A stretch of 64,000 bases of DNA from an uncultured bacterium. Its GTDB lineage: Bacteria; CSSED10-310. Each line of letters opens with the position of its first letter. Positions within the stretch are counted from its first letter, which is position 1. The notes beneath the pieces were generated by a model, which did not search any database, was not told the origin of the DNA, and worked only from the letters and a program-made list of their open reading frames with translations. Shown piece after piece: positions 1-64,000 of the stretch. The translations under genes were made by a program, and so were the position numbers. Where the stretch lies: the NCBI GenBank assembly GCA_964512995.1, contig CAZELM010000002.1, forward strand, positions 18,637-82,636, given 5' to 3'.

Positions 1-753
1 GAGTGACAATCGGTTGATTTTCGCTGCCATGCAACCAGCGCCATATCCATTGTCGATGTTCACAACCGACACGCCATTGGCGCAACTGTTCAGCATACCC
101 AGCAAGGCAGCCAACCCATGAAAACTGGCTCCATAACCAATACTGGTCGGAACAGCGATCACCGGCGCGGGAGTCAGTCCGCCGACGACACTGGGCAAGG
201 CGCCTTCCATGCCTGCCACGACCACAATCACGTTGGTGGACTGGAGCCTGTGGAAATGACTCAATAACCGGTGGATACCCGCGACACCGACATCAAATAT
301 CCGCTCCACCTGATTACCCATCAGTTCCGCCGTGATCGCGGCCTCCTCTGCCACCGGAATATCGGATGTGCCAGCGGTTATGACTAAAATCCCCGGATGC
401 CGCGTCTCCGGATGATTTGACTCCACAAACAGAATCCGCGCTATCGGGTGATATTGAACGGCTGGAATGGATTCCTTGATCAGGAGATGGACGGCTGGAT
501 CGATTCGCGTTGCCAATACATTCCGATTGTTTTCCATGAGCCGCAGGAGCAGCTCCCGAATCTGTTCCGGAGTCTTTCCGAGACCAAAAATAACCTCCGG
601 AAACCCGGTCCGGATGGCCCGATGATGATCGAGATGAGCATACCCGTTCAGGGCTTCATAAGGGAATGTTTTCAGTTGGTCCAGGATATCACCCAGTGAA
701 ATATCTCCCGTGCGGTAACGTTCGAGCAGATCAATCAATCGTTTTTGTTCCAT
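1..753 (-). CDS. larB: LarB-like (PurE/AIR-carboxylase family) nickel-pincer cofactor biosynthesis protein, partial; the C-terminus runs off the window start.
   Basis: Minus-strand ATG at 751-753. The frame stays open to position 1. The translation begins MEQKRLIDLLERYRTGDISLGDILDQL and later contains VPVIAVPTSIGYGASF and IDNGYGAGCMAAKINRL, which are PurE/LarB-like motifs. It is absent from the ORF track because it has no in-window stop. Confidence 0.6.
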   Translation of the reverse strand, partial: MEQKRLIDLLERYRTGDISLGDILDQLKTFPYEALNGYAHLDHHRAIRTGFPEVIFGLGKTPEQIRELLLRLMENNRNVLATRIDPAVHLLIKESIPAVQYHPIARILFVESNHPETRHPGILVITAGTSDIPVAEEAAITAELMGNQVERIFDVGVAGIHRLLSHFHRLQSTNVIVVVAGMEGALPSVVGGLTPAPVIAVPTSIGYGASFHGLAALLGMLNSCANGVSVVNIDNGYGAGCMAAKINRLSL

Positions 754-964
754 GGTGAATCTTGTTCAGTGTTAATTGTTACAGCCAATAATACCAAAAG
801 CAGAATATCAGAGATTATTGGATGAGAGAACTTTTTTCACACCGTTTCAATCCGTGTCCATCCGTGGTTTGTTTTTTCTTTTCCGGTGAGGAGTCTCACA
901 CGAAGACGCGAAGACACGAAGACACGAAAAAATCCATACTTACAATATGTGAGAGTGATACAAC

Positions 965-997
965 AATTCCCGGACAGAAACGATCTGCCCGGGAATT
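965..997. terminator. Perfect 9-bp inverted repeat (aattcccgg-N15-ccgggaatt) followed by a T-rich tract; a possible weak or bidirectional terminator.
   Basis: Read directly: the two arms are exact reverse complements, and gtttctttcc follows on the plus strand. It lies between the 3' end of the giant minus-strand gene (1021) and the larB start. No clean U-tract exists for the minus strand. Confidence 0.3.
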
Positions 998-1020
998 GTT
1001 TCTTTCCGGCCGAGTGCCGG

Positions 1021-4000
1021 TTATCTTCTCGTCACTGATACGATCAGGAAGAGCGAGATCGCTGCCAGCATCAGGAAAATGCCCGATGGCGATGATGCCG
1101 GGATATATTCCATGATGGGAGTCGGTGTCGGACCCGTCTCATAACAGTAATCATAAATCCGTACATTATCCAGAAATACCATCGGCTCAAACCGATCATC
1201 CGGTTCAGGATAATGGACCGTTACGGGGAAGAAGGAGAAGAACCGTATGGATACGACCTGATCTCCAGCAAGTTGTTCCAATGGAAGACTCACATGGAAA
1301 TAATCATCCTGCTCGTCAACGACCGTATAGATATCATAGACCAGAGCACTGCCGTGAGCTTCCACCAGGAACATATCCTGATCCGTGATCCGGTCGCCTT
1401 TCTTCTGGGGACCGACGAAGTTCTTCAGCCGGACGTAGAAATCCAGAACGGCACTGCGGCGGATAGGTTCCGCGAAATTTACGGTCATCATGAGTTGCGC
1501 TTCATTGATTCCGTAACCGGTATCTTCCATACACCCTGCAAAGAATGCACAACTCCCGCCACTGAATGAATAGTTGACATCCTCCAGCACTCGGAGCCCC
1601 CATGTCGGACCGGATGTATCCTCCCAATGACTCAGCGATCCACCCTCAAATCCATCGTAGAAGACCACGCCAGGAATACAGGTCGGTGTGGGAGTGGGAG
1701 ATGGTGTCGGAGTCGGTGTATCCACACACTCCCCAATATGAATCCCCGGATCGGGTATCGGCTGCTGAACGGGAGTCCCCTGGTAATCAACATACCGGAT
1801 ATTGGAGTCTGAGCATTCGATCAGAGTATCCGATGAAAGCGGAACATCCGGAGAAACATGTACCTGGAAATTCACGTCAATGCTCTCCCCCACTCGTAAT
1901 CGGTCGAAATGCCAGATATATCGCCGCGGATCATCTGCAGAGGCAGTGGGAACGACGGTTGGAGCGACATTCCAGGAACCGGGAACAATATCCGTATACA
2001 CATTACTGCCATCCGGACACTGATGTGAAGCGCCACCAAACACTTCCTCGACATAGATATCTTTCCCCGCGAGATTGTTGATTACATCCGCCGCAATTTC
2101 CTGATACACATCCGCCAGATCATCCTCAGTCGGAGACCAGTAGTAGTTGCCGTGTTTGGCGGCTTCGGGAGTCGGCACAGAACCCCAATATTCCGGGTTG
2201 AATGGATCGGCAATCTCCCGCAACAGATCTTCGTTTATCAAAGTTCCCAGACCGATCGTATGGATCGTGGTGGCATACACCGATGCATAGTCACCCCAGG
2301 GTTGACTCAGCGAGATATGCCGAGCCATTTCACGGGCATGATCGATCGCATCATTGTCCCAGCCAGGAACATCTGCTGGTCCTGGAGTATAGAACCGGTT
2401 TGGACTCCGGTCTGAAAGCACGACCATGAATCGGTCGCCACGATGAGCAGGGGCAGGCGTCGGTGGAACCGGTGATCCTTCGGGTGTTGGCGGAGCGGGA
2501 TGGATGGGCATTGCACCGATGACATTTTTCGCATAATGCATTCCCGGTCCCAGTGCTCGAGCTCCACCCAAGGGTTCCTGAGACAGATGATCATGCCACC
2601 AGAATTGTTTATGCTGCGGGTCATCGGGATCATCCAGCACCCGCTGAACCGGTTCCGGCATCTCGTCCGGGAACACCCGCGGTACAGGATTGTATCCCGG
2701 CACTCCATTCGGAGACTGGGAATTGCCATAGAATACCAACCCACCGTAATCCTGAGAGCCGTAGATCGGAGGATTTTCCACCAGATAATCATAGAACTTC
2801 CAGGTTCCCCACAAAACATGAACATAGGGCCGATATGCGGTATCCAGATAGGGATCTTCTCCGATTGGCCCGTATGGCGGTTCTTCAAATTCATTGTATC
2901 CGGATTCAAATTGAAGCAATGTGTCGCTTTTAGCTACCACACACACCACATCCACCGGCTGGCGGATATACCGGATCGATCCGTCACTCGTGAGCGTCAA
3001 CCGAACCTGCAGGTTGTCATCCGGACAAATCGTACCACTGCTCAGATTTTCTTTAATGATGCGAATCCGCGGTGGTTCGATTGTGATGGGTGTGGGAGTC
3101 CCTTCAGGGGTATCGGTCGGGACTGGCGTATTTGTCGGCGTATTGCTGGGGGTCGGGGTTTGTGTCGGTGTGAGTGTTGGAGAAGGCGTTGGTGTACGCG
3201 TCGGCGAGTTGGTCGGAGTATTCGTGGGAGTCGGAGTATCAGTTGGTGTCTGGGTGGGCGTACTGGTCGGAGTGTTGGTTGGAGTCTGAGTTGGGGTATT
3301 CGTCGGGGTTCTGGTTGGTGCATTGGTGGGGGTTTCTGTCGGCGTATTTGTTGGCGTATTCGTCGGCGTATGGGTCGGTGTATTGGTTGCCGTCGGCGTT
3401 GCAGTGGGCGTATTCGTTGAAGTCGGCGTCATTGTCGACGTGTTCGTCGGTGTTGGGGTTTGGGTTGGCGTGTTCGTCGGTGTCGGGGTCCATGTCGGCG
3501 TATGGGTGAATGTCGGGGTTAATGTCGGAGTCTGCGTCGGCGTATTCGTCTCCGTCGGAGTCTGTGTTGGTGTGTTTGTAGGCGTTGGGGTCCATGTCGG
3601 TGTATTGGTGAATGTCGGGGTCCATGTCGGTGTCTGCGTCGGCGTGTTGGTCTCCGTTGGTGTCTGGGTTGGTGTGTTCGTCGGAGTGGGTGTTGATGTA
3701 GGCGTATTGGTCGGCGTTGGGGTACTGGTGGGGGTTTGGGTTGGCGTATTAGTCGGCGTCGGCGTCCATGTCGGCGTATTGGACGGCGTTGGCGTTTGCG
3801 TCGGGGTGTTGGTTGGCGTCCCGGTTGGAGCTCCGGTTGGCGTATTGGTCGGGGTGTTGGATGGTGTGGGGGTCTGGGTCGGAGTATCCGTGGGGGTACT
3901 CGTCGGTGTGTTTGTCGGTGTATTGGTTGGAGTAGGTGTCTGGGTTGGGGTGTCTGTTGGAGTGTCCGTGGGGGTATTGGTGGGCGTCGGTGTCGGTGTA

Positions 4001-5271
4001 TCGGTCGGAGTCTGGGTTGGAGTTGGCGTTGCAGTGGGTGGTTCGGGAGTGGGTGTATAGGTCGGTGGGATCGGCGTGGCTGTCGGTGTCCAGGTCGGCG
4101 GGATCGGTGTCGGTGTCAATGTCGGCGTATCAGTTGGAGTTGGTGTATCGATGGGAGTATTGGTGGGCGTGGGTGTAGATGTGGGAGTATTGGTGAAGGT
4201 TGGGGTATGAGTTGGTGTATGCGTTGGAGTTGGCGTTGATGTGGGAGTATTGGTTTCGGTCGGAGTGGAAGTGGGTGTGTTGGAAGGTGTGGGGGTAATC
4301 GTTGGTGTGTTGCTGGGTGTGCCAGTGGGAGCACCTGTTGGAGTTGAGGTGGGAGTATTTGATGGTGTCGGTGTTAAAGTCGGCGTGTTGGTATTCGTCG
4401 GAGTGAAAGTGGGAGAATTCGTGGGAGTCGGTGTTCGAGTGGGTGTATTGGTGGGTGTGGGAGTATTCGTTGGAGTATTCGTTGGCGTCGGCGTGAATGT
4501 CGGTGTGTTGGTGTTCGTTGGCGTCCGGGTGGGGGTATTGGTCGGAGTTCGCGTCGGGGTTCGTGTCGGGGTTTGCGTGGGCGTGTTGGTCGGTGTATTG
4601 GTCGGTCCAGCCGGCGTTGGTGTATCGTCGATCCACCATCCCGCCCGGATGATCGCATCCCGGGTCAAACCCATGTTCTCGCCCCAGTTATAGTTTGGAA
4701 TACACGTGAACGAATCAATATCCTCAATCAGGTATTTATGAAAAGTTAAACCGGCCAGATTGTCCGTACATGGTTTGACCAGATCATTCATATGAAAGGG
4801 AAATGAACCAAAATTAGTAACCCTGATTACCAACCGGTCACCAAAGCTCAATGAAATCGGATACCCAATACCCCAGTCCCGCAAATCCAACGCATAGAAT
4901 CCACTGGAATTATAGACAATAACGGGATTCGGGGAAGGATTGGATGGAGAACTCAGGATTGGCTTTCCCTGCGCATCCAGCGGTGGATTCTTGTAATACC
5001 TGACCACATACTCATAATCCATCGGATTGCCAAACAACATGACACCAATGTGAGTGATCGTAACGGGTGCTCCAGCGGTATACGTCACAATCACAGAGTC
5101 TCCTGTTCCACAGGATAAATATTCGGAATTGATATTATTCAGATAAAAAAATGGCTGAGCATCAGACCATCCATCGTACTGGAAGTACCAGTAATACCCG
5201 GCTCGGGTGCTGACTGGTAAAAAAAACAAAAAACACAATACCATAACACCGAATAAAGCTTTGAACCGCAT
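1021..5271 (-). CDS. Giant (1416 aa) secreted surface protein. It has an N-terminal signal peptide, a roughly 510-aa Thr/Pro-rich linker, a C-terminal globular region and a C-terminal sorting-signal-like tail.
   Basis: Uninterrupted 4.25-kb ORF. The N-terminus [28 protein letters not shown] is a classic signal peptide. The C-terminus [26 protein letters not shown] has the motif / TM helix / basic-cluster architecture of a PEP-CTERM or PGF-CTERM sorting signal. Confidence 0.8.
3095..4623 (-). repeat. Coding tandem repeat of about 1.5 kb encoding (T-P-T-x-T-P)n with a hexapeptide period; low-complexity and GT-rich on the plus strand.
   Basis: The protein runs from [19 protein letters not shown] to [20 protein letters not shown]. 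The plus-strand DNA is built from degenerate ggtgt/ggcgt/gtcgg units. Four long antisense ORFs on the plus strand (VGV repeats) are artefacts of the periodicity. Confidence 0.85.
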
Positions 5272-5471
5272 GGTAAGCTCCTATTCCTGGAAATAAACAA
5301 ACAATGTTGCCGATGGGTGCTGACCGGTATGTTCCTCCCTGCCTCTCACCAGCTCCCTATAATAGTATTTAATCTCTAAGCATGAATAAATGTCAAGTAA
5401 TCGGGAGCATGAATGGTCGAATTGTTAATAACTGTAGAGTATATCACACAATCACACATAACAGTGATCGG

Positions 5472-6980
5472 ATGGTGTTGACACAAACCAATAGACTCGG
5501 TAGATTCCACAGGATTTCGTTGAACGGGAGGTTGCCATTGAAGGTTACTGATAAAATTTTCCAGGATGGGCTGACATTTGATGACGTGACGCTGATACCG
5601 GCCGAGTCCGATGTATTACACACCCATGTCGATACTTCAACGATTCTGACACATGAATTGACATTGAACATCCCGATCATCAGTGCGCCGCTCAACACGG
5701 TGACAGAATCCCGAATGGCGATCGCCATCGCCCGGATCGGCGGAATGGGTATCATCCATCACGGGATGTCTCCACAGGATCAGGCCGATGAAGTTGACAA
5801 AGTCAAAAGATCGGAAAGCGGAATGATCCGGGACCCCGTTACCCTGAAACCAGATCAATCCATCCGGGCTGCCATCGAGCTGATGAATCAGTTTCAGATT
5901 TCAGGGATACCCATAACGGAAAATGGTATTCTGATCGGAATCATCACCAATCGGGATCTGCGCTTTGAACCGGATCTCAACCGCCCGATCCGCGACCTGA
6001 TGACCAGTCAGAACCTGATCACGGTCCGGGAAGGAACCAGTCTGGAATCCGCCAAAAAAATCCTCCAGACACATCGCATTGAAAAACTACCGGTTGTCGA
6101 TGATCAGAACCGGCTGAAAGGTCTGATCACAATCAAAGATATCCGCAAAAAAGAGACATTTCCGCACTCAACCAAAGATCCGCTGGGACGGCTTCGCGTT
6201 GGCGCATCGGTCAGCGCTGGCTCCGATCTGATCGATCGTGTCAATGCCCTGGTTTCGGTCAAGACCGATCTCATCTGTATCGATGCCCCACACGCTCATT
6301 ATAAAGGCGTATTGAAAGCGGTGGAGTGGGTGAAAAACCACTATCCCGACCAGATCGTCATGGCCGGAAATGTCGTTACCCGGGAAGGCGCTGACGCGCT
6401 TATTCAGGCTGGAGCGGACATCATCAAAGTGGGCTTTGGATTTACCAGCACCACCACATCCTTTCTGACTGGAGTTGCTGTGCCTCAGATCACCGCCATT
6501 CTGAATGTCTATGAAATCGCCGGTAAACATAACAAAACGATCATCTCCCACAGCCCCATCCGATCTCCGGGTGATCTCTGCAAAGCATGTGCAGCCGGCG
6601 CTCATGCCGTCATGATCGGTTCAATGCTGGCAGGAACCGATGAATCCCCCGGAGATATCACGATGTATCAGGGACGTTCATTCAAAGTGTTTCGCAAATC
6701 CGATCCGATTCATTCCATCCGATACGATTCTGTATATCCGGATATTCCGTTCGAACCGGACGTGAAATCGATGGGAATGGATGAGGCAGACAAACGGGTC
6801 CCCTATATCGGATCCTGTGATGGCATCATTCGGCAATTTACCAGCGGACTCAAAATGAGTATGAGCTACTGCGGGTGTAAACATTTAAAGGAATTCCGGG
6901 AAAAAACCCGGTTTATCCGGATAACCGATTGTCACCGGGATCACGCCAGAATCACCGCACCGGGAGCCATCTCCGGATAG
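5472..6980 (+). CDS. IMP dehydrogenase-fold protein (TIM barrel plus CBS pair) lacking the canonical catalytic Cys loop; likely a divergent or non-catalytic IMPDH paralog.
   Basis: Motifs FDDVTLIPAESDV, GIIHHGMS, VPQITAI and AGAHAVMIGSMLAGTDESPG resemble GuaB. The loop VGFGFTSTTTSF replaces VGIGPGSICTTR, and SHSPIRSPGD replaces ADGGIRYSGD. The track ORF begins at 5382; I prefer the ATG at 5472, which is nearer the conserved N-terminus. Confidence 0.7.
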   Translation: MVLTQTNRLGRFHRISLNGRLPLKVTDKIFQDGLTFDDVTLIPAESDVLHTHVDTSTILTHELTLNIPIISAPLNTVTESRMAIAIARIGGMGIIHHGMSPQDQADEVDKVKRSESGMIRDPVTLKPDQSIRAAIELMNQFQISGIPITENGILIGIITNRDLRFEPDLNRPIRDLMTSQNLITVREGTSLESAKKILQTHRIEKLPVVDDQNRLKGLITIKDIRKKETFPHSTKDPLGRLRVGASVSAGSDLIDRVNALVSVKTDLICIDAPHAHYKGVLKAVEWVKNHYPDQIVMAGNVVTREGADALIQAGADIIKVGFGFTSTTTSFLTGVAVPQITAILNVYEIAGKHNKTIISHSPIRSPGDLCKACAAGAHAVMIGSMLAGTDESPGDITMYQGRSFKVFRKSDPIHSIRYDSVYPDIPFEPDVKSMGMDEADKRVPYIGSCDGIIRQFTSGLKMSMSYCGCKHLKEFREKTRFIRITDCHRDHARITAPGAISG

Positions 6981-7117
6981 AATCCACTTGACTCATCACC
7001 ATTCAGCAACCATTTTCCGGTGGTACGAAAGAATCAGCTTGCACATACCCACAATGATCTGCGCCCGTTCAATCCATCGGATCTCTTAATCTTTCTTTTC
7101 ATCGATGAGGTGTAACC

Positions 7118-7978
7118 ATGATCATTCCCTTCACGAAACTGCACGGACTGGAAAATGACTATCTGTTTATCGATCTTTTCACACATCCATCCCTTCCTGA
7201 AGACCGCATACCCGGTATTGCCCGTCGGATGAGCCATCGCCGGAGAGGCATCGGAGCCGATGGCATTGTGCTCTGGGGTCCTTCCCGCGAAGCGGATGCG
7301 ATGATGCGGATCTTCAACTCGGACGGTTCGGAAGCCGAAACCTGCGGAAATGCTCTGCGATGCGTCGCAAAGCTGCTGTGGGAAAACGGTCATGCCACCC
7401 GCTCCCGGATCGTTATCCAGACCCGTGCCGGATGTGTCCATGCAACTGTCGTAATGCAGGATGGCCGCGTTCATGCCATCGATATCGACATCGGAAAACC
7501 CCGCTGGAGCCGCTCCGACCTTCCGATGACCGGTCACGGCGAAGCCCGTCGGATCGAACTTACGATCCAGGACACCCATTTCGATGCCACCTGCCTTTCC
7601 GTGGGAAATCCCCATTGTGTCCTCTTCGTGGAGCATCCATCCAAAGATCTGATCCTCCAAATGGGGCCACTCATCGAACATCACGAATGGTTCCCACAGG
7701 GCATCAATGTCGGATTTTGTCACGTGCTCAATCCCCATCAGATCGAGTTGACCGTCTGGGAACGCGGAGCCGGACTGACTGCTGCGTGTGGTACGGGAGC
7801 GGCAGCCGCATTCGCAGCTTCCCGGTACCGGAATCGGGTGGAACGCTCTACGGAAATCCAGATGCCCGGCGGCAGTCTGATGCTCCAGGAAACTCCAAAT
7901 GGACATCTCCATATTATTGGTCCTGCCACACGGGTGTTTGATGGGTATTGGGAGGAGGATATGACTCTTGACGCATGA
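7118..7978 (+). CDS. dapF: Diaminopimelate epimerase.
   Basis: N-terminus FTKLHGLENDYLFID. Both catalytic Cys motifs are present (ETCGNALRCV and ACGTGAAAAFA). The 286-aa length is typical of DapF. Confidence 0.9.
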   Translation: MIIPFTKLHGLENDYLFIDLFTHPSLPEDRIPGIARRMSHRRRGIGADGIVLWGPSREADAMMRIFNSDGSEAETCGNALRCVAKLLWENGHATRSRIVIQTRAGCVHATVVMQDGRVHAIDIDIGKPRWSRSDLPMTGHGEARRIELTIQDTHFDATCLSVGNPHCVLFVEHPSKDLILQMGPLIEHHEWFPQGINVGFCHVLNPHQIELTVWERGAGLTAACGTGAAAAFAASRYRNRVERSTEIQMPGGSLMLQETPNGHLHIIGPATRVFDGYWEEDMTLDA

Positions 7979-8138
7979 CCGGTCGAAGAAATGCTCCCAT
8001 TTTTCCTTTCGGTAAAAAATTCTACTTCTAATCGGTAAGTTTATATCAAAAAACAGAATAAAAACAGTTATCAATAGCCGTTACCGATCGTTCTGATCTG
8101 ATCCACAGCCACCTCCGCTTATAACAACAGGTCGCACC

Positions 8139-9197
8139 TTAAGAACCTAAAATCTCCTGCTCCCACAAGTTTTCCACAGCGGATTTGGAAAAGTCCGAGA
8201 GCCGATGGCGCTGGCCTTTCAGTACCGCATCCCGTACATGCGTATCGGTGACGAGCACATGCATCAGCTCCGCCAACTCCACCATATTCGTCTTATTCCG
8301 AAACAGGACACCGCTCGAACCCAATGTCCACGGCACCGCAGCCGCACGATAGGCTAGAATCGGGAGATCGAAATACATGCTTTCCACCAGCGGAACACCG
8401 AATCCTTCATGATCGCTCATAGAAACAAACAGATGTGCCAGTCTGTAATACGTCACCAGCTCCCCGAATTCAACATGACCCGGAATGTACACATCACCCA
8501 GATGCCATTGCCGAGCCATCCGGACCAGATGATCGTAATACGATTCGAACCCATCCCATTTCCCGATCAGAAACAACCGGCAACGCCTGTTGACGAAGCG
8601 TTTATAATACGCATACAGCCGAAGGAGATCATGCTGGCATTTATTGGGCGTGATCCGGCCGACAAACAGAACATTCGTGAAATCCCCCCGAAACATCTCC
8701 GCGAGAACCGGATTGACGGGGATATCGAACAGATCGAAATCGATATATATCGGCAAAACCCCCGTGTTCGTAAAATCCATTTCCTGCAGTTCCAGCCGGT
8801 TAAATTCCGAATCTCCCAAAGCCCGGTGGGGCACATCCCGAAGGTGTGCAAGTTCCTCCCGGCCGATCCGGGATATTCGCTGGAGATGGGGGTATCCCCG
8901 CAACTGGTGGACTGGTGTGATATTGTGATACACGAGAATCCGTCGGCCCGTTGCAGCGCGAAAAATCTGATTCAATGACGACGGCAGCGCGTAATGGAGA
9001 ATCGTCACGCTGTCCGGCCGGTTCAGTTCGGGAAATCCACTCACCGGTGTCGGACTGACCGGCACATCGGCATCTTTCTGGAGACAGATGATATGCGATT
9101 CATGGCCGATCGACTGAAAATACCGGTGCATGGCCATGGCATTGTTCCCGATCGCGTCCCCGTCATGCAAAGCCGGAAGAAGCTGGATGATCTTCAT
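8139..9197 (-). CDS. Glycosyltransferase family 4 (GT-B).
   Basis: Contains the EGFGVPLVESM (E-x7-E) GT4 motif and a KCQHDLL region. It is a tandem paralog of the next gene and overlaps it in ATGA fashion at 9194-9197. Confidence 0.8.
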   Translation of the reverse strand: MKIIQLLPALHDGDAIGNNAMAMHRYFQSIGHESHIICLQKDADVPVSPTPVSGFPELNRPDSVTILHYALPSSLNQIFRAATGRRILVYHNITPVHQLRGYPHLQRISRIGREELAHLRDVPHRALGDSEFNRLELQEMDFTNTGVLPIYIDFDLFDIPVNPVLAEMFRGDFTNVLFVGRITPNKCQHDLLRLYAYYKRFVNRRCRLFLIGKWDGFESYYDHLVRMARQWHLGDVYIPGHVEFGELVTYYRLAHLFVSMSDHEGFGVPLVESMYFDLPILAYRAAAVPWTLGSSGVLFRNKTNMVELAELMHVLVTDTHVRDAVLKGQRHRLSDFSKSAVENLWEQEILGS

Positions 9198-10258
9198 GTC
9201 CCGAGCTTCCCGATCAGTTCGTTGACCCGCTGGCGCATGTCCATGGCCAGGAAGGCGGACAGGTGGTTCTGCTGCTTGCGGACCACGGCTTCTTTGAATG
9301 ATGGATTCCGGCGGAGCAGATCGGCGATCTCCGCAATCACTGCCGGGTTCTTGTCGTGAATCTGAATCCCGGCATCGCCCATTGTCTCGGATACCGCTCC
9401 AGCCTTGTACGCGATTACCGGAACATCAAAAACCATCGCTTCGAGGAGCGGCACACAGAATCCCTCGTGTTCGCTCATGCATACGAACACATCGGCCATG
9501 CGATACAGAGCGACCAGCTCATCGTCATCGACCATACCGGTGAAGATGACATTGGCTACACCCAGTTCCCGAACCATGGCAGACATGGCATCCGCATACC
9601 GCCAGCAGTTCCGGACGTCACCGACCAGTATCAACCGTGCATTGGGATCCAGATGCCGCTGGTAAAATGCAAAGGAACGGATGATATCCTGATGGCATTT
9701 ATTGGGAGATACCCGGCCGACGAAGAGCCAGGTTCGCTGACGGGATGCGAACTGGGTCTGGAACACGCGGTTCGGCGTCAGGGATAGCCGGCTCAGATCC
9801 ACAATGATCGGCAGAACCTCCACATTGCGATATCCGATGTCGTTCAGGATGCCGGCATTGAAGGTCGAATCCGCCCAGGCGAATGCCGTACGATCTTTGA
9901 GTTTCCGAAGCTGAATCATTCCCTGAGCAGCCAGTTCCGTCATTTGCGGACTGATTCCGTAAAACCAATGCGCGGGTGTGATATTGTGAAAGATGATTCC
10001 CAGCCGGTCTGGAATCGTCATCAGATAATCGGTAATCTCCGATCCCACGGAAAAGTGGTATATCAATATGTGATCGGCCTGACTGATCCGGCGATATAGC
10101 TTCCAGTGTTCCGACTGATCAATCAGATAGGGATGAATGACACCGGCATAGATCCGGCTCTCATGCCCCAGCGACCGGAAAATATCCCGCAGTGCCAGTG
10201 TGTCGTCGCCGATGGCATCCCCATAAGAAAAATTGGGGAGCATCTGATGGATGATCAC
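9194..10258 (-). CDS. Glycosyltransferase family 4 (GT-B); paralog of 8139..9197.
   Basis: Contains EGFCVPLLEAM. Its N-terminus MIIHQMLPNFSYGDAIGDD is similar to MKIIQLLPALHDGDAIGNN in the neighbouring gene. Confidence 0.8.
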   Translation of the reverse strand: MIIHQMLPNFSYGDAIGDDTLALRDIFRSLGHESRIYAGVIHPYLIDQSEHWKLYRRISQADHILIYHFSVGSEITDYLMTIPDRLGIIFHNITPAHWFYGISPQMTELAAQGMIQLRKLKDRTAFAWADSTFNAGILNDIGYRNVEVLPIIVDLSRLSLTPNRVFQTQFASRQRTWLFVGRVSPNKCHQDIIRSFAFYQRHLDPNARLILVGDVRNCWRYADAMSAMVRELGVANVIFTGMVDDDELVALYRMADVFVCMSEHEGFCVPLLEAMVFDVPVIAYKAGAVSETMGDAGIQIHDKNPAVIAEIADLLRRNPSFKEAVVRKQQNHLSAFLAMDMRQRVNELIGKLGT

Positions 10259-11370
10259 GGATGAGCCTCCGGCAATGGCGTGCCCGGCGTTCCGGAAGGA
10301 ACGGATTCCGCCGCAGGTTCGTTTCCCGGTGTCTGATCGGTCGCGGGAGTTGACTCCGAAATGGATTCCCCGGTGGCGGTTCCATCGTCAACCGAGGATT
10401 CTGTTGTAGCCGTTGGTGGGGGCGGGGGTTCGACGTATTTCCCCGTCATCACGATACCGGTGATCTTCCACTCCGATACCTCCCACTCCTGAGTCGGATC
10501 GACCCGGTCCGCCTGGATGAACAGGGAGATCAACACATCCCCGGTCAGATCCCGCCAGTGGGCACTGGCAAACTGATAGTCCAGGACATCATCGCGAATC
10601 TGGTCATGCCGATGTTCCCACTCCCCCGGCGGATTGGATTGAAAAATCCGCGATACATCGGTATACGTCGGGGATTTGAAATAATCGGCATAAAAGGCAT
10701 AGATGGAGCGATCATCGGCGGGTACCCGCATCTCGAACCGTCGGCCCAGCGCAATCCGCGGATCCATGGTATCGGAATCGAGTTCCTGCGCGTTGGGAGG
10801 GAGCGGCAATTCGATGTCTTTCGCGATGCGATACCATTGAGAGAAATGAATCGACGCCCATGATGCCGTATTGATCACGATCATGAACCCGACAATACCC
10901 GCCGTTACTTTGAACAACATCCCGTCAAACTCCGGTTTGGGACGTTTTTCCTGGGAAATCTTGCCGATCCAAGCACCGACAATCCAGATCGCCGTCCCTC
11001 CGATCCACGACATCCATGACATCGGATCTCCCAGCCAGTTCCATGGATCATTCATGAAAAAAATCTGGTAGAAAACAGGAAGCCCGGCGTTGAGGAACCC
11101 AGCGATCACCCAGATCACCGGAGATTCCGTGAAAAGGAGTCTGCCGATCAGAAATCCACCGCCAAGAAATGCGATGACATTGGGAATCAAAAGAAGCACT
11201 TCCGGTTTTTTTTCGCCTGCAACATCCCGCAATGCATACAACAATCCGAAAAATAAAATACCGTGAAGAATCTGCGCGCTCAGTATCGACAGGATCGATA
11301 TCCCCACATTCTTGACGCTTCTCGTTTGATAAAATGGTATTTTGCTCATAATCGTGTCACCTGATTTCAT
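10255..11370 (-). CDS. Polytopic membrane protein (about 5 TM) with an extracytoplasmic domain and a Pro/Thr/Ser-rich C-terminal tail; function unknown.
   Basis: Hydrophobic helices occupy the first 170 aa. The C-terminus is PPPPPTATTESSVDDGTATGES. The gene sits inside the GT4 operon with 4-nt overlaps on both sides. Confidence 0.55.
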   Translation of the reverse strand: MKSGDTIMSKIPFYQTRSVKNVGISILSILSAQILHGILFFGLLYALRDVAGEKKPEVLLLIPNVIAFLGGGFLIGRLLFTESPVIWVIAGFLNAGLPVFYQIFFMNDPWNWLGDPMSWMSWIGGTAIWIVGAWIGKISQEKRPKPEFDGMLFKVTAGIVGFMIVINTASWASIHFSQWYRIAKDIELPLPPNAQELDSDTMDPRIALGRRFEMRVPADDRSIYAFYADYFKSPTYTDVSRIFQSNPPGEWEHRHDQIRDDVLDYQFASAHWRDLTGDVLISLFIQADRVDPTQEWEVSEWKITGIVMTGKYVEPPPPPTATTESSVDDGTATGESISESTPATDQTPGNEPAAESVPSGTPGTPLPEAHP

Positions 11371-12539
11371 GATTTCATCCGATGAATGAGATTCTCATAT
11401 TTTGTCTCGATCACCGGCCAGTTGTAATGTGTCTGATAATACGCTCGACCCATCCGGCCCATCTGGTCCGCGATCTCCCGGTTGGTGACAAGATAGGTCA
11501 GGCACGCCGCAAATTCCTCATAATTTCTGTAAAACAACCCCCCATTGGATCGCCGGCATTGCCCCTCCAGAACTTCACATTTCGCATTGACCAGCACAGG
11601 CCGGGCCACTCGCCACGACTCGAGCAGAACCATGGACAGGCTTTCAAAAGGACTGGGCATCACCAGTAACTGCGTCCGTTCCAGTGCCCGTTGTTTGGCG
11701 GATTCGTCCACAAATCCCAGATGCCGGATTCGGGGATGGTCCGGGATGGGAATCACGCTGGAGCCGATCAGTGCCAGGTTAAGGGCTCTCTTTTCCGTCT
11801 GGATGTATCGCTGGAACATCCGGAAAAGATGATCGCAGCCTTTGTTTTTATCGATCCGGCCGACGTAAATGATGTATGGGTCGATAGCATCGAGAACCGC
11901 CTGAAATCCATAATCCGGCGCTGGGAGATCCGGTTGTTCGACCAGTCCGACCCCCACAATATCACTGGGAATCGTTTCATTTTTTGCGAGTTGCTGGATC
12001 AGGCATTTTTCTTCGTGGGAGTTGTAAGCAATGGCTCCCGGCAGATTGAATATTCCGGTGAAAATACTCAGATGAAGCGCCGGATCATGCTCGGCGGTCG
12101 GCACCAGCAGTGCTTTGGAGCGCACAGCCCGGAGGCATTCCACGGTGGTCCAGTACCGATAACTGAACAGGATCCAGACATCGATATCCGACCGGTGGCG
12201 GATGGCTTTCACCAGCGCGGGACAATAGGGACCATTCTGCCGGATCCATTCCAATTGATGCACCTCGGGCTGAGGCGCATGAAACACCAGATTCTGAATG
12301 CTCTCGAAGCGCCGGATGTTGCGCTGGTGTCTGACGGGGAACCGGTGAACCGGAACGTCATTGATGAGAACCGTTCCCTGGTGGTATTCGTTTTTCCATG
12401 TGACATAATCCCGTGCACAGGTTGTGAAGACTTCCACCGGATACCGCCGGCGCAGATGTTCGGCCACCAACCGGCAATGAAGCTCCGCTCCGCCGGAAAT
12501 ATCCAGGCCGTACCGTTGGATTACACACCCGATTTTCAT
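11367..12539 (-). CDS. Glycosyltransferase family 4-like (GT-B).
   Basis: MKIGCVIQRYGLDISGGAELHCRLVAEHL and ESLSMVLLESW. I place the start at the internal M (12539) by analogy with its paralog; the track ORF extends to 12572. Confidence 0.75.
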   Translation of the reverse strand: MKIGCVIQRYGLDISGGAELHCRLVAEHLRRRYPVEVFTTCARDYVTWKNEYHQGTVLINDVPVHRFPVRHQRNIRRFESIQNLVFHAPQPEVHQLEWIRQNGPYCPALVKAIRHRSDIDVWILFSYRYWTTVECLRAVRSKALLVPTAEHDPALHLSIFTGIFNLPGAIAYNSHEEKCLIQQLAKNETIPSDIVGVGLVEQPDLPAPDYGFQAVLDAIDPYIIYVGRIDKNKGCDHLFRMFQRYIQTEKRALNLALIGSSVIPIPDHPRIRHLGFVDESAKQRALERTQLLVMPSPFESLSMVLLESWRVARPVLVNAKCEVLEGQCRRSNGGLFYRNYEEFAACLTYLVTNREIADQMGRMGRAYYQTHYNWPVIETKYENLIHRMKS

Positions 12540-12549
12540 AGGCATCCGA

Positions 12550-13704
12550 TCAGGCGCACAGCAGTTTCTCATACTTGGCCATGATTGCCAGCCAATTATA
12601 ATGCTCCAGATAATACCGGTTTCCCTGATTACCCAGAGTGATGCACAGATCGTTTCGATGCATCAGCAACTGGAGACAGTGAAAAAACTCATCGGCATTC
12701 CGGTAATAAAGACCTCCTCCGGACCGGATACACTGGCCTTTGAGAACATCGCACTGCCCGTTGCAGAGCACTGGTTTGCAGAGTTTCCATGCTTCGAGGA
12801 CCACCATGGACAGGCTTTCCAGCCGGCTGGGCATGATCAGCGCACGAGCGTTGGCGAGGATCGCCAGTTTTTCGGCTTCGGACAGAACGCCCAGGTAATG
12901 GATATTGGCATGATCGGGCAATGGCATCTCCTGTTTCCCAATCAGAGCCAGTTCAGGACATTGAGCGGAATCGCGGAAATACCGGAGAATCAACTGAATC
13001 ATTTCCATGCATCCTTTGGCCTGCTCGATCCGGCCGATGTACAGGAAGTACGATTCCGGCAGACTGAATCTTCGGAGTATATCCGGATCATCGGATGAAT
13101 TCACGTCTGGCAAACCGACTCCCACAATCTCGCCAGGAACGTGTCCGTTCCCGGACAGATACTGGATGAGCTGGCGTTCTTCGATGGAGTTGTACGCGAT
13201 GGCTCTGGGTCGCGTCAGCGACTCCCGATGGATCGGTAGATAAATGGATCTATCATGTTCAGCCGTCGGCACCAGAATGCTCCGGGAACCATGTCGTTTC
13301 AGGAGTTGCCAGGTTGTCCAGTAGCGGAATGAGAAGAGAATCAAGCGGTCGATGTCCGATCTGGAATCGACGTAATCGATCAGTTCCGGGCAATACGGAC
13401 CGTGATCCTCCAGATACCGAATCTCTTCTTCCGGAGATGGGTAGCCGTGAAGAACGTGGAAGGCGAGGATGTCGAAGTCCGGGGACCGCTCCCGGTTCAC
13501 AGGAAACCGGTGAACCGGTATGCCGTTGACTGAACCGGTACCGGGTGCCAAGACATTTTTCCATGTCAGATAATCCATAGCGCATGTTGTGGCGATTTCG
13601 ACCTGATGCCGGCCGGCAAGGTGCTCCGCCACCAGCCGGCAATGATATTCAGCTCCTCCGACAATTTCTACTCCGTATCTTTGAACAACAAAGAGAAGTT
13701 TCAT
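12550..13704 (-). CDS. Glycosyltransferase family 4-like (GT-B); tandem paralog of 11367..12539.
   Basis: MKLLFVVQRYGVEIVGGAEYHCRLVAEHL and ESLSMVVLEAW. I chose the start at M17 (13704), which removes a 26-nt overlap with the upstream gene. Confidence 0.75.
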   Translation of the reverse strand: MKLLFVVQRYGVEIVGGAEYHCRLVAEHLAGRHQVEIATTCAMDYLTWKNVLAPGTGSVNGIPVHRFPVNRERSPDFDILAFHVLHGYPSPEEEIRYLEDHGPYCPELIDYVDSRSDIDRLILFSFRYWTTWQLLKRHGSRSILVPTAEHDRSIYLPIHRESLTRPRAIAYNSIEERQLIQYLSGNGHVPGEIVGVGLPDVNSSDDPDILRRFSLPESYFLYIGRIEQAKGCMEMIQLILRYFRDSAQCPELALIGKQEMPLPDHANIHYLGVLSEAEKLAILANARALIMPSRLESLSMVVLEAWKLCKPVLCNGQCDVLKGQCIRSGGGLYYRNADEFFHCLQLLMHRNDLCITLGNQGNRYYLEHYNWLAIMAKYEKLLCA

Positions 13705-13726
13705 GAATGACAGCCGGAAGCCGGTA

Positions 13727-14251
13727 TCAGGAGGGATCTTTGAACTGGACAAGTTTTTCCAGAGTCTTGATCCGCTTCTCCAGAAATTCCTTTTCCCGTT
13801 CGATACGATCCACCCGATTCCTGAGCGCGGAATGATCGATCTGGAGACGGGTGATTTCCCGAACCAGGTTGTGCAGAAGATGGGCGAAGTAGAGATTGAT
13901 CTGAGCCTGGCGGCCGATAAGATGATCGGTATAGAGCCGGATCACCGGTCGAACGACTTTTTTGAGCGCGACGATCAGTTTGCCTTTCAACCCGGATCGG
14001 TGGGAGGAGATGATGTAACTGGAGTTGATATTCCAGGCGTGATCCGGCGACCGGAGCCGCTCCAGTAAAACAGAATCGATATCCGCTTCCTCAGCGAACT
14101 GAAGGATCTTGGCGTCCGCCAGTTCAGCGATGCTTTCTTCGGTATAAATCCCGGCTTTCTGCTTTTCCGCAATGGCCTGACGAATCCGCTCCATGATCTT
14201 TGTCACGTCCACATCTGCGCCGATTTCAAAATTCATCCATTCATCACTCAT
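13727..14251 (-). CDS. Hypothetical coiled-coil protein.
   Basis: 174-aa ORF. Its C-terminal half (LRNRVDRIEREKEFLEKRIKTLEKL) looks like a heptad coiled coil. I recognise no known domain. Confidence 0.45.
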   Translation of the reverse strand: MSDEWMNFEIGADVDVTKIMERIRQAIAEKQKAGIYTEESIAELADAKILQFAEEADIDSVLLERLRSPDHAWNINSSYIISSHRSGLKGKLIVALKKVVRPVIRLYTDHLIGRQAQINLYFAHLLHNLVREITRLQIDHSALRNRVDRIEREKEFLEKRIKTLEKLVQFKDPS

Positions 14252-14287
14252 TCAGCAATCCTCCCGTTGAACCAAATCCAGCCGATG

Positions 14288-15112
14288 TTAAAGCAATGTG
14301 GTTGAAATGTGAAGCCCGCCCGAGATTTTAATATTCTGGCCGGTGATGGCACGGGATTCGGGTGACAGCAGCCAGGAAACAGCGCCGGTGATCTCCCCCA
14401 TCTCAGCAAACCGGGACATCGGAATTTTGGGGAGCATGGCGCGAAAGTTAGGTCTGGACTCATGTTCCGGAGGTTGAACAATCCCCGGAGAAATCATATT
14501 GACGGTGATTCCATCGGAGGAGACGGATTTGGCGCAGGACCGCATGAGGCTGTAGAGTCCATGTTTGGCCGCGGCATAGGGTGCGATGGTTCGGTATCCT
14601 GAGGAACTGCCGATTCCGGAGAATCCGAACAAGATCACGCGGCCCGACCGGCAGCGCTTCATTTCCGGCAGAACATATCTCAGAAGATGGACGGCAGAGA
14701 GCAGATTCCCCGCAAACATTTCCATCCAGACATCCCCGGGCGGGATGACTTCGGGTGAATAATGGATCGGCCCGACGCAGTGAATCACGGCATCCGGAAC
14801 GCCCTGGGATTCGAGAATGGTGGCATGGAGATTCCTGACGGATTCATCCACGGTAAAATCCGCTGTGTAACAAGTTACATCGGCTTCGACGACACTGCCG
14901 AGCTGTTTCAGTGCAGTCATTCGGGGAGTGATCGATCGGTTGCAGAGTGCCAGGTTCCAGCCGGTTCCTATCAGATGATCCGCTATGGCAGCTCCGATTC
15001 CAGCCCCGGAACCACTGATCAAGGCAAGCCGGGATGGTCGGCTCTCTGGATAGTTTGTTATTTTTTTCATTTCATTTCTGATGAATCTATTGGTATTTTG
15101 TATATAGGTCAT
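14288..15112 (-). CDS. Short-chain dehydrogenase/reductase (classical SDR).
   Basis: The Rossmann motif ALISGSGAGIGAAIA and the catalytic YAAAK motif are present. The start may instead be the internal MKKITNY at about 15070. Confidence 0.8.
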   Translation of the reverse strand: MTYIQNTNRFIRNEMKKITNYPESRPSRLALISGSGAGIGAAIADHLIGTGWNLALCNRSITPRMTALKQLGSVVEADVTCYTADFTVDESVRNLHATILESQGVPDAVIHCVGPIHYSPEVIPPGDVWMEMFAGNLLSAVHLLRYVLPEMKRCRSGRVILFGFSGIGSSSGYRTIAPYAAAKHGLYSLMRSCAKSVSSDGITVNMISPGIVQPPEHESRPNFRAMLPKIPMSRFAEMGEITGAVSWLLSPESRAITGQNIKISGGLHISTTLL

Positions 15113-15180
15113 TGCACCGCTTCTAAAGCGGTGCTAAGGTGATAGCATGATTCGGATAACTGTGACAAGGAAATAACCAC

Positions 15181-16755
15181 GTGAAATGGATAGCTAACAG
15201 TTTCGGATGTATTTTGGGAATCGTCATCAGTGTGCTCATTTTTGACGTAATGATGAACTCGCTCCATGCAGATTCTGCCACGGCAACGAAGACAGAATCA
15301 GCCCTCCAGATGGTTGCTCAAGCAGTGGATAAATTGGAAAAAAATACATTTGCTCCAATGAACTCCCAGAAAATTATCTATGGGGGAATCCAGGGGATGT
15401 TCCGGACACTGGATCCCTACAGTCAGTTTTTGGACGAAGATGTCTTCAGTTATATGCAGGCGCAGCAGCAAGGAAGTTTTTTTGGGATCGGTGTTTCCTT
15501 TGATATCAAGGATGGACAGCTCATGGTGATTGCTCCCATCGAAGATTCACCGGCATGGAAACTGGGAATCCAACCGGGCGACATCATCGTTGAAATAGAA
15601 GGGGAATCAACCGTAGGGATCACGTCTGCAGATGTACTGAAAAAGTTACGCGGACAGAAAGGGTCCAAAGTAAACATAGCTGTGAAGCGTTATGGGCATG
15701 ACGAACCGATTCACTTCGAAATTGTACGGGACAAGATCAATCTGACCTCCGTTCGCGGCGGATTTTTACTGGATGACCAGACCGGTTATGTGCGGTTGAC
15801 AGAGTTTTCCGCCACATCAGCCAGTGAGTTGCTCGATGCGCTCTACACATTGAAAAGCAAGGGAATGAAGCAGCTCATTCTGGATTTGCGGTTCAATGGC
15901 GGAGGATTGCTGAACGCCGCAGATGATGTTTCATCCCTCTTTTTGAAAAAAGGTGCATTGATCGTTTCTACAAAAGGAAGAAATCCCGACAATCAGATGG
16001 AGTTAGCTGTCAAACAGGATGGAACGTTCATCGATCTTCCACTGATTGTCCTGGTCAACGAAAGCAGTGCCAGTGCGTCGGAGATTGTAGCTGGCACGAT
16101 ACAGGATCACGACCGGGGATTGATCGTTGGAACGACCACTCATGGTAAGGGTCTGGTTGGCAGTCAGATTCCGAGCAGACTGGGAACAGCCGTCCAGATC
16201 ACCTCTGCGCAATATTTTACGGCATCCGGCCGCTTCATTCAGAAACCGTTCAGCATTCCTCACCGGAAGTCACTCAAAGGGGAAGGCACTATGCTGAATG
16301 CAGAGGGCGACAAATCCATTCATTACACGGAAAAAGGCCGCAAAGTATTTGGAGGGGGCGGAATAACACCGGATGTCATCATTCAGGATTCCACTCAAAC
16401 ACCGACATACTACATGATCGAAAATCGGCGGTTATTTTTTGATTTTGCGGTGCAACACGGTGAATCACTCAAACCCATTACACCGGAATTGATCATCTCC
16501 GATGCAGTGTATGACATGTTTCTGGCTTACTGCGAAGAACAGAAAGTGCCCATTTCGACATCCGAAATCGAAAAAGACAAAGAAGCCATCAAAGTCGCTA
16601 TAAAAAGGGAACTGCTCAATGTGTTTGTGAATACCACCGTTGGTGAAAAAATCCGTGTGGAGAATCTGAACATCGTCCAGGAAGCGCTAAAACTGTTTCC
16701 CAAACTGAGTACCATACTCGCGAGCGATTCCACAGAGACACGTCCGGTGAATTAA
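15181..16755 (+). CDS. ctpA: Carboxyl-terminal processing protease (S41 peptidase with PDZ domain).
   Basis: PDZ motif GIQPGDIIVEIEG, the catalytic Ser motif NESSASASEIVAG and the Lys motif HGKG are present. It begins with a GTG start, as translated in the track. Confidence 0.85.
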   Translation: MKWIANSFGCILGIVISVLIFDVMMNSLHADSATATKTESALQMVAQAVDKLEKNTFAPMNSQKIIYGGIQGMFRTLDPYSQFLDEDVFSYMQAQQQGSFFGIGVSFDIKDGQLMVIAPIEDSPAWKLGIQPGDIIVEIEGESTVGITSADVLKKLRGQKGSKVNIAVKRYGHDEPIHFEIVRDKINLTSVRGGFLLDDQTGYVRLTEFSATSASELLDALYTLKSKGMKQLILDLRFNGGGLLNAADDVSSLFLKKGALIVSTKGRNPDNQMELAVKQDGTFIDLPLIVLVNESSASASEIVAGTIQDHDRGLIVGTTTHGKGLVGSQIPSRLGTAVQITSAQYFTASGRFIQKPFSIPHRKSLKGEGTMLNAEGDKSIHYTEKGRKVFGGGGITPDVIIQDSTQTPTYYMIENRRLFFDFAVQHGESLKPITPELIISDAVYDMFLAYCEEQKVPISTSEIEKDKEAIKVAIKRELLNVFVNTTVGEKIRVENLNIVQEALKLFPKLSTILASDSTETRPVN

Positions 16756-17010
16756 CCGTTCATGAGGATTCGGAAAAACATTGCATCAGGTTCCACCGCC
16801 TCTTCAAATCCCCAGAGGCATTCATCCGGTCATAATCCTGAACCACTCACAGACTCAACACACGCTTCCGAAACTGGATGTAAAAAAATAGATTTATACC
16901 CATTGGTGATTGCCGGATGCATTACTATTTCTTTTTATTTTCTGATTTTCTGTTTTGTTGAGTAAGTTCAGGGCATCTCATCTGATTTTTAGGCTGGCTG
17001 GGAGTTACCT

Positions 17011-17658
17011 TCAGTTTTTCTTGGTTTTGGGAGTAGCGCTCAGGATAGCACTGAAAATCCATTTCGATGCATAGAGCATCCAGATGAAAGCAGGAACGAT
17101 CATCGAACCAGCCTGTTCCATGAACCCATGCATGAATCTCAGTAATTTAATTTTATAATACCAGACCTGCACATTGGGAATGGTCGGATTGATGATGAAT
17201 GTCTGATTTGCGAAATAATACGATTGAAGTCCTAATTGAATATGAATGAGATGACTGATACAGAGAAAAACACTGCCAGCGAAAAAAAACACAACCAATC
17301 GTTTCCAACTGATAAATGGAGAGGCGAATAAAAATGCCAGGAATGGAATGATATTGAAATGGACGGTATTCAGAAAGATGTCGATGCTGACCGGTTTTGG
17401 GTTTTTGATTGGAGCGGGTCCCCCGACATACGGTTCAAACAATACTGAGAAAGAGCCTCGATCCTCGGTATACCTTGAATCCATGACTTCCAAATTCCTG
17501 CCGACCAGATAGAGCGTTGACTTTCTTAGAAACGCATTATATGGCTCCAGGATAAATCCCCATAAAAAAAATGCCAGGATGCTAAAAAAAATGAACTTAA
17601 CAAAAAAAACCCACCAACCCAGACCAGACGGGCGCCAAAATTTTTCCCAGTTATTCAA
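17011..17658 (-). CDS. Polytopic membrane protein immediately downstream of the exosortase-like gene; function unknown (possible sortase-associated).
   Basis: 215 aa, highly hydrophobic, with several predicted TM segments. It is same-strand and 66 nt downstream of 17725..18345. Confidence 0.45.
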   Translation of the reverse strand: MNNWEKFWRPSGLGWWVFFVKFIFFSILAFFLWGFILEPYNAFLRKSTLYLVGRNLEVMDSRYTEDRGSFSVLFEPYVGGPAPIKNPKPVSIDIFLNTVHFNIIPFLAFLFASPFISWKRLVVFFFAGSVFLCISHLIHIQLGLQSYYFANQTFIINPTIPNVQVWYYKIKLLRFMHGFMEQAGSMIVPAFIWMLYASKWIFSAILSATPKTKKN

Positions 17659-17724
17659 TGAGCCACTCCTGTTCCAATATTCTTGTTAACGAGCCAGATT
17701 AATGATCTAGGAATGAAAGGCCTC

Positions 17725-18345
17725 TCACCCAAATGAAGGCTGTATTTTGTCTGGTGATTCTCCGCTGGGATCATCCGGGCTTTTTGGATTCTCCTCGCGA
17801 ATCATTTTTTCTTTCCAGAACACCCAAAAACCGATTACGAATAAAATGAAAATACCCTGCCAAAGAAACTCGTGATAAAAATCGAAATGTTTACGCCATC
17901 GCATGCCGATAATGCCTAATGCAGCCATGCGGATGGTATTGATGGTATAGAGACCAAACCAGCCGAATAAAAGACCGTATACCTTTTCCAGAACTTTTGC
18001 CGGATAAGCCAGAACCGCTGCCGCATAGATCATCATGCCAAAAACACCGGCACAGTGATAGATAATCGTAAAACGAAATCCGCCGGGTAACAGAACAACC
18101 GCATCATTCGCCATTGCCTCGATTCCAATCATTTTCAAAACAATAATAACGGATTTGGCCATTAACATAGGCAATTTTACCGAGATATATTGCTCCGAGA
18201 CACTCCAATGCAGAAAAAAGTAAAACAAGACACAGAAATAGCCGAATAACAAATAAAACTTGAATAAGACTATGTTCTGTCTGAATAAATCGCCAATTCG
18301 ACGTAACGTCAAAATATTCCTCCTTCGATTGCCGGGATTTTCCAT
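17725..18345 (-). CDS. Exosortase/archaeosortase-family transpeptidase-like membrane protein (short form).
   Basis: A Cys lies in a TM segment (IIYHCAGVFG) and is followed 41 residues later by INTIRMAAL. This is the spacing between the catalytic Cys and the conserved Arg in ArtA, and it resembles the CSG...ANxxRI pattern of exosortases. Confidence 0.55.
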   Translation of the reverse strand: MENPGNRRRNILTLRRIGDLFRQNIVLFKFYLLFGYFCVLFYFFLHWSVSEQYISVKLPMLMAKSVIIVLKMIGIEAMANDAVVLLPGGFRFTIIYHCAGVFGMMIYAAAVLAYPAKVLEKVYGLLFGWFGLYTINTIRMAALGIIGMRWRKHFDFYHEFLWQGIFILFVIGFWVFWKEKMIREENPKSPDDPSGESPDKIQPSFG

Positions 18346-18425
18346 CCTTACTTGATCCCGGAATTTTTACGATTATATTTATAGAAGCGTATTATCGTCA
18401 AGTCAGTGATATGTAGGAGTCCTGA

Positions 18426-19313
18426 ATGGTTACTGAATCCTCAATTCCCCAATCCCAGAAATTCGATCGATTGCATCAACTAGCACTCACACTGTATCGG
18501 AACGGCCAGCGAGAGACTGCGCTGCATTACTGGATGAAGATCAAGGACGAGTTTCCGGAATTTCCGGATATCGATGAATGGATTGATGCCGCATCTCGAC
18601 CGATTCACAATCCCAAATCCACGCCACCCCCCTCACCGGATCCATCTGTTTTCCGGCAACAAAAAGAAATGATCAATCGGGCAAAACGTGGAGACCGGAT
18701 TGGACATACATTTACCCCCAAGCCGGGACTTGAACTCCCTCGCCAGTATTTCCGTCATCGACACATCGGGTTGATCTTTCTGATCGGTTTTTTTGTCTAC
18801 CTGTTGGCCAGTTTCAATAATAACCGCTCTGTCCTGTTCAAGCTTTATCCCGAAACCGGGCGAGTCACATATTCACAAGGAAGTTTTTTTCCTTATGGCT
18901 GGGAGAAAGGAACTGAACTGAGTATTGGATTGGAACCTGGATGGGAACAGGATCTGGATGATCCGGAACTCACCAATACATTGATACATGGATTACGAAT
19001 CAAAAATTCCGGAGATTTCGATCAGCTTCTGATTACCCTCTATCAAAAACTCGGTCGAAAAGCGCTTCACGTGCAGAGCATTGAAAAGCAACAGCAGGCA
19101 ATCTATTATTTCAAAAAAATCGAAAAGGCCAAATATTTAGACCTGGTAAAGGATGAACTCAGCCAGGGATTCCTCAACCTGGCGACTCTTTATTGGGAGC
19201 AAAACCAAGATATCCGGTCTGCGGCGCAATACCTTCAGATCGCTCGATATTACGCACCATCCAATCCCGGTATCGATCACCTTCAGGAAAAGCTGTCGGA
19301 AACCGACCAATGA
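18426..19313 (+). CDS. Hypothetical protein with one TM segment and TPR-like repeats.
   Basis: ALHYWMKIKDEFPEF and LATLYWEQNQDIRSAAQYLQIARYYAP are TPR-like. There is a central hydrophobic segment IGLIFLIGFFVYLLASF. Confidence 0.5.
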   Translation: MVTESSIPQSQKFDRLHQLALTLYRNGQRETALHYWMKIKDEFPEFPDIDEWIDAASRPIHNPKSTPPPSPDPSVFRQQKEMINRAKRGDRIGHTFTPKPGLELPRQYFRHRHIGLIFLIGFFVYLLASFNNNRSVLFKLYPETGRVTYSQGSFFPYGWEKGTELSIGLEPGWEQDLDDPELTNTLIHGLRIKNSGDFDQLLITLYQKLGRKALHVQSIEKQQQAIYYFKKIEKAKYLDLVKDELSQGFLNLATLYWEQNQDIRSAAQYLQIARYYAPSNPGIDHLQEKLSETDQ

Positions 19314-19395
19314 ATCCACCAGATAGGCGTCTGATGAATGCGGAAACAGAATCATCCGGACGCAACAACAATACCCCGGGATCAAAGCCGCTTAT

Positions 19396-21315
19396 TTAAA
19401 CCGACCGGAAAAAATCCCGGACTTCCTGCAGTCGTTTCACTCGCTGGAAATCTGGCAAACTACGCAAAAACTGATTTCCATATGACTTAGTAGTAAGCCG
19501 GCGATCGAGAATCGCCACCATTCCCTTATCTGTTCTGGATCGAATCAAACGACCGACTCCCTGTTTCAAGACCACGATGGCTTCCGGTAGTTGATACTCC
19601 TTAAATGGCTCTCTCCCATTGGAACGCATATATCGAATACGCGCGTCGGTGATTGGATCGCTGGGAGCGGCAAAGGGGAGTTTATCGATGATCACACACG
19701 AAAGGGATTCTCCAGGAACATCAATTCCTTGCCAGAAGCTGGATGTTGCAAGCAAAACGGAGTGAGTATCTTCGCGAAACCGTTCCACCAACACATTCCG
19801 GGGAGCATCTCCCTGAACGATCAAGGTGTAATCCAGACGGTCTTTGATGGCAGATCGGATCGCATTCATCCCACGGTAACTGGTGCATAAAACGAATGCC
19901 CGACCCCGCGTAATCTCCAACAGACGAACAATCTCTTCCGCCGCCGTTTGGAAAAATGCCTGATCTCCAGGATCGGGAAGGTGTTCAGGTAAATATAAAA
20001 TCGCCTGCTCTGTGTAGTGGTATGGTGACGGATAAATTTTCCGTTCCACATCTCCCAAACCCAATCTGCGAACAATATGATCGAAACAATCATTGGCAGT
20101 AAGCGTTGCGGAAGTGAAAAGGACTGGTTTTTGCGGGTTCAAGATGCTTCTGGAGAAATCGGAAGCGATATCCAAGGGATTGGCATGAAGGATGTTTGTG
20201 GTCGCTGCATGTTCAAACCAGTAAACAAAGTCTGGTTCCGCTTGAGAGTTAAGGAATTTGATCGCGCCTGTGAATTCGCTGATTTTTGCGGAATATTCAT
20301 CTTGTAATTCTCCAGGAATACCCGTCTCCTGTTTGATGGTGATCGCCAGCTCATTCAGGGAATCGATCAATGAGCCGGCGAGTCGGCTGGCGTCTTTGTT
20401 GTATTTTTTTTCGAGAAGAAATCGGCCTTCTCCTTTTCCAAAAAAATCAAAAAACATGGATGCTGCACTTTTTACTGCGTCCATGGGTGCGGAAAGTTTC
20501 CACTGTGTCTTCCTGTCGGTTTTTTTTGGCTTCCAGTCTGAGAGAAGGGTCAGCAGGTCGAGAATCTCTGATAATGAAATCCGAATACCAAACGCTTCGG
20601 TGGCGACTTCATCCAGCAGGTGCGCTTCATCGAAAATGATTCCATCCACATTGGGGAGGACCGCACCCATGCGTTGCTGCCGAAAAATCAAATCCGCAAA
20701 AAACAGATGATGGTTCACGATCACCAGTTTTGCGTTTTGGGCTTCCATTTTCATGCGCAGTACAAAACACTTGGGATTATAGTGACACCGGCTCCCAAGG
20801 CACGTTTCATTACGGGAACAGATATACCGCCAGAGTCGGGACTGATCGGGTAAAAATGACAGCTCCGACTGATCCCCTGTTTGCGTCGTTTTCAGCCACT
20901 CGGTGATTTTGGGGAGCAGCGATAGTTCCAGTGGATCGATCATGCCATGCGATATTTCAGCATGCTCCCATCGGTTCCAGCAAATGTAATTTTGACGTCC
21001 CTTCATGAGCACGGCTTTGACAGGATTGTCGAGCAGGCGATTCAGGAGCGGGATATCCTGAAAATAGAGTTGCTCCTGAAGATTTTTGGTGCCTGTGGAG
21101 ATCATCACGTTATGTTCCCAGAGCGCCGCGGGGAGGAGGTATGCGAGGCTTTTGCCGGTACCTGTGCCGGCTTCTGCCAGCAGACACGTACGTTGTTCGA
21201 ACATTCGGGCGGTATCCAATGACATCTGAAGCTGTTGAGACCGAAACTCAAAATTCGATTTAACATTGGATAAACGACCGGTTTCACTGAGTACCGTATG
21301 TATAAATGCCTGCAT
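19396..21315 (-). CDS. dinG: ATP-dependent DNA helicase, DinG/XPD (Rad3) family with an Fe-S domain.
   Basis: Walker A EAGTGTGKS, DEAH box IIFDEAHLL and a four-Cys cluster (CWNRW...CSRNETCLGSRCHYNPKC) are present, together with the C-terminal helicase motifs. Confidence 0.85.
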   Translation of the reverse strand: MQAFIHTVLSETGRLSNVKSNFEFRSQQLQMSLDTARMFEQRTCLLAEAGTGTGKSLAYLLPAALWEHNVMISTGTKNLQEQLYFQDIPLLNRLLDNPVKAVLMKGRQNYICWNRWEHAEISHGMIDPLELSLLPKITEWLKTTQTGDQSELSFLPDQSRLWRYICSRNETCLGSRCHYNPKCFVLRMKMEAQNAKLVIVNHHLFFADLIFRQQRMGAVLPNVDGIIFDEAHLLDEVATEAFGIRISLSEILDLLTLLSDWKPKKTDRKTQWKLSAPMDAVKSAASMFFDFFGKGEGRFLLEKKYNKDASRLAGSLIDSLNELAITIKQETGIPGELQDEYSAKISEFTGAIKFLNSQAEPDFVYWFEHAATTNILHANPLDIASDFSRSILNPQKPVLFTSATLTANDCFDHIVRRLGLGDVERKIYPSPYHYTEQAILYLPEHLPDPGDQAFFQTAAEEIVRLLEITRGRAFVLCTSYRGMNAIRSAIKDRLDYTLIVQGDAPRNVLVERFREDTHSVLLATSSFWQGIDVPGESLSCVIIDKLPFAAPSDPITDARIRYMRSNGREPFKEYQLPEAIVVLKQGVGRLIRSRTDKGMVAILDRRLTTKSYGNQFLRSLPDFQRVKRLQEVRDFFRSV

Positions 21316-21325
21316 GATCTGCTGA

Positions 21326-21997
21326 TCAATTGTGGATGAATGTTATGCTGTTGACGATCTTTTCCATTTCAGGGATATAATCCTGGAATGTGGTATCCGG
21401 AGAAATATACACGATGCCAATCCAGCGTTTCTGATGTTGCATGGCAAAGATGGAAACGCGGCGGGATACGCCATATTGTTCCCGAGGGAAAATCAGGAAC
21501 TTACAATCGAGCGTTATCTGGAACTTTTCAACACCATTCTGGGTAGTATGGTTACGGGAGATATAGTTGATGTCTTCAGCACCCAGACGCTCCAACATCC
21601 ACTCCACAAAACCATCTGGAAATGTTTTCCTTACCAACTCTCGTACACCAATCATAAAAAACTGGCTGTTTCCGTCCACATGGTCGAACGACATATCGAA
21701 CTCCGGATAGTTTTTATATTTCCAAATGGAGGCATCGGGCCATTTCATTTCAATCCCTGCTAGGATATTTCGATACACACCGTCTTTTACATATCGATTT
21801 AAGGCTTTATTTTCCAGTTCGCTTTCGGTGGCACAGTGTGAAAACGCGCAAAGGATGCTGAAAATGACAAGGTTTTTCAGAATGCTAGGGTGCATGACAT
21901 TATGACTCATGAAATCAATCCATCTCCTTAAAATTCCGGTATGGGTGGAACTGTTTTGAAATGCGGAAGCATTGTTGGTAACCGATGAACAGGACAA
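21326..21997 (-). CDS. Hypothetical secreted protein.
   Basis: An internal start (MSHNVMHPSILKNLVIFSILCAFSHCA) gives a signal-peptide-like N-terminus. I recognise no domain. Confidence 0.4.
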   Translation of the reverse strand: MSCSSVTNNASAFQNSSTHTGILRRWIDFMSHNVMHPSILKNLVIFSILCAFSHCATESELENKALNRYVKDGVYRNILAGIEMKWPDASIWKYKNYPEFDMSFDHVDGNSQFFMIGVRELVRKTFPDGFVEWMLERLGAEDINYISRNHTTQNGVEKFQITLDCKFLIFPREQYGVSRRVSIFAMQHQKRWIGIVYISPDTTFQDYIPEMEKIVNSITFIHN

Positions 21998-22006
21998 ATG
22001 TTCTTA

Positions 22007-22035
22007 TTGACAAAAATAACCCCCAATCTTATATT
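22007..22035 (+). promoter_or_regulatory. Near-consensus sigma70-type promoter (TTGACA, 17-nt spacer, TATATT) upstream of rpoD.
   Basis: Read directly: ttgaca at 22007-22012, a 17-nt spacer, and tatatt at 22030-22035. It lies about 135 nt upstream of the rpoD start, or about 165 nt upstream of the alternative start. Confidence 0.5.
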
Positions 22036-22169
22036 AGAGGTTTGGGCTTTTGTCCGGTAAAGCCTAATTACATGGAAGCAGATGGCTTCTTATCCCATCA
22101 AGGGTTTCTAACCGCTTTCAACGGACAGCTAAAGCATACAGCAGAACAGCCCATTAATCTACTATTATA

Positions 22170-23951
22170 ATGCCATTTGGTAAGAGGAGGGCTGAAAAGA
22201 AAATGGCAAAAAATCCCACTATTGATCTAACGCCCATCATTACTTTAGGAAAACAGAAAGGGTATTTGACTTTTTCGGATTTAAACCAGTTTTTGCCCGA
22301 GAATATCATCTCTCCAGAAGAAATCGATATGATCTTCCATCAACTGGATTGCATGAATATTGATATTGTTGAAGATTCAAAATTGAATGACTATCGGCAG
22401 GCGAAGATTGAAGAGCGGAAGGCTGCGGAGGAAAAGGAGAGTGAAACGACTCGTCCGGAAGAGTCTGTTCCGGATTCTTCTGATGATCCTCTGCGGTTAT
22501 ATTTCAAGGAAATGGGTTCGGTATCGCTTCTCGATCGCGAAGGTGAAATCCGGATTGCTCAGAAAATCGAAGCCGGAAAGCTGGATGTGATCAACGCCGT
22601 CTCCAAAGCTCCCCTGATGATTCAGGAAATTCTGAAGATGAAGGAATCGTTGCTTCTCGGTACCACTTCGTTGGATATGTTGCTGAATGTCCCGGAAGAT
22701 GAAGAGCTTGACCGTGAAAAACTGATGTCTGAAGTTCTTGAAAAAATTGCCAGGGTAGAAGAAATTTGGCTCTCTTTCCGGAATCTAGAAAAAAAACTGG
22801 CTTCCAAAAAAATCTCTGATGCAACTCGACGCAGACTCGAATCTCAGCTCGCAGAAGAAGAAGAAAATCTGGTCGCGCAGATAACTCTATTGAACCTGAA
22901 CTACACATTTGTAGAAAAAATCTGCTCCAAAATCGAAGATTTTGTCCTTCAAATGATCAGTTACCAACGGGAAACCGACCGTCTGCTCCGTTCCGTCGGG
23001 TTGGATGAGGAAGCGTTATTTAATTTTCTGAAGCTCTATTCTGACGGAGATGACGCAAAACAAATCGACCTGGGAGCGCGGGAAATAAAAGTATCGGAGC
23101 TGAAAGAGATCTGTCATCGAATTGATCATGCCAAGGAATCCATCACCAATCTGGAAAAAGATATACAAGCTCCCATGGAAACCGTTAAGCGGATCCTGCA
23201 GGCGATCAGTTTGGGGCGAGCCAAGGAGCGAGCCGCTAAGAAACAACTAACCGAAGCCAACCTCAGGCTTGTCGTATCGATTGCCAAAAAATATACCAAC
23301 CGAGGGCTTCAATTTTCAGATCTCATTCAGGAAGGCAATGTGGGATTGATGCGTGCGGTTGATAAATTCGAATATCAGCGCGGTTACAAGTTCTCCACAT
23401 ACGCCACCTGGTGGATCCGACAGGCCATTACCCGGGCGATTGCCGATCAAGGTCGTACTATTCGTATCCCCGTTCATATGATCGAAACAATCAACAAACT
23501 CATTCGAACATCCAGACTACTCGTTCAAGAAAAAGGAACTGAACCAACGTGTGAAGAAATCGCCGATAAAATGGAAATGCCTGTCGACAAAGTCCGGCTC
23601 GTTCTGAAAATGGCGCAGGAACCGATTTCATTGGAGACGCCGATCGGTGAAGAAGAAGACAGTCAACTGGGTGATTTCATCGAAGATAAGTCCGCTGAGT
23701 CACCCTCCGATGCAGTCATCAATATGAATTTAAAGGAACAGGTACAGGCGACGCTCGCAACACTGACACCACGCGAAAAAATGGTCCTCCGGATGCGATT
23801 TGGAATCGGAGCTGGTTATGAGCATACATTGGAAGAAGTCGGAGAATACTTTGCTGTCACACGCGAACGAATCCGCCAAATCGAAGCAAAAGCACTTCGA
23901 AAACTTCGCCATCCCAGTCGCCGGGACAAACTCAAAGCATTCTACAGCTAA
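22170..23951 (+). CDS. rpoD: RNA polymerase primary sigma factor (sigma-70).
   Basis: Region 2 ([63 protein letters not shown]) and region 4 ([32 protein letters not shown]) are both recognisable. An alternative start is MAKNP at 22203. Confidence 0.95.
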
Positions 23952-24002
23952 TAATCCACGAATCTTTTCCAGAAACGACTTATTGCCGACCACCATTAAC
24001 TG

Positions 24003-25391
24003 ATGAAGGTTATTCTCGCCCGTCCCTGGAATCATACATCGATGCTGATCCCCAATCACGGATTGGGGTATCTCGCGGGAGCGTTGAAACGGGACGGGCA
24101 TGATCCTATGGTTATCGACTGCATCCGGGACACGCTCTCGCCACAGCAATTCCTTGAAACCATCCGGAATCACCATCCGGATGTGATTGGTTTTCAAGTT
24201 TATACGTTTGATCTGCCGATCTTACAGGAATATATCGATCGGTTACAGCATGAAAAGATTACGATTATTGCCGGAGGACCTCATCCATCCGCAGATCCCC
24301 ACTCATTTGCCCATCAGTTTCCCGAAATTGACTTTTTTTTTCGTGGAGAAGCCGATCTCGGACTTCCTCGGTTGATTCATTTATTACACAACAATACAAT
24401 TGATGAGTCTGCCCTGCGGAGTATACCCGGTCTGGTCTGGCGCTCCGGACAGTCCATTCAACTCAACCCATGCGCCTACCCAGACGATCTGGACACACTG
24501 GGCTTCCCCGACTGGGATCAGATATCACCATTGTCATACCCGGTTGCACCCCAGGGCACATTCACCAAACGGCTCCCATACGCACCCATCATAGTCACCC
24601 GGGGGTGTCCATACCCATGTTCATTCTGCGCCGGCAAACTTATGAGCGGCAGAAAGATACGATCACGAACAGCGGACCATGTCATTTCTGAACTGCGGTT
24701 TCTGGTCGATCGCTACGGAATCCGTGAATTTCATATTCAGGACGACAATTTCACATTCCATCGGGAGTTTGTGCTGGAGTTTTGCCGGAAACTGCAGGAA
24801 AGCCGTCTGGATCTGGCCTGGGCCTGTCCCAATGGCATCCGGCTCGATTCTTTGGATCCAGAGGTCTTACATGCGATGGAGTCTGCCGGGTGTTACTCGG
24901 TAGCCGTCGGCATCGAATCCGGGTCACAACGGATACTCGATCTGATGCAAAAACGTGCATCACTCGCTGATCTCTGTGCCAAGGTTCATCTGATCCGGAA
25001 GACGACGGCCTGGTATCTCACGGGATTTTTTATCCTGGGCTATCCCGGTGAAACGGAAGAGGAGATCAAATCTACCATCCGTTTATCCAAAAAACTTCCA
25101 CTGGATAAGGCCAATTTTGGCATCCTGATGCCTTTGCCCGGAACAGTGGCTGCCATCGAGGCGGAGAAATGGGGATGGACTCCCGGAGAAAATCAGACGC
25201 GAATGAGTGAATATCGAAGTCAATTCATATCACAGGGAATCTCTCCCGGGAAATTCCGGTGGCTTTTTCGGTGGGCGTTTATCAGTTTTTATGCCAGACC
25301 CCGGATCATTTACCGATTCATCTCCCAGATCAAATCCTGGGACCAGATCAAAATTCTCTGGAACCGGTTGAAAGATGTGATCCTCCCATGA
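24003..25391 (+). CDS. B12-binding-domain radical SAM protein (class B rSAM).
   Basis: The N-terminus is cobalamin-binding-like (VILARP...VIGFQVYTFDLP). The CxxxCxxC motif is RGCPYPCSFCAG. Confidence 0.85.
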   Translation: MKVILARPWNHTSMLIPNHGLGYLAGALKRDGHDPMVIDCIRDTLSPQQFLETIRNHHPDVIGFQVYTFDLPILQEYIDRLQHEKITIIAGGPHPSADPHSFAHQFPEIDFFFRGEADLGLPRLIHLLHNNTIDESALRSIPGLVWRSGQSIQLNPCAYPDDLDTLGFPDWDQISPLSYPVAPQGTFTKRLPYAPIIVTRGCPYPCSFCAGKLMSGRKIRSRTADHVISELRFLVDRYGIREFHIQDDNFTFHREFVLEFCRKLQESRLDLAWACPNGIRLDSLDPEVLHAMESAGCYSVAVGIESGSQRILDLMQKRASLADLCAKVHLIRKTTAWYLTGFFILGYPGETEEEIKSTIRLSKKLPLDKANFGILMPLPGTVAAIEAEKWGWTPGENQTRMSEYRSQFISQGISPGKFRWLFRWAFISFYARPRIIYRFISQIKSWDQIKILWNRLKDVILP

Positions 25392-26434
25392 AGCTTCTTA
25401 AAATGATCCGTCAATGGCCTTTCTCATATTTCCTTCACACACCTTACACGTGTAACATAAAGATCACACAACGATGCAACCTGAAATGTCACTTCTGCGG
25501 ATTGTGGTGCAGCGCTGCCCGTCGGGAATTGGCACTGCGGGATTACTTCCGAATGGCCGACCTACTTCGACAGTCTGGCCTGGCTCGGGTGGTGATCACA
25601 GGTGGAGAGCCGTTTCTGCGGAGTGATTTACCGGAAATCGTGAATGGATTTGCACGCCGATCCTTTTCCACAACGCTGCTCACCAATGGCACCCTTGCGA
25701 CTCGAGAATCTCTGATGAAGCTGTATGATCTGGGTCTGAACGATATTGGCATCTCCCTGGATACGCTGGATCCTCAGAAACAAGCACAGATTTGTGGAAA
25801 TGACGATGTCTGGCATCGAGCGGTCCGGACCATCCGCGAGAGTGTTGACATTTTTTCACGGGGTATTGTTGAAGTTCTGATTACGGTTTCTGCGGATAAT
25901 CTTCATGAGATACCGGAGCTCGTTTCCTTTATCGAGAACGATCTGGGAGCCTGGGCGGTTGTCAATCCGATCAACATACCCGCGGGTGAACACGCCTTTT
26001 TAAGTGCGCCGAAACACCACTCACTTCCATTGCCTGCTGAGCAGGTGGATCATATTTATAATATGCTTATCACAATGAAGCAACAAAGACACCGGCTCTT
26101 AGTTTCGGAAAAATTTCTGGAGGATTCACGGTCTTATCTGAAAACCGGGGATTATCGATGGAAATGTGATGCCGGCCAGCGTTATTTCACTGTTTTTTCC
26201 GATGGTGCGCTGGCTCCCTGCAGCGATACTCCAGCAATCGCCAATATCATGGACATGACTCCCGGTGATTTTCGCCAGCACTCATTCATCACCAAAACAC
26301 AGGACATCAGAGCTTCATGCGGCGGATGCATTTTCTCCTGCTGGCGGGAAGCCAGCTATCTCTTCACTGAACCAACCGTCTGGAAAGAACGGATTCTGAC
26401 ATCTCTCCATCTCGTAGCATCGAAAAGGAAGTAA
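25388..26434 (+). CDS. Radical SAM protein with a C-terminal SPASM/twitch-like Cys cluster.
   Basis: CNLKCHFCGLW is the CxxxCxxC motif, and the C-terminus has CSDTP...CGGCIFSCW. I prefer the start at the ATG at 25388, which overlaps the upstream stop (ATGA); the track ORF begins at 25259. Confidence 0.75.
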   Translation: MKLLKMIRQWPFSYFLHTPYTCNIKITQRCNLKCHFCGLWCSAARRELALRDYFRMADLLRQSGLARVVITGGEPFLRSDLPEIVNGFARRSFSTTLLTNGTLATRESLMKLYDLGLNDIGISLDTLDPQKQAQICGNDDVWHRAVRTIRESVDIFSRGIVEVLITVSADNLHEIPELVSFIENDLGAWAVVNPINIPAGEHAFLSAPKHHSLPLPAEQVDHIYNMLITMKQQRHRLLVSEKFLEDSRSYLKTGDYRWKCDAGQRYFTVFSDGALAPCSDTPAIANIMDMTPGDFRQHSFITKTQDIRASCGGCIFSCWREASYLFTEPTVWKERILTSLHLVASKRK

Positions 26435-26438
26435 GCTC

Positions 26439-27965
26439 ATGGATCGATTGGATCAGTATCGTGTGCTGCTCATGCGACCACCTTTTACCCGATTGAAGGG
26501 AGTTGGACAAGCACCTTATTTTCCGTTGGGTATCGGATATATCGCCGCCGTGTTAAACCAGTTGCCAGGTGTCACAGCAGAACTGTATTACTCCGAAAAT
26601 CCCCTGCCCGGTGAACCGACGTTTATTGTTGATAAAAAAGGCGTCTTTCACTCCAGATCAACCGCTCAATCCCAGTATTTCCAGGCATTGGAAATGGATT
26701 CTCACCCGGTATGGACGGAGATCCGGAATGTGCTCAGACAATTCAGACCGGATATTCTGGGTTTGAGTGTGCTGACTCCCGAAGCAGGTTCAGCGTTCAA
26801 AGTAACTCAGATTGCCAAGGAGTTATTTCCTGCGTGTCATGTTGTCTGGGGTGGTGTACATCCCACCTATTCGGTGAAAGAGACACTGGAACTCCCCGGT
26901 GTCGATTATGTTGTGGTGGGTGAAGGGGAATACTCGATGCGGGAGCTGGTTCTGGCGCTGCAGTCAGGCGGCTATCGAGGTTCCATTCCCGGTGTCATCA
27001 GCCGGAGGGAATCTGCCGAGGGATATCAGCAGCGGGAGTTGATTCCAGATCTTGATCGATTGCCTTTTCCCGATCGGAAACATGTTATCTTCCCGGATCG
27101 GTTCTCTCCTGTTGCAATGGGCAGTCTGATGCATAGCAGGGGTTGTCCATGGCAATGCGGATTCTGCTCCTCCCGGCACTTCTGGAATGAACGAGTTCGA
27201 TTCCGATCTCCAGAACAGATTACCGCTGAAATCGCGCAACTCATCCGGGACTACCGCATCAAAACATTCACATTCTGGGATGATGCGTTCACAATAGACC
27301 GTGCTTTGACGCAAACATTATGTGAATCGATCATTGCGATGAAAACACGAATCGCCTGGCGAACAGCCACTCGCATGGATTTACTGGATGATCCGATGCT
27401 GCGTCTGATGAAACGAGCTGGGTGTGTTCAATTGGAGTTGGGAATAGAGAGTGGCAGTTCCCGTATGTTACAACTTATCAAAAAAGATATTGAATTGAGT
27501 CAGGTGCGGGAAATCATTGAGCGTGTCAGTGCACATGGGATGGCATGTGGTGTATTTTTTATGGCCGGATTTCCCGACGAGACGATGGCTGACCTTGAAG
27601 CGACGTATCAGTTTATGCAGACGATCCAGCCGGCCGAGATTGTCTTGAACATTTTCGATCCGATGCCAGGTTCGGAGCAATTTCATCGTGCCATCAATTT
27701 GGGTCTGCTGCCACTAGAAATTGATTACCTTCGATTTCCACTTTGGCCGGATGCTCATTATATTAAAGGAATGAAACCGGTGGAGTTCAATGTGATGGTG
27801 GACAAAATTTCACGGTATGTTTTTCAATATAATTCCAGCCGCATCGCTTTTATGAGGCGAGCCAGACCGGAAGCATTACAGCTTTTGAGATCCGATCCCA
27901 AGGTTCTGCTTCAAAAAGCATTGCGCGTCCTCAAACACCGATTCCGGAATGGTGGATCACACTAA
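26439..27965 (+). CDS. B12-binding-domain radical SAM protein (class B rSAM); second copy.
   Basis: The N-terminal B12-binding-like domain is followed by RGCPWQCGFCSS. The overall architecture is similar to 24003..25391. Confidence 0.85.
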   Translation: MDRLDQYRVLLMRPPFTRLKGVGQAPYFPLGIGYIAAVLNQLPGVTAELYYSENPLPGEPTFIVDKKGVFHSRSTAQSQYFQALEMDSHPVWTEIRNVLRQFRPDILGLSVLTPEAGSAFKVTQIAKELFPACHVVWGGVHPTYSVKETLELPGVDYVVVGEGEYSMRELVLALQSGGYRGSIPGVISRRESAEGYQQRELIPDLDRLPFPDRKHVIFPDRFSPVAMGSLMHSRGCPWQCGFCSSRHFWNERVRFRSPEQITAEIAQLIRDYRIKTFTFWDDAFTIDRALTQTLCESIIAMKTRIAWRTATRMDLLDDPMLRLMKRAGCVQLELGIESGSSRMLQLIKKDIELSQVREIIERVSAHGMACGVFFMAGFPDETMADLEATYQFMQTIQPAEIVLNIFDPMPGSEQFHRAINLGLLPLEIDYLRFPLWPDAHYIKGMKPVEFNVMVDKISRYVFQYNSSRIAFMRRARPEALQLLRSDPKVLLQKALRVLKHRFRNGGSH

Positions 27966-28927
27966 TGACCTGGTTCGCAGATATTTTCAGGTGGATATTC
28001 TATTTTCCGTTTCGATCCCTGGTCACACGCTTACCCCGCCCCATATTTCGCCGTATCGGCTATCTTTTAGGAGATATCTCTTATTTCTTACGAAGAACTC
28101 GTGCCCGTATCGCAAAGGAAGAGCTCCGGAGCACCTTCGCCGGTTATATGGACAACACGGAGATTCCTCATGCCGTGCGAACTGGAATGCGCCTCTCCAT
28201 TGCAAATCTGTTGGAAACATTTTGCTTTCCTAAAATCAATGCATCGAACATCAAGCGATGGATCAGGCTGGACGGGTGTCAGTATCTGGAGGATGCTTTG
28301 GAAAATCAGCGGGGTGTTATCATAGTGATCGCACACTTTGGAGCGAACCAGATGATTATTCCCGCATTGGGATTCCGAAGATTCCAGATTCATCAACTTG
28401 GCAGCCGACCCGAAGATTGGAATCGGCTGTCAGGCATCCAGCCTTCTCCAGTCCAAAAAAAAATGTTTCAGGTGCGCCTAGAGATGGAAAAACATCTTCC
28501 AGCTCAATTTATTTATATCGACCGATCGATGCGACCGGTCTATGACTGTCTGAAAAAAAATGGCATTTTGATCATGGCTGCGGATGGAAGAGCGGGTAAC
28601 CGGTTTTTGAAAACCCGATTTGCAAGCCGTTATATTCAACTCTCTTCCGGTCCTTTTCGCATTGCTAAGGCAACTGGAGCTGTTTTGCTGCCGGCCTTCC
28701 CGGTTTGTGACTATGATGGTGTTCATACACTGCATATTCAAAACCCAATCCTAGTGCCGGAGTCAGCCGATGATTCGCAATGGGCGGTAAAGGCGGCAGA
28801 GCTTTTTGCAATAAGATTAGCCATTCAAGTTCTTACTCACCCGGATCATTATAGTTCGTTGCTTGCTGAAGCACGAATTCGGGCGGATACTGATCCGATA
28901 CCTTTAATAAGTGATGATCCATCATGA
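27965..28927 (+). CDS. Membrane-associated acyltransferase, LpxL/HtrB-like (LPLAT superfamily).
   Basis: There is an N-terminal hydrophobic segment, and an HFGANQ motif sits in the position of the HxxxxD/E acyltransferase motif. It overlaps the upstream stop as TAATG and the downstream start as ATGA. The assignment is tentative. Confidence 0.4.
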   Translation: MTWFADIFRWIFYFPFRSLVTRLPRPIFRRIGYLLGDISYFLRRTRARIAKEELRSTFAGYMDNTEIPHAVRTGMRLSIANLLETFCFPKINASNIKRWIRLDGCQYLEDALENQRGVIIVIAHFGANQMIIPALGFRRFQIHQLGSRPEDWNRLSGIQPSPVQKKMFQVRLEMEKHLPAQFIYIDRSMRPVYDCLKKNGILIMAADGRAGNRFLKTRFASRYIQLSSGPFRIAKATGAVLLPAFPVCDYDGVHTLHIQNPILVPESADDSQWAVKAAELFAIRLAIQVLTHPDHYSSLLAEARIRADTDPIPLISDDPS

Positions 28928-29937
28928 CGGGTAAACCAATCCCATCCCCAACGATTTCCATCGTCATCCCATGCCGGAACTCACACCACACACTCAAACA
29001 GGTATTGGATGTTCTGTCACAATTGAGCCCAAACGCATTCGAGATCCTGTTGATCGATGATGGATCAGAGGTATCATTGGAAGACATCGCACGGGAGTAT
29101 GGCATTCGCTTTCATCGAATCTTTCCGGGACAGGGACCTGCACAGGCTCGAAATGTCGGCGGAGAATTATCACAGGGAGATATTATTCTCTTTTTGGATT
29201 CGGATGTAATACCGCCCGTAGATATTATTGCTCAATTACAATATCGATTTATCATGATTGCAGGGCTTGTAGCTGTTCAGGGTATCTATAATGAAAAAAC
29301 TCCTGCGACAGGTCTGTTCTCGAAATACCAGAATTATTATTATCATCTGGCTTTTTTTTCGAATAGCAGCGACTTTCCAGCAATCTGTGCAACATACTGT
29401 TTTGCGATTCGGAGAACGGTTTTTCTTGAAATGGGAGGCTTTGATACTCGAATCCCCAATCCCACGGTAGAGGATGAAATCATGGGTTATCGACTGATGA
29501 CTTTTCATCATCCGATCTTTCTGGACCGGCAGTTACAGGTCACTCATCTTGCCCAATACCGGATCGGAAGTTTCTTTCGTCGAAAGATGAGGATGAGCAT
29601 TGCTCAGATAAAAAGTCTGATGCGAGGGAATTATCCACCGATCCGCGATCATCAAAAAAATGAGAATCATAATCAGACGCATCATTCCGAACAAATGATT
29701 TTCAGCACAGGTCTCGCGCCACTTCTGCCGATTCTATGGATCATCTATTGGCCATCCGGCCTTCTGATTACTTTGATCTATTGTTATCTGAACGTAACAT
29801 TCTGGCGGTATTTATTGCATCGGGAACCAATCTGGCGATTGGTATCTCTGATTGCGATTACGTGGCTGGATCAGATAGCGATTTTCATGGGAATCTGCAT
29901 AGGAGCTTTGGATTTTTGGATGGGGCGGCGATATTAG
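28924..29937 (+). CDS. Glycosyltransferase family 2 with C-terminal TM helices.
   Basis: ISIVIPCRN, LLIDDGS and LDSDV are GT2 DxD-type motifs. The C-terminus is hydrophobic (LPILWIIYWPSGLLITLIYCYL). Confidence 0.8.
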   Translation: MTGKPIPSPTISIVIPCRNSHHTLKQVLDVLSQLSPNAFEILLIDDGSEVSLEDIAREYGIRFHRIFPGQGPAQARNVGGELSQGDIILFLDSDVIPPVDIIAQLQYRFIMIAGLVAVQGIYNEKTPATGLFSKYQNYYYHLAFFSNSSDFPAICATYCFAIRRTVFLEMGGFDTRIPNPTVEDEIMGYRLMTFHHPIFLDRQLQVTHLAQYRIGSFFRRKMRMSIAQIKSLMRGNYPPIRDHQKNENHNQTHHSEQMIFSTGLAPLLPILWIIYWPSGLLITLIYCYLNVTFWRYLLHREPIWRLVSLIAITWLDQIAIFMGICIGALDFWMGRRY

Positions 29938-30152
29938 TTCCTGATCTTCAGATTGCTTGCCTGACATATACAGAAAAACAGGATCAAGAAAAATATGATT
30001 TGATGAGTGACGGATACGGCCGAGAAACACCTTGACAAAGATTTTTATGGGGACTAAGTTTTAACCGCTGGTGCTTATTAGTATGGAATTTGATAATTGA
30101 ATCCGATCATTCCATATTATTATGATTTCAAAATCACAAGGAGACTCTCGAA

Positions 30153-30428
30153 GTGACCAAAGAAGACATTGTCAACCGAATTTGGGAAAACCTGGACCTA
30201 AGTAAAAAAGATGCGGCCGAAGTCGTGGAACGCCTTCTTCTTTGTTTCAAAGATGTTCTTAAAAAAGAAGATAGACTAAAAATAGGGGGTTTTGGTGTCT
30301 TTGAAGTGCGGCGTCGGAAAGCACGATTGGGCCGAAATCCAAAAACAGGCGAGAAAGCCGAGATCAAAGAAGGCTATACCATCAAATTCAAACCTGGGAA
30401 AACACTCAAGCAAGCCATTTCAAAATAA
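30153..30428 (+). CDS. hup: DNA-binding protein HU (HU/IHF family).
   Basis: GTG start. Contains GGFGVFEVRRRKARLGRNPKTGEKAEIKEGYTIKFKPGKTLKQAI, the HU arm signature. Confidence 0.9.
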   Translation: MTKEDIVNRIWENLDLSKKDAAEVVERLLLCFKDVLKKEDRLKIGGFGVFEVRRRKARLGRNPKTGEKAEIKEGYTIKFKPGKTLKQAISK

Positions 30429-30727
30429 TGGAAGGAGTCTTCCCGGTCAGCAAATAACGTCTGAATGATCCATCCTGATTATGATCAGTCAGTTTATTAC
30501 AATAGCTCTCCACCTGATGGCAACACACGGAAAACTTATTGAGTTAATTGGCTAATATTCCATTAATTGATGTAGGATTATGTGCACCTTGTGATTTTAA
30601 TAATTGCGTTATGCTATTCACTTTTACGATTTACAACCATTTTGTTTTACGTCCTGTAATGCAGGTCGACACGAGTATTTTCACAATACTCATTTTCAAT
30701 TCACGATGAAGCGGAAAGGATACCGGG

Positions 30728-31822
30728 ATGAGCGAATTAAAACGTACTGGGTTATATGATGCTCATGTAAAAGCAGGTGGCAAAATCGTTCCGTTTGCGG
30801 GGTGGGAATTGCCGGTGCAATACTCCTCAATTAAAGAAGAACATGAAGCCGTCAGAAATACAGCAGGGATGTTCGATGTCAGTCATATGGGCGAAATCTT
30901 TTTCTCCGGCCCCGATGCCTTGGCAAATGTACAACATCTTGTCTCCAATGATGCAGAAAAAATGAAGATCAATCGAGCGGTGTATTCGGGATTGCTTTAC
31001 CCCAATGGCACCTTTGTCGATGATGTTTTGGTTTACAAGCTGGCCGAAGATCATTTCCTGATGGTAGTCAATGCGGCAAATCTGGAAAAAGATTATCAAT
31101 GGATGAAACAGAATCTCTTTGGCAATGTTTGCTGCGAAAATGCCAGTGATCGTTATACTCAGATCGCATTACAGGGACCTAAATCGAGGGAGATATTACA
31201 GAATCTGGTCGATATCGATCTCAGCAGAATGAAGTATTACGGTTTTTCACATGGCAATATTGCAGGGACTGAATGTATTATTTCCCGAACTGGATACACG
31301 GGTGAAATCGGATTTGAACTATACTTTGACCGTGTTCATTCCATCAAGATCTGGGATGCATTAATGGAAACGGGCAAACCATCCGGGATACAACCAGCCG
31401 GACTAGGCTGCAGAGATACATTGCGGCTGGAAGCTGGAATGGCATTGTATGGCAACGATATTGACGATGCACATACTCCATTGGAAGCTGGTCTGGAGTG
31501 GATTGTAAAATTTGACAAAGATGATTTTATCGGGAAGACTGCCTTGCTGCAGCAGAAAGAGCAAGGGCTCAAAAGACATCTGGTCGGGATCGAGTTGACG
31601 GATCGAGGGATACCTCGCCATGGCTATAAAATTCTTTCAGATGGGCGAGAAGTTGGAGAGGTGACCAGCGGAACGTTATCGATATCGCTTCAAAAACCTA
31701 TTGGAATGGGGTATATTGAACACGGTCTTGAGAAACCCGGGACGATGTTACACGTTGAGATTCGTAAAAACGCTGTCCCGGGCGTTATTGTTACGTTACC
31801 ATTTTACTCCAACACACGCTGA
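30728..31822 (+). CDS. gcvT: Glycine cleavage system T protein (aminomethyltransferase).
   Basis: Contains [32 protein letters not shown] and [10 protein letters not shown], and it opens the gcv operon. Confidence 0.95.
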
Positions 31823-31876
31823 CTTCATCTGATTGTGTGAATGGATAATTGCTCATAAATAATAATGATATAGGAG

Positions 31877-32275
31877 GTGTTTGTGAATTATCCTGTTGAT
31901 CTAAGATATTCAAACGATCATGAATGGCTTAAAATCGAAAATGAGAATATCGGGATTGTCGGTATCACCCATCATGCTCAAGAACAGTTGGGAGATGTGG
32001 TTTTTGTCGAGTTGCCTGAAATTGGCGCTCATTTTGACGCCGGTGATGTTTTTGGTGTTGTCGAATCAGTCAAGGCTGTCGTCGACTGTTACATGCCAGT
32101 ATCCGGAAGAATTCTTGAAGTAAATAACTCTTTGAAATCACAGTGTGATTTGATCAATCGAGATCCGCATGATCAAGGCTGGATGATCAAACTCCAATTG
32201 GATCATCCCGATGAACCGAATAAACTGATGACCCATATCGAGTATGAGGAATATCTGACTCAATCAGAAGGTTAA
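31877..32275 (+). CDS. gcvH: Glycine cleavage system H protein (lipoyl carrier).
   Basis: Contains YSNDHEWL and the lipoyl-lysine motif VESVKAV. Confidence 0.9.
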   Translation: MFVNYPVDLRYSNDHEWLKIENENIGIVGITHHAQEQLGDVVFVELPEIGAHFDAGDVFGVVESVKAVVDCYMPVSGRILEVNNSLKSQCDLINRDPHDQGWMIKLQLDHPDEPNKLMTHIEYEEYLTQSEG

Positions 32276-32278
32276 ACT

Positions 32279-33640
32279 ATGCGATACATACCACTTACTG
32301 AGACAGAACAGCAGGAGATGCTGGCTGCAATTGGCGCATCTTCTGTAGACGAACTATTTCATGATATCCCCGATTACCTCCGCTTAAAACACCCATTGAA
32401 TCTCCCATCTGCAATGAGTGAATGGGCGTTGCTCCACCATGCACGTCAGATGTCCAGTGAAAATGTTCCCCATGATTCTGTCCCCTGCTTTTTGGGTGCG
32501 GGATCATATCGTCATTTTATCCCGGCCATTGTTCCGTATCTTGTTTCCCGGACTGAATTCCTGACAGCCTATACTCCCTATCAGCCGGAAATCAGCCAGG
32601 GATCGCTCCAGGCGATTTTTGAATATCAAACGATGATGACTCAACTGACCGGCCTTGATGTCTCCAATGCATCTCTCTATGACGGAGCTATGGCTACTGC
32701 TGAAGCCGCTCTGCTGGCACATCGTGTGACAAAAAAGACAAAAATTGGAGTTTCCAAAGGATTGACTCCTTCATACCGCCGGACCCTGGAAACGTATATC
32801 CATAATCAGAACATCGAATTAATTGATCTGGATCTATCAGACGATGGAACAACGCTTCGGGAATCGATCCAATCATTGCCACTGGATGATGTGGGTGCTG
32901 TCATTATTCAATCGCCTAATTTTCTGGGAGTCATTGAGAGTGTCTCCGATATATCCAATATCCTCAAATCGACAAAAACACTTCTAATCACCGTGGTCAC
33001 GGAAGCTTTATCATTGGGAATTCTGAATCCGCCGGGTGCAATAGGAGCCGATATTGTGTGTGGAGAAGCACAATCACTGGGACTTCCAACTTCTTTTGGA
33101 GGACCTTATCTTGGATTCTTCACGTGCAAAAAAGAACTGCTTCGCCAGTTGCCGGGAAGAATTGTCGGAATGACCAAAGATACAAATGGAAACTGTGGAT
33201 TTGTCAACACACTCTCAACACGGGAGCAACATATTCGCAGAGAAAAAGCCACATCAAATATCTGCACGAATCAGGCATTGTGCGCACTGTCAGCAGCCAT
33301 CTACATGGCTACCATGGGACGTCAAGGGCTCCGAAAACTTGCTCTATTGAATATGAAAAAATCCGCTTATCTCAAACAAAGAATCATGGAGATTCCGGGA
33401 TTTGTAATCCCCTTCAGCGGGTTTACGTTTAATGAATTCTGTATCCGCGTGCCCGGCTCCCTCGACCAACTCCTTCAGAAATTGGAATCTCAACATATTA
33501 TCGCTGGATTTGATCTTCGAAACGATTATCCGGAACTCGGCGAATCCATGTTGCTCTGTGCGACAGAAATCAACTCCAAAGAACACATCGACCGATTTAT
33601 AACGATCTTGAACGATCATGCTGCGGAGGTTCTGCGATGA
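32279..33640 (+). CDS. gcvPA: Glycine dehydrogenase (decarboxylating) subunit 1 (P-protein N-terminal half).
   Basis: Contains YIPLTETEQQEML and TPYQPEISQG. This is a split P-protein arrangement, and the gene overlaps gcvPB at ATGA. Confidence 0.95.
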   Translation: MRYIPLTETEQQEMLAAIGASSVDELFHDIPDYLRLKHPLNLPSAMSEWALLHHARQMSSENVPHDSVPCFLGAGSYRHFIPAIVPYLVSRTEFLTAYTPYQPEISQGSLQAIFEYQTMMTQLTGLDVSNASLYDGAMATAEAALLAHRVTKKTKIGVSKGLTPSYRRTLETYIHNQNIELIDLDLSDDGTTLRESIQSLPLDDVGAVIIQSPNFLGVIESVSDISNILKSTKTLLITVVTEALSLGILNPPGAIGADIVCGEAQSLGLPTSFGGPYLGFFTCKKELLRQLPGRIVGMTKDTNGNCGFVNTLSTREQHIRREKATSNICTNQALCALSAAIYMATMGRQGLRKLALLNMKKSAYLKQRIMEIPGFVIPFSGFTFNEFCIRVPGSLDQLLQKLESQHIIAGFDLRNDYPELGESMLLCATEINSKEHIDRFITILNDHAAEVLR

Positions 33641-35142
33641 ACTGTCACGACTCATTCCCCGGCAAAAGTGGGTTGATCCTTGAAGAACCCCTCATTTTTC
33701 ACCGAAGTTCGGCTGAGCGGGAAGGTTATTCCATACCTGAAGACGATATCCCGGCTGTGAATGACCGTCTCCTACCACCACCCGAATTCCTTCGGGATGA
33801 TATCTGTGGGATGCCAGAAGTGTCTGAACTGGATGTCGTTCGCCATTTCACCCGTTTATCGACCTGGAACTATTCCGTTGATCATGGCATGTATCCACTG
33901 GGTTCCTGCACCATGAAATACAACCCGAAAGTAAACGAAACGGTCGCATCGTTACCCGGATTTTTGAATCTGCACCCATTGACACCTGAAAAATATATCC
34001 AATCCGCATTGCGACTGATACACGAACTCGAGGCGTATTTAAAAGAGATCAGCGGATTAGATGCCGTTTCGATCCAACCATCCGCAGGTGCTCAGGGTGA
34101 GCTGACCGGCATGTTGATGATCCGCGCATACCACGTATCCCGCGGCGAATCAAATCGCCAGATCGTTTTGATTCCAGATTCTGCTCATGGCACAAACCCC
34201 GCAAGTTGTATCATCGCCGGATTGACAGCTCAGGTCATTCCCAGTGGTCCGGATGGACGATTGGATCCGGCCAGTATTCAACCGTATCTGAATGACAAAT
34301 TGGCAGCCATCATGATGACGAATCCCAATACATTGGGATTATTCGAATCTAACGCTGCCGAAATCGCCAGATGCATTCATGAAGCAGGTGGTCTGGTTTA
34401 TATGGACGGAGCCAATTTGAATGCGCTGATGGGAATCATTCAGCCGGGTGCATTGGGTGTCGATGTCCTGCATATCAACCTTCATAAAACATTTTCCACT
34501 CCACACGGAGGGGGTGGTCCAGGTGCTGGACCCGTTGCAGTATCCAAAAAGCTGGAACCATTTCTTCCGGTACCGCGCATCAAAAAAGTTGACGGACAGT
34601 TTACTCTCTGCGATGATTACCCGAATTCGATCGGCAAAGTTCATGGTTTTCTTGGCAATTTTGGCGTAATGGTCCGAGCGTATGCATACATTCGTTCGAT
34701 GGGACCCGATGGCCTCCGTGCCGTCACTGAAGCAGCGACGATCAATGCCAATTATATCAAAGAAAGCCTAAAGCCCTATTTTCATCTTGAATACGATGAT
34801 TTATGCAAGCATGAATGCGTTCTCAGCGATAAAAACTTACATGAACATGGGATTACCACCTTGGATGTTGCCAAGCGGCTGATGGATTACGGATTCCATC
34901 CTCCTACGATCTACTTTCCGTTGATCGTGAAGGGAGCGATCATGATTGAGCCAACAGAATCAGAGTCCAAACGAAACATCGATCGATTCATCGACGCCAT
35001 GATCGCAATTTATGAAGAAAGTAAAACAAACCCTGAACTCGTAAAAGCAGCTCCCACCAAAACAAAAATACGCCGATTGGATGAAACGGCTGCTGCCCGG
35101 AAGCCGATTCTCCGATGGGAACCTTTTATGGAAATGCCCTGA
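33637..35142 (+). CDS. gcvPB: Glycine dehydrogenase (decarboxylating) subunit 2 (P-protein C-terminal half, PLP-binding).
   Basis: Contains GSCTMKYNP and the PLP-Lys region LHINLHKTFSTPHGGGGPG. Confidence 0.95.
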   Translation: MNCHDSFPGKSGLILEEPLIFHRSSAEREGYSIPEDDIPAVNDRLLPPPEFLRDDICGMPEVSELDVVRHFTRLSTWNYSVDHGMYPLGSCTMKYNPKVNETVASLPGFLNLHPLTPEKYIQSALRLIHELEAYLKEISGLDAVSIQPSAGAQGELTGMLMIRAYHVSRGESNRQIVLIPDSAHGTNPASCIIAGLTAQVIPSGPDGRLDPASIQPYLNDKLAAIMMTNPNTLGLFESNAAEIARCIHEAGGLVYMDGANLNALMGIIQPGALGVDVLHINLHKTFSTPHGGGGPGAGPVAVSKKLEPFLPVPRIKKVDGQFTLCDDYPNSIGKVHGFLGNFGVMVRAYAYIRSMGPDGLRAVTEAATINANYIKESLKPYFHLEYDDLCKHECVLSDKNLHEHGITTLDVAKRLMDYGFHPPTIYFPLIVKGAIMIEPTESESKRNIDRFIDAMIAIYEESKTNPELVKAAPTKTKIRRLDETAAARKPILRWEPFMEMP

Positions 35143-35159
35143 TTTGCTGATGACTGATC

Positions 35160-35192
35160 AATCCCTCCTCAACCGTGCTACGAGGAGGGATT
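35160..35192. terminator. Strong 11-bp stem hairpin (aatccctcctc-N11-gaggagggatt) between the convergent gcvPB and GT2 genes; no adjacent U-tract.
   Basis: Read directly; the arms are exact reverse complements. A T9 run lies 50 nt downstream at 35243-35256. It may be a factor-dependent terminator or simply an RNA structure. Confidence 0.35.
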
Positions 35193-35258
35193 ACCGGATT
35201 ATCGACTTGAATCCCGACACGACACATCACATGAGCGGGATGGCTTATTTCTTTTTTT

Positions 35259-36299
35259 TCAGATGAACCGTTCTTTATCTCTATCCCACCATAATGTAAA
35301 CATAAGACGGTAAATCCGGCTTTCCTCATACCAATCCGCAGCCGGATCGATACGATATCGTTGGCTGACGCAAGCGAGCGCCCAACGACACATAGCCATC
35401 AGGCTGATAAGTTGACAGACAATAAAGGTTTTCCATGCAGGATGGTGTTTTCGAAAAAAATAGACCATGCTTCGATATCGTTCAAAAAATGGCCGAAGGG
35501 GTGCTTTACGGGACGCCGAAGCGACTTCATGCCGGGATATCACCTGATCCAGATACACCCATTTCCAACCTGCTTTTCGTGCTCTCAATGCAAAATCGAT
35601 CTCTTCATAGTAGAGGAAGAAACCATCATCCATCCCTCCAATCTGGTCAAATGCACATCGTTTGATCATGACGCATGCGCCAGTTGTATAATCGACATAC
35701 TGGACGGGAGATGGTTCAGCATACTGCTGAAAAAAGCGTCCCAATATTCGCAGATGACCCTGGATAACGACTTCATCCGCTGGCAACAGTCGTTTTAAGC
35801 AGAAAAGATGAGCAATAATGAGATGCAGGTCAGGAAAAGTACCTCGGGATGGTTGGAGCCTTCCATCCGGATATATCAGACGAGGTGCTGCTGCAACAGC
35901 ATCATGTTGTGTCTCCAGAAAAAACTTCAGTGCACTTATCCCATCCAGCGTAATCCGTGCATCCGGGTTTAGAAGCAGTATCAATGGAGCTGTTGTGGCA
36001 CTAACTCCCTGATTGACCGCGAAAGCAAAACCTTTATTTTCTGGATTCGCGATGAGTCGTATCCGGTTTTCAAACGAACGAGCCACATTCAGCGTTGAAT
36101 CTTCCGAATGATTATCAACAACAATAATTTCCAGATTCACCCATGGATTAGTATTAAGCAGTTGCGACACGCACTCCTGAAGTTCAAACTCAGCATTATA
36201 TGTTACCAGGATTACCGCGATATCCGCTTGTTGAGATCTTGAGTCTATCATCATTGCCTCTTCGTAGTAACACAATTCCTTTCCAAATCTTCTTTCCAA
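35259..36299 (-). CDS. Glycosyltransferase family 2 (polyprenyl-phosphate sugar synthase-like or rhamnosyltransferase-like).
   Basis: VILVTYNAEF, VVDNHSED and NPENKGFAFAVNQG are classic GT2-A motifs. It lies directly downstream of the GT-C gene on the same strand. Confidence 0.8.
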   Translation of the reverse strand: MERRFGKELCYYEEAMMIDSRSQQADIAVILVTYNAEFELQECVSQLLNTNPWVNLEIIVVDNHSEDSTLNVARSFENRIRLIANPENKGFAFAVNQGVSATTAPLILLLNPDARITLDGISALKFFLETQHDAVAAAPRLIYPDGRLQPSRGTFPDLHLIIAHLFCLKRLLPADEVVIQGHLRILGRFFQQYAEPSPVQYVDYTTGACVMIKRCAFDQIGGMDDGFFLYYEEIDFALRARKAGWKWVYLDQVISRHEVASASRKAPLRPFFERYRSMVYFFRKHHPAWKTFIVCQLISLMAMCRWALACVSQRYRIDPAADWYEESRIYRLMFTLWWDRDKERFI

Positions 36300-36336
36300 T
36301 GCATGATCACACCAATAAGAGATGGTAAGGTGTCAC

Positions 36337-38070
36337 TCATCTGGCATCAATTTCATCCAGTTCTTTCACCTGCCACAGAATCACAGGAGAATTTTTTATC
36401 TGGAATGTCGTTATATATGTCGCGTTTTCCATCACTTCCGGAAACCATTGTTTCTGGAGAACCAGTTCATTGCCCAATGGGTACTCCCATGAAAGGATAT
36501 GTGTTATATTGTGTTTCTCGAATGGATTCTCATCATTGACAAAGCCTTTCCAGAGCGGAATCGCCCGATGGGTGGTCTCCAAGCACAATTCCGGAGCCCA
36601 TTGGCCGGCGATAACGGATCCCGAAGGCAGCAGTGTATTGAGTTCCCGGGAAGCCTGAACGATGTGATATGTCCGATGGAACTGCCAATTCAGCAATCTC
36701 CCGACATCCATTCCCACACAGATGATAGTGATAATGATCCATATGCGATAGGATATCCTGCCCGGCAGAATGGACACAGCCGCCAGAAAAATACCGATGA
36801 CGATCACCATGATCGCTCCATCTGTTGAAAATCCTGGCAAGGATGCATATCCCAGCCATTTTCCTCCAGTAAAAAGTTGATCTAACAGCGGAATTGCATT
36901 GGCAATGACTGGAATCATCATCCAACTGCTCGAAATGAAATTCCTGCCTGATGATCCAACCTTCATCGGAAACTTTTTATCGAAGGAACGACTGCCTCGG
37001 AGAAGATCTGTCATACCGATCCAGCGCCATGATCCGATCAAGATGAGGGGGATGATCAATGGAATATAGTATCTCACTGGCCGATAGGTCAGAGGCGACA
37101 GGAATAAAAAACCGGATACAAACCATACATAACTGAACAGAACGATTCCTGGGATTTCCTTTGATCTTCGGGCAAACGATCGCATGAATGGAATTTCGAT
37201 CAGCAACAGCCATCCGGTGCAGAGTATTAACGGCATCCGATTGAAATAGATAAAAAAAGGCTGAAGTATGACGTTCTTGATCATCGAGATCAGTGAATGC
37301 TCATGTTGTGAAAGATAAAACTGCTGATATCGGATCAAAATTTCTCGTTCCGGCAGGTAGATCACAACAAACCATGGGATAATGACCGACAGGAATCCCA
37401 AAACCTGTGTGATGTTCTTTTTATGTGAAAATGAGTTGAAACCATCAAGCCAGTAACTTGCTGCGAGCAGCGTGAACAATAGGTAAATCTGTGTTCCCTT
37501 GGTGATATAAGTCAAGGCGGCAAAAAAACCCGCAGCGCCATACCAGAAATACACCCTCGCAGAAGCAGCACGACACCAGCAGTAAGCAGTGACAATACTC
37601 CCGACTACAGCGGCTGTTTCCAATAAAGCAATCCGTTGATAGGCAACGAATACAGGACATACTGCACTGAATAAGAAGGCCAGCCATCCCCATTGATAGA
37701 CTCTTACCAACAAAATAAAAATTATTACTGTGGCGAAAGAGAAACTCAATGCAGAAATGCGGACAGCAAGTAATCCCGGCTTTATGGCCTTAAATAAAAA
37801 GATGGTCCACGGATGGATCAAGGGAGAGACAAACCGATCGTGCCAGTCATCGGTGCCATAGTCCCCCCATATGACCCAATTACGGGCATCATGCACCCAA
37901 AATCCTTCGTCTGCATAATAGCCACCGCTCCAAGATAGATCCGGAGGTGGGTCGGAGAGTGGATTGATCGATCGGAAAAAAATGGCCAATAAAAAAGATA
38001 TTATCCAGATCCATTTGATAATCTGCGTATTCATCCGGCCATTACTTCTCCCTGCTTCAAACCAATACAA
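36337..38070 (-). CDS. GT-C fold membrane glycosyltransferase, ArnT/PMT (GT39/GT83-like) family.
   Basis: More than 10 TM segments. Contains GGYYADEGFW (DE motif), RISALSFSFATVII and YQRIALLETAAV, which match the PMT_2/ArnT family. Confidence 0.7.
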   Translation of the reverse strand: MYWFEAGRSNGRMNTQIIKWIWIISFLLAIFFRSINPLSDPPPDLSWSGGYYADEGFWVHDARNWVIWGDYGTDDWHDRFVSPLIHPWTIFLFKAIKPGLLAVRISALSFSFATVIIFILLVRVYQWGWLAFLFSAVCPVFVAYQRIALLETAAVVGSIVTAYCWCRAASARVYFWYGAAGFFAALTYITKGTQIYLLFTLLAASYWLDGFNSFSHKKNITQVLGFLSVIIPWFVVIYLPEREILIRYQQFYLSQHEHSLISMIKNVILQPFFIYFNRMPLILCTGWLLLIEIPFMRSFARRSKEIPGIVLFSYVWFVSGFLFLSPLTYRPVRYYIPLIIPLILIGSWRWIGMTDLLRGSRSFDKKFPMKVGSSGRNFISSSWMMIPVIANAIPLLDQLFTGGKWLGYASLPGFSTDGAIMVIVIGIFLAAVSILPGRISYRIWIIITIICVGMDVGRLLNWQFHRTYHIVQASRELNTLLPSGSVIAGQWAPELCLETTHRAIPLWKGFVNDENPFEKHNITHILSWEYPLGNELVLQKQWFPEVMENATYITTFQIKNSPVILWQVKELDEIDAR

Positions 38071-38357
38071 TGATCGGCTGTCCTAAATTCAGATCAAAGC
38101 CGATACTCACTCGATGATTCTATTCATCGATCGTAAGCATTATCGGATGAACCTATTTTCTTTACAAGGAAAACACGTTTTAAACTGCCATCATGGATAA
38201 ATTTCCAGCCATCGCTGCGATTTTCTCCACCACAGGGGCGACTATCTTGACTATTTGTCAGTGAAACGCTATTGATGTTTTAACAGATGGAGGCCGTCAC
38301 AGGTTTTATCAGTGTCTGTTCTACACGATGAGCAGGTTTTAAGAAAGGGGATGAAGG

Positions 38358-39644
38358 ATGTTGAGATCAATCAGGATTCCAATTGCCGGAGTGTTATTCA
38401 TCATCGCTCTTGTGCTGGCAGGATGTGAAAATAGTGAAAATTTTCGCAAAGGCTTACAGCTAAAAAATACTTCTGACTACAAAAACGCCATAACCCAGTT
38501 TCAGGATTTTCTCAAAATCTACCCTGACTCGGCTTATAAAACACGAGTCCAAGAAGAGATTGCCGACTGCTACTTCCTGTGGGCTCAAAATGAAAAGCAG
38601 CTAAAACACTGGGATAAGGGCGTGGAGTTACTGCAGATCATTCTCGATACCTATCCGGATACGAGTGTTGCAGAAAAAATCGAAGAAGTTTTGCCGGAAT
38701 TCCTGATGGAATGGTCAAGCCAACTTGCTTACGAAGGAAAATTCATTGATTCGCTGGGGGTTTTGAAACGACTGATTCTTAATTTTCCAGCTTCAAGTCC
38801 TGCTCAAGAAGGCCGTGAACTCCGCAAAAAAATAGGCATTATCGCATTCAACTCAGACAATAACATCTATGTGATGAATGCGGATGGTTCAAAACTAAGA
38901 AAAATCGCCACATCAGCCATAGCCCCAACCATCTCCCCTGATGGCACAAAAATCGCCTATATAAAAATACAAAAACCGGGTGATAAAACAGGATTTTTAT
39001 ACTTGTCAAACATTGATGGTCGTAAAGCCAAACAGCTTCTGGATAATCCCGTCGCAGCCGACCCGAATTTTTCTCCAGACGGGACGAACATTCTGATTAC
39101 AAAAGGAGATGCGTTTCAAACCGTCGATTTATCAGGCCGAACGATCAATGCGTATTTCGGGATCAAAGATTTCGACACGATTGGCAGTTTCAGTCCGACA
39201 GGAAAGCAGGTTGTCGCATTCCTCAAGAATCCCAAAGATGCCATATCCCGGCTTTGTGTGACAGAAAATTTCGAGGAATATATCGAACTTCTCAACACCA
39301 AAGATGCTGTAATCCGGGATGCAGCATGGTCTCAGGATAACCTTCGAATTGTGTATGTAACACCGAATGGCTTGCACACTGTTTCACCCGAAGGCGAAAA
39401 CCAGATGGACTTCATTCTGTCCAATACCATAGATAACATGGATATCCAGTCTGTTGATATTGCTCCAACAGGATCGAACATCATTTTAATTGGAAAGAAA
39501 CAAGCTGATCCGAGTTACAAATTATATTATGTTACGCTCAACAAGGATGTATTCCCGCTGGAATATCAGGCTTCAAAAGACGGAGAATTGCCACTTCCGG
39601 ATGCCGGCAGAGTATCCTGGGGATATGGATACCTCCGATACTGA
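38358..39644 (+). CDS. Lipoprotein with TPR-like N-terminal region and TolB-like beta-propeller repeats.
   Basis: The signal peptide and lipobox are FIIALVLAGCEN. Repeated SPDGTKIAY / FSPDGTNILI / FSPTGKQVVAF propeller blades are present. Confidence 0.55.
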   Translation: MLRSIRIPIAGVLFIIALVLAGCENSENFRKGLQLKNTSDYKNAITQFQDFLKIYPDSAYKTRVQEEIADCYFLWAQNEKQLKHWDKGVELLQIILDTYPDTSVAEKIEEVLPEFLMEWSSQLAYEGKFIDSLGVLKRLILNFPASSPAQEGRELRKKIGIIAFNSDNNIYVMNADGSKLRKIATSAIAPTISPDGTKIAYIKIQKPGDKTGFLYLSNIDGRKAKQLLDNPVAADPNFSPDGTNILITKGDAFQTVDLSGRTINAYFGIKDFDTIGSFSPTGKQVVAFLKNPKDAISRLCVTENFEEYIELLNTKDAVIRDAAWSQDNLRIVYVTPNGLHTVSPEGENQMDFILSNTIDNMDIQSVDIAPTGSNIILIGKKQADPSYKLYYVTLNKDVFPLEYQASKDGELPLPDAGRVSWGYGYLRY

Positions 39645-39806
39645 TCTCTTAATGAATTCCGGGATTATCTGAGCGGAAACCGAATACTCGATCGATACAT
39701 AAAGCAACGAAAACATCGCATTTCGGCACTGTGGGAGTGCGATGTTGTTTTATATTGAGATTATGAACCAGTCCCGGAGAGGAAACTCCCACTTCCAATC
39801 ACGGTT

Positions 39807-40682
39807 CTATCTGGCACTATAGAGAATTCCTGTAACCGAAATCACCCAGAGAATAATATCGATGACCATTGCTTTATCCTGTATCAGTACCCGATCCGGG
39901 CTTCCACCCAAGTTTTGAAGATGTACCAGATACAAATATCTGAAGATGGCAAACAATACAAATGGAACGGTGAAGATGAGATTTTGAGTATTAAACTTTT
40001 CGACGACTTTGTCGGAGATCGTATACAGAGCATATGCCATGAGCGCACTGGAGGTAACGACAGAAATCATCTGATCAACCAATCCAAGTGAATACTCCTG
40101 AAGAACTGCCCGGTGATTGGCTGCCTGATTCTCTATCAATTTTAATTCATGTCGACGTTTGCAGAGTGCAAGAAACAATGCGAGAAGGAATGTACAGATG
40201 AGTAGCCATTCGGATATCCTGACATCAATCACAACTGCACCAGCCACAGCCCGTAATACAAAACCGATTGCGATGATCATAACATCTACAATCACAACAT
40301 GTTTCAGATATAATGAATAAGCGATATTCATCGTTAAATATGTCAACGCAATGATGCCAAATGCATTGGAAACCATGAAACTCGCTACCAAAGAAAGGGT
40401 TCCGATCAAAATACCAGCCATCTTCGCATGCGTTTTCGGTAGCCGACCCGATGGGATAGGTCGCAATTTCTTCTCGGGATGAACCAGATCCCGTTCATAA
40501 TCTAATATATCGTTGAGAATATATACCGTTCCAGAAACCATACAAAACAAAAAAAACGCGACTGTTGTTTTTAACAGTGGCAGCACCTGGAAGATCTGAA
40601 GCGAAAATAAAATGCCTGCAAAAACAACAAAATTTTTCGTCCATTGCCGGGGTCGCATCGTTTCAAGAAGCGCTTTATACAT
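39807..40682 (-). CDS. UbiA-family prenyltransferase; decaprenyl-phosphate 5-phosphoribosyltransferase (DPPR synthase)-like.
   Basis: Contains MRPRQWTKNFVVFAG, YILNDILDYERDLVHPEKKLRPIPSG, LKH, LRAVAGA and CKRRHEL. It tracks M. tuberculosis Rv3806c-type motifs closely. Confidence 0.8.
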   Translation of the reverse strand: MYKALLETMRPRQWTKNFVVFAGILFSLQIFQVLPLLKTTVAFFLFCMVSGTVYILNDILDYERDLVHPEKKLRPIPSGRLPKTHAKMAGILIGTLSLVASFMVSNAFGIIALTYLTMNIAYSLYLKHVVIVDVMIIAIGFVLRAVAGAVVIDVRISEWLLICTFLLALFLALCKRRHELKLIENQAANHRAVLQEYSLGLVDQMISVVTSSALMAYALYTISDKVVEKFNTQNLIFTVPFVLFAIFRYLYLVHLQNLGGSPDRVLIQDKAMVIDIILWVISVTGILYSAR

Positions 40683-40835
40683 ATCATTACCTCATGGCCG
40701 ATTAAGATCCTTCATTTCACACAACCACCCGGGAGTGATCATTCGGATTACAGATTATCGAAAATTTTCTTTTGTCACAATCATGTTACCGTGAAGAATT
40801 GTAACTCCAGAAACTTTACGGCATAATCTTCGTTT

Positions 40836-43046
40836 ATGGAGGTGCATGAAATGGCTACGCGACCTGGTTCACGATACATCGATCAAATCACACACGTGAT
40901 GCTCATTTGCATTGCGATCGGATTTCACATTCCATGTGGGAGATGCGGTGATCCCAACTCACCGGATCTGTCAATTTCAGTTGTTCCAAATCGAATGTAT
41001 TTTTCGGGATCGACTCCATTTCAACTGGATGTGTTCATCACCAATACAAGTTCAGCGCACCATCATGCGGATCTGTATGTTGCCTTAGAAATACAAGGAG
41101 AATATTATTTATACCCCAGTTTCAGAAATGGGTTGGATTATAAAAAAATCAGTATTCCGCCCGGAACAACAATCCATCAGGAGATTATCCCTGGAATTGA
41201 TCTTCCTTCAGAACTTCCGTTACTGCGGATACCGGTCTATGCTGTCTGCACAAAACGCGATACATTCACACCGGTCTCAAATCTGGATACAATCTCATTA
41301 TTCTTTCAAACCTTGTGGCCAGAACTTCCATTCCCGGACATTAGAAATACATTTTATTTTATGCCAGGAGGACGAACGATCGACTGCCGTCAGAATCAGG
41401 CTCGATTTGATGAGTTTTCCGAAGCGATATACTCCCATTTCCCACCTCAGGGATTATATATGCGCCTGGGAGTCAGTGTCACTGATCCGGTCAAATACCC
41501 GGAGCATGTATCCTGTGCCACATTTGCTGCCGAAAAAGCAGACCAAGCAAATCTTGCTTTGGGACTTCACATTGGCGTCACATCTCATCATCTGTCTGGA
41601 TTCATGGAAGAATTACGTCTTACTGATCGACGGTTCAATCAATGGGAATCGGATGGTACGATCTATAATAACAGCCCCAGTGACCTGACCTGTATCACCC
41701 TTTCTCGAATGGCAACCGGACTAATGGATGCCCGGAAGCTTCTGAGCGGAATCTATTCTGAGGGATTTCACAATGCGTCTCTGGAATATCCCGGTTGTTT
41801 GATTTATGCGAGTGGTCCAATTGAAGTAGAACAACGTCGAGCACTCAATGAGACGCCTCATTATGCAGATTATAGTCCATTTGCAATCGCTGAGTTTCGG
41901 GACTGGATTTGCCACAAAGGGATCTATGATGATGTACATGGTGAATTTGCCGGCCAGGGAGTATTCCTCAGTTTGATTGATAACAATGATTTTTCTGCGG
42001 ATCTATCTCCAGATGTTCATCAAGGTGACGGACCGAGCTTCAATGAATATTTTGGCACCCATTTCCGCTCCTGGACTTTGAAATATTGGGATCTGGAACG
42101 ATTTCCTGATCCAATGCCGCTTATTGCTTCTCCCCTGCCATTGCCGGATGAACCCGGATATTTTTCCGATGGCTTTGATGCGCCTCGTCTGACCGATGGC
42201 AATCTCATTGGAGGGAACGCACGATTTCACGAAATCTGGGATGGTTATTTAAATGAATATGGATATGGATTTCGACAGGCAATGGTTATGAATTATGTGA
42301 GTGACAGTGCTCGATGGTTAACAGAAAATGGATTGCCGGTAGAACGAAATTTTACGCATCAAATCCCTGCTGATTTCATCGGAAACTGGATCCGTCTGAA
42401 AGGTTCCGCTTCTCCGTTCTGGACCGCAATCAATCCTTACAGCAACATGGGCTTCACAACGTATTGGGAAACTGCTCTGAATGAACCATTATTTAAGATC
42501 GTCTCTGATCTTTCAGGCCGATGGGGTATTTTTGAGTATCATCCGGATCCATTTATGACGCATGATAAACTGTTTTTTGCACAAGCACTGGACCTCGTAT
42601 ATCGATATCGGGTTCAAATCATCTGTCCCCTGCATTTATTTTCAACAGCAGAGGGAACATATCCGCTCATCGGTACGCCGTTTGAAGAAGCTTTAAACGA
42701 TTTTTTCACTGCATCTTGGCCAGGGACGGACCATCGACGATTTGATCAGCCCTATTTCAATCAGGCATGGGTCGACTATCTACCTCCACCAGTCCAAGAC
42801 TTGCAGATGACCAGCACGACACTGACCTGGTCTGAAACCATCTGGCCGCAACGGCGGGATCTCACATGGGTGAATTGGGGTGAATTTGACCACTTTGAAA
42901 TTTTCCAGGGTATGATCGCTGACTTTGTTCCCAATCCCGGGAATCGAATCGGAAAAACCACACAATACTCTTTCCCGATCATGCAACCCGGTCATTACAA
43001 AGTTCTGGCAGTATCAAAATCTGGATTGACGTCTCCAATTGATTGA
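40836..43046 (+). CDS. Large hypothetical protein (736 aa), possibly exported.
   Basis: Long ORF. An internal MLICIAIGFHIPCGRCG could be a signal or lipobox. I recognise no catalytic motifs. Confidence 0.45.
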   Translation: MEVHEMATRPGSRYIDQITHVMLICIAIGFHIPCGRCGDPNSPDLSISVVPNRMYFSGSTPFQLDVFITNTSSAHHHADLYVALEIQGEYYLYPSFRNGLDYKKISIPPGTTIHQEIIPGIDLPSELPLLRIPVYAVCTKRDTFTPVSNLDTISLFFQTLWPELPFPDIRNTFYFMPGGRTIDCRQNQARFDEFSEAIYSHFPPQGLYMRLGVSVTDPVKYPEHVSCATFAAEKADQANLALGLHIGVTSHHLSGFMEELRLTDRRFNQWESDGTIYNNSPSDLTCITLSRMATGLMDARKLLSGIYSEGFHNASLEYPGCLIYASGPIEVEQRRALNETPHYADYSPFAIAEFRDWICHKGIYDDVHGEFAGQGVFLSLIDNNDFSADLSPDVHQGDGPSFNEYFGTHFRSWTLKYWDLERFPDPMPLIASPLPLPDEPGYFSDGFDAPRLTDGNLIGGNARFHEIWDGYLNEYGYGFRQAMVMNYVSDSARWLTENGLPVERNFTHQIPADFIGNWIRLKGSASPFWTAINPYSNMGFTTYWETALNEPLFKIVSDLSGRWGIFEYHPDPFMTHDKLFFAQALDLVYRYRVQIICPLHLFSTAEGTYPLIGTPFEEALNDFFTASWPGTDHRRFDQPYFNQAWVDYLPPPVQDLQMTSTTLTWSETIWPQRRDLTWVNWGEFDHFEIFQGMIADFVPNPGNRIGKTTQYSFPIMQPGHYKVLAVSKSGLTSPID

Positions 43047-43057
43047 ATGGGACAGTA

Positions 43058-43789
43058 TCAATGATGAGAGAGTTGTGTATTGAAAGCCGGGATATCCGCC
43101 AGTGGCTTATTGATACGTCCTTGAGATAGCAGCATCAGGGAATAATCTCCGGATGGCTCTTTGATTCTAAGCTCCTCCAGGAGATAATCGCTGTTAAATT
43201 TCACTGTAATGCAATCGATTACCTGTGATAGTGACTCTGATTTGGGTGTCAACGTGACAACATGCATCGGGTTGTTACCAGAGGTTTCTGATAGAATAAA
43301 ATGTGATGCTATTTTGGTTTGCTGATTATCAAGAATCCATAATAAAAAATTGACCACAGGTTGTATATCCGGTTGTCTGGCTAAATCCAATCTATCGATA
43401 TGATTGGTCTCATGATAGGTGACCGTCAATTCCGCATTTGTGTGCCAGGTTGTTTCCAGTGCAGGTTGTTCCTCTTTTCGGATTAATTCACCTGGTTTCT
43501 TATAGAATAACCATCCCTGACTCCGAAATGGTTCCGCCAAAAACCGAACATGCTTTTCTTCCTGATAAAACGCGGAGAACGTCTGGATCTCGCTCATGTG
43601 GCTCCAAAAATCTGTCATCTTATCTTCTGTTGATACGATTGACGTCCGGGAAATAATCATCTGTGGATCATTGGATGACGAATTAGTCTGACTCAATACC
43701 GGTATCAATCCACCGGCATAGAATAATACGAGAATGATCAGAAATCGATTCATCAAAACTCCGCTTGAGGGGACCGAGTAAGTAATCAC
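43058..43789 (-). CDS. Hypothetical periplasmic protein, LolA-like fold suspected.
   Basis: The signal peptide is MNRFLIILVLFYAGGLIPVLSQ. The 4-nt overlap with the upstream beta-barrel gene suggests co-transcription. The functional call is weak. Confidence 0.35.
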   Translation of the reverse strand: MITYSVPSSGVLMNRFLIILVLFYAGGLIPVLSQTNSSSNDPQMIISRTSIVSTEDKMTDFWSHMSEIQTFSAFYQEEKHVRFLAEPFRSQGWLFYKKPGELIRKEEQPALETTWHTNAELTVTYHETNHIDRLDLARQPDIQPVVNFLLWILDNQQTKIASHFILSETSGNNPMHVVTLTPKSESLSQVIDCITVKFNSDYLLEELRIKEPSGDYSLMLLSQGRINKPLADIPAFNTQLSHH

Positions 43790-44436
43790 CAGCGTTCTTT
43801 GCTTTTAATCATCCGTAGATGGAAACGTGCACCGACACGCCAATCGTTCCATGTATAGGATTCGTCATTTCCCTTAAAAGCCACTCGATGACGGTGAAGT
43901 GACGTGCTTAACTCAATTCCCTTGAAGATCTGATATCCAATACCTGCTCCATAATTGATTCCCAGATCTGCGGATTCTGTCGATGTTCCATCCAACCACC
44001 ATGCTTTGTCGGTTTCCCAGATATAAAGCCCCAAACCACCGGATGCAGATACATTCCATTTTTTCCAGAATGGGTAAACAATCTGCCCCCCCACTGACAC
44101 GCTCATGATGGAAAAATCGGCATTCTGTGATGGTCTGGATAAATTGAAATATTCGACACCACCCAGAACACCCAGATACTGATTATACATATAACTGAAC
44201 AAGATACCCGTCCCGTATTCCCGGCCATAGCGCTGGCTTAATTCATCCTTTGGATCGATCACATTCAATCCAACCTGGACGCTCAGTTGATCGGCTCTGA
44301 CCATTTCGGGTTTAAAAAAAACAATTAATGACAGTACACCCACAACTAACATTTCCACTCCATGTAATCGCTTCATCAACATGATACTCCTTGCGCCTGA
44401 TCTGTAAAAACCGCTTCTCCGTTTTTCTATTGTCAA
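43786..44436 (-). CDS. Small outer-membrane beta-barrel protein (OmpW/OmpA-like).
   Basis: The signal peptide is MKRLHGVEMLVVGVLSLIVFFKPEMVRA. It has alternating amphipathic beta-strand patterns and an aromatic C-terminal residue. The start is probably the internal MKRLHG. Confidence 0.45.
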   Translation of the reverse strand: MTIEKRRSGFYRSGARSIMLMKRLHGVEMLVVGVLSLIVFFKPEMVRADQLSVQVGLNVIDPKDELSQRYGREYGTGILFSYMYNQYLGVLGGVEYFNLSRPSQNADFSIMSVSVGGQIVYPFWKKWNVSASGGLGLYIWETDKAWWLDGTSTESADLGINYGAGIGYQIFKGIELSTSLHRHRVAFKGNDESYTWNDWRVGARFHLRMIKSKERW

Positions 44437-44642
44437 AAAAAATATATTCTCACGTTTTCAGGAACCAGATGACTGGCTTCCAACTGTGGATTTCCCTTGG
44501 AAAGATCCTATAAGATCAACATACTGAAATTGTTTCGGTTCCAATATATTCTGCTCTACAGTATCATTCACTATCCGATAATCCAGTTTACAAAACCATT
44601 CCAGAGATAAAATTTCAACCTGTAACAGATAAAAATTGGGGA

Positions 44643-45008
44643 GGAGTTTAACTGTAAGCCGGGTTCTGTACCTGATGAACAGGTGGTGATCATTCATCTA
44701 GGATACCCGTTACCGAGTATCTCCAGCAACCTACCCTGAAGCTTCGAACGGGCCGCCCTCAAACGCTTCTCTATTTGGTCTTGCTCCAAATGGGGTTTAC
44801 CGAGCCGCTCCGGTCACCCGAACCGCTGGTGAGCTTTTACCTCACCGTTTCACCCTTGCCTGAGCCGCAAATTGGCCATCGGCGGTTTGCTTTCTGTTGC
44901 ACTTTCCGTGGGGTCACCCCCCCTGGGAATTACCCAGCATTTTGCCCTATGGAGCCCGGACTTTCCTCCCGTAGCAGACGCTACCGGCAATCACCCGATA
45001 AACTCCAC
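44643..45008 (-). ncRNA. rnpB: RNase P RNA (bacterial type A).
   Basis: The reverse complement contains GGGAGGAAAGUCCGGGCUCCAUAGGGCAAAAUG and the 3' motif ACAGAACCCGGCUUA. P1 pairs GGAGUUUA (5') with UAAACUCC (3'). It also contains AAACCGCCGAUGGCC and GGUAAACCCCA. The overlapping + ORF 44775..45062 is the familiar spurious RNase P translation. Confidence 0.9.
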
Positions 45009-45063
45009 CCCAACAATGTCATTATAATACATCCCATAAAATCAATCATTACATTTCCATAAA

Positions 45064-46068
45064 TCAAATGAACCACTTCGAGCGGATCCAATCAATCGTA
45101 TCTTTAAGAGTGACCTGGATATCCCGGGGTTCCCAGGACAATTCCTCCCGAATCTTTTTCGTTGATAAAAATTGATGTTTCCCTGCGAATTCGCGGATCA
45201 AATCCATGGTTATCTGACGTTGGGTTCCCGTGAATTTTGAAGATATCCAATCCAGGCAACACAACGGAACCAAAAGCGGCACGGGCAAAGTCCCCACTGG
45301 CATCCGAATCGTTCTGTCTAATTCATTCAGTTTCCTCAAAAGAGTCATCATATCGAAGTATTCTGTCGAAACGATATAGCGGCCATTTGCTGTCGGAGAT
45401 TCATAAGCCAGCCTATGAGCCTCTGCCACATCGCGGACATCCACGTAACTGAATGCTAATGGCAATGCAAATGGGATTCGACCCGTCATCGCTTTATAGA
45501 TAATCTCCGTTGATGGCGTATGACGGTAAAAACCAGGACCAATGACTCCAGAAGGACAGATCGTAATCAGGTTTATATCTTTTGAATAGACATACTCCCA
45601 TGCTTTTTTCTCGGCATCACGTTTTGCGATGAAGTAGGGACTCCTCGCCGATGTATTCCAGTCACTTTCTGTCAAAGGCTCCTGGATGCTTGAATCTGTG
45701 CCTACCGCAGCCACGCTGGATGTAAATATCACCTTTCTGATCTTCCGTTCGTAACAGGCTTTCAACACATTCAATCCACCCATAATGCTTGGTTCGATAA
45801 TATCTCGAACCGGATCAGGAGACCAAAGAGCATAGACTGCTGCGAGATGAAACACACCATCCACGCCTTCCATCGCCTTCATGATACTGTCCTGGTCCAT
45901 AATATCCACATACACTCGCTCGATATCCAATCCGTCCAGTGATTTCATTTTCTGCGGATCACCCGGATCCCGAACTCCTGCTCGAACCCGATAATTCTTA
46001 TTGAGTAATAGTCGGACCAGATTATTACCGATATGGCCGTTTGCTCCTGTTACCAACACAAAACCCAT
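45064..46068 (-). CDS. NAD-dependent epimerase/dehydratase (extended SDR).
   Basis: VLVTGANGHIGNNLVRLLL is the Rossmann motif and YFIAK is the YxxxK catalytic motif. The 334-aa length fits an extended SDR. Confidence 0.8.
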   Translation of the reverse strand: MGFVLVTGANGHIGNNLVRLLLNKNYRVRAGVRDPGDPQKMKSLDGLDIERVYVDIMDQDSIMKAMEGVDGVFHLAAVYALWSPDPVRDIIEPSIMGGLNVLKACYERKIRKVIFTSSVAAVGTDSSIQEPLTESDWNTSARSPYFIAKRDAEKKAWEYVYSKDINLITICPSGVIGPGFYRHTPSTEIIYKAMTGRIPFALPLAFSYVDVRDVAEAHRLAYESPTANGRYIVSTEYFDMMTLLRKLNELDRTIRMPVGTLPVPLLVPLCCLDWISSKFTGTQRQITMDLIREFAGKHQFLSTKKIREELSWEPRDIQVTLKDTIDWIRSKWFI

Positions 46069-46119
46069 GAAACGCTTCTCCCTCTCCCCTCGACAGTTTT
46101 ATGGAATCGTATACGATCG

Positions 46120-48006
46120 CTACTTGAACAGAAATCGAGAAATGAACTCCCGCTGCTGTGGCTCATTTACAAATTCAGTTATTACCTGCCAATCAATAGA
46201 TGTGGCATTAAAATCGATATTGCCGATATAATGCATGAACACCGTGAAATCTCCAAGATATGCCGCACGTACAGCGCCAATCACACTGGCAGACTCGACA
46301 AAGCCCCGTGGGAACTCACCCTCATCCCACTCATCGATTTTTCCCTCAAGCGTATTTTGCCAATCGCTGTTCCATGTTGTATTGGATGGAGCGAATACCA
46401 GCGCCCAAAATAAAACGACTACCGTCCAGAGGGAAAAAGAAGCGACAATTATATTTCTCCCCCATCGAAAACGCTCCCAGCATTTCAAGCATACCGATGA
46501 AATGAGCAAAATTGAAAAGATAATGAGTGCTCCCTGAAAGTAATCCCATGTATGCGCTTTGGAAACCAAAGTGAAGCGATGCGACAAAATTTTTGCGACT
46601 CCCTGGGAAAAGGCCTCGAAAGGAGTCTCCCAGCGACCTGCATGAGCGAAAAAAATCTGCTCTCCAGACTTGAACGGATCCGGCTTTCCAAAAAACAACA
46701 GGGATAAATCATAATTGTAATAACGATGTGCGCTTAATGTAACGATCGCCCAGACTGACGACAGAAATACAAACAGGACACGGTGTCGTGTTTTCATGTT
46801 CGTCAGGACACAAGCCAATCCCAAACCTGCCATGGGTGTCAAAGAGGACAGTCTGCGTGGACCATAAGAACTGCCACCCCACCAATCGAACGGGCATGCT
46901 GAAATGTAAATAGCAATTGGGATTGATGCGGTCAATCCGATCAGCAACCGTTTTTTCCCGACGGGCATCGGTTTCCATAGAGAAAAATAAATCCCTATCA
47001 ACCCGATGGCGAACACGGGTGCCCACGGCAAAAGCCCGTTGTAACTGCTGAACAGGAAGGATCGGATATGGGGTTGAGACCAGTGCATAAAATGCTTTTC
47101 ATGTGTTCGGAGGAACCATTCGCCATATTGGATGTAAAAAAAAGAATACTGAATTGTAATAACAGAAAAAAAACTCAAAACAACTGCAATAAAACTATAT
47201 GTTCTGGAACGATCCCATTTTTTTTCGAACAATAGATGAAAAAGGATGGGAACAGCCAAGCAGCCCCAAATGAGGTTATCCTGCCACCGACTGATTCCCA
47301 TCATACCGGCTGTCAATCCCAATTGTATCCCTTCCATGATCCTCGGGTGTTCCAGCCACCTCACACATGAGTGGATCATCAAAACACTCCAGAATGCACT
47401 GAGAAGGTGCGAATTCCCATACGATTGAAGTCCATAAAAAAATAAAGGACCCGAGATAATGCTCAGATAGGCGGAGAGGTATCCGATATCCTTAGAATAA
47501 CCTACCGTTTCAATCAAACGAGCTATCGCTTGAACTGTTATGATAAACGCAAGCATCGAGCCGATCATGATTGCGATATACAGATTATTGCGATATTCCA
47601 CCGGATCGGACAACAAAAGAACCGGCCATGTATACCACCCATGCGTCACTGCGAAACCAGCACCAAAGGCATTTTTCAAAGCTCCAGAAGGAAATGTAAT
47701 GGTCAATGCTCTGAATTTTTCGGAAAAAACCAAATTTGATGCAATGATGTTATTTTGGAGAAACAGATCTCCATCGCATATCGGAGATATTAATTGAGAC
47801 AAAAAAAACGTCTCATCCCATCCATAAAAAGAAGCCAGCCAAAAGAATTTCCACAAAAAGAGGAATCCGATCACAGGCCATCGGATTGCTTTTATACCCT
47901 TTGCCAGCCACGGATAACACCCTGGCATTCTGAAAATATTCATGATGGATCTTGTTTCCTTCCGGCATCCAGAATATCTCTGAATGCACTTCCCATCATC
48001 GGACAT
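46120..48006 (-). CDS. Large polytopic membrane protein (628 aa), possible GT-C-type glycosyltransferase or YfhO-like.
   Basis: More than 12 hydrophobic segments, with large loops containing Trp/Asp/Glu-rich regions. I see no soluble catalytic motif, so the function is inferred from topology only. Confidence 0.5.
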   Translation of the reverse strand: MSDDGKCIQRYSGCRKETRSIMNIFRMPGCYPWLAKGIKAIRWPVIGFLFLWKFFWLASFYGWDETFFLSQLISPICDGDLFLQNNIIASNLVFSEKFRALTITFPSGALKNAFGAGFAVTHGWYTWPVLLLSDPVEYRNNLYIAIMIGSMLAFIITVQAIARLIETVGYSKDIGYLSAYLSIISGPLFFYGLQSYGNSHLLSAFWSVLMIHSCVRWLEHPRIMEGIQLGLTAGMMGISRWQDNLIWGCLAVPILFHLLFEKKWDRSRTYSFIAVVLSFFSVITIQYSFFYIQYGEWFLRTHEKHFMHWSQPHIRSFLFSSYNGLLPWAPVFAIGLIGIYFSLWKPMPVGKKRLLIGLTASIPIAIYISACPFDWWGGSSYGPRRLSSLTPMAGLGLACVLTNMKTRHRVLFVFLSSVWAIVTLSAHRYYNYDLSLLFFGKPDPFKSGEQIFFAHAGRWETPFEAFSQGVAKILSHRFTLVSKAHTWDYFQGALIIFSILLISSVCLKCWERFRWGRNIIVASFSLWTVVVLFWALVFAPSNTTWNSDWQNTLEGKIDEWDEGEFPRGFVESASVIGAVRAAYLGDFTVFMHYIGNIDFNATSIDWQVITEFVNEPQQREFISRFLFK

Positions 48007-48168
48007 GAGTTAGAGCGATGACTACTAACCTCTTCACTATAACAAAAATCCATGATTCAATGTCAGTGTGGATTCTAATTCATTCCGTGTGCATGGTACG
48101 ATAGCGAACAACCCGTTAATAACAGACGCGGACAGCAACCACGCGAATCGATAAACCGCTACCATCGA

Positions 48169-48687
48169 TTACCGTAATTCATCGATGTTGTTTTCGATAG
48201 ACGTATCTGCCTCTTCTTTTCTGATCATTTTCAGACTCTCACTATTCAGGGAATGAGAAGCGGACGGGTTGATGACTCTCTTCAGGAACGGGATGATTCC
48301 CCTCTGATACCGTGTAATCTCCTGTTCCGCTTCTTTTAAAGTCGTTTGCCATGCTGGAGCGAATCCAGGTGCATTTTGAAACATGAACTGCAGAGCCTTG
48401 TCGTAAATATAGAGCAATTCCAATTCTTTACGCCCCGGTTTGTCCCGCAGATTCTGGATAGTGATTCTCAGGTTTTCATTTTCCTTGCGTATTCGCTCAA
48501 GTTCATTTTTGCGATTTTCATTCGCCTCAGCGTCCATCTCCATCTTGAGGTGAAGTTGCTTCTGGAGTTGGCGGTACTGATTCCGCATCTCACGAATCTT
48601 TATCGTCGAGCTGATAAATAAAAGAAGACAAATACATAATCCGGTGATAAAGCCCAATGTAAAGGGGTGTCTGAGTATTTCTTCCAT
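48169..48687 (-). CDS. Membrane-anchored coiled-coil protein.
   Basis: N-terminal TM FITGLCICLLLFISSTI, then heptad-like REMRNQYRQLQKQLHLKMEMDAEANENRKNELERIRKENENLRITIQNLR. Confidence 0.45.
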   Translation of the reverse strand: MEEILRHPFTLGFITGLCICLLLFISSTIKIREMRNQYRQLQKQLHLKMEMDAEANENRKNELERIRKENENLRITIQNLRDKPGRKELELLYIYDKALQFMFQNAPGFAPAWQTTLKEAEQEITRYQRGIIPFLKRVINPSASHSLNSESLKMIRKEEADTSIENNIDELR

Positions 48688-48951
48688 GAATCGCTCCTTA
48701 TCGGACGACAGCCACCGGGGTGATTGTCCGGATGTTCCACTGCATGTTCATATCACTCAATCACAGATCCAGTCGAAAGCTCAGTCACAGGACCTTGATC
48801 CATCATCCCCAAAATAAAAACCCCGTTGAACCTGTAGATACAAGCGGTTAGAATGATTTTAGCAGAAACATTCAATCACCAACGAGGATTGCCAATAATA
48901 GCTCAAAAATGATTGCCTTTCAAATATGAAATGATGGAATCCGGCTACCAC

Positions 48952-51096
48952 CTATTCATGGAGATGTGGAGAGGGAACGATCGCAGTGCGGATGTGAATA
49001 TCCCGCTGGGGATAGGGGATCTCTATCCCAGCTTTTTCTAATTCATCAAAAATTTGAAAGTACAGTGCACTTCGTACTTCCTTTTCGCTGATCCTGCGGA
49101 TATCAATCCAGACGAAAAGAACGAAATTAATGGCACTATCACCATAACTTTCAAACCAGACTCCCGGATTGCGTTTACGGCTGATGGATGGATTGGCTTC
49201 TGCACAACGAAGCAAGATCGTTTCAACGTCCCGCGGTTTCGCCTGATAGGAGACTCCGATCGGTATATGAATCCGAATTTCGGGATCCGATAGTGTATAA
49301 TTGACAATTGTAGTCGCTGAAATCTGGTTATTGGGAATCAGATATTCAATGTTATCCGGATTTGTAATTTTGGTTGCCCGTAAATGAACCTCTTTGACAA
49401 CACCCAACGTTCCTCCAATCTCAATCCAGTCCCCCTTCCGTATCCGTCTCCCAAGAATTAACAATAATCCGCTGATCATGTCTGCAGCTAAATTTTGGAG
49501 TCCGAAGCCCAACCCAATACCGATTGCTCCAGCAAACACCATTAATACACGAAGATCCAGACCGATGACGCGAAGTGTGACGAGTCCGCCAATCGTAATT
49601 ACTAAGTAGCCGATAAAAAGATTGATCGAATATGCCATTCCTTCATCCAAGCCAATGGATGGATAGATCCGATAATCTAAAAAAGCTCTGATAATTTTTG
49701 AAATATAAATAAAAACCAAAAAAATGAATCCTGATTTGAATAGAATCCAAATCGAGATCGATGATTTTCCTATCATGATAAATGGAGGTGATGTTACTCG
49801 GATGATTGGCTCCGAAATTCCCAATAATTTCGATAGAATGACAACCATTGATGTAATGGTGATCAACAGCAGCAATGTCCGAAGGGTCCGATGAAGGTGA
49901 TGTGCTGATTCGTGGCTGATATCCTTGAGTTCGATCCAATGCTGGAGCCATTGATGAAGTCGATCATAGAGCAGCATGATCCCGATGAAAGCGAACGCGA
50001 CCACCCAGCTCTTCATCCACAAAAACTGAGATAATGTTCTATAACCGAAACTCCACAATAATCCAGTCAAAAAGGTGGCGGTCATGATCACATAATAGAG
50101 ATGGATGACGCCATTGTAGAATATTTGATATAATCGATAAGGCAAATCCAGGATTAAACTCACCATCGCAGGTTTGTTGATGACCAGGATACCTGATGCG
50201 ATCACAATACTGAATGAGATAAGAAATTTTAATAAACTCAAGATATCTGCCGGAAGTTCAAAAATTTCTGCCCCCTGGTACAATGCATCACAAAACAAGA
50301 CATAGACAACGACTATCCGGGATGCCCGAAATAACGAGGCACCATGTGCAATCGAAATGGGAAACAATCCTCTGATCAGCGTGACCTGAAGCATGGACAA
50401 CACCAATGCTCCCACTGCCCAAATCTTCAACGCCTCTCCTGATAACAAGAACCACGCAGCCGAATAATTTATCATTGCACTGATCAATCGGTAGAATCCA
50501 TATAATATGAACGGTACTAAAGATGCAGCAATGATATATAACAATCCGGTAAAAAATGGAGAATATGATAGAGGGAGATGTTTTTCGATGGGTTTTGCGA
50601 GATCTACCAATCTACTCAATACTCGTTTTCTGCCAATGATACTATACGCCATTACTCCCAGAAAACTCATGATGATGAGGGAGCCGATGATGCCGAGGAA
50701 TCGACCTTGCTCCATAATATGCTGGATTAAGGAAGGTATTTTCGTTGGCAAAGCAATAAACCACTCCACCAATTTATAGATCGTTTTGGTAGTAAATTGC
50801 AGCGGTTCTCGGTGAAACAATGACTTCGCTTGCTTATGCAATTCCTTCTGTACTTCGACCGCTTCCGCCATGATACTCTCACCCATGTCTTCCGGTAATG
50901 AGATGGCCGTCTCATCTCCGGTGTGATCGGTTTTCTTTTCGGCACGACATGAACATTCAGGAAAGAAAACCCAAAAACACAAGACGACAAAAATCCAGAT
51001 ACCGTTCATTCTCCCATGGGAGCTTTTCATCGGACATCTCCTTTTTCTGCATGGTGCATAAACTATGACGGTAAATGCTGATTCTGATGTGAACAT
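48952..51096 (-). CDS. Mechanosensitive ion channel, MscS family (MscK-like large form).
   Basis: Multiple TM segments are followed by the MscS core (LVTLRVIGLDLRVLMVFAGAIGIGLGFGLQNLAADMISGLLLILGRRIRKGDWIEIGG...GVVKEVHLRATKI). Confidence 0.8.
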   Translation of the reverse strand: MFTSESAFTVIVYAPCRKRRCPMKSSHGRMNGIWIFVVLCFWVFFPECSCRAEKKTDHTGDETAISLPEDMGESIMAEAVEVQKELHKQAKSLFHREPLQFTTKTIYKLVEWFIALPTKIPSLIQHIMEQGRFLGIIGSLIIMSFLGVMAYSIIGRKRVLSRLVDLAKPIEKHLPLSYSPFFTGLLYIIAASLVPFILYGFYRLISAMINYSAAWFLLSGEALKIWAVGALVLSMLQVTLIRGLFPISIAHGASLFRASRIVVVYVLFCDALYQGAEIFELPADILSLLKFLISFSIVIASGILVINKPAMVSLILDLPYRLYQIFYNGVIHLYYVIMTATFLTGLLWSFGYRTLSQFLWMKSWVVAFAFIGIMLLYDRLHQWLQHWIELKDISHESAHHLHRTLRTLLLLITITSMVVILSKLLGISEPIIRVTSPPFIMIGKSSISIWILFKSGFIFLVFIYISKIIRAFLDYRIYPSIGLDEGMAYSINLFIGYLVITIGGLVTLRVIGLDLRVLMVFAGAIGIGLGFGLQNLAADMISGLLLILGRRIRKGDWIEIGGTLGVVKEVHLRATKITNPDNIEYLIPNNQISATTIVNYTLSDPEIRIHIPIGVSYQAKPRDVETILLRCAEANPSISRKRNPGVWFESYGDSAINFVLFVWIDIRRISEKEVRSALYFQIFDELEKAGIEIPYPQRDIHIRTAIVPSPHLHE

Positions 51097-51795
51097 ACCT
51101 GAAAGTCGCTGATTTCCTCTTCCCTTCGATCGAATTCATTCCTTGTTTATGTTCGTCCTCTTCAAAATCCATTTACACCTGCCTGACAGGATTGAGTGCT
51201 GCGATCCCTATTGGAAATCAAGGCTAATCTTATCAATAATCCATCGATAAATCATCATGTGATGGCTGGTGATCGTTCTGATTTCCAACCTGATTGAGAA
51301 AATCGGTCAAAAACCCAAGAAGCCTAACCGTATCTGAGTTTCAAAAAGGGTTCCTGATATATCTGAAATAATCGACTCGTTTTTTCGTGTTGTTTTTTTT
51401 ACTCAAAAGAATATTTTTTTGTTTCATCTTATCTCAAACAATCAGAAGGATAGTTCTACCGACGATCCCCCGTCCAAAATTCTGATTTCTCTTCATCAAT
51501 GTGGAACGACATATCCGATATTTCTGCTTTCCTTCTCAGGTTGGAGGATTTTAGATGGAATGATGGAAATATCCTGCCGGAATTGTTATCATAATATAAG
51601 CGTATCTGATAAAAGTGATCTATCGAGCAGATTTTGACAAATGCGTAACACTTGTATCGACCTATAGGGAAAAGTAGCTATTCCAAATTCAAAAATCTGA
51701 CTTGATCTCGAGTGATGGATCAACATATTGGAAAAACGAATGTATCGAAAAATGGAGATACTTTCAGAAATGTTCCATGGTAATTTAGAGTTACA

Positions 51796-53067
51796 TTGGG
51801 TATCAAATCATTATCCTTCGAAAAAATAATACGTGGTGTATGTTGGATATTTATCGGGTTCGGTTACGTTTTCAGGAAAGATTACAGTACAAATATGTGC
51901 ACAGATAGCTCCAATCGTCAAACTGCTGAGATAAACAAAATGAAACCAGAACTGGAATACAAAGCGATCATTGACTCAATCAGCGATAAACTAATCGTGA
52001 TCAATCATACAATGGCCGTTGTCCTGGCCAATGCAGCCGTGAAAAAATGGCTTTTGGATCTCCATTTCCACACTGACATCGAAAACAAAACGATCTACGA
52101 GGCATTACCATTCCTCCCGATAACGATGCGGAATGATTTTGAAGCGATTTTTGAAAACGGGACTTCAATCGTTGGAGAGGATTCGGTTGTTATCAATAAA
52201 ACAAAGATTATTTTGGAAATACGAAAAGAACCGATCTTCAGAGAGAATCGAGTGCATCAAATACTAATTATTTTTCGAGATATTACAGATCGAAAAGCGG
52301 CCGAAGCCGAGCTTACAGAAGCCCACCGGAACTGCGCTTCCAAAGCAGCAGAGCTTCAATCTATCAACAATGATTTAAAACATTTCAATTATATCGTTTC
52401 TCACGATCTGAAAGCCCCGCTTCGTGCAATCAATACCTATGCTTACTTCCTTCGAAGAGATCTCAATCTGACAGAAGATACACCTGTTGTAAATTACCTG
52501 AAAGGATTAGAACATTCCATACACCATGCTAAATCACTGATCGACGATTTGCTGGAACTATCCCGGCTGGATCAAATCAGTTTTCATTTTCAGATGGTTG
52601 ACCTTGGCAATTTCATTCGCAGTCTTCTGCAGAGCTTCAAACTCTCTTCCGAAATCCAGATCATCATGCCTGACGAATGGCCAATGATACAGCTCGAACC
52701 GGTTCTGATGAGACAACTTTTCCAGAACCTTATTGAAAACGCCATTAAATTCAATGTACGAAATCCCAAAATCATCGAACTGAAGTGGTCCCAAATCGAT
52801 GATAATCATTTTGAAGTACAGGTGCATGACAACGGGATTGGAATTGAACAACGGTATTTGGATAAAATTTTCGGAGTTTTCGAGCGGATCAATACCAGCG
52901 AACAATATGAAGGGACAGGGATAGGGCTGGCGATTGTCAAAAAAGCAGTAGCCAAACTAGGTGGAACGATCCGAGTGGAATCCGAGGTCGGAGTAGGCAG
53001 CACTTTCTATGTGACCCTGAAAAAATCACTCTATCAGGTAATACGCAGCCAATCGAGTGAATCATAA
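51796..53067 (+). CDS. PAS-domain sensor histidine kinase.
   Basis: H-box HDLKAPLRAINTYAYFL, N-box LFQNLIENAIKF and G-box HDNGIGIE / GTGIGLAIVKK. The start may be the internal MKPELEYK. Confidence 0.8.
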   Translation: MGIKSLSFEKIIRGVCWIFIGFGYVFRKDYSTNMCTDSSNRQTAEINKMKPELEYKAIIDSISDKLIVINHTMAVVLANAAVKKWLLDLHFHTDIENKTIYEALPFLPITMRNDFEAIFENGTSIVGEDSVVINKTKIILEIRKEPIFRENRVHQILIIFRDITDRKAAEAELTEAHRNCASKAAELQSINNDLKHFNYIVSHDLKAPLRAINTYAYFLRRDLNLTEDTPVVNYLKGLEHSIHHAKSLIDDLLELSRLDQISFHFQMVDLGNFIRSLLQSFKLSSEIQIIMPDEWPMIQLEPVLMRQLFQNLIENAIKFNVRNPKIIELKWSQIDDNHFEVQVHDNGIGIEQRYLDKIFGVFERINTSEQYEGTGIGLAIVKKAVAKLGGTIRVESEVGVGSTFYVTLKKSLYQVIRSQSSES

Positions 53068-53072
53068 AACCT

Positions 53073-53456
53073 TCATGTGGTATATTTCAATCCAAGTGCC
53101 TGATTGATTGTGGAGATCAGAATATTGAAATCTACGGGTTTCTCCAGATAATAATGAACCCCCAGCGACTCAAGGTGTTTCAATCGCAGTGGAGTATTGT
53201 ACGCTGACATTACAATCACCGGGATATTCAGCGAATACTTTTTTAGATGATCGAGGACCCCATACCCATCTACCTTGGGCATACGCAAATCGAGCAAAAG
53301 CAGGTCGATCTTATCTTTTGACAATTTTTCAATAGCTTCATTGCCGTTCTGAGCTGTCAAAACCCGCATATTACTGTATTCACTATCCAAGCCCTCTTTC
53401 AAACTCCAGACAAAAGCACTTTCGTCATCAACGATTAAAATCGTGATTTTTTCCAT
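53073..53456 (-). CDS. Single-domain response regulator (CheY-like receiver).
   Basis: MEKITILIVDDE, DLLLLDLRMPKVDG and VIVMSAY. The start was moved to the internal Met at 53456; the track ORF extends to 53576. Confidence 0.75.
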   Translation of the reverse strand: MEKITILIVDDESAFVWSLKEGLDSEYSNMRVLTAQNGNEAIEKLSKDKIDLLLLDLRMPKVDGYGVLDHLKKYSLNIPVIVMSAYNTPLRLKHLESLGVHYYLEKPVDFNILISTINQALGLKYTT

Positions 53457-54579
53457 TACCAAACTCCTTCCCAATTTGCTGTTCATCGATGAAATAAGCC
53501 GTATTATTACCTGCATGTCCCTCCGGCATTGTAATGTAAACCGTGGTTCCTTGGCCATGTTCACTTTGTATCTCAATAGTGCTGTTCATTTTTGTCAGGA
53601 TATTGCGAGTGATCACTAATCCAAGCCCTGTACCTTTTTCTTTTGTCGTAAAAAATGGGTTAAACAGATTTTTAAGTTGGTCTCGTGGAATGCCACTTCC
53701 ATTATCTTTGATCTTAATGCAAATACGTCCTCCAAGACGATATAAACTCATTCGGATTTCCGGTGTTTCACAATCAACTAATGCATCTAGCGCATTTGTG
53801 AAAACATTCAAAATAGCTTGATGCAATGCTCGAGAATCGATATATCCATACCGTGCTTCAAATGAAAAATCCGTTTTGATTTTGATCCCTCGATTGAGCG
53901 CATCCAGTTCCGCAATAGTCATGAATGTACCAAAGAATGCCATCAAATCGATATTTTCAGGTTTTGGGTCATCGAACATATTAAAATTTCTCAAAAGTTT
54001 GAGCAATTCTTCCAGTCTGACTATTTCCTCCAGAGTACGTTCAACGTATGTTCTTATGTTTTCGAGCGGAATCTGATCCATGTGTTCCAGTTTGGCTTTC
54101 AGAACCGTCAGAATCGTCTTGATATTATTGACTGGATTACAGATCTCGTGACGCAATCCAGAAAAAATGTACCCGATATTATCCATTAAATTTACAGCTT
54201 CAGCGATCGACTCAAGTCTCGATTTTTCAGTGATATCCTGAAAAAAAAGCCACAATAATGCTCCTTCGGGATGAATGATCCGGTAGTGCAACAACCGTTT
54301 TTCACACTGAACAGTGTTATTTTGAAGCAAGATCGCATTTAATGTGAGTGGTTGGGGAAGAAACAGATCATAAAAAAATATAAAATCACCGCTTTTATTC
54401 AGATTTCGAAAAATATTCTGTGAATATTTATTTTGATGTTTCAGTTTCTGTTTATCATGATCGAGAATAATTAATCCAATGTTTAATGCATCCATGGCTT
54501 GTGAAATCACTTCAAATATCCTGCATTCCAGGTTATTTTCCGGGCAAAACAGATAAGACTGCAAACCGTTCAATCCCAT
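53428..54579 (-). CDS. Sensor histidine kinase.
   Basis: H-box LRHEICNPVNNI and the HATPase motifs DNGSGIPRD and GTGLGLVITRNIL. Confidence 0.75.
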   Translation of the reverse strand: MGLNGLQSYLFCPENNLECRIFEVISQAMDALNIGLIILDHDKQKLKHQNKYSQNIFRNLNKSGDFIFFYDLFLPQPLTLNAILLQNNTVQCEKRLLHYRIIHPEGALLWLFFQDITEKSRLESIAEAVNLMDNIGYIFSGLRHEICNPVNNIKTILTVLKAKLEHMDQIPLENIRTYVERTLEEIVRLEELLKLLRNFNMFDDPKPENIDLMAFFGTFMTIAELDALNRGIKIKTDFSFEARYGYIDSRALHQAILNVFTNALDALVDCETPEIRMSLYRLGGRICIKIKDNGSGIPRDQLKNLFNPFFTTKEKGTGLGLVITRNILTKMNSTIEIQSEHGQGTTVYITMPEGHAGNNTAYFIDEQQIGKEFGNGKNHDFNR

Positions 54580-54671
54580 ATCACACTCTGAAAATCTATC
54601 AATGAGTTGCAGGATTCAGATTTCCGTTATCCAGCTTCCAATGAAATTCATGAGAGAGCCGGAGTTTTCGA

Positions 54672-55643
54672 TTACTCAGCATCACCATTCGGATCCAAAT
54701 TCTGTAAGCAATCTGGGCAGATGCTATGACTGAATTCGGTATCAGAATGCATTCGAAGAAATTCTTCAATCTGTCTCCAATACCCTCCATCATCCCGGAC
54801 TTTCCTGCAAGACACGCAGATAGGCAGCAAGCCACTGAAAGCTCTCACTTTATCGAGGGCTTCTTTTAAATTGAAAATCAAGGTTTCTCTTTCTTGATCC
54901 ATTGCTTTTTGTTCTGTGATATCCCGAGCAACTGAAGCCAAGGCGATTCGATTCCCTTTATCGTCTCGGATGATAGAACACGACAAGGACACGGGAAAGC
55001 GGGATCCATCCTTTCGATTATGCAGAACTTCACCTCGCCACTCCACATCAGCAGACGTCGACAGCAACCGAACAATATTATCATTCTCGTCCCGATGAAC
55101 CCAAATGACTTGACTTGTTTCCCCCAAGATTTCCGACTCAGGATATTTGTACGTGCTGCAAAACATCCGATTCACAAAGATAATTTTCCCGTTCAAATCG
55201 GTGATGAAAATACTGTCATTCACATTCATAATGGCATGCATTAAAAGACGGCTTAACTTTTCGGATTCTTTGAACATGATCGCATTATTAACGGTCAAAG
55301 GTAATACCTTGAGGTAATTTCTATCCATGTCTTTGACTATATAATCATATGCGCCATTCTTCATGGCCTTGATTGCAATTTCTTCATCTCCAGCGCCGGT
55401 AATGACAATAATGGGAATGTTCTTGATTCTATGGATGATATCAAAAGCGTTGCCATCTCCCAATAAATAATCGACCAGAACGATATCGAAAACCTGGGAG
55501 TTCAGAACTTGTTCTGTCGATGCAACTGAATCCACAATCGTGCATTGATAGGGAAGCCCGGATTCCTGAACAAATTGTTGAAATATCATCTGGTCGATGA
55601 GATTATCTTCAACCATTAGTATTCTGGTTGGTTTCCGTGTCAT
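54672..55643 (-). CDS. Response regulator: receiver domain, PAS domain and a C-terminal Cys-rich (CxxC...CxxC) module.
   Basis: ILMVEDNLIDQ / VLVDYLLGDGNAFD form the receiver. A PAS-like middle domain follows. The C-terminal LPICVSCRKVRDDGGYWRQIEEF...ICPDCLQ looks like a conserved zinc-ribbon motif. Confidence 0.75.
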   Translation of the reverse strand: MTRKPTRILMVEDNLIDQMIFQQFVQESGLPYQCTIVDSVASTEQVLNSQVFDIVLVDYLLGDGNAFDIIHRIKNIPIIVITGAGDEEIAIKAMKNGAYDYIVKDMDRNYLKVLPLTVNNAIMFKESEKLSRLLMHAIMNVNDSIFITDLNGKIIFVNRMFCSTYKYPESEILGETSQVIWVHRDENDNIVRLLSTSADVEWRGEVLHNRKDGSRFPVSLSCSIIRDDKGNRIALASVARDITEQKAMDQERETLIFNLKEALDKVRAFSGLLPICVSCRKVRDDGGYWRQIEEFLRMHSDTEFSHSICPDCLQNLDPNGDAE

Positions 55644-55731
55644 GTGGGAATGGTTTTCCTTCTAACTCAATTGAATGAATACAAATGTTAAAATGAACTG
55701 ACCTTTATAATTGCGTCAGAATCCCGTTACA

Positions 55732-56154
55732 TTAATTCATTGGAGGCAACTCCGCTGCACTCCAGTAATTTAACAGATGCTTCATGTTATCTAAGAAGAC
55801 TGAATAATCAAACTGTTTGAGCAGGTATCCGGAGACTCCCAGCCGATAACACTCCAAAATATCCGTAACCTCCCCGGATGTTGTGAGAACAATCACCGGG
55901 ATCAATCTCAACTTGTCATGTTGCTTGACTTCCCTTAACAGTTCCATCCCGCTCAATCTGGGAGTATTTAAATCCAATAAAATAATGGATGGTCGTTTGT
56001 TTTTTATGTTGAGGAGGTAATCCAGAGCTTTCTCACCATCTGAGGCGACCTTCAATTCAATCATACAGTTCAAATCTTTCAACGCCTGTTCAAGATTCAT
56101 GACGTCTGAAACATCATCTTCGACAAGTAGAATTGTTGAAAGGGCTTTCACCAT
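55732..56154 (-). CDS. Single-domain response regulator (CheY-like receiver).
   Basis: ILLVEDDVSDV, IILLDLNTPRLSGMELL and VIVLTTSGE. Confidence 0.8.
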   Translation of the reverse strand: MVKALSTILLVEDDVSDVMNLEQALKDLNCMIELKVASDGEKALDYLLNIKNKRPSIILLDLNTPRLSGMELLREVKQHDKLRLIPVIVLTTSGEVTDILECYRLGVSGYLLKQFDYSVFLDNMKHLLNYWSAAELPPMN

Positions 56155-56178
56155 TTTTACTCCCGTGCTTATTTTCTC

Positions 56179-57357
56179 ATGATGCCGAATCCATGGAAAA
56201 CACCTGTCGTGTATTCTATTCTATTTTTCCATAAACGCAAGTTTGAACGATCAGACGGCTGTCCAATTTTCGACCCGATGTTCACCTCCCAAATGCATAT
56301 GAACCAGCGCTTCCTCCAGATCGATGAATGGCAGAGAGCACGGTCAGACTATGACAAAACTGCTTCCCCTAAAAAAATAAACTTGAAGCAACGGATCGAA
56401 TCGATTAGGTTTTATCAGGGTTTAAGCCCCCAGAGGTATGACAATATTCCGTTTCAATATCGGCATCCTGCTGTCGATAAAGGAGGGACGCCATTGCCAC
56501 GATGTTTTTTTGTCAGTGATTTGCATGGGAATTACGATAGATATCAGAAGCTGTTAGATTGCATCCTCAGAGAGCAGCCAGAGATCGTGTTTATCGGCGG
56601 CGATCTTCTCCCATCGGGTCTACGATCCGTTTCCGATCTTCAAACTGGTCATCCGGATTTCATCCGTGATTACCTGTCTCTTGCTCTCGATTCACTTCGG
56701 ACAACTATGGGAGATCAATATCCTGAAATTTTTGTGATCATGGGGAACGATGATTGCCGGGGAGAAGAGCCGGCGATTACTGAAATGTCGAGTCAGGGAC
56801 TATGGAAATATTGCCATCAACAGCGATATGAATGCGGACGATTCCACATCTACGGCTATTCCTATATTCCACCGACACCCTTTCGGCTAAAAGATTGGGA
56901 GCGTTATGATGTCAGTCAGTATGTGGATCCTGGCTGCTCTGCTCCAAATACCGGAATCCGCACATTTCCCGTTCCCGAAGACGAAATTCAATATTCAACG
57001 ATCAAAGACGATTTGAAAAAGCTGGCGGGAAAAGATGATGTATCCCAAGGCATCTTTCTGTTCCATGCACCACCTTATCGATCAAATCTGGATCGGGCTG
57101 CATTGGATGATAAATGGATCAATATGGTTCCCCTCGATGTTCACATCGGGAGCATTGCCATCGCGAATTTCATCTCATTGAGCCAACCTCTTGTCACGCT
57201 CCATGGTCATGTCCACGAATCCACACGATTGACTGGTTTCTGGCACCAAAAATTCGGGCGTACCCATTCATTCAATGCAGCACATGATGGACCGGAGTTG
57301 GTCTTGATCCGGTTTGATCCGGAAAACCTGGACGAAGCCACCCATCACCTGATCTGA
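56179..57357 (+). CDS. Metallophosphoesterase (calcineurin-like phosphoesterase).
   Basis: CFFVSDLHGNYDRY, FIGGDLL, IMGNDD and LHGHVHE are the MPE metal-ligand motifs. The true start is probably the internal MFTSQ/MHMNQ at about 56278-56293, because only 24 nt separate 56179 from the divergent receiver gene. Confidence 0.7.
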   Translation: MMPNPWKTPVVYSILFFHKRKFERSDGCPIFDPMFTSQMHMNQRFLQIDEWQRARSDYDKTASPKKINLKQRIESIRFYQGLSPQRYDNIPFQYRHPAVDKGGTPLPRCFFVSDLHGNYDRYQKLLDCILREQPEIVFIGGDLLPSGLRSVSDLQTGHPDFIRDYLSLALDSLRTTMGDQYPEIFVIMGNDDCRGEEPAITEMSSQGLWKYCHQQRYECGRFHIYGYSYIPPTPFRLKDWERYDVSQYVDPGCSAPNTGIRTFPVPEDEIQYSTIKDDLKKLAGKDDVSQGIFLFHAPPYRSNLDRAALDDKWINMVPLDVHIGSIAIANFISLSQPLVTLHGHVHESTRLTGFWHQKFGRTHSFNAAHDGPELVLIRFDPENLDEATHHLI

Positions 57358-57394
57358 CCCGTCGCTCCATCAGATCACGTTCGCCGGTTCTCTT

Positions 57395-60300
57395 CTACCA
57401 ATTCCCGCCCGTGTCAGAAAAATCAATCGACCTTTTCTTGAGGGACAATGGTTTCGCCGGATCCGTTATCGCTCCGATTTTAACCGCATAACTGCTCTTC
57501 CGCTCGATATCCGCATCGGTCAGTACCTGAACATCCAGCAGACCATTACTTGCATATCCCGTTCTCAGATAATTCAGCTCTCCAAGGCACAAACTCCAGC
57601 CTTCCAGCCAACTCATCAGTTCTGTTTTCTGTTGCGCTGTTCCTGTGAAATGGATCAGCAGATCAATATCGCTCCCCGCCTGCGCAGTTCCATTTTTCGT
57701 GCTACCGAAGACATATAAAGCCTTGACACCGAATCGATCCGGATCGAGTTCTGAAGCGATTTTTTCCGCCATTCGCATCCGCCATTGCCAATGATCATCG
57801 GACACCTGTTCTGAACTTTCCGACATCAGGGAAGTCGATGGAACAGGAGAAGCAATGGTTTTAACGGAACTGGGCAGCGATAAAAAGCCGACGGCTTCCT
57901 CCAGATCCGCATTCATCAGAATTCTCAGAATTCTTCCGTCATAGGATTTCGGGACATCAATGACCCGGACAGTATCCGCCAGATGCTGATAACTCGGTAA
58001 AATATCAGGAAGAATATTATAGGAGTTCAGTAAGAACCGTTCATTGAATATCACTTCCGGATCATCCGGGTAAAGCGGCAAGTATCGAATATTGGATTCG
58101 ACCAGATCTTGAAAAAAGTGAGTCCCGAAAGACAGCTCAGGAGTATAATTTCCTTTTTTCTTGGCAATTTCGATCAACATCGCCGTTTTATTGAAATCAG
58201 AATAAGTGACCTTGACACCCAGTTTGATATCTCCCCGGCTACCCCATCGACCTGGACCCATCAGGATGAACTGCCGTTTGGGGAGGAGTTTATTGAGTTG
58301 GGCAACGATCCAACCGATAGCATTGAGATCCTCCAGACTGCTGACCTGTGAGTATCTATCCGGATCGACATAAACGATATGCGTGATATCAGGGACTCTG
58401 CCATTGGAAATATACCGTTTGGCGGTGAAGATAATTCTATTTTTAGGAATATCCTGGGGTATTGGGGATGCGCTGTTATCCGATGAATAGCTCTGAGGTC
58501 TGCATTGCAGCAGATAAAAATCCTTGCCATCGGACGCGAATTCGATATCCACTGGGCAATTCAGATTATCTTTAAGAACTTGTAGCACCGAATGAAGTTG
58601 TGAAACGAATTTTGTATCTTTGATCAAACCTTCGAATGTGACAACGAGCGTATCCGTATCATAATCGATGAGCGCTCCAGGCCGCTTGATCTGCCCATCT
58701 TTATATATGGATACCAACCGTTTCAAACCCGGGAATTCCGCTCCGCTCTCACGCAGCAGATCGGTAATCTCCACTGTTTCAAAGCTATTGGTTTCCATAT
58801 TGATCACATCGATTTTATGAGGAGAATAACGAAGCATTTCATCGGGAGATATATTGACCTTCAGATTGGGCTGGCCGGGAGCGATCAGGATCGGGTAATC
58901 ATCACTGAGCCGATCAACCGCACGAGTTCCCAATCCGGGCACAAGCCGGATCAATCCATCTTCTCTTTTGATGCGTGGAGACCATCTGAACTCATTATTA
59001 CTGAACGCGACACCGGCAAAACTGGGCAGGAAGTAGCGTCCCATCTTTGTACCGACGACCTCCTGAAGCAAAATGCCCATCTCTTCGTTGAAATCCAGTA
59101 ATCCACGCTCGGTGCGGTATTGAATCGGATCCGGGCTGAAAGTTGATGCATAAACTTCAGCGATTGCATCCATCAATGCTTCCAGACGCCGTTTCTTGTT
59201 CCCCTGATTGGCAATAAAAAGACTCTTATATTTTCCGGAAAAAGCGGTACCTAGGCTATCCTCTAACAGACTGGAACTCCGGACAATCAACGGTCGATCA
59301 CCAAAATCATCCAGTGCTAAAGCCAGACCTTTTACAATCTCCGGCGGGAAATATGAATTCTTGAACATCTGGATGATCTGGGGATATTCCATCCGGATCT
59401 GATCGATTTCCTTATATTTCTGTTCCACAACATCTTCAAGGTTGTTGTAATGCAAAAAATTAACCAGACTGTCGGATGTGACAAACCAGGTTTTTGGGAT
59501 TTTCACATTGTCCAGGATATCTTTAACTTCTTCCGATTTTCGCAGAATTTTAGAAGCAAGAAATAATCCGGCACTTTTTCCACCGAGCCGGCCGCGGCCT
59601 CCTGTGGGATGAATAATATTCTGCATGAGATCATAAAAATCCGATACTTCAATGAACTGCTTCGCAATATTAATGAATTCCAGTCTCGCGAAGAAGAATC
59701 GACGAATCAGAGAAACCTTCAGACCCTTTTCAGCGGGTGGAGAAATCTCTGCTGCCAGGTTCCGATACCGTGTCAATGCATCCACGATCTCAGCCAGAGT
59801 GCTGCTGTTGTTTTCGATCGTTTTGAGCAAAAAGCTGGCTTTATCTTCCTGTATCCATTTATGAATGAGTTCGAGAATTTCCTTGTCTTCCAGATAATTC
59901 TCTGCCAGCTTGAAAATTTCATCACTCATGTGCAGGATACTGTCCATTGTTTTTCGCTGACTCGGGACATTGGACTCCTCATGCAAATCCAATTCAGATG
60001 CTTTCGCTTGCCCTCCTAGTTTTTTAAGGAGGATGGATGCTTCTTCGTTCCCGCTCCAACAAAGATGATTCATCATCTTGCGTGCAATTTGGATAAACAA
60101 ATTCTGGTCGGTTGTCCGGAGCAGATCAAGGATGACCGGCCAATCTCCGCTTGCTCTTTTTGATGCTTTTTGGGAGGAACTGGATTCGATATCCTGAATC
60201 ACTTCCCGATGTTTGATATAAAAAATCGTATTCCCCAGCCGCTGTCCGATGTTGGCCAGCAGTTTCTGTTCTTCTTCCAGGAACACATCGACGCTATCGA

Positions 60301-60619
60301 TGGGCGGCCGTTGCATATAATAAACACATAATGAACCAAGGATACGTTCCTGAACATTGATATTCGAACACAAGCGCCAGGGGGTTTCGATCACATTGGC
60401 GGTTTGAAAAATCTTGTCTTCATAGACAATGCGAGCGCCACAGATCTCGGGAAACTGAAATCCCAATGGAATGGCTTGCACGACCAACTCAAATTTTTTG
60501 TTAAAATCATAAAACTTGTTGTTTAATATATCTTCGATCTTATAAAGACAATTCAATTCTTTTGTGCGTTCCTGTAGATCTCTATAAATTCTCTGTACCG
60601 ATTGATCTGACATGTTCAT
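57395..60619 (-). CDS. Large multidomain protein: N-terminal sensor-like region, PPDK_N-type ATP-grasp (PEP/pyruvate-binding) domain and a C-terminal minimal nucleotidyltransferase (Pol-beta-like).
   Basis: PPDK_N motifs LGGKSAGL, LIVRSSSLLEDSLGTAFSGKY, ILLQEVVG and LLQCRP. The C-terminus has GVKALYVFGSTKNGTAQAGSDIDLLIHF (GS...SDIDL NTase motif). I see no phosphohistidine swivel motif (TSHAAI). Confidence 0.7.
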   Translation of the reverse strand: MNMSDQSVQRIYRDLQERTKELNCLYKIEDILNNKFYDFNKKFELVVQAIPLGFQFPEICGARIVYEDKIFQTANVIETPWRLCSNINVQERILGSLCVYYMQRPPIDSVDVFLEEEQKLLANIGQRLGNTIFYIKHREVIQDIESSSSQKASKRASGDWPVILDLLRTTDQNLFIQIARKMMNHLCWSGNEEASILLKKLGGQAKASELDLHEESNVPSQRKTMDSILHMSDEIFKLAENYLEDKEILELIHKWIQEDKASFLLKTIENNSSTLAEIVDALTRYRNLAAEISPPAEKGLKVSLIRRFFFARLEFINIAKQFIEVSDFYDLMQNIIHPTGGRGRLGGKSAGLFLASKILRKSEEVKDILDNVKIPKTWFVTSDSLVNFLHYNNLEDVVEQKYKEIDQIRMEYPQIIQMFKNSYFPPEIVKGLALALDDFGDRPLIVRSSSLLEDSLGTAFSGKYKSLFIANQGNKKRRLEALMDAIAEVYASTFSPDPIQYRTERGLLDFNEEMGILLQEVVGTKMGRYFLPSFAGVAFSNNEFRWSPRIKREDGLIRLVPGLGTRAVDRLSDDYPILIAPGQPNLKVNISPDEMLRYSPHKIDVINMETNSFETVEITDLLRESGAEFPGLKRLVSIYKDGQIKRPGALIDYDTDTLVVTFEGLIKDTKFVSQLHSVLQVLKDNLNCPVDIEFASDGKDFYLLQCRPQSYSSDNSASPIPQDIPKNRIIFTAKRYISNGRVPDITHIVYVDPDRYSQVSSLEDLNAIGWIVAQLNKLLPKRQFILMGPGRWGSRGDIKLGVKVTYSDFNKTAMLIEIAKKKGNYTPELSFGTHFFQDLVESNIRYLPLYPDDPEVIFNERFLLNSYNILPDILPSYQHLADTVRVIDVPKSYDGRILRILMNADLEEAVGFLSLPSSVKTIASPVPSTSLMSESSEQVSDDHWQWRMRMAEKIASELDPDRFGVKALYVFGSTKNGTAQAGSDIDLLIHFTGTAQQKTELMSWLEGWSLCLGELNYLRTGYASNGLLDVQVLTDADIERKSSYAVKIGAITDPAKPLSLKKRSIDFSDTGGNW

Positions 60620-62358
60620 ATCGTAATGATTCCCTTTCCTGTTCTTCCGTCGACTTTAACGGTTAGTTTTCCGGGAGTTTTGATGTGCCGCACAAACTCT
60701 CCCTCATTGATTGCGTCCTGATGGTTCAGCCAATCCCAGTTGATTCGATAAGGTCCATAATGGTTGACAGAGAAGTAGTTCACCTGAAAACTGGAGAGGT
60801 TATGGAAAAAATGAGAGCCTTGGCTTAATTCGGTCCGCATATTCGGCAGAGTAGCTTCTACGATCACTTTTGCCCCGCAGATCTGGCTCCAGTTGACAGG
60901 TATCCCCAACCAAGGATCAGAACTCCCCCATCGACCAAATCCGATTAACAAAAAAGGGGTTTTGGATTGGAGCAATGATGTGTTGCGTTTTTCGATTTCC
61001 TGAGCGATCTGCCGGGTGTATTTCGCATCAAAAACTCCCGGTTTCACATAAACGATATCTTCAATGGAGCGAACGCTGCCATTTCCCATCACTCGATCCG
61101 AAGCAATAATGACGCTCTCAGACGCCAATTCTCCATCCTCAATTTCTACTTGCTCATGAGAAACGACCATCGGACGGACCTGCAGTAATCCAAACCGTGC
61201 GGTGACCGGTGATGAAGAATTAATGGTCAATGCAAACTCGATCTCAACTTCAGCCTTTGCCAGATTTTCACAGAGCGGCAGGACTTCTTTTATCAATCGA
61301 TTCAGTGGTAAGAGTTCCAGATCCAAAATCGGAGCAAAATTGATGATTCGCGGTCCGTTTCCATCCAGACCCACATTGATCCGATCCGATTGAATATCAA
61401 ATGTCGAAGCGATGAATCGGAGCGTATCATCGGATTCTGCATCCCTCAGATCCGCACTGATCAGGTATTCGGTTTCTTTCATGGGATCATACGTCAAAGA
61501 CTTACCCATATTGACTGCCCAGAACTGGTTCTGCGATTGTTTTAACAGATCACGAGCCGCTCCGACGGGTGGTTTTGCACGAGGATATGCAGGAGAATAT
61601 GTCCAGACCATTCCCCCATCCACAATGGCTTTCCCCAATCCCAATGCCAGATCCACGACACCATGTTCCGGCTTGGCTTTGCCAATCGGATAATAATTAT
61701 AACTTCGCGCCACACCCGAAATAGTTGGATAGAAGCGGTCTCCATGCCGCAAACCCACAACCTCCTGAATGATTACGGCCATTTTTTCATCTTCTATCCG
61801 ATGATTTGTTGCCTTGAAATAATCTTTTGCCTCTTTGAAAAATGTTGAAGCATAAACAAATTTAATGGCTTCAACGAGTCTTCGAAAACGCGATTCCGGT
61901 TCCTGCTGATTATTGGGAATCATTTTTGTTCCATAGATGCCCGCAAACGGTTCGAATTTCGCGTCTTCCAGTAAACTGGATGACCGTATGGCCAGCGGTG
62001 TTTTGACATTTCGAATCAATGCCCATATATCACCAACCAAAATGGCCGGGAGATCTGCTTTTTGGAAGTGATGCGCAATGATCTCGTCCGATGAATCTGA
62101 GTAGGCCAGTTCATAAAGATTGTTTTGTTTCAGAAACAAATCAAAAAACGACGTCGATATCACCGTCAGACGTGGAATGTTCACCTCGATCTGATGAAAT
62201 GGACTCCCTTTGTATTTTTGATCCAATGCTTTTTTTATTTGGGCCAGTCCGTGAGCTTTTCCTCCGATACCACCATCGCCGATAACCGTAAAATCTTCCA
62301 GAGAATCGAAAAATTTTCTATCATATTCATGCCATTTATGGCTATTGCCGTCTTCCAT
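60616..62358 (-). CDS. PPDK_N-type ATP-grasp (PEP-utilizer N-terminal) domain protein; paralog of the N-terminal/core part of 57395..60619.
   Basis: GGIGGKAHGLAQI, AIRSSSLLEDAKFEPFAGIYGT, AVIIQEVVG and LLQVRPM. There is no His-swivel domain. It overlaps the downstream paralog in ATGA fashion. Confidence 0.7.
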   Translation of the reverse strand: MEDGNSHKWHEYDRKFFDSLEDFTVIGDGGIGGKAHGLAQIKKALDQKYKGSPFHQIEVNIPRLTVISTSFFDLFLKQNNLYELAYSDSSDEIIAHHFQKADLPAILVGDIWALIRNVKTPLAIRSSSLLEDAKFEPFAGIYGTKMIPNNQQEPESRFRRLVEAIKFVYASTFFKEAKDYFKATNHRIEDEKMAVIIQEVVGLRHGDRFYPTISGVARSYNYYPIGKAKPEHGVVDLALGLGKAIVDGGMVWTYSPAYPRAKPPVGAARDLLKQSQNQFWAVNMGKSLTYDPMKETEYLISADLRDAESDDTLRFIASTFDIQSDRINVGLDGNGPRIINFAPILDLELLPLNRLIKEVLPLCENLAKAEVEIEFALTINSSSPVTARFGLLQVRPMVVSHEQVEIEDGELASESVIIASDRVMGNGSVRSIEDIVYVKPGVFDAKYTRQIAQEIEKRNTSLLQSKTPFLLIGFGRWGSSDPWLGIPVNWSQICGAKVIVEATLPNMRTELSQGSHFFHNLSSFQVNYFSVNHYGPYRINWDWLNHQDAINEGEFVRHIKTPGKLTVKVDGRTGKGIITI

Positions 62359-62592
62359 CCAATCACCCCCTCCACAAGTCTATTTTACATTTACACCCTT
62401 TCCGCAGGTCCGATGTCGGTATTTCCATCTAAACGCACGCAAAAAACCAATGGATAAAACCGGGAGATGGTATCCGGAATTGACCCCATCGCGTCACAAG
62501 ACAGATATACTCCTTCCCGACAAATACATCCGTTTCCCATGATAACTCCATCTTCATTATCTTATCAGAAAGATCCTGCAATCGCACCTCTC

Positions 62593-62627
62593 AAAAAAAA
62601 GCTCCAGTTTGGAACCGGAGCTTTTTA
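62593..62627 (-). terminator. Rho-independent terminator downstream of gdh (A-tract / hairpin / T-tract; potentially bidirectional).
   Basis: aaaaaaaa gctcc agtttggaacc ggagc ttttt read directly. In minus-strand RNA this gives a GC-stem hairpin followed by U8. Confidence 0.55.
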
Positions 62628-62691
62628 TCTTCATTAAAACAAAAATCAAGATGAACAAAATTGACAGAATTTTAAAAGTGTAACTGTGGGA

Positions 62692-63978
62692 CTATACCCA
62701 TCCTCGGTCTCTGCAGGCCTGAGCTACCCGGTTAATTGCGATAACATACGCGGCATTTCTCATATAGATCTTACGCTTTTTGGCTAATTCACTGACTGCG
62801 ATAAAAGCGGAAGTCATTTTAACGTCTAATTTTCCAAGGACTTCATCTTTTTCCCAATAATAGTTCATATTGCTCTGGACTTGCTCAAAATAACTGCAAG
62901 TCACGCCGCCTGCATTGGCAAGGAAATCAGGGATCAAAAATATTCCGCGCTGCTTGATAACTTCGTCCGCTTCTAAGGTCGTTGGGCCATTCGCGCCTTC
63001 CGCTATCACTTTTACACGCTTGCTGATTTTGTTTACGCTCGTTGCTGTTACCTGATTTTCCAGAGCTGCTGGTATCAGGATATCGACTTCCTGCTCAATC
63101 CATGCACCACCCGGAAGAATTTCATAGCCCAAATCTTTGGCTTTGCTCTTGTTGATGCCACCAAATCGATCCGTAATTGTCATCAACTGATCAATATTGA
63201 TACCATCTTTTTTATAGAAGCTGTAGGATGTCTGATCTTCCTGATCCCAACAGGATACACACACTACGACTCCGCCCATCTGGTTATAGAGCCGAATCGC
63301 ATATTGTGAGACATTGCCGAATCCCTGGACACTGGCCAATGTATTTTCCGGCCGCAGATTCAGTTCCTTCAACGCTTCACGAACCGTATACATCACACCA
63401 TAACCGGTTGCTTCGGTTCGTCCCAATGATCCACCCATTCCGACTGGTTTTCCAGTAATAAATCCAGGGTATTTTGCACCGTGAATCACTTCATATTCAT
63501 CCAACATCCACAACATGTGCTGGGCATTTGTCATGACATCAGGAGCGGGGACATCGTTTAACGGGCCAACATTCTTCGCCAATTGACGTACCCATCCACG
63601 ACAAATCTGTTCCTGTTCGCGGTCGCTTAAATTATGAGGATCACACACAACGCCACCTTTGCCGCCACCCAATGGGATGTTGACCAGGGAGCATTTCCAG
63701 GTCATCCACATTGACAAAGCGCGAACCGTGTCAACCGTTTCCTGCGGATGGAAACGAATGCCGCCTTTGCTCGGCCCCAATGCATCATTGTGCTGAATTC
63801 TGAAACCTCTGAAGATTTTAACAGAACCGTCATCCATGCGAACCGGAATACTGAACTGATACTCCCGAATGGGCGTACGAAGCAGTTCACGGGTTGCTGG
63901 ATCCAGTTCGAGATATTCTGCGACAGTGTCAAACTGCGCCTGAGCAACCTGATATGGATTATACATTTTATCTGCCAT
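62692..63978 (-). CDS. gdhA: Glutamate dehydrogenase (Glu/Leu/Phe/Val dehydrogenase family).
   Basis: The active-site region ALGPSKGGIRFHP, the Gly-rich GGGKGGVVCDP and the NAD(P)-binding QGFGNVSQYA are present. Confidence 0.9.
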   Translation of the reverse strand: MADKMYNPYQVAQAQFDTVAEYLELDPATRELLRTPIREYQFSIPVRMDDGSVKIFRGFRIQHNDALGPSKGGIRFHPQETVDTVRALSMWMTWKCSLVNIPLGGGKGGVVCDPHNLSDREQEQICRGWVRQLAKNVGPLNDVPAPDVMTNAQHMLWMLDEYEVIHGAKYPGFITGKPVGMGGSLGRTEATGYGVMYTVREALKELNLRPENTLASVQGFGNVSQYAIRLYNQMGGVVVCVSCWDQEDQTSYSFYKKDGINIDQLMTITDRFGGINKSKAKDLGYEILPGGAWIEQEVDILIPAALENQVTATSVNKISKRVKVIAEGANGPTTLEADEVIKQRGIFLIPDFLANAGGVTCSYFEQVQSNMNYYWEKDEVLGKLDVKMTSAFIAVSELAKKRKIYMRNAAYVIAINRVAQACRDRGWV

Positions 63979-64000
63979 GATTATGTCTCCTTCGATTCTC

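What the first reader, a model, noticed from the sequence alone, without database searches (positions are those of the whole stretch)
24003..29937. Five-gene radical-SAM cluster (2x B12-rSAM, SPASM/twitch rSAM, acyltransferase, membrane GT2) directly downstream of rpoD
The genes are tightly coupled by ATGA and TAATG overlaps. Two cobalamin-dependent rSAMs (methylating or rearranging on unactivated carbon), a twitch/SPASM rSAM, an LPLAT-like acyltransferase and a membrane GT2 are more consistent with tailoring of a lipid, glycolipid or sugar than with a RiPP. I found no precursor-peptide ORF. The product could be an unusual methylated or cyclised envelope lipid or glycan.
Basis: partly seen in the sequence, partly recalled or inferred. 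Interest (0 to 1): 0.65.

Follow-up and report, generated by a model that had tools for sequence, protein, structure and literature searches.

The report
Radical-SAM operon for envelope glycolipid tailoring
Five tightly packed genes right after the main sigma-factor gene of an uncultured anaerobe (CSSED10-310-like lineage) encode three radical-SAM enzymes, a lipid-A-type acyltransferase and a membrane glycosyltransferase. They most likely build and decorate an unknown cell-envelope glycolipid or lipid-linked glycan. The acyltransferase plus B12-radical-SAM pair recurs, sometimes fused into one protein, in surface-polysaccharide loci of several other phyla.

Summary
Five same-strand genes lie at 24003-29937: B12-rSAM, twitch-like rSAM, B12-rSAM, PF03279 acyltransferase and GT2 with C-terminal TM helices. 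They are joined by ATGA/TAATG overlaps, start 51 nt after rpoD, and have no terminator or small conserved ORF between them.

No gene reaches any curated NCBIfam cut-off (HpnJ/R, BchE, ladderane-type rSAM, LpxL, PatA, ArnC).

The whole block, rpoD-[g1-g5]-hupB-gcvTHP, is syntenic in at least four related genomes at 39-62% amino-acid identity. The closest named relatives are candidate division CSSED10-310.

Across phyla only g4 (acyltransferase) and g3 (B12-rSAM) are conserved. They are adjacent in either order, or fused. Relatives of g4 are also fused to a Wzx flippase or to a flavoprotein. These loci carry Wzx, Wzy_C, Wzc/Wza, GT9, PMT_2, PF01663/sulfatase and acyl-AMP ligase genes, and no RiPP components.

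Best reading: a cytoplasmic-face pathway that glycosylates, O-acylates and radically tailors (probably C-methylates) a membrane-anchored saccharolipid or lipid-linked glycan. The substrate and the chemistry are inferred, not shown. I found no paper linking this acyltransferase family to rSAM enzymes. I rate it a new variant of known kinds, of moderate interest.

The parts
22170..23951 (+). rpoD (primary sigma-70), the upstream neighbour. It probably shares its transcript with the cluster.
   Evidence: NF004208 RpoD 670 bits against a cut-off of 555. The gap to g1 is 51 nt with no terminator-like site. The same adjacency occurs in L085 and L086/L087. Co-transcription is inferred.
24003..25391 (+). 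g1: class-B (cobalamin-binding) radical SAM enzyme, 462 aa
   Evidence: PF02310 61.6 bits plus PF04055 79.5 bits. Cys202/206/209. Best NCBIfam hits: Sden_1168 P-methyltransferase 167 bits (cut-off 575), ApyD 151, HpnJ 132, BchE 131, all far below cut-off. Best PDB matches by sequence: AprD4 and QCMT. Orthologues at 61-62% in L085/L086 and 35-37% in L097/L124.
25388..26434 (+). g2: radical SAM enzyme with a twitch-like C-terminal auxiliary-cluster domain, 348 aa
   Evidence: PF04055 79.8 bits. Invariant C30/C34/C37 plus C260, C278, C311 and C314 in 21 family members. AF2 model pLDDT 92. Foldseek best matches SkfB, SuiB, BlsE, PqqE, viperin, DesII and MoaA, TM about 0.6-0.66. No RRE. The family is small and mostly CSSED10-310.
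26439..27965 (+). g3: class-B radical SAM enzyme, 508 aa. It is the cross-phylum partner of g4.
   Evidence: PF02310 61.1 bits plus PF04055 81.6 bits. Cys236/240/243. Orthologues at 42-44% in Nitrospirota, Magnetococcales and Desulfobacterota-type contigs. Adjacent to g4 orthologues in 14 of 40 unique metagenome loci. Fused in frame to g4 in P0093, P0095, P0058, P0086 and P0099. A further rSAM-g4 fusion, P0350, is known only from the g4-profile search. Best NCBIfam hit BchE 190 bits against a cut-off of 481.
27965..28927 (+). g4: PF03279 (LpxL/LpxM/PatA-family) acyltransferase, 320 aa
   Evidence: PF03279 60.5 bits. All NCBIfam LpxL/PatA models score 47 bits or less against cut-offs of 209-517. 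PDB profile hits PatA (5f2t) and LpxM (5kn7) at about 49 bits. Invariant H124-F-G, E175 and D207-G208; Gln129 sits where HX4D/E has the acid. The clade has about 270 representatives at E<=1e-30 among 1.84 billion.
28924..29937 (+). g5: family-2 glycosyltransferase with a C-terminal membrane anchor, 337 aa
   Evidence: PF00535 70 bits. Hydrophobic segments at 258-288 and 306-329. Best NCBIfam hit MftF 80 bits against a cut-off of 280; ArnC 16 bits against 529. Orthologues at 36-45% directly after g4 in L085, L086, L093 and L094.
30153..30428 (+). hupB (HU), the downstream boundary with its own promoter-like site
   Evidence: PF00216 106.9 bits. TTGACA-like boxes at 30090-30126. The spacer is not conserved as an ORF.
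35259..38070 (-). GT2 plus PMT_2 (GT-C) gene pair, syntenic with the cluster. A possible downstream user of a lipid-linked sugar (inference only).
   Evidence: PF00535 81.7 bits and PF13231 32.7 bits. The same pair follows the gcv genes in L086/L087/L094. A g2 homologue in L139 sits directly upstream of a PMT_2 gene.

Best explanation
g1-g5 form one operon, probably read through from rpoD. It encodes a cytoplasmic-face pathway for a membrane-anchored envelope glycoconjugate: a saccharolipid, or a lipid-linked glycan that is later flipped outward.

Proposed order, inferred from what the families are known to do:
1. g5, a GT2 held in the membrane by C-terminal helices, transfers a sugar from a nucleotide sugar to a lipid acceptor.
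2. g4, an LpxL/PatA-family acyltransferase, O-acylates that glycolipid from acyl-ACP or acyl-CoA. It would use His124 with a block-III acid (Asp207), because the usual HX4D/E acid is replaced by Gln.
3. g3, the cobalamin-dependent rSAM that is fused to g4 in other lineages, acts on the same substrate at an unactivated carbon. C-methylation of the acyl chain or the sugar is the simplest guess.
4. g1 (a second B12-rSAM) and g2 (a twitch-type rSAM) add further radical steps.

Shown here: gene structure, domain identities, conserved catalytic residues, synteny, the g3-g4 adjacency and fusions, and the polysaccharide/LPS-type context in other phyla. Inferred: the acceptor, the acyl donor, the reaction types, the order of steps and co-transcription with rpoD.
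For: Operon anatomy.

Domains.

Synteny: rpoD-[g1-g5]-hupB-gcvTHP is conserved at 39-62% amino-acid identity in L085, L086/L087 and L094. This argues for a vertically inherited, core function.

g3-g4 coupling:
- Orthologues are adjacent in Nitrospirota (L001, L088) and Desulfobacterota-like (L091) contigs.
- 14 of 40 unique metagenome loci found with the g4 motif carry a g3 orthologue 2-109 nt away.
- 11 of 14 loci with flanks on both sides have a B12-rSAM within 1.2 kb.
- In-frame g3-g4 fusions exist.

Envelope and glycan context:
- g4-clade fusions to a Wzx flippase (P0340), to an amine-oxidase-type flavoprotein (P0365), and in tandem.
- Neighbours include Wzx, Wzy_C, Wzc, Wza, GT9, PMT_2, PF01663/sulfatase, AMP-binding ligase, sulfotransferases and sugar-nucleotide enzymes.
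- Among 110 neighbour proteins: 28 rSAM, 27 B12-binding, 18 PF03279, 7 PF01663, 4 Wzx, 3 Wzy_C, 3 AMP-binding, 2 GT9.

The organism is diderm: an OMP beta-barrel gene is in the window.

g4 keeps the catalytic His and an invariant Asp-Gly block and matches PatA and LpxM structures by sequence profile.
Against: - No enzyme reaches a curated family threshold, so every substrate assignment is by analogy.
- The window's own operon has no flippase, polymerase or sugar-nucleotide gene.
- g1, g2 and g5 are not part of the cross-phylum core, so contexts from other phyla may not transfer to them.
- g3's closest solved relative by sequence, AprD4, is a diol dehydratase acting on a soluble aminoglycoside intermediate (its function from the NCBIfam family name and my own knowledge).
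- g2's nearest folds include RiPP maturases.
- B12-rSAMs also do ring contractions, cyclisations and thioether formation (PMC12931638, PMC13331322), so methylation is only the prior.
- In the Magnetococcales contig the g3 orthologue has no adjacent g4.
Confidence: 0.6

Rival explanations
1. A specific sub-case: g4 is the lineage's late (secondary) lipid A acyltransferase. The B12-rSAMs remodel lipid A or the LPS inner core, for example by methyl-branching or cross-linking secondary acyl chains. This would be an anaerobic counterpart to O2-dependent lipid A modifications.
For: - g4 belongs to PF03279, whose characterised members are mostly LpxL, LpxM and LpxP.
- Related loci contain GT9 (the heptosyltransferase family), Wzy_C/WaaL-like and sulfatase/EptA-like genes, and 2-3 PF03279 paralogues, as in waa regions.
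- The Magnetococcales g3 orthologue lies about 6 kb from lpxD-fabZ-lpxA-bamA.
- The organism is diderm.
- The housekeeping position after rpoD fits an essential envelope function.
Against: - g4 scores 47 bits or less against every LpxL/LpxM/LpxP model (cut-offs 248-540). It scores the same against PatA, which acylates a mannose of PIM.
- The HX4D/E acid is Gln.
- No lpx or waaA gene lies in the window.
- Wzx, Wzc, Wza and glycoside-hydrolase neighbours fit an exopolysaccharide equally well.
Confidence: 0.22
2. An isoprenoid-lipid tailoring module, analogous to hopanoid HpnI/HpnK/HpnJ or HpnP/HpnR, or to modification of a polyprenyl-phosphate sugar. The GT2 glycosylates an isoprenoid lipid and the rSAMs methylate or rearrange it.
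For: - HpnJ, HpnR and HpnB appear among the weak NCBIfam hits for g1, g3 and g5.
- g5 has the GT2 plus C-terminal TM architecture of polyprenyl-phosphate glycosyltransferases.
- A GT2 + PMT_2 pair and a UbiA prenyltransferase lie nearby.
- g2 homologues sit next to PMT_2 genes.
Against: - HpnJ 114-132 bits against a cut-off of 578, HpnR 59-91 against 650, HpnB 24 against 379, ArnC 16 against 529.
- No squalene-hopene cyclase or hpn gene was seen in the window or in any related locus.
- This reading does not explain the conserved acyltransferase partner.
Confidence: 0.08
3. A biosynthetic cluster for a soluble secondary metabolite: an aminoglycoside-, nucleoside- or sugar-derived compound made with AprD4/GenK/BtrN/BlsE-type rSAMs.
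For: - AprD4 is the best solved-structure match by sequence for g1 and g3.
- BlsE and DesII are among the closest folds to g2.
Against: - The housekeeping position and phylum-wide synteny.
- A membrane-anchored GT2 and a lipid-A-family acyltransferase.
- Fusion of the acyltransferase clade to a Wzx flippase.
- No aminotransferase, cyclase, resistance or export genes in the operon.
- AprD4 model 108-114 bits against a cut-off of 500.
Confidence: 0.06
4. A RiPP maturation cluster, with B12-rSAM C-methyltransferases plus a SPASM/twitch cross-linking enzyme acting on a peptide encoded elsewhere.
For: - ApyD and 'RiPP maturation rSAM C-methyltransferase' appear among the weak hits for g1 and g3.
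- SkfB and SuiB are the top folds for g2.
Against: - No precursor ORF in or beside the operon, here or in relatives.
- No RRE on g2.
- No protease or peptide exporter.
- ApyD 151-168 bits against a cut-off of 750.
- The partners are an acyltransferase and a GT2, and contexts elsewhere are glycan loci.
Confidence: 0.03

Closest known systems
LpxL/LpxM late lipid A acyltransferases and PatA (PIM acyltransferase), all PF03279
   Same: g4 has the same Pfam family. It matches the LpxM (5kn7) and PatA (5f2t) sequences at about 49 bits and keeps the catalytic His in an HxG context and an Asp-Gly block. The expected role is O-acylation of a membrane glycolipid at the cytoplasmic face.
   Different: Scores are far below every curated LpxL/LpxM/LpxP/PatA cut-off. 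Gln replaces the acid of HX4D/E. g4 belongs to a separate clade of about 270 representatives. Members of that clade are paired or fused with B12-rSAMs, Wzx flippases or flavoproteins. I know of no such pairing for LpxL or PatA, and found none in the papers searched.
Lipid-modifying class-B radical SAM enzymes (HpnP, HpnR, HpnJ, GrsA/B, Gmm; review PMC13459092)
   Same: g1 and g3 have an N-terminal cobalamin-binding Rossmann domain plus the rSAM core. They would act on unactivated carbons of membrane-bound substrates.
   Different: Neither is a member of those families: HpnR 59-91 bits against a cut-off of 650, HpnJ 114-132 against 578. No isoprenoid-lipid genes are nearby. The review lists no rSAM partnered with an acyltransferase.
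Hopanoid side-chain module HpnI (GT2) - HpnK - HpnJ (rSAM)
   Same: The logic is the same: a GT2 puts a sugar on a lipid and a B12-type rSAM then rearranges it.
   Different: There is no deacetylase and no hopanoid genes, an acyltransferase is present instead, and sequence scores are below the cut-offs.
Twitch/SPASM radical SAM enzymes (BtrN, BlsE, SkfB, SuiB, MoaA)
   Same: g2 has a partial TIM-barrel rSAM core plus a C-terminal Cys-ligated auxiliary cluster domain, with four invariant Cys (CX17C...CX2C).
   Different: No RRE or peptide-binding domain. PF13186 was not detected in the window protein. It is a narrow, unnamed family, and its best NCBIfam hit, MoaA, scores 94 bits against a cut-off of 325.
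Proposed ladderane lipid cluster (B12-rSAM TIGR04072 + phytoene-desaturase-like flavoprotein + ACP/FabF; PMC13459092 section 5)
   Same: The wider g3/g4 loci also combine several B12-rSAMs with an amine-oxidase/PDH-like flavoprotein. One 425-aa paralogue scores 239 bits against TIGR04072.
   Different: That score is below the cut-off of 360. There are no ACP or FabF genes. The window's own operon lacks the flavoprotein and that paralogue. The context is glycan export, not fatty-acid synthesis.
ArnC/ArnT-type lipid-linked sugar pathway (GT2 with C-terminal TM helices plus a GT-C transferase)
   Same: g5 has the same architecture, and a syntenic GT2 + PMT_2 pair lies 5 kb downstream.
   Different: ArnC model 16 bits against a cut-off of 529. 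No formyltransferase, deformylase or aminotransferase genes are present.

Membership tests
Class B (cobalamin-binding) radical SAM enzymes | N-terminal B12-binding Rossmann domain (PF02310) followed by a radical SAM core with CX3CX2C | tested here: met
   g1: PF02310 61.6 bits, PF04055 79.5 bits, Cys202/206/209. g3: 61.1 and 81.6 bits, Cys236/240/243. Profile hits to OxsB, TokK, QCMT and TsrM structures. Cobalamin binding itself was not tested.
Hopanoid rSAMs HpnP/HpnR/HpnJ | Score above the NCBIfam equivalog cut-off, and co-location with hopanoid (shc/hpn) genes | tested here: not met
   HpnJ 132/114 bits against 577.6. HpnR 59/91 bits against 650. HpnP is not among the listed hits for either protein (g1: best 25 of 29 shown; g3: best 25 of 30). 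No shc or hpn genes in the window or in related loci.
BchE anaerobic Mg-protoporphyrin cyclase | Score above the TIGR02026 cut-off, and a bacteriochlorophyll gene context | tested here: not met
   131 bits (g1) and 190.6 bits (g3) against a cut-off of 481. No bch genes nearby.
SPASM/twitch radical SAM enzymes | rSAM core plus a C-terminal Cys-rich domain binding one (twitch) or two (SPASM, 7-Cys motif) auxiliary [4Fe-4S] clusters | tested here: inconclusive
   Four invariant C-terminal Cys (260, 278, 311, 314) fit one auxiliary cluster, i.e. twitch-like. The nearest folds are SkfB, SuiB and BlsE. PF13186 is not detected at E<=0.01 in the window protein, and the full 7-Cys SPASM motif is absent. 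Cluster content can only be settled experimentally.
LpxL/LpxM/LpxP Kdo2-lipid IVA late acyltransferases | PF03279 fold | tested here: met
   60.5 bits against a cut-off of 22.3. Profile hit to LpxM 5kn7 over residues 20-317.
LpxL/LpxM/LpxP Kdo2-lipid IVA late acyltransferases | Score above a curated LpxL-type model, and an intact HX4(D/E) catalytic motif | tested here: not met
   The best LpxL-type model scores 47.5 bits against cut-offs of 248-540. The motif is H124-F-G-A-N-Q129: the His is invariant, and Gln (or Leu) sits at the acid position across the clade.
LpxL/LpxM/LpxP Kdo2-lipid IVA late acyltransferases | Acts on Kdo2-lipid IVA, and the genome has lpxA-D/waaA | not testable with these tools
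   Only 64 kb of the genome is available and it holds no lpx genes. Whole-genome content of the CSSED10-310 MAGs could not be queried.
PatA (phosphatidylinositol mannoside acyltransferase) | Score above NF005919, and a PIM pathway context | tested here: not met
   47.4 bits against a cut-off of 209. No PIM genes. The similarity is confined to the shared fold.
RiPP biosynthetic cluster | Precursor peptide gene with leader/core; an RRE or other peptide-recognition domain; a protease or exporter | tested here: not met
   No intergenic ORF of 20 aa or more. The spacer is not conserved in frame. No small gene is called in the syntenic loci. g2's rSAM motif starts at residue 30, leaving no room for an RRE. 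A precursor encoded elsewhere in the genome cannot be excluded.
Polyprenyl-phosphate glycosyltransferases (ArnC/GtrB/DPMS type GT2) | GT-A domain followed by C-terminal TM helices, and a score above family models | tested here: inconclusive
   The architecture is met. ArnC scores 16 bits against 529 and DPMS (5mlz) gives E 0.0066 only. The acceptor is unknown.
Ladderane-type 'lipid biosynthesis B12-binding/radical SAM protein' (TIGR04072) | Score above 360 bits, and a neighbourhood with amxACP/FabF | tested here: not met
   g1 92 bits and g3 119 bits. A paralogue in related loci reaches 239 bits. No ACP or FabF genes in the operon.

The most novel reading that the evidence does not exclude
The PF03279 acyltransferase plus B12-radical-SAM pair (g4+g3) is the signature of an undescribed, widespread route in anaerobic diderm bacteria (CSSED10-310, Nitrospirota, Nitrospinota, Desulfobacterota, Magnetococcales). 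An LPS- or lipid-A-like saccharolipid, or a lipid-linked surface glycan, would be acylated and then modified by cobalamin-dependent radical chemistry on unactivated carbons before being flipped by a Wzx-type transporter. That would be a new class of envelope lipid or glycan structures, and the first radical-SAM step in LPS/EPS assembly.
Probability: 0.3. Interest if true: 0.75.

Novelty: new variant of a known kind. Interest (0 to 1): 0.55.

Why it matters
All the enzyme superfamilies here are known. The combination is not: a lipid-A-type acyltransferase coupled to, and sometimes fused with, a cobalamin radical-SAM enzyme inside surface-glycan loci. No curated family covers it, and I found no paper describing it.

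If the model holds, many uncultured anaerobes carry envelope lipids or glycans with radical-installed modifications such as methyl branches or C-C links. That bears on three things: outer-membrane biology without oxygen, the interpretation of branched-lipid biomarkers in sediments, and the catalogue of B12-rSAM reactions.

The compact five-gene version in this window is a convenient minimal set for heterologous reconstitution. Its position behind rpoD, conserved within the lineage, suggests it is a core function rather than an accessory one.

Tried and rejected
1. The exact look-up of g3 from the window found nothing. The identical protein P0001 was later found, so the first result was an index quirk.

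It returned only paralogues at 34% identity or less. It added no orthologue contexts and no named cultured hosts.

3. The homology search with g4 returned only 17 close relatives. I went further with a profile search of representatives and a motif scan of metagenomes.

4. Sub-classifying the rSAMs by NCBIfam and by solved structures gave only sub-threshold, mutually inconsistent best hits: BchE, ApyD, Sden_1168 P-methyltransferase, HpnJ, AprD4, MoaA. None can be used to name a reaction.

5. The AF2 model of g2 and its Foldseek search confirmed a twitch/SPASM-type fold. The fold does not separate peptide-modifying from sugar-modifying enzymes.

6. RiPP reading: rejected for lack of a precursor, RRE, protease or exporter.

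7. Hopanoid, BchE and ladderane membership: rejected on scores and context.

8. Phosphonate idea: g1's top hit is a P-methyltransferase family, and PF01663 genes are common in related loci. I did not pursue it, because no PEP-mutase-like gene was seen in any locus.

9. The link to the neighbouring glycine-cleavage genes: conserved synteny only, with no functional evidence.

10. Literature searches for CSSED10-310 lipids, LpxL with radical SAM, and B12-rSAM with polysaccharide or LPS found nothing relevant.

Full report
**1. What is in the sequence**

Region 24003-29937 holds five consecutive + strand ORFs.

| Gene | Coordinates | Length | Domains |
|---|---|---|---|
| g1 | 24003-25391 | 462 aa | B12-binding + Radical_SAM |
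| g2 | 25388-26434 | 348 aa | Radical_SAM |
| g3 | 26439-27965 | 508 aa | B12-binding + Radical_SAM |
| g4 | 27965-28927 | 320 aa | Lip_A_acyltrans (PF03279) |
| g5 | 28924-29937 | 337 aa | Glycos_transf_2 |

- The ORF finder started g2 at a GTG at 25259. The ATG at 25388 gives a protein that aligns from residue 1 with homologues of 345-354 aa.
- The gene upstream is rpoD (670 bits against NF004208). It ends 51 nt before g1.
- No terminator-like site lies in that gap or at any junction.
- After g5 comes a 215-nt spacer with promoter-like boxes, then hupB and gcvT-H-P.
- All Pfam scores are well above the gathering cut-offs.
- The CX3CX2C triads are present in all three rSAMs, and g5 has two to three C-terminal hydrophobic helices.

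**2. Sub-classification of the enzymes**

None of the five proteins reaches the curated cut-off of any NCBIfam model.

- g1: best hits are a P-methyltransferase family (167 bits, cut-off 575), ApyD (151 bits, cut-off 750), HpnJ (132 bits, cut-off 578) and BchE (131 bits, cut-off 481).
- g3: BchE (191 bits, cut-off 481), ApyD (168 bits), the ladderane-type lipid rSAM TIGR04072 (119 bits, cut-off 360) and HpnR (91 bits, cut-off 650).
- By sequence, the nearest solved structures for g1 and g3 are AprD4, QCMT (9CCB, identified in PMC12931638), OxsB and TokK. They are canonical class-B rSAMs, and that says nothing about the reaction.
- g2: 21 family members share the rSAM triad and four further invariant Cys, at 260, 278, 311 and 314. 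This fits one auxiliary cluster. From memory, the CX17C...CX2C spacing resembles BtrN; I treat that as a lead only.
- A confident AF2 model of g2 (pLDDT 92) is closest to SkfB, SuiB, BlsE, PqqE, viperin, DesII and MoaA at TM about 0.6-0.66. The fold is twitch/SPASM-type but does not indicate the substrate.
- g2 has no N-terminal RRE.
- g4: a profile of g4 and seven homologues from related loci matches PatA and LpxM equally, at about 49 bits. In NCBIfam, g4 itself scores 47 bits or less against all LpxL and PatA models.
- The g4 clade keeps His124-Phe-Gly, Glu175 and Asp207-Gly208. Gln, or Leu in one fusion, sits at the acid position of HX4D/E.
- I infer a His/Asp207 pair analogous to the block-III acid of other LPLAT-fold enzymes. 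The geometry was not tested.
- g5 is a generic GT2. Its best hit is MftF at 80 bits (cut-off 280).

**3. Where it comes from and how conserved it is**

- The identical g3 protein is on a 176-kb NCBI contig (P0001).
- The closest named relatives (57-62% identity) are annotated candidate division CSSED10-310. This is an uncultured phylum known from anoxic, sulfidic sediments (PMC8248873).
- The window also encodes an OMP beta-barrel protein, so the organism is diderm.
- The block rpoD-g1-g2-g3-g4-g5-hupB-gcvT-H-P recurs in L085 (a 4.3-Mb contig), L086/L087 and L094. A GT2 (with a PMT_2 gene beside it in L086/L087 and L094) follows on the opposite strand. L094 is cut at its upstream end and starts inside g3.
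- Protein identities across these loci are 61-62% (g1), 51-59% (g2), 56-62% (g3), 40-48% (g4) and 36-41% (g5).
- I read this as an inherited, core feature of the lineage rather than a mobile accessory cluster.
- GC content (0.45-0.50) is not an outlier in the window.

**4. The conserved core is g4 + g3**

- Outside this lineage, g3 has orthologues at 42-44% identity in several groups. These include Nitrospirota (among them Ca. Magnetominusculus xianensis), Nitrospinota, Magnetococcales and a Deltaproteobacteria RBG-type lineage.
- In the Nitrospirota and delta-type contigs the g3 orthologue is immediately next to a g4 orthologue of 31-35% identity, in the order g4-g3.
- A motif scan of metagenomes with the g4 signature ([AVM]HFGA[NH][QL]...) gave 45 loci, 40 of them unique.
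  - 14 loci have a g3 orthologue 2-109 nt from g4.
  - Of the 14 loci with at least 1.5 kb on both sides, 11 have a B12-rSAM within 1.2 kb.
- In-frame fusions of B12-rSAM and acyltransferase (about 840 aa) occur in at least five protein clusters. One is from a CSSED10-310 genome (P0093 = L003 10001-12523).
- A profile search of 1.84 billion representatives found about 270 members of this acyltransferase clade at E<=1e-30. Longer members include:
  - P0350, a further rSAM-acyltransferase fusion;
  - P0340, a Wzx flippase fused to the acyltransferase;
  - P0365, the acyltransferase fused to an amine-oxidase/phytoene-desaturase-like flavoprotein;
  - tandem acyltransferase pairs.
- g1 has clear orthologues (35-37%) in only two of the longer loci, L097 and L124.
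- The g2 family is small and mostly confined to CSSED10-310.
- g5 recurs only within the lineage, plus two weak GT2 matches elsewhere.

**5. Context in other phyla**

- The related loci are surface-glycan loci. Their neighbours include:
  - the polysaccharide assembly and export genes Wzx (Polysacc_synt), Wzy_C (polymerase/ligase), Wzc and Wza;
  - the glycosyltransferases GT9 (the heptosyltransferase family), PMT_2 (GT-C) and GT4, together with glycoside hydrolases;
  - PF01663 and sulfatase-type phosphotransferase-like proteins and sulfotransferases;
  - class-I methyltransferases;
  - AMP-binding acyl-activating enzymes directly upstream of the acyltransferase;
  - sugar-nucleotide enzymes.
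- I counted families in 110 predicted proteins within -5 to +6.5 kb of the acyltransferase in 13 unique loci:

| Family | Proteins matching |
|---|---|
| Radical_SAM | 28 |
| B12-binding | 27 |
| PF03279 acyltransferase | 18 |
| PF01663 | 7 |
| Sulfatase | 4 |
| Wzx (Polysacc_synt) | 4 |
| Wzy_C | 3 |
| AMP-binding | 3 |
| GT9 | 2 |
| Amine oxidase | 2 |

- No precursor peptides, RRE proteins, peptidases or peptide exporters were seen.
- One g3 orthologue, in Magnetococcales, lacks an adjacent g4. It lies about 6 kb from lpxD-fabZ-lpxA-bamA.
- g2 homologues outside the lineage sit next to a PMT_2 GT-C and a methyltransferase (L139), or next to a methyltransferase and a SPASM rSAM (L138).

**6. 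Most likely mechanism**

PF03279 enzymes studied so far O-acylate membrane glycolipids at the cytoplasmic leaflet: Kdo2-lipid IVA for LpxL and LpxM, and PIM for PatA. GT2 enzymes with C-terminal TM helices typically load a sugar onto a lipid carrier. These are established family properties, not something tested here.

Fusion of the acyltransferase to a Wzx flippase implies that the acylated molecule is the flippase's lipid-linked substrate. Fusion to the B12-rSAM implies that both enzymes work on the same molecule.

I therefore propose this order:
1. g5 glycosylates a membrane lipid.
2. g4 acylates the product, with the donor probably acyl-ACP or acyl-CoA.
3. g3 and g1 carry out cobalamin-dependent radical reactions on unactivated carbons of the acyl chain or the sugar. 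C-methylation is the commonest such reaction.
4. g2 adds a further radical step.

Co-transcription with rpoD would make expression constitutive (inferred and the conserved short gap).

My confidence that this is envelope glycoconjugate or lipid tailoring is about 0.6-0.75. My confidence in any specific chemistry is low, at most about 0.3.

**7. Rivals**

- **Lipid A/LPS remodelling.** This is a specific sub-case, supported by GT9/Wzy_C/EptA-like neighbours and multiple PF03279 paralogues. It is weakened by the poor LpxL scores, the altered motif and the absence of lpx genes in the window. About 0.2.
- **Isoprenoid or hopanoid-type tailoring.** About 0.08. Scores are far below the cut-offs and no hpn or shc genes were seen.
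- **Soluble secondary metabolite.** About 0.06.
- **RiPP.** About 0.03.

**8. Comparison with what is known, and novelty**

- A 2026 review of lipid-modifying rSAMs (PMC13459092) covers Tes, Mss, Gms, GrsA/B, Gmm, Cds, HpnH/J/P/R, Jaw5 and the ladderane candidates. It mentions no acyltransferase-coupled rSAM.
- A 2026 review of B12-rSAM structures (PMC12931638) mentions no polysaccharide, LPS or glycolipid substrate.
- Searches for LpxL with radical SAM, and for B12-rSAM with EPS or LPS, found nothing relevant.
- The superfamilies are known. The module and its product are not. I rate it a new variant of known kinds.
- Interest is 0.55. It is a well-supported lead with clear experiments, but one of many uncharacterised rSAM clusters, and its chemistry is still unknown.

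Noticed in passing
window 1021-5271 (-): A 1416-aa ORF with no Pfam hit. It has a signal peptide and about 500 aa of Pro-Thr (TPT) repeats, seen as tandem DNA repeats at 3230-4548. Its C-terminal tail, 'IPASSPSG + hydrophobic helix + TRR', resembles an exosortase-type sorting signal. It is probably a heavily glycosylated surface protein.
   Followed up: partly
window 17725-18345 (-): A short Exosortase_EpsH-like membrane protein (PF09721, 28.8 bits). The same gene is syntenic in L086. It may process the PT-repeat protein above.
   Followed up: no
window 8139-13752 (-): A run of four GT4/GT1-family glycosyltransferase genes with two unannotated ORFs (7034-8074, 10255-11370) and an SDR at 14288-15112. 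This is a second envelope-glycan locus in the window.
   Followed up: no
window 35259-38070 (-): A GT2 + PMT_2 (GT-C) pair. It is conserved in position relative to the rSAM cluster in L086/L087/L094. A g2 homologue in L139 is directly upstream of a PMT_2 gene, which hints at a functional link.
   Followed up: partly
window 57395-62358 (-): Two adjacent PPDK_N (PEP-utilising, ATP-grasp) proteins. The 1074-aa one carries a C-terminal nucleotidyltransferase (NTP_transf_2/Polbeta) domain, an unusual architecture.
   Followed up: no
window 44639-45006 (-): Bacterial RNase P RNA class A, 326 bits. It is the only Rfam hit in the window.
   Followed up: no
P0340, P0365, P0267/P0341/P0396 (proteins): The g4-type acyltransferase also occurs fused to a Wzx flippase, fused to an amine-oxidase/phytoene-desaturase-like flavoprotein, and as tandem duplicates.
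   Followed up: partly
L091 / L097 / L107 / L109 / L117 / L124: These are larger versions of the locus in other phyla. They carry 4-5 B12-rSAM paralogues (about 505, 530, 500 and 425 aa, plus a g1-like one), 2-3 PF03279 paralogues, a flavoprotein, class-I methyltransferases, an alpha/beta hydrolase and GT9. The 425-aa paralogue scores 239 bits against the ladderane-type TIGR04072 and 300 bits against BzaD, both below cut-off.
   Followed up: partly
L140 / L141 (P0112): A g3-like rSAM labelled 'Candidatus Hodarchaeales archaeon' by NCBI sits on contigs of 10 kb or less with GT9, Wzy_C and three sulfotransferases. These are bacterial-type LPS/glycan genes, so the archaeal label may reflect mis-binning.
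   Followed up: no
L111 4125-6813 and L118 5880-8502: In loci where the g4-like acyltransferase has no rSAM partner, L111 shows an AMP-binding acyl-activating enzyme directly upstream and a sulfatase/EptA-like protein downstream. L118 has the same gene sizes and order but was not annotated. This suggests a dedicated acyl-donor supply.
   Followed up: no

What the first reader, a model, noticed from the sequence alone, without database searches (positions are those of the whole stretch)
35259..40682. Polyprenyl-phosphate sugar glycosylation module: GT2 synthase-like, ArnT/PMT-like GT-C and DPPR-synthase-like UbiA
A GT-C fold transferase (DE motif, PMT_2-like) sits directly upstream of a GT2 on the same strand. 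This is the ArnC/ArnT or Ppm1/Pmt logic, in which a GT2 loads a polyprenyl phosphate and the GT-C transfers from it. Two genes away is a UbiA enzyme with very close similarity to decaprenyl-phosphate 5-phosphoribosyltransferase, which makes the lipid-linked pentose donor for mycobacterial arabinan. In this genomic context, next to a huge Thr/Pro-rich surface protein, the acceptor could be that protein (O-glycosylation) or an envelope lipid or glycan.
Basis: partly seen in the sequence, partly recalled or inferred. Interest (0 to 1): 0.7.

Follow-up and report, generated by a model that had tools for sequence, protein, structure and literature searches.

The report
Lipid-linked pentose sugar-transfer gene pair
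An uncultured bacterium (phylum CSSED10-310) keeps an enzyme that should make a lipid-linked ribose-type sugar next to a membrane enzyme that should attach such sugars to the cell envelope; this is a fresh example of a pathway described in 2024, not a new kind of system, and its target molecule is unknown.

Summary
The genes are real. The reading is only partly right.

- **UbiA homolog (39807-40682, -).** It is a PRPP-dependent polyprenyl-phosphate 5-phosphoribosyltransferase. It passes the NCBIfam DPPR-transferase equivalog cut-off, aligns full-length to M. tuberculosis Rv3806c, and keeps 9 of 11 PRPP/lipid-binding residues.
- **GT-C (36337-38070, -).** It has a PMT_2-type GT-C fold with an invariant loop-1 DE motif.
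- **GT2 (35259-36299, -).** It is a WbbL/GlfT-like Leloir enzyme, not a GtrB/ArnC/DPM1-type polyprenyl-phosphate loader, so the proposed ArnC/ArnT logic fails.
- **Giant Thr/Pro-rich protein.** It lies 30 kb away, not next door.
- **Synteny.** OMP barrel, UbiA, TPR/beta-propeller lipoprotein, GT-C and GT2 stay together in every CSSED10-310 locus with enough flank. GT-C homologs at 30-33% identity in other lineages have none of these neighbours.
- **Missing parts.** No DprE1/DprE2, phosphatase or small flippase is encoded in the window or in ten related loci.

Best reading: a minimal member of the pentofuranose glycosylation systems of Kelly et al. 2024, in which UbiA makes the lipid-linked donor and the GT-C transfers it in the periplasm. 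Sugar identity and acceptor are unresolved. Verdict: new member of a known kind, of modest interest.

The parts
39807..40682 (-). UbiA-superfamily polyprenyl-phosphate 5-phosphoribosyltransferase (PPPRS/DPPRS type), 291 aa. It appears to be a single-gene transcription unit.
   Evidence: PF01040, E 1e-22. NCBIfam NF008977 at 291.6 bits, cut-off 234. PDB 8j8j (Rv3806c) at E 6e-39 over residues 5-284. Nine of 11 PRPP/decaprenyl-phosphate-binding residues are identical and 2 are conservative. It is 62-74% identical across CSSED10-310 genomes.
40488..40514 (-). Codons for the catalytic NDxxDxxxD motif of the UbiA enzyme (NDILDYERD, residues 57-65).
   Evidence: Motif located. N57 and D61 correspond to the Mg2+/PRPP ligands Asn73 and Asp77 of Rv3806c (PMC10994848; mapping).
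36337..38070 (-). GT-C fold glycosyltransferase of the PMT/PMT_2 superfamily, 577 aa. It has a C-terminal periplasmic alpha/beta domain and is the first gene of a GT-C plus GT2 unit.
37897..37953 (-). Codons for the invariant first periplasmic loop motif DPPxDLSWSGGYxADEGFW. It contains D54 and E55, the predicted catalytic pair.
   Evidence: These columns are invariant in an alignment of 21 homologs at 30-46% identity. Position found. The motif lies just after TM1, helix 12-34.
35259..36299 (-). GT2 (GT-A fold) Leloir glycosyltransferase of the WbbL/GlfT/COG1216 type with one C-terminal hydrophobic helix. The real start is probably the ATG at 36251 (330 aa).
   Evidence: PF00535, E 7.8e-23. 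The best NCBIfam matches are EpsD, rhamnosyltransferase and MftF. Homologs are named GlcNAc-PP-decaprenol L-rhamnosyltransferase, and the public gene call is 330 aa. Profile against PDB: K4CP over positions 9-268, E 3e-29. Model pLDDT 90.2. Foldseek top matches are ppGalNAc-Ts, WrtF, TarP, K4CP and GlfT2. Hydrophobic segment at 293-311.
38358..39644 (+). Conserved neighbour: a lipoprotein (lipobox LAGC) with N-terminal TPR repeats and a TolB-like PD40 beta-propeller. It is transcribed divergently from the GT-C. Its role in the module is unproven.
   Evidence: TPR_6, PD40 and YfiO hits. TolB-propeller, BamD and YbgF models match below their cut-offs. It is next to the GT-C in every CSSED10-310 locus with enough flank. 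It is 50-65% identical across genomes.
43786..44436 (-). Conserved neighbour: a small outer-membrane beta-barrel protein. Its role in the module is unproven.
   Evidence: OMP_b-brl, E 6.6e-10. It is found within about 2 kb of UbiA in most CSSED10-310 loci, including the two in which UbiA is inverted.
45064..46068 (-). Extended SDR (GalE/HpnA-like), the only nearby candidate for a pentose epimerase. The link is weak.
   Evidence: Epimerase family, E 4.2e-32. HpnA model at 203 bits, cut-off 368. GxxGxxG and YxxxK motifs are present. It is absent from the cluster flanks in all other CSSED10-310 loci.

Best explanation
This is a conserved envelope-glycosylation locus of the uncultured phylum CSSED10-310. 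It is built on the same principle as the pentofuranose glycosylation systems of Kelly et al. 2024 (PMC11127046), mycobacterial arabinan synthesis and Pseudomonas TfpW pilin arabinosylation.

1. On the cytoplasmic face, the UbiA-type enzyme transfers ribofuranose-5-phosphate from PRPP to a polyprenyl phosphate, probably undecaprenyl phosphate. This step is well supported by sequence.
2. The product is dephosphorylated and flipped by proteins that are not encoded in this locus. This step is inferred.
3. On the periplasmic face, the PMT_2-type GT-C uses its loop-1 Asp-Glu pair to transfer the sugar from the lipid carrier to an envelope acceptor. The fold and motif are shown. Donor identity and coupling to UbiA are inferred from conserved neighbourhood and precedent.
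4. The GT2 co-transcribed with the GT-C is a nucleotide-sugar (Leloir) enzyme. It more likely builds or extends the acceptor glycan on a lipid carrier than loads a donor.

The default sugar is ribofuranose, because no epimerase travels with the locus. The acceptor is unknown.
For: **UbiA is a phosphoribosyltransferase**
- It passes the NCBIfam DPPR-transferase equivalog, 291.6 against 234.
- It aligns full-length to Rv3806c, E 6e-39.
- R22, K28, Y70, N73, D77, K87, R90, Y138 and K143 of Rv3806c are identical. Q135 becomes N and Y157 becomes F. The structure paper states that the phosphoribose-binding residues among these (K28, Y70, Q135, Y157) are not conserved in ordinary UbiA prenyltransferases; N73, D77 and Y138 are shared with the UbiA superfamily.
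- C. youngae ORF15, at 31% identity to Rv3806c, has the same activity, shown biochemically.

**The GT-C is a polyprenyl-phosphate-sugar transferase**
- The model is confident and has a GT-C fold.
- The loop-1 DE motif is invariant.

**The two genes are coupled**
- OMP barrel, UbiA, TPR/PD40 lipoprotein, GT-C and GT2 stay together in all CSSED10-310 species representatives and metagenome loci with enough flank.
- This holds despite a variable left flank, insertions between GT-C and GT2, and an inversion of UbiA in two loci.

**UbiA homologs sit beside other GT-C families elsewhere**
- GT87 in Aminicenantes.
- PMT_2 in Elusimicrobiota.
- GT39-annotated genes in Chondrinema and Legionella adelaidensis.
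- A 463-aa hypothetical protein plus HAD phosphatase and GtrA in Lactococcus.
Against: - UbiA and the GT-C are not in one operon; an opposite-strand gene lies between them.
- The whole block, including the unrelated glycine-cleavage genes, is syntenic in the phylum. The adjacency could therefore be inherited rather than selected.
- GT-C homologs at 30-33% identity (Acidobacteriota, unnamed lineages) and a Fermentibacteria homolog at 31% have no UbiA, GT2 or TPR/PD40 gene in the flanking DNA held for them, up to 10 kb a side.
- No 5'-phosphatase (PAP2, HAD), small flippase (GtrA, SMR, EamA) or epimerase pair was found in the 64-kb window or in ten related loci.
- The fold comparison does not single out pentofuranosyltransferases. 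AftA, AftB, AftD and Emb score lower than ALG, PMT, STT3 and ArnT.
Confidence: 0.55

Rival explanations
1. UbiA and the GT-C are unrelated neighbours. The GT-C is a PMT/ArnT-like enzyme that uses a polyprenyl-P-hexose or aminoarabinose donor made by a GtrB/ArnC/Ppm1-type synthase encoded elsewhere. It would mannosylate proteins or modify lipid A or LPS. The UbiA product would feed other GT-C enzymes elsewhere in the genome.
For: - The family belongs to the PMT/PMT_2 superfamily.
- Sister-clade GT-Cs lack a neighbouring UbiA.
- The two genes are in separate transcription units.
- One CSSED10-310 genome carries a separate 250-aa GT2 next to a TMEM260-type GT-C about 8-10 kb from UbiA, so other GT-C systems exist in the phylum.
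Against: - UbiA stays within about 2 kb of the GT-C in every CSSED10-310 locus with enough flank, even after local rearrangement.
- PPPRS genes recurrently sit beside diverse GT-C genes in other phyla.
- No GtrB/ArnC-type GT2 is present in the window.
Confidence: 0.3
2. One reading: the GT2 loads a sugar onto polyprenyl phosphate and the GT-C transfers it, following ArnC/ArnT or Ppm1/Pmt logic.
For: - The GT-C and GT2 are adjacent and co-oriented, with a 37-85 nt gap.
- The GT2 has one C-terminal hydrophobic helix.
- An archaeal membrane mannosyltransferase (6yv7) appears among the structural matches at rank 26.
Against: - The GT2 profile matches DPMS, ArnC and GtrB only over the generic N-terminal nucleotide-binding part, at 57, 42 and 31 bits. 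It matches K4CP over the full catalytic domain at 105 bits.
- NCBIfam ranks EpsD, rhamnosyltransferase and MftF first. The dolichyl-phosphate hexose transferase model scores 18.9 bits, and no ArnC model is listed.
- Homologs are annotated as WbbL-type enzymes.
- In two genomes, cohesin and dockerin genes on the opposite strand separate the GT2 from the GT-C.
Confidence: 0.1
3. The module O-glycosylates the giant Thr/Pro-rich secreted protein (1021-5271).
For: - The protein has a signal peptide and about 500 residues of TPTxTxTPT repeats, a typical O-glycosylation substrate.
- The GT-C is PMT-like.
- TfpW provides a precedent for pentofuranosylation of a protein.
Against: - The gene is 30 kb away and was not seen within 10 kb of the cluster in the other loci.
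- It sits beside its own GT4 cluster and an exosortase-family gene.
- No direct evidence bears on it.
Confidence: 0.07
4. The UbiA homolog is an aromatic prenyltransferase acting in quinone, heme or chlorophyll synthesis.
For: It belongs to Pfam PF01040, and some JGI pipelines name its homologs 4-hydroxybenzoate polyprenyltransferase.
Against: - The models for heme o synthase, chlorophyll synthase, GGGP-type and other prenyltransferases score 18-63 bits against 291.6 for the DPPR transferase model.
- The PRPP-binding K/R cluster and tyrosines are conserved.
Confidence: 0.02

Closest known systems
Three-component extracytoplasmic pentofuranose glycosylation systems (Citrobacter youngae O1/O2 ORF15, ORF14 and ORF12; Kelly et al., PNAS 2024, PMC11127046)
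   Same: A UbiA-type polyprenyl phosphoribose synthase lies next to a GT-C glycosyltransferase. The predicted sequence is cytoplasmic donor synthesis from PRPP followed by periplasmic transfer.
   Different: - The UbiA has no fused HAD phosphoribose-phosphatase domain.
- No small flippase and no ORF13-like epimerase travel with the locus.
- The GT-C is PMT_2-like with an alpha/beta C-terminal domain, not the CBM-bearing GT136 architecture. GT136 membership could not be tested because no GT136 sequence was available.
- The locus is a conserved chromosomal block in a whole phylum, not a variable O-antigen cluster.
Mycobacterial DPA pathway and arabinofuranosyltransferases (Rv3806c, Rv3807c, DprE1/DprE2, Emb/Aft)
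   Same: The UbiA enzyme is homologous to Rv3806c, and the PRPP- and lipid-binding residues are conserved. The GT-C fold is shared with Emb and Aft enzymes.
   Different: - Identity to Rv3806c is only 29%.
- No DprE1, DprE2 or PAP2 phosphatase is found in the window or in related loci.
- The organism is a predicted diderm.
Legionella adelaidensis DPPRS plus GT39-family gene pair (NZ_LR134420.1)
   Same: It has the same minimal arrangement: a PPPRS gene next to a PMT_2/GT39-annotated GT-C in a housekeeping region, with no phosphatase, flippase or epimerase nearby.
   Different: The Legionella GT-C shows no significant profile similarity to this family (hhalign probability 1.6%). There the two genes are directly adjacent and co-oriented. 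Neither pair has been characterised.
Pseudomonas aeruginosa TfpW pilin D-arabinofuranosylation (PsPA7_6246-6249)
   Same: A PPPRS-derived lipid-linked pentofuranose is used by a GT-C in a Gram-negative periplasm. This is the precedent for a protein acceptor.
   Different: That system includes DprE1, DprE2 and a GtrA-like protein and sits by the pilin gene. None of these is present here.
ArnC/ArnT lipid A aminoarabinose modification
   Different: The GT2 is not of the ArnC type. No NCBIfam ArnT model matches the GT-C. No Arn pathway genes are in the window.

Membership tests
Polyprenyl-phosphate 5-phosphoribosyltransferase (DPPRS/PPPRS, Rv3806c family) | UbiA-superfamily membrane fold | tested here: met
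   PF01040, E 1e-22, over residues 20-257. Seven or more hydrophobic segments. Full-length alignment to 8j8j.
Polyprenyl-phosphate 5-phosphoribosyltransferase (DPPRS/PPPRS, Rv3806c family) | Curated family model passed | tested here: met
   NF008977 at 291.6 bits (cut-off 234) and NF008978 at 214.9 bits (cut-off 207).
Polyprenyl-phosphate 5-phosphoribosyltransferase (DPPRS/PPPRS, Rv3806c family) | Mg2+/PRPP ligands NDxxDxxxD, the K/R pyrophosphate cluster and the 5'-phosphate-binding residues | tested here: met
   Nine of 11 residues are identical: R10, K16, Y54, N57, D61, K71, R74, Y122 and K127. Two are conservative: N119 and F141.
Polyprenyl-phosphate 5-phosphoribosyltransferase (DPPRS/PPPRS, Rv3806c family) | PRPP-dependent transfer to polyprenyl phosphate | not testable with these tools
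   This needs a membrane assay like that used for ORF15.
Three-component pentofuranose glycosylation system (Kelly et al. 2024) | PPPRS gene | tested here: met
Three-component pentofuranose glycosylation system (Kelly et al. 2024) | GT-C glycosyltransferase in the same locus | tested here: met
   A GT-C fold protein lies 1.7 kb from UbiA, and the pairing is conserved in the phylum. It was not compared with GT136 itself because no GT136 sequence was available.
Three-component pentofuranose glycosylation system (Kelly et al. 2024) | Small flippase (MATE/SMR/GtrA-type) in the locus | tested here: not met
   The 64-kb window holds no small multi-TM ORF of this type. phmmer with GtrA and small EamA queries gave no hit against the window or ten related loci.
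Three-component pentofuranose glycosylation system (Kelly et al. 2024) | 5'-phosphoribose phosphatase (fused HAD PRP domain or a separate PAP2/HAD protein) | tested here: not met
   The UbiA is 291 aa with no extra domain. PAP2 and HAD-IB queries gave no hit. No such Pfam domain is present in the window.
DPA (arabinofuranose) pathway | DprE1 (FAD oxidase) and DprE2 (classical SDR) homologs | tested here: not met
   DprE1-like queries from Chondrinema and Flammeovirgaceae gave no hit. The DprE2-like query gave only a generic 21.6-bit hit to the FabG-like SDR at 14288-15112. The rest of the genome could not be searched.
ArnC/ArnT or Ppm1/Pmt two-enzyme logic | GT2 of the polyprenyl-phosphate glycosyltransferase type (GtrB/ArnC/DPM1) | tested here: not met
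   Only the N-terminal ~110 residues match, at 31-57 bits, against a full-domain match to K4CP at 105 bits. NCBIfam gives WbbL, EpsD and MftF-like top matches. Public annotations agree.
ArnC/ArnT or Ppm1/Pmt two-enzyme logic | GT-C with an acidic catalytic motif in the first extracytoplasmic loop | tested here: met
   D54 and E55 are invariant and lie after TM1.
GT39/PMT protein O-mannosyltransferases | Match to the PMT/PMT_2 models | tested here: met
   PMT_2 at 32.7 bits, cut-off 26.1. Wider family members also hit PF02366.
GT39/PMT protein O-mannosyltransferases | Protein Ser/Thr acceptor and polyprenyl-P-mannose donor | not testable with these tools

The most novel reading that the evidence does not exclude
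In CSSED10-310, and perhaps in the many other uncultured diderm phyla whose UbiA homologs are 53-59% identical to this one, the lipid-linked pentofuranose pathway is a core envelope-biogenesis function rather than a strain-variable surface decoration. A previously unrecognised PMT_2-like GT-C clade would pentofuranosylate a conserved envelope component. Candidates are lipid A or LPS core, or the co-conserved TolB-like TPR/beta-propeller lipoprotein. The system would work without a dedicated flippase, phosphatase or epimerase in the locus.
Probability: 0.15. Interest if true: 0.65.

Novelty: new member of a known kind. Interest (0 to 1): 0.3.

Why it matters
If the reading is right, lipid-linked pentofuranose donors, best known from mycobacterial arabinan and a major tuberculosis drug target pathway, are also used by a barely known, uncultured diderm phylum. 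The enzyme there is as conserved as central metabolism: UbiA is 62-74% identical across genomes, against 66-70% for GcvPB. That would extend the 2024 three-component concept from variable O-antigen side chains to a conserved envelope function. It would also add another GT-C clade to the enzymes that may use such donors. In practice it gives two clonable genes for a direct biochemical test. It does not open a new question by itself.

Tried and rejected
- **Sequence search of the GT-C against PDB:** no hit. Fold search was needed.
- **Profile comparison of the GT-C family with GT39-annotated GT-Cs next to DPPRS genes:** hhalign probabilities of 1.6% (Legionella) and 46.5% (Chondrinema), so no usable link.
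- **BLASTP against the Elusimicrobiota PMT_2 neighbour:** nothing.
- **Promoter and terminator scan of 35000-41000:** counts no higher than in shuffles, so no operon evidence.
- **Is the 628-aa multi-TM ORF (46120-48006) a second GT-C?** No Pfam hit even at E=10, and no hhalign link. Left open.
- **The 736-aa ORF (40836-43046):** no Pfam hit at E=10. It is present in only three of the related loci, so I did not treat it as part of the module.
- **Window SDR (45064-46068) against the epimerase next to UbiA in Elusimicrobiota:** only generic 30% N-terminal similarity. Not evidence for a shared role.
- **Phage collection:** one unannotated 6.6-kb record with a 37%-identical UbiA. Not followed up.
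- **Whole-genome presence of DprE1/E2, phosphatase, flippase or GtrB-type GT2 in CSSED10-310:** could not be tested, because only about 20-kb loci can be fetched.

Full report
**What is in the sequence**

The region holds four genes of interest:
- a 346-aa GT2 at 35259-36299 (-);
- a 577-aa membrane protein at 36337-38070 (-), immediately upstream on the same strand;
- a 428-aa lipoprotein at 38358-39644 (+), transcribed divergently;
- a 291-aa UbiA-family protein at 39807-40682 (-).

Pfam confirms Glycos_transf_2 (E 7.8e-23), PMT_2 (32.7 bits, cut-off 26.1) and UbiA (E 1e-22).

- UbiA is one gene away from the GT-C, not two.
- 'Very close similarity' to the mycobacterial enzyme is 29% identity.
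- The Thr/Pro-rich giant protein at 1021-5271 is real (T 20%, P 16%) but lies 30 kb away.

**Source organism**

The closest relatives of these genes come from metagenome-assembled genomes of candidate division CSSED10-310. This is an uncultured phylum, predicted Gram-negative, from anoxic sulfidic and soda-lake sediments.

**The UbiA homolog**

- It scores 291.6 bits against the NCBIfam equivalog for decaprenyl-phosphate phosphoribosyltransferase (cut-off 234). It scores 18-63 bits against the models for heme o synthase, chlorophyll synthase, GGGP synthase and other prenyltransferases.
- It aligns end to end with the solved M. tuberculosis enzyme Rv3806c (8j8j, E 6e-39).
- I mapped the residues that the structure paper lists as binding PRPP, Mg2+ and decaprenyl phosphate (PMC10994848). 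R22, K28, Y70, N73, D77, K87, R90, Y138 and K143 are all identical. Q135 becomes Asn. Y157 becomes Phe, a change the paper also reports in some mycobacteria.
- The paper states that the phosphoribose-binding residues (K28, Y70, Q135, Y157) are not conserved in ordinary UbiA prenyltransferases. N73, D77 and Y138 are shared with the superfamily.
- The Citrobacter enzyme ORF15 has the same activity at a similar distance from Rv3806c, 31% identity.

I therefore take PRPP-dependent polyprenyl-phosphate phosphoribosyltransferase activity as well supported.

The family is very large. More than 8000 proteins match. Homologs at 53-59% identity occur in Thermodesulfovibrionia, Elusimicrobiota, Aminicenantes, KSB3 and Deltaproteobacteria.

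**The GT-C**

- The AlphaFold2 model is confident, with pLDDT 86.5 and pTM 0.89.
- Foldseek finds STT3, ArnT (TM 0.52-0.55), ALG9/12, PglB, Emb and Pmt4.

So this is a GT-C enzyme that should use a polyprenyl-phosphate-linked donor on the periplasmic side. The fold does not say which donor or which acceptor.

An exhaustive profile search shows that the family is not tiny. There are 579 cluster representatives at E<=1e-30 and 7901 at E<=1e-3. Ten sampled members all fall in PMT/PMT_2.

**The GT2**

- NCBIfam ranks EpsD, rhamnosyltransferase and MftF models first. The dolichyl-phosphate hexose transferase model reaches 18.9 bits, and no ArnC model is listed.
- Public sources annotate its homologs as GlcNAc-PP-decaprenol L-rhamnosyltransferase, the WbbL type.
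- A profile of 21 homologs matches the chondroitin polymerase K4CP GT-A domain over positions 9-268 (E 3e-29). It matches DPMS, ArnC and GtrB only over the generic N-terminal ~110 residues, at 57, 42 and 31 bits.
- The predicted structure (pLDDT 90.2) is closest to ppGalNAc-transferases, WrtF, TarP, K4CP and GlfT2.
- The protein has one C-terminal hydrophobic helix, which fits a membrane-associated Leloir enzyme.

It is more likely to build or extend a glycan than to charge a polyprenyl phosphate.

**Neighbourhood conservation**

The order OMP barrel, UbiA, TPR/PD40 lipoprotein, GT-C, GT2, gcvPB/PA/H/T recurs wherever the contig is long enough. This holds in the CSSED10-310 species representatives and in further metagenome loci, where GT-C identity to the window is 36-46%.

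The left flank varies. Insertions occur between GT-C and GT2, including a cohesin and dockerin pair. In two loci UbiA is inverted and has swapped places with the OMP gene, yet it stays adjacent.

Across ten of these loci, UbiA (62-74% identity) and the lipoprotein (50-65%) are about as conserved as GcvPB (66-70%), while the GT-C is at 36-44%.

By contrast, GT-C homologs at 30-33% identity from Acidobacteriota, Fermentibacteria and unnamed lineages have no UbiA, GT2 or TPR/PD40 gene in the flanking DNA held for them, up to 10 kb a side. Several of them share a different conserved ORF pattern around the GT-C.

The adjacency therefore arose once, at the base of the phylum. Its persistence is suggestive, but it cannot be separated cleanly from simple inheritance, because unrelated glycine-cleavage genes are part of the same syntenic block.

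**Accessory functions**

I took real examples of the accessory proteins from annotated DPPRS loci:
- DprE1-like FAD oxidoreductase and DprE2-like SDR from Chondrinema and Flammeovirgaceae;
- PAP2 phosphatase and a small EamA protein from Marivivens;
- HAD-IB phosphatase and GtrA from Lactococcus;
- DUF362, GFO/MocA and further small EamA/TPT-type membrane proteins from metagenomic loci.

I searched all six-frame ORFs of the window and of ten CSSED10-310 loci with them.
- The only hits were generic SDR similarities: 21.6 bits to the FabG-like gene at 14288-15112, 44 bits to the extended SDR at 45064-46068, two to a generic SDR ORF in L013 and one to an epimerase in L004.
- No small multi-TM ORF of the flippase type exists in the window.
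- The extended SDR has the GxxGxxG and YxxxK motifs, as does the xylofuranose-forming ORF13 of Citrobacter. It is absent from the cluster flanks in every other genome.

The locus is thus a minimal pair plus a GT2. Ribofuranose is the default sugar, by absence of an epimerase.

**Comparison with known systems**

The governing precedent is Kelly et al. 2024 (PMC11127046). In that system a UbiA-type polyprenyl phosphoribose synthase, a small flippase and a GT-C add pentofuranose side chains in the periplasm. SDR or DprE1/E2 epimerases diversify the sugar. The authors note that such systems are widespread, including in organisms with unknown glycans.

Other annotated and metagenomic contexts show the same theme with different GT-C families:

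| Organism or lineage | Genes around the UbiA/DPPRS gene |
|---|---|
| Aminicenantes | UbiA, DUF362, GT87 |
| Elusimicrobiota | UbiA, epimerase, unknown, PMT_2 |
| Chondrinema | GT39, DPPRS, FAD oxidoreductase, SDR, GT39 |
| Lactococcus | hypothetical protein, DPPRS, HAD, GtrA |
| Legionella adelaidensis | DPPRS and GT39 alone, in a housekeeping region |
| Unnamed metagenome | small EamA/SMR-like gene directly upstream of UbiA |

The Legionella pair is the closest architectural match to this locus. TfpW of Pseudomonas shows that a protein can be the acceptor.

**Verdict**

- The best-supported mechanism is that UbiA makes the lipid-linked pentofuranose donor and the PMT_2-type GT-C transfers it to an unknown envelope acceptor. 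I put this at about 0.55.
- The main rival, at about 0.3, is that the two genes are merely neighbours and the GT-C uses another donor.
- The GT2-as-loader idea is unlikely (about 0.1). The link to the giant Thr/Pro protein is unsupported.
- This is a new member of a known kind, in an uncultured phylum. Interest is modest at 0.3. It would rise if the system proved to be a core envelope function with a conserved acceptor.

Noticed in passing
window 1021-5271 (-) and 17725-18345 (-): The 1416-aa Thr/Pro-rich protein ends in IPASSPSG, then a hydrophobic helix, then RR. This resembles a VPXXXP-type exosortase/archaeosortase sorting signal. An exosortase-family gene lies 12 kb away (signature TIGR04178 at 46 bits, cut-off 23; about 63 bits to XrtX, XrtH and archaeosortase B), with a four-gene GT4 cluster between them. 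This protein-sorting and glycosylation locus is a better candidate partner for the giant protein than the UbiA/GT-C module.
   Followed up: partly
window 24003-29937 (+): Five co-oriented genes encode a B12-binding radical SAM protein, a radical SAM protein, a second B12-binding radical SAM protein, a LpxL/PIM-acyltransferase-like protein and an MftF/EpsD-like GT2. The GT2 and acyltransferase, and in one locus a B12 radical SAM gene, recur beside the glycine-cleavage genes in other CSSED10-310 genomes. There are weak hits to lipid-biosynthesis radical SAM models. This may be a lipid or glycolipid modification cluster.
   Followed up: no
window 46120-48006 (-) with 45064-46068 (-): A 628-aa multi-TM protein carries the sequence WDETFF near its N-terminus, after an N-terminal hydrophobic stretch, and lies directly upstream of an extended SDR. 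It has no Pfam hit even at E=10 and no profile link to the GT-C family. It could be an unrecognised GT-C-like enzyme paired with an epimerase. It was seen only in this organism.
   Followed up: partly
L002 11710-13573 and L004 11702-13583: In two CSSED10-310 genomes a cohesin-like and dockerin-like gene pair is inserted on the opposite strand between the GT-C and the GT2.
   Followed up: no
L027 6949-9972, L028 8001-9956: In two other lineages, one of them Aminicenantes, the UbiA homolog is followed directly by a DUF362 protein. In one of them a GFO/IDH/MocA oxidoreductase overlaps its start. These are possible alternative redox partners for modifying the lipid-linked pentose. Neither occurs in the window.
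   Followed up: partly
window 57395-62358 (-): Two adjacent genes encode PPDK_N (PEP-utilising enzyme, ATP-binding domain) proteins. The larger, 1074 aa, is fused to a nucleotidyltransferase domain.
   Followed up: no
L006 9382-11987; L008 1534-3764; L019, L021, L023, L024, L026: The sister-clade GT-C genes (30-33% identity) sit in different contexts. In some, a 150-190-aa ORF of unknown function lies directly upstream and an amidohydrolase downstream, after a 697-aa ORF. In one, a TPR-like TAtT protein lies directly downstream.
   Followed up: partly

What the first reader, a model, noticed from the sequence alone, without database searches (positions are those of the whole stretch)
57395..62358. 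Tandem PPDK_N (PEP-utilizer ATP-grasp) proteins, one fused to a C-terminal minimal nucleotidyltransferase
Both proteins carry the PEP synthase / pyruvate phosphate dikinase N-terminal nucleotide-binding domain but no phosphohistidine swivel domain. The 1074-aa member adds an N-terminal sensor-like region and a C-terminal Pol-beta-type NTase (GS...SDIDL). The genes are translationally coupled and sit beside a metallophosphoesterase and a two-component-system island. I do not recognise this kinase/NTase/phosphoesterase combination as a characterised pathway. It could be a small-molecule or protein nucleotidylation/phosphorylation system.
Basis: partly seen in the sequence, partly recalled or inferred. 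Interest (0 to 1): 0.6.

Follow-up and report, generated by a model that had tools for sequence, protein, structure and literature searches.

The report
Glutamate-dehydrogenase-linked sensor dikinase/nucleotidyltransferase gene module
Two paralogous ATP-using "dikinase-like" proteins, one carrying a ligand-sensor domain and a nucleotidyltransferase, form a gene module with glutamate dehydrogenase that is conserved in hundreds of mostly uncultivated bacterial species and has never been studied; it most likely controls, or works with, this central nitrogen-metabolism enzyme.

Summary
ORFs A (580 aa) and B (1074 aa) overlap by ATGA. Both have a PPDK_N ATP-grasp, and B ends in a Pol-beta NTase.

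Three things change the picture:
- **A likely His domain is present.** The unannotated ~170-190 aa after each ATP-grasp is predicted to fold like the PPDK/Enzyme I phospho-histidine swivel domain. It carries an invariant G-[ST]-H, so the "no His domain" claim is probably wrong.
- **B has a GAF sensor.** Its N-terminus is a GAF domain followed by a conserved helical domain.
This is the glutamate dehydrogenase (GDH) gene just upstream. GDH>A>B<metallophosphoesterase is conserved across more than 10 phyla, with GDH present in 74 of 80 genome loci. Two of those loci carry a different GDH subfamily in a different gene order. A~B fusions exist, and variants lacking the NTase or GAF still follow GDH.

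The two-component genes are incidental. These are not PEP synthases, because there is no PEP/pyruvate domain.

Best guess (about 0.4): a sensor-regulated, ATP-driven phospho-His/nucleotidyl system that covalently regulates GDH, with the phosphoesterase as eraser. The main rival is a small-molecule dikinase acting in glutamate/2-oxoglutarate metabolism. I found no literature on the family.

The parts
62692..63978 (-). Glutamate dehydrogenase (428 aa, hexameric ~50 kDa type), first gene of the conserved module
   Evidence: Pfam ELFV_dehydrog_N + ELFV_dehydrog. Best PDB match is P. furiosus GDH 1gtm, E 8e-125. A GDH lies in 74/80 related genome loci: 72 canonical, 69 of them upstream of A/B on the same strand and 3 on the opposite strand.
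62590..62625 (-). Intrinsic-terminator-like hairpin plus T8 just after the GDH stop, inside the 333-nt GDH-A spacer
   Evidence: AAAAAGCTCCGGTTCCAAACTGGAGCTTTTTTTT. Comparable hairpins lie between GDH and the next gene in 19/67 loci. Function inferred only.
60616..62358 (-). Protein A (580 aa): ATP-grasp + swivel-like His domain, paralogue of the core of B
   Evidence: ORF. 28% identical to B over ~530 aa. Orthologues are 57-67% identical. AlphaFold pLDDT 85.
61147..62268 (-). A: PPDK_N ATP-grasp domain (residues 31-404)
60619..61116 (-). A: swivel-like putative phospho-His domain (residues ~415-580) with GRWGS loop and LSQGSHFF motif; His516 codon at 60811-60813
57395..60619 (-). Protein B (1074 aa): GAF - helical domain - ATP-grasp - swivel-like His domain - NTase
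   Evidence: ORF. Orthologues are 53-65% identical over the full length in more than 10 phyla. AlphaFold pLDDT 73.
60170..60619 (-). B: N-terminal GAF sensor domain plus long signalling helix (residues 1-150)
59615..60142 (-). B: conserved all-helical domain (residues ~160-335; TDQNL and KWIQEDK motifs), candidate acceptor- or partner-binding domain
   Evidence: Secondary structure and invariant columns. It is retained in the minimal 765-790 aa GDH-linked variants. Role inferred.
58448..59590 (-). B: PPDK_N ATP-grasp domain (residues 344-724)
57875..58447 (-). B: swivel-like putative phospho-His domain (residues 725-915), GPGRWGSRGD and LSFGTHFFQDLVE motifs; His834 codon at 58118-58120
   Evidence: Homologous to the A domain. 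H834 invariant. The model is poorly confident here (pLDDT <50 for residues 822-844), so the fold assignment rests on the A model.
57440..57802 (-). B: C-terminal minimal Pol-beta-type nucleotidyltransferase (residues ~940-1060; G972-S973, D984-x-D986, D1029)
   Evidence: Pfam PF01909 35.2 bits (cut-off 21) and PF18765. Catalytic residues invariant. The domain is absent from ~910-937 aa orthologues that still follow GDH.
56179..57357 (+). Metallophosphoesterase, convergent with B (37-nt spacer). The conserved part starts near residue 99 (about 56473), so the real start is probably downstream of 56179
   Evidence: Invariant D-x-H, GD, GNDD, H, GH-x-H motifs. Orthologues are ~287 aa. Present right after B in 39/80 loci and associated with the presence of A. 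Only weak hits to known subfamilies.

Best explanation
The finding is part of a conserved four-gene module: GDH > A > B, then a convergent metallophosphoesterase.

**Anatomy of B (shown or predicted).** B is a sensor enzyme. A GAF domain and a signalling helix sit in front of a conserved helical domain. Behind that lie a PPDK/rifampin-phosphotransferase-type ATP-grasp, a divergent swivel domain with an invariant His834, and, in most lineages, a catalytically intact minimal nucleotidyltransferase. A is a paralogue made only of the ATP-grasp and the swivel domain (His516). It is sometimes fused to B, so the two very probably act as a heterodimer.

**Proposed mechanism (inferred).**
1. As in all known PPDK_N enzymes, the ATP-grasp splits ATP to AMP + Pi and leaves a phosphoryl group on the swivel His.
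2. The swivel delivers that group to an acceptor site formed by the helical domain of B.
3. The acceptor is glutamate dehydrogenase itself or a GDH-bound ligand, so the module switches GDH activity.
4. The switch responds to a metabolite sensed by the GAF domain. By analogy with PtsP and NifA, this could be 2-oxoglutarate or glutamine.
5. The NTase adds a second, nucleotidyl (AMP-type) mark.
6. The metallophosphoesterase removes the phospho- or nucleotidyl ester.

**Shown:** domains, conserved catalytic residues, gene linkage, fusions and architecture variants. **Inferred:** every substrate and the direction of regulation.
For: **Linkage to GDH**
- Of 80 related genome loci, 72 contain a canonical GDH (69 upstream of A/B on the same strand, 3 on the opposite strand). 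Two more (L016, L038) carry the other, NADP-GdhA-type subfamily in a different gene order. Five are truncated and one is a true exception.
- Five of five further metagenome loci with a full-length B also have GDH upstream.
- Unbiased clustering of all neighbouring ORFs finds only GDH, A/B and the phosphoesterase conserved.
- A~B fusion proteins (P0003, P0014, P0021) also follow GDH.
- NTase-less (P0253) and GAF-less/NTase-less (P0267) orthologues still follow GDH. P0267 shares a stop/start overlap with it.

**Signal-transduction character**
- B has a GAF fold.
- A receiver domain is fused to the A-like protein in L038.
- An intrinsic terminator after GDH fits lower expression of A/B.

**Catalytic competence**
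- ATP-grasp, His and NTase residues are invariant.
- The swivel fold is supported.

**Eraser candidate**
- The phosphoesterase co-varies with A (p=4.8e-5).

**Precedents**
- GAF-Enzyme I-Ntr senses glutamine (PMC4848567).
- Mammalian GDH is inactivated by AMPylation (PMC12375108).
- The dikinase swivel mechanism and split dikinases are documented (PMC12167813).
- GlnE/GlnD NTases regulate nitrogen enzymes (textbook knowledge).
Against: - No PPDK_N-type dikinase is known to phosphorylate a protein. All characterised ones act on small molecules or glucans.
- I found no conserved candidate modification site on GDH. The one distinctive feature, a 6-aa CWDQxDQTSY insertion, was not tested for specificity, and I did not look for it in the GdhA-type partners.
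- GAF and NTase are dispensable in some lineages.
- Sequence conservation is unusually high for a regulator (53-61% across phyla). Stop/start coupling to GDH in the minimal form suggests stoichiometric partnership, which fits a metabolic complex at least as well.
- The swivel assignment rests on a predicted structure only. HMM and HHalign comparisons are negative, and the B model is poor in that region.
- No physical interaction was tested.
Confidence: 0.4

Rival explanations
1. A/B is a small-molecule "X, water dikinase" of glutamate/2-oxoglutarate metabolism, in the manner of rifampin phosphotransferase, phenylphosphate synthase or HpeHI. ATP to AMP + Pi drives phosphorylation of a metabolite made or used by GDH, for example to pull an unfavourable step or to give high-affinity ammonium assimilation. 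The phosphoesterase removes the phosphate later in the pathway. GAF and NTase are regulatory add-ons.
For: - Every characterised PPDK_N enzyme is a small-molecule or polymer dikinase. The closest structures are RPH and HpeI (PMC12167813).
- The Hpe pathway pairs a dikinase with a later phosphatase (my recollection of earlier work on this pathway; I read only the abstract of PMC12167813, which does not say this).
- Conservation is high, and the minimal form is translationally coupled to GDH.
- The conserved helical domain could be an acceptor-binding domain.
- One swivel-less relative sits in a glutamate-synthase-like cluster, and an A-like paralogue lies next to Asn synthase and CN-hydrolase genes.
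Against: - No plausible phosphorylated intermediate is known between glutamate, 2-oxoglutarate, ammonium and NAD(P)H.
- Sensor-domain fusions (GAF, REC) and an NTase are unusual for pathway enzymes.
- A terminator separates GDH from A/B in the window and in 19/67 loci.
- The phosphoesterase is missing from about a third of the loci that were long enough to show it.
Confidence: 0.3
2. A/B does not modify GDH or a pathway metabolite. It acts as a nucleotide- or energy-charge-sensing allosteric partner, or as a maker/breaker of a nucleotide-derived signal (NTase plus phosphoesterase). GDH is regulated by binding rather than by covalent chemistry.
For: - Two nucleotide-binding modules and a phosphoesterase weakly related to YfcE/ApaH-type nucleotide phosphodiesterases.
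- GDHs elsewhere are allosterically controlled by nucleotides (textbook knowledge).
Against: - Strict invariance of the catalytic ATP-grasp residues and of the swivel His argues for phosphotransfer chemistry.
- NTase and phosphoesterase are optional.
Confidence: 0.12
3. The NTase-containing protein belongs to a conflict system (an MNT-type toxin-antitoxin or anti-phage module), and its position next to GDH is fortuitous.
For: The NTase gives weak hits to the MntA antitoxin (NCBIfam 25.7 bits against a cut-off of 60) and to the PADLOC candidates PDC-S09 and PDC-M05A. The phosphoesterase weakly hits PDC-S10.
Against: - No HEPN partner or other defence gene is present.
- The hits cover only the generic ~40-residue NTase core.
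- The module is syntenic with a housekeeping enzyme across phyla and has none of the patchy, island-like distribution of defence genes.
- The NTase is dispensable while the GDH link persists.
Confidence: 0.03
4. They are ordinary but divergent PEP synthases or pyruvate phosphate dikinases.
For: Source annotations read "pyruvate, water dikinase". PPDK_N is present and a swivel-like domain is predicted.
Against: - There is no PEP/pyruvate-binding TIM-barrel domain, and the proteins have no room for one.
- NCBIfam PEP-synthase scores are 58 bits against cut-offs of 598-883.
Confidence: 0.01

Closest known systems
Rifampin phosphotransferase (RPH) and the two-component dikinase HpeHI / phenylphosphate synthase
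   Different: - No rifampin-binding-type acceptor domain was detected, and the domain order differs.
- Two complete ATP-grasp+swivel units are paired.
- GAF sensor and NTase fusions are present.
- The genomic partner is GDH, not a catabolic or resistance pathway.
- The swivel is unrecognisable at sequence level.
Pyruvate phosphate dikinase / PEP synthase
   Same: Protein A is collinear with the N-terminal nucleotide-binding domain plus the central phospho-His domain (Foldseek, 550-690 aligned columns). The ATP-grasp catalytic K, R, E, Q and R are conserved.
   Different: The PEP/pyruvate TIM-barrel domain is missing. Scores lie far below the family cut-offs.
Enzyme I-Ntr (PtsP) of the nitrogen PTS
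   Different: The phosphoryl donor module is an ATP-grasp rather than a PEP-binding barrel. There are no NPr or EIIA-Ntr partners. It is not a homologue outside the GAF and swivel folds.
GlnE (glutamine synthetase adenylyltransferase) and GlnD (PII uridylyltransferase)
   Same: Pol-beta-superfamily NTases that reversibly nucleotidylylate a central nitrogen-assimilation protein in response to glutamine/2-oxoglutarate status (textbook knowledge). This is the functional model for the NTase plus eraser.
   Different: B has only a minimal ~120-aa NTase with no GlnE or GlnD signature domains. The proposed target is GDH, and removal would be by a separate metallophosphoesterase.
SelO-mediated AMPylation of mitochondrial GDH
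   Same: A precedent that GDH activity can be switched off by AMPylation (PMC12375108).
   Different: SelO has a pseudokinase fold, is unrelated to A/B, and is not encoded next to GDH.

Membership tests
PEP synthase / PPDK (pyruvate, water or phosphate dikinase) | N-terminal PPDK_N ATP-grasp nucleotide-binding domain | tested here: met
PEP synthase / PPDK (pyruvate, water or phosphate dikinase) | Central phospho-histidine swivel domain (PF00391) with catalytic His | tested here: inconclusive
PEP synthase / PPDK (pyruvate, water or phosphate dikinase) | C-terminal PEP/pyruvate-binding TIM barrel (PF02896) | tested here: not met
   No hit, and there are no residues left to hold it.
PEP synthase / PPDK (pyruvate, water or phosphate dikinase) | Reaches the NCBIfam equivalog cut-off | tested here: not met
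   58.5 bits against 739.75 (TIGR01418) and 883 (NF004881).
RPH / HpeHI-type small-molecule dikinases | RPH-type ATP-grasp | tested here: met
RPH / HpeHI-type small-molecule dikinases | Swivel His domain that shuttles phosphate; His essential | not testable with these tools
   Fold-level similarity and an invariant His only. Phospho-His formation needs biochemistry.
RPH / HpeHI-type small-molecule dikinases | Dedicated small-molecule acceptor-binding domain homologous to the rifampin-binding domain | tested here: inconclusive
Minimal nucleotidyltransferase (Pol-beta superfamily, NTP_transf_2) | G-S ... D-x-D plus a third acidic residue; Pfam score above cut-off | tested here: met
   PF01909 35.2 bits (cut-off 21) and PF18765 30.2 bits (cut-off 26.9). 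G972, S973, D984, D986 and D1029 are invariant in 72-73 true orthologues.
HEPN-MNT (MntA/HepT) toxin-antitoxin | Cognate HEPN toxin gene adjacent; reaches the MntA equivalog score | tested here: not met
   MntA 25.7 bits against a cut-off of 60. No HEPN or any other conserved neighbour.
GlnE / GlnD regulatory nucleotidyltransferases | GlnE or GlnD signature domains beside the NTase core | tested here: not met
   No such Pfam or NCBIfam hits. The resemblance is functional analogy only.
Enzyme I-Ntr (PtsP) | GAF + Enzyme I (His domain + PEP-binding domain) | tested here: not met
Calcineurin-like metallophosphoesterase (neighbour gene) | Metal-ligand motifs D-x-H / G-D / G-N-[HD] / H / G-H-x-H | tested here: met
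   All are invariant in 20 orthologues. Pfam Metallophos_2 scores only 13.8 bits (cut-off 27), and the best PDB relative is aq_1956 (2yvt) at E 1e-3. This is a divergent, unassigned subfamily.

The most novel reading that the evidence does not exclude
This would be a previously unrecognised covalent switch for glutamate dehydrogenase, comparable to GlnE acting on glutamine synthetase. A GAF-gated, ATP-grasp-driven phospho-histidine relay, using ATP where the PTS uses PEP, together with a nucleotidyltransferase, would write a phosphoryl and/or AMP mark on GDH. A dedicated metallophosphoesterase would erase it. If so, it would be the first protein-directed PPDK_N dikinase and a major, overlooked control point of carbon/nitrogen balance in many uncultivated anaerobic phyla.
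Probability: 0.3. Interest if true: 0.85.

Novelty: new variant of a known kind. Interest (0 to 1): 0.66.

Why it matters
GDH sits at the junction of carbon and nitrogen metabolism. Its control in most bacteria is thought to be transcriptional or allosteric. Here a large module is glued to GDH genes in at least 530 species-level genomes across more than 10 phyla. These include Calditrichota, Ignavibacteria, Zixibacteria, Acidobacteriota, Planctomycetota, Bacteroidota, Spirochaetota, Cloacimonadota, Gemmatimonadota and Myxococcota.

Every member is annotated only as "PEP/pyruvate-binding" or "nucleotidyltransferase domain" protein, and no paper was found.

Whichever reading is right (covalent regulator or ATP-coupled metabolic partner), it implies unknown biochemistry at the glutamate node of abundant sediment and soil anaerobes. 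It would also extend the chemistry known for the PPDK_N dikinase superfamily. The hypothesis can be tested directly with three or four recombinant proteins.

Tried and rejected
- **Sequence-level detection of a His domain.** Pfam at E<=10 on the isolated C-terminal regions, a profile hmmsearch against PDB (the only hit was a spurious FNIP-repeat match) and HHalign against E. coli PpsA (probability 0.2) were all negative. The swivel call therefore rests on predicted structure.
- **Defence-system reading.** PADLOC gave only generic NTase-core hits. Rejected.
- **Ordinary PEP synthase.** Rejected on domain content and NCBIfam scores.
- **Two-component genes as part of the system.** Rejected. Homologues are present in only 5-13 of 80 loci, with none conserved in position.
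- **Regulatory RNA in the GDH-A spacer.** Rfam found nothing. A conserved terminator is seen in only 19/67 loci.
- **Classifying the phosphoesterase.** Pfam, NCBIfam and a PDB profile search gave only weak, uninformative hits.
- **Identifying the organism.** The exact protein is not on record in the contig index, the cluster look-up gave no names, and there are no tRNA genes in the window.
- **Glutamate-synthase-linked, swivel-less relative.** A metagenome scan showed it in only one lineage, so it stays an anecdote.
- **Literature.** Searches found nothing on the family.
- **My automatic fusion detector** under-counted fusions. Fusions are documented from the protein database instead.


Full report

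Yes. ORF listing gives a 580-aa ORF ("A", 60616..62358, minus strand) and a 1074-aa ORF ("B", 57395..60619, minus strand). The stop of A and the start of B overlap in ATGA.

Pfam finds PPDK_N in both: A residues 31-404 at 2e-34, and B residues 344-724 at 3e-61. It also finds NTP_transf_2/Polbeta at B 952-1005, at 35.2 bits against a cut-off of 21. NCBIfam PEP-synthase, rifampin-phosphotransferase and PigC models hit only the ATP-grasp, at 20-58 bits against cut-offs of 500-1350. No PDB sequence relative exists.

The neighbouring plus-strand ORF (56179..57357) has the metallophosphoesterase metal-binding motifs. Genes 51796-56154 encode receiver, PAS and histidine-kinase proteins.

**2. The pair is a large, conserved family.**

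Full-length homologues of B (~1060 aa) are 53-65% identical. Homologues of A (~580 aa) are 57-67% identical. Sources include Ignavibacteria, Calditrichia, Zixibacteria, Aminicenantes/Acidobacteriota, Planctomycetota/Phycisphaerae, Bacteroidota and Deltaproteobacteria. A scan of one genome per GTDB species found at least 530 genomes with a B relative. The 80 best that I retrieved are all MAGs. An exhaustive HMMER search of 50%-identity representatives gives 1024 clusters at E<=1e-30.

A and B are paralogues, 28% identical over ~530 residues, and the similarity runs through the region after the ATP-grasp. Proteins of 1520-1655 aa are A~B fusions. P0003 residues 35-587 are 54% identical to A and the rest is B. 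This is Rosetta-stone evidence that A and B work together.

**3. The "missing" His domain is probably there.**

Both families share an unannotated ~170-190-aa domain after the ATP-grasp. It has invariant motifs G-x-G-R-W-G-S and L-S-x-G-[ST]-H-F-F.

The AlphaFold model of A is good (pLDDT 85, pTM 0.83). In it, His516 sits at the N-terminus of a helix that follows a strand and a glycine-containing loop. From my knowledge of these enzymes, that is the arrangement of the G-x-T-S-H phospho-histidine in PPDK, PEP synthase and Enzyme I.

Foldseek aligns A collinearly with whole PPDK chains over 550-690 columns. That is more than the ATP-grasp alone could account for.

At sequence level nothing is detectable. 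The B model is unreliable in just this segment. I therefore call this a probable, divergent swivel domain, not a proven one.

The ATP-grasp catalytic set (Lys, Arg, Glu, Gln, Arg) is conserved in both paralogues, as are the NTase G-S/D-x-D/D residues. The few deviant rows are probably wrong-strand ORFs picked up by my ORF caller.

**4. Other domains of B.**

**5.

tblastn of the window's proteins against the 80 loci showed the following:

| Status of the locus | Loci |
|---|---|
| Canonical GDH (57-88% identical over the aligned part) present | 72 (69 upstream on the same strand, median gap 119 nt; 3 on the opposite strand) |
| NADP-GdhA-type GDH downstream instead (L016, L038) | 2 |
| Truncated before the position | 5 |
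| True exception (L009) | 1 |

In L016 (Cloacimonadota) the order is A>B>phosphoesterase>GDH. In L038 the order is REC-fused A-like>B>GDH. In both, the GDH belongs to the other subfamily: 33-35% identical to the window's GDH, and 738-768 bits on the NADP-GdhA equivalog model against a cut-off of 536. The association therefore holds across GDH subfamilies and gene orders. This argues for function rather than inherited synteny.

Unbiased clustering of all ORFs in the loci finds no other conserved neighbour except the phosphoesterase.

Architecture counts:
- GDH>A>B<phosphoesterase: 32 loci
- GDH>A>B without the phosphoesterase: 10
- GDH>B alone: 11

A and the phosphoesterase co-vary (36, 13, 2 and 13 in the 2x2 table; Fisher p=4.8e-5).

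Other architectures keep the link:
- Fusion proteins P0014 and P0021 follow GDH.
- An NTase-less orthologue (P0253, 919 aa) follows GDH.
- A GAF-less, NTase-less orthologue (P0267, 767 aa) follows GDH with a stop/start overlap.
- Five further metagenome loci with a full-length B show the same arrangement.

So the invariant pair is GDH plus the core of B (helical domain + ATP-grasp + swivel-like domain). GAF, NTase, A and the phosphoesterase are common accessories. The window's two-component genes are not part of it.

**6. The GDH itself.**

It is an ordinary hexameric-type enzyme (1gtm, E 8e-125). It has a moderately conserved 6-residue insertion (CWDQxDQTSY) relative to the Pyrococcus enzyme. 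I did not test whether this insertion is specific to A/B-linked GDHs.

In the window a strong terminator-like hairpin follows the GDH stop. Similar hairpins occur in 19/67 loci. This would fit high GDH and lower A/B expression, but it is only suggestive.

**7. How it most likely works.**

By homology with every studied PPDK_N enzyme, the ATP-grasp should convert ATP to AMP + Pi while phosphorylating the swivel His. The swivel then carries the phosphoryl group to an acceptor site (PMC12167813 for RPH/HpeHI). B has a candidate for each station: the helical domain, the ATP-grasp and the swivel. A has only the last two, and probably docks on B, as the fusions suggest.

The GAF domain, the receiver-domain variant and the NTase give the family the look of a signalling enzyme. 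The tight, subfamily-independent link to GDH points to GDH or something bound to it as the object.

I therefore favour (0.4) a covalent regulatory system: phosphorylation via the His relay, nucleotidylylation via the NTase, and reversal by the phosphoesterase, gated by a nitrogen/carbon metabolite. Precedents for the logic:
- PtsP, whose GAF senses glutamine (PMC4848567; review PMC13104625).
- GlnE/GlnD (textbook knowledge).
- SelO-mediated AMPylation that inactivates mammalian GDH (PMC12375108).

The main rival (0.3) is a small-molecule dikinase that couples ATP hydrolysis to a step of glutamate/2-oxoglutarate metabolism. Three points favour it. All known family members act on small molecules or glucans. 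Sequence conservation is unusually high. The minimal form is translationally coupled to GDH. Against it, there is no known phosphorylated intermediate at this node, and the sensor fusions are atypical for pathway enzymes.

Lesser rivals are a non-covalent or nucleotide-signal role (0.12), a defence/TA module (0.03) and an ordinary PEP synthase (0.01, refuted).

**8. Comparison with the known, and novelty.**

It works like an RPH/PPDK-type dikinase front end. It is not a member of the PEP synthase/PPDK family, because the PEP/pyruvate domain was tested and is absent. It did not reach the RPH, PigC, MntA, GlnE/GlnD or PtsP family thresholds either (membership table).

Five literature searches found no description of the family or of a GDH-dikinase linkage. 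Source annotations are generic.

I rate it a new variant of a known kind: known catalytic folds in an undescribed architecture and an undescribed, very widespread association. The function is open, and the most novel reading is not excluded.

**9. Caveats.**

- All structural statements rest on AlphaFold models built from shallow alignments (25-38 sequences).
- The 80 loci are the best-scoring subset of at least 530, so adjacency frequencies may be lower in more distant members.
- The organism of the window is unidentified.
- No interaction or activity was, or could be, tested here.

Noticed in passing
window 1021-5271 (-): A 1416-aa ORF with a signal-peptide-like N-terminus, a C-terminal hydrophobic anchor and a ~560-residue (P-T-x-T)n mucin-like repeat. 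It has no Pfam domain. It explains the GC-rich, strongly skewed composition at 2-4 kb (GC 0.56, GC skew +0.22, AT skew -0.26).
   Followed up: partly
window 54672-55643 (-): A response regulator (REC-PAS) ends in a Cys/His-rich tail, LPICVSCRKVRDDGGYWRQIEEFLRMHSDTEFSHSICPDCL. It looks like a small metal-binding output motif, and Pfam did not annotate it.
   Followed up: no
window 62590-62625 (-) and the 333-nt spacer 62359-62691: A strong terminator-like hairpin plus T8 lies right after the GDH stop, with a promoter-like site (62568-62539) before A. Similar hairpins occur between GDH and the next gene in 19/67 related loci, mostly low-GC lineages.
   Followed up: partly
window 62692-63978 (-), GDH residues ~246-257: A/B-linked GDHs share a 6-residue insertion (CWDQ[KE]DQTSY) in the NAD(P)-binding domain relative to P. 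furiosus GDH. It contains Thr, Ser and Tyr. I did not test whether it is specific to linked GDHs or is a modification site.
   Followed up: partly
L038:6725-9739 (+): Variant locus in which the A-like protein is 1004 aa with an N-terminal response-regulator receiver domain. It is followed by B and by an NADP-GdhA-type GDH, with a sodium:solute symporter upstream.
   Followed up: partly
L088:1-8587 (same lineage in L089, L095): A 715-aa relative of B (GAF + helical + ATP-grasp, no swivel, no NTase) sits after a NuoF/GltD-like 1063-aa fusion, a ferredoxin-like protein and a Glu_synthase (PF01645) protein. Saccharopine dehydrogenase follows it. This was found in a single lineage only. The same NuoF/GltD-like gene also neighbours family members in L085 and L102.
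   Followed up: partly
L094:302-6621: A more distant A-like paralogue (589 aa) lies after asparagine-synthase-like, CN-hydrolase and sodium:solute symporter genes. This is another nitrogen-metabolism context, seen once.
   Followed up: no
window 40836-43046 (+) and 46120-48006 (-): Two large ORFs (736 and 628 aa) have no Pfam domain at E<=1e-5.
   Followed up: no
window 56179-56472 (+): The phosphoesterase ORF as listed (392 aa) is ~100 residues longer at the N-terminus than its ~287-aa orthologues. The true start is probably internal, which would leave a longer gap to the divergent receiver gene at 55732-56154.
   Followed up: partly
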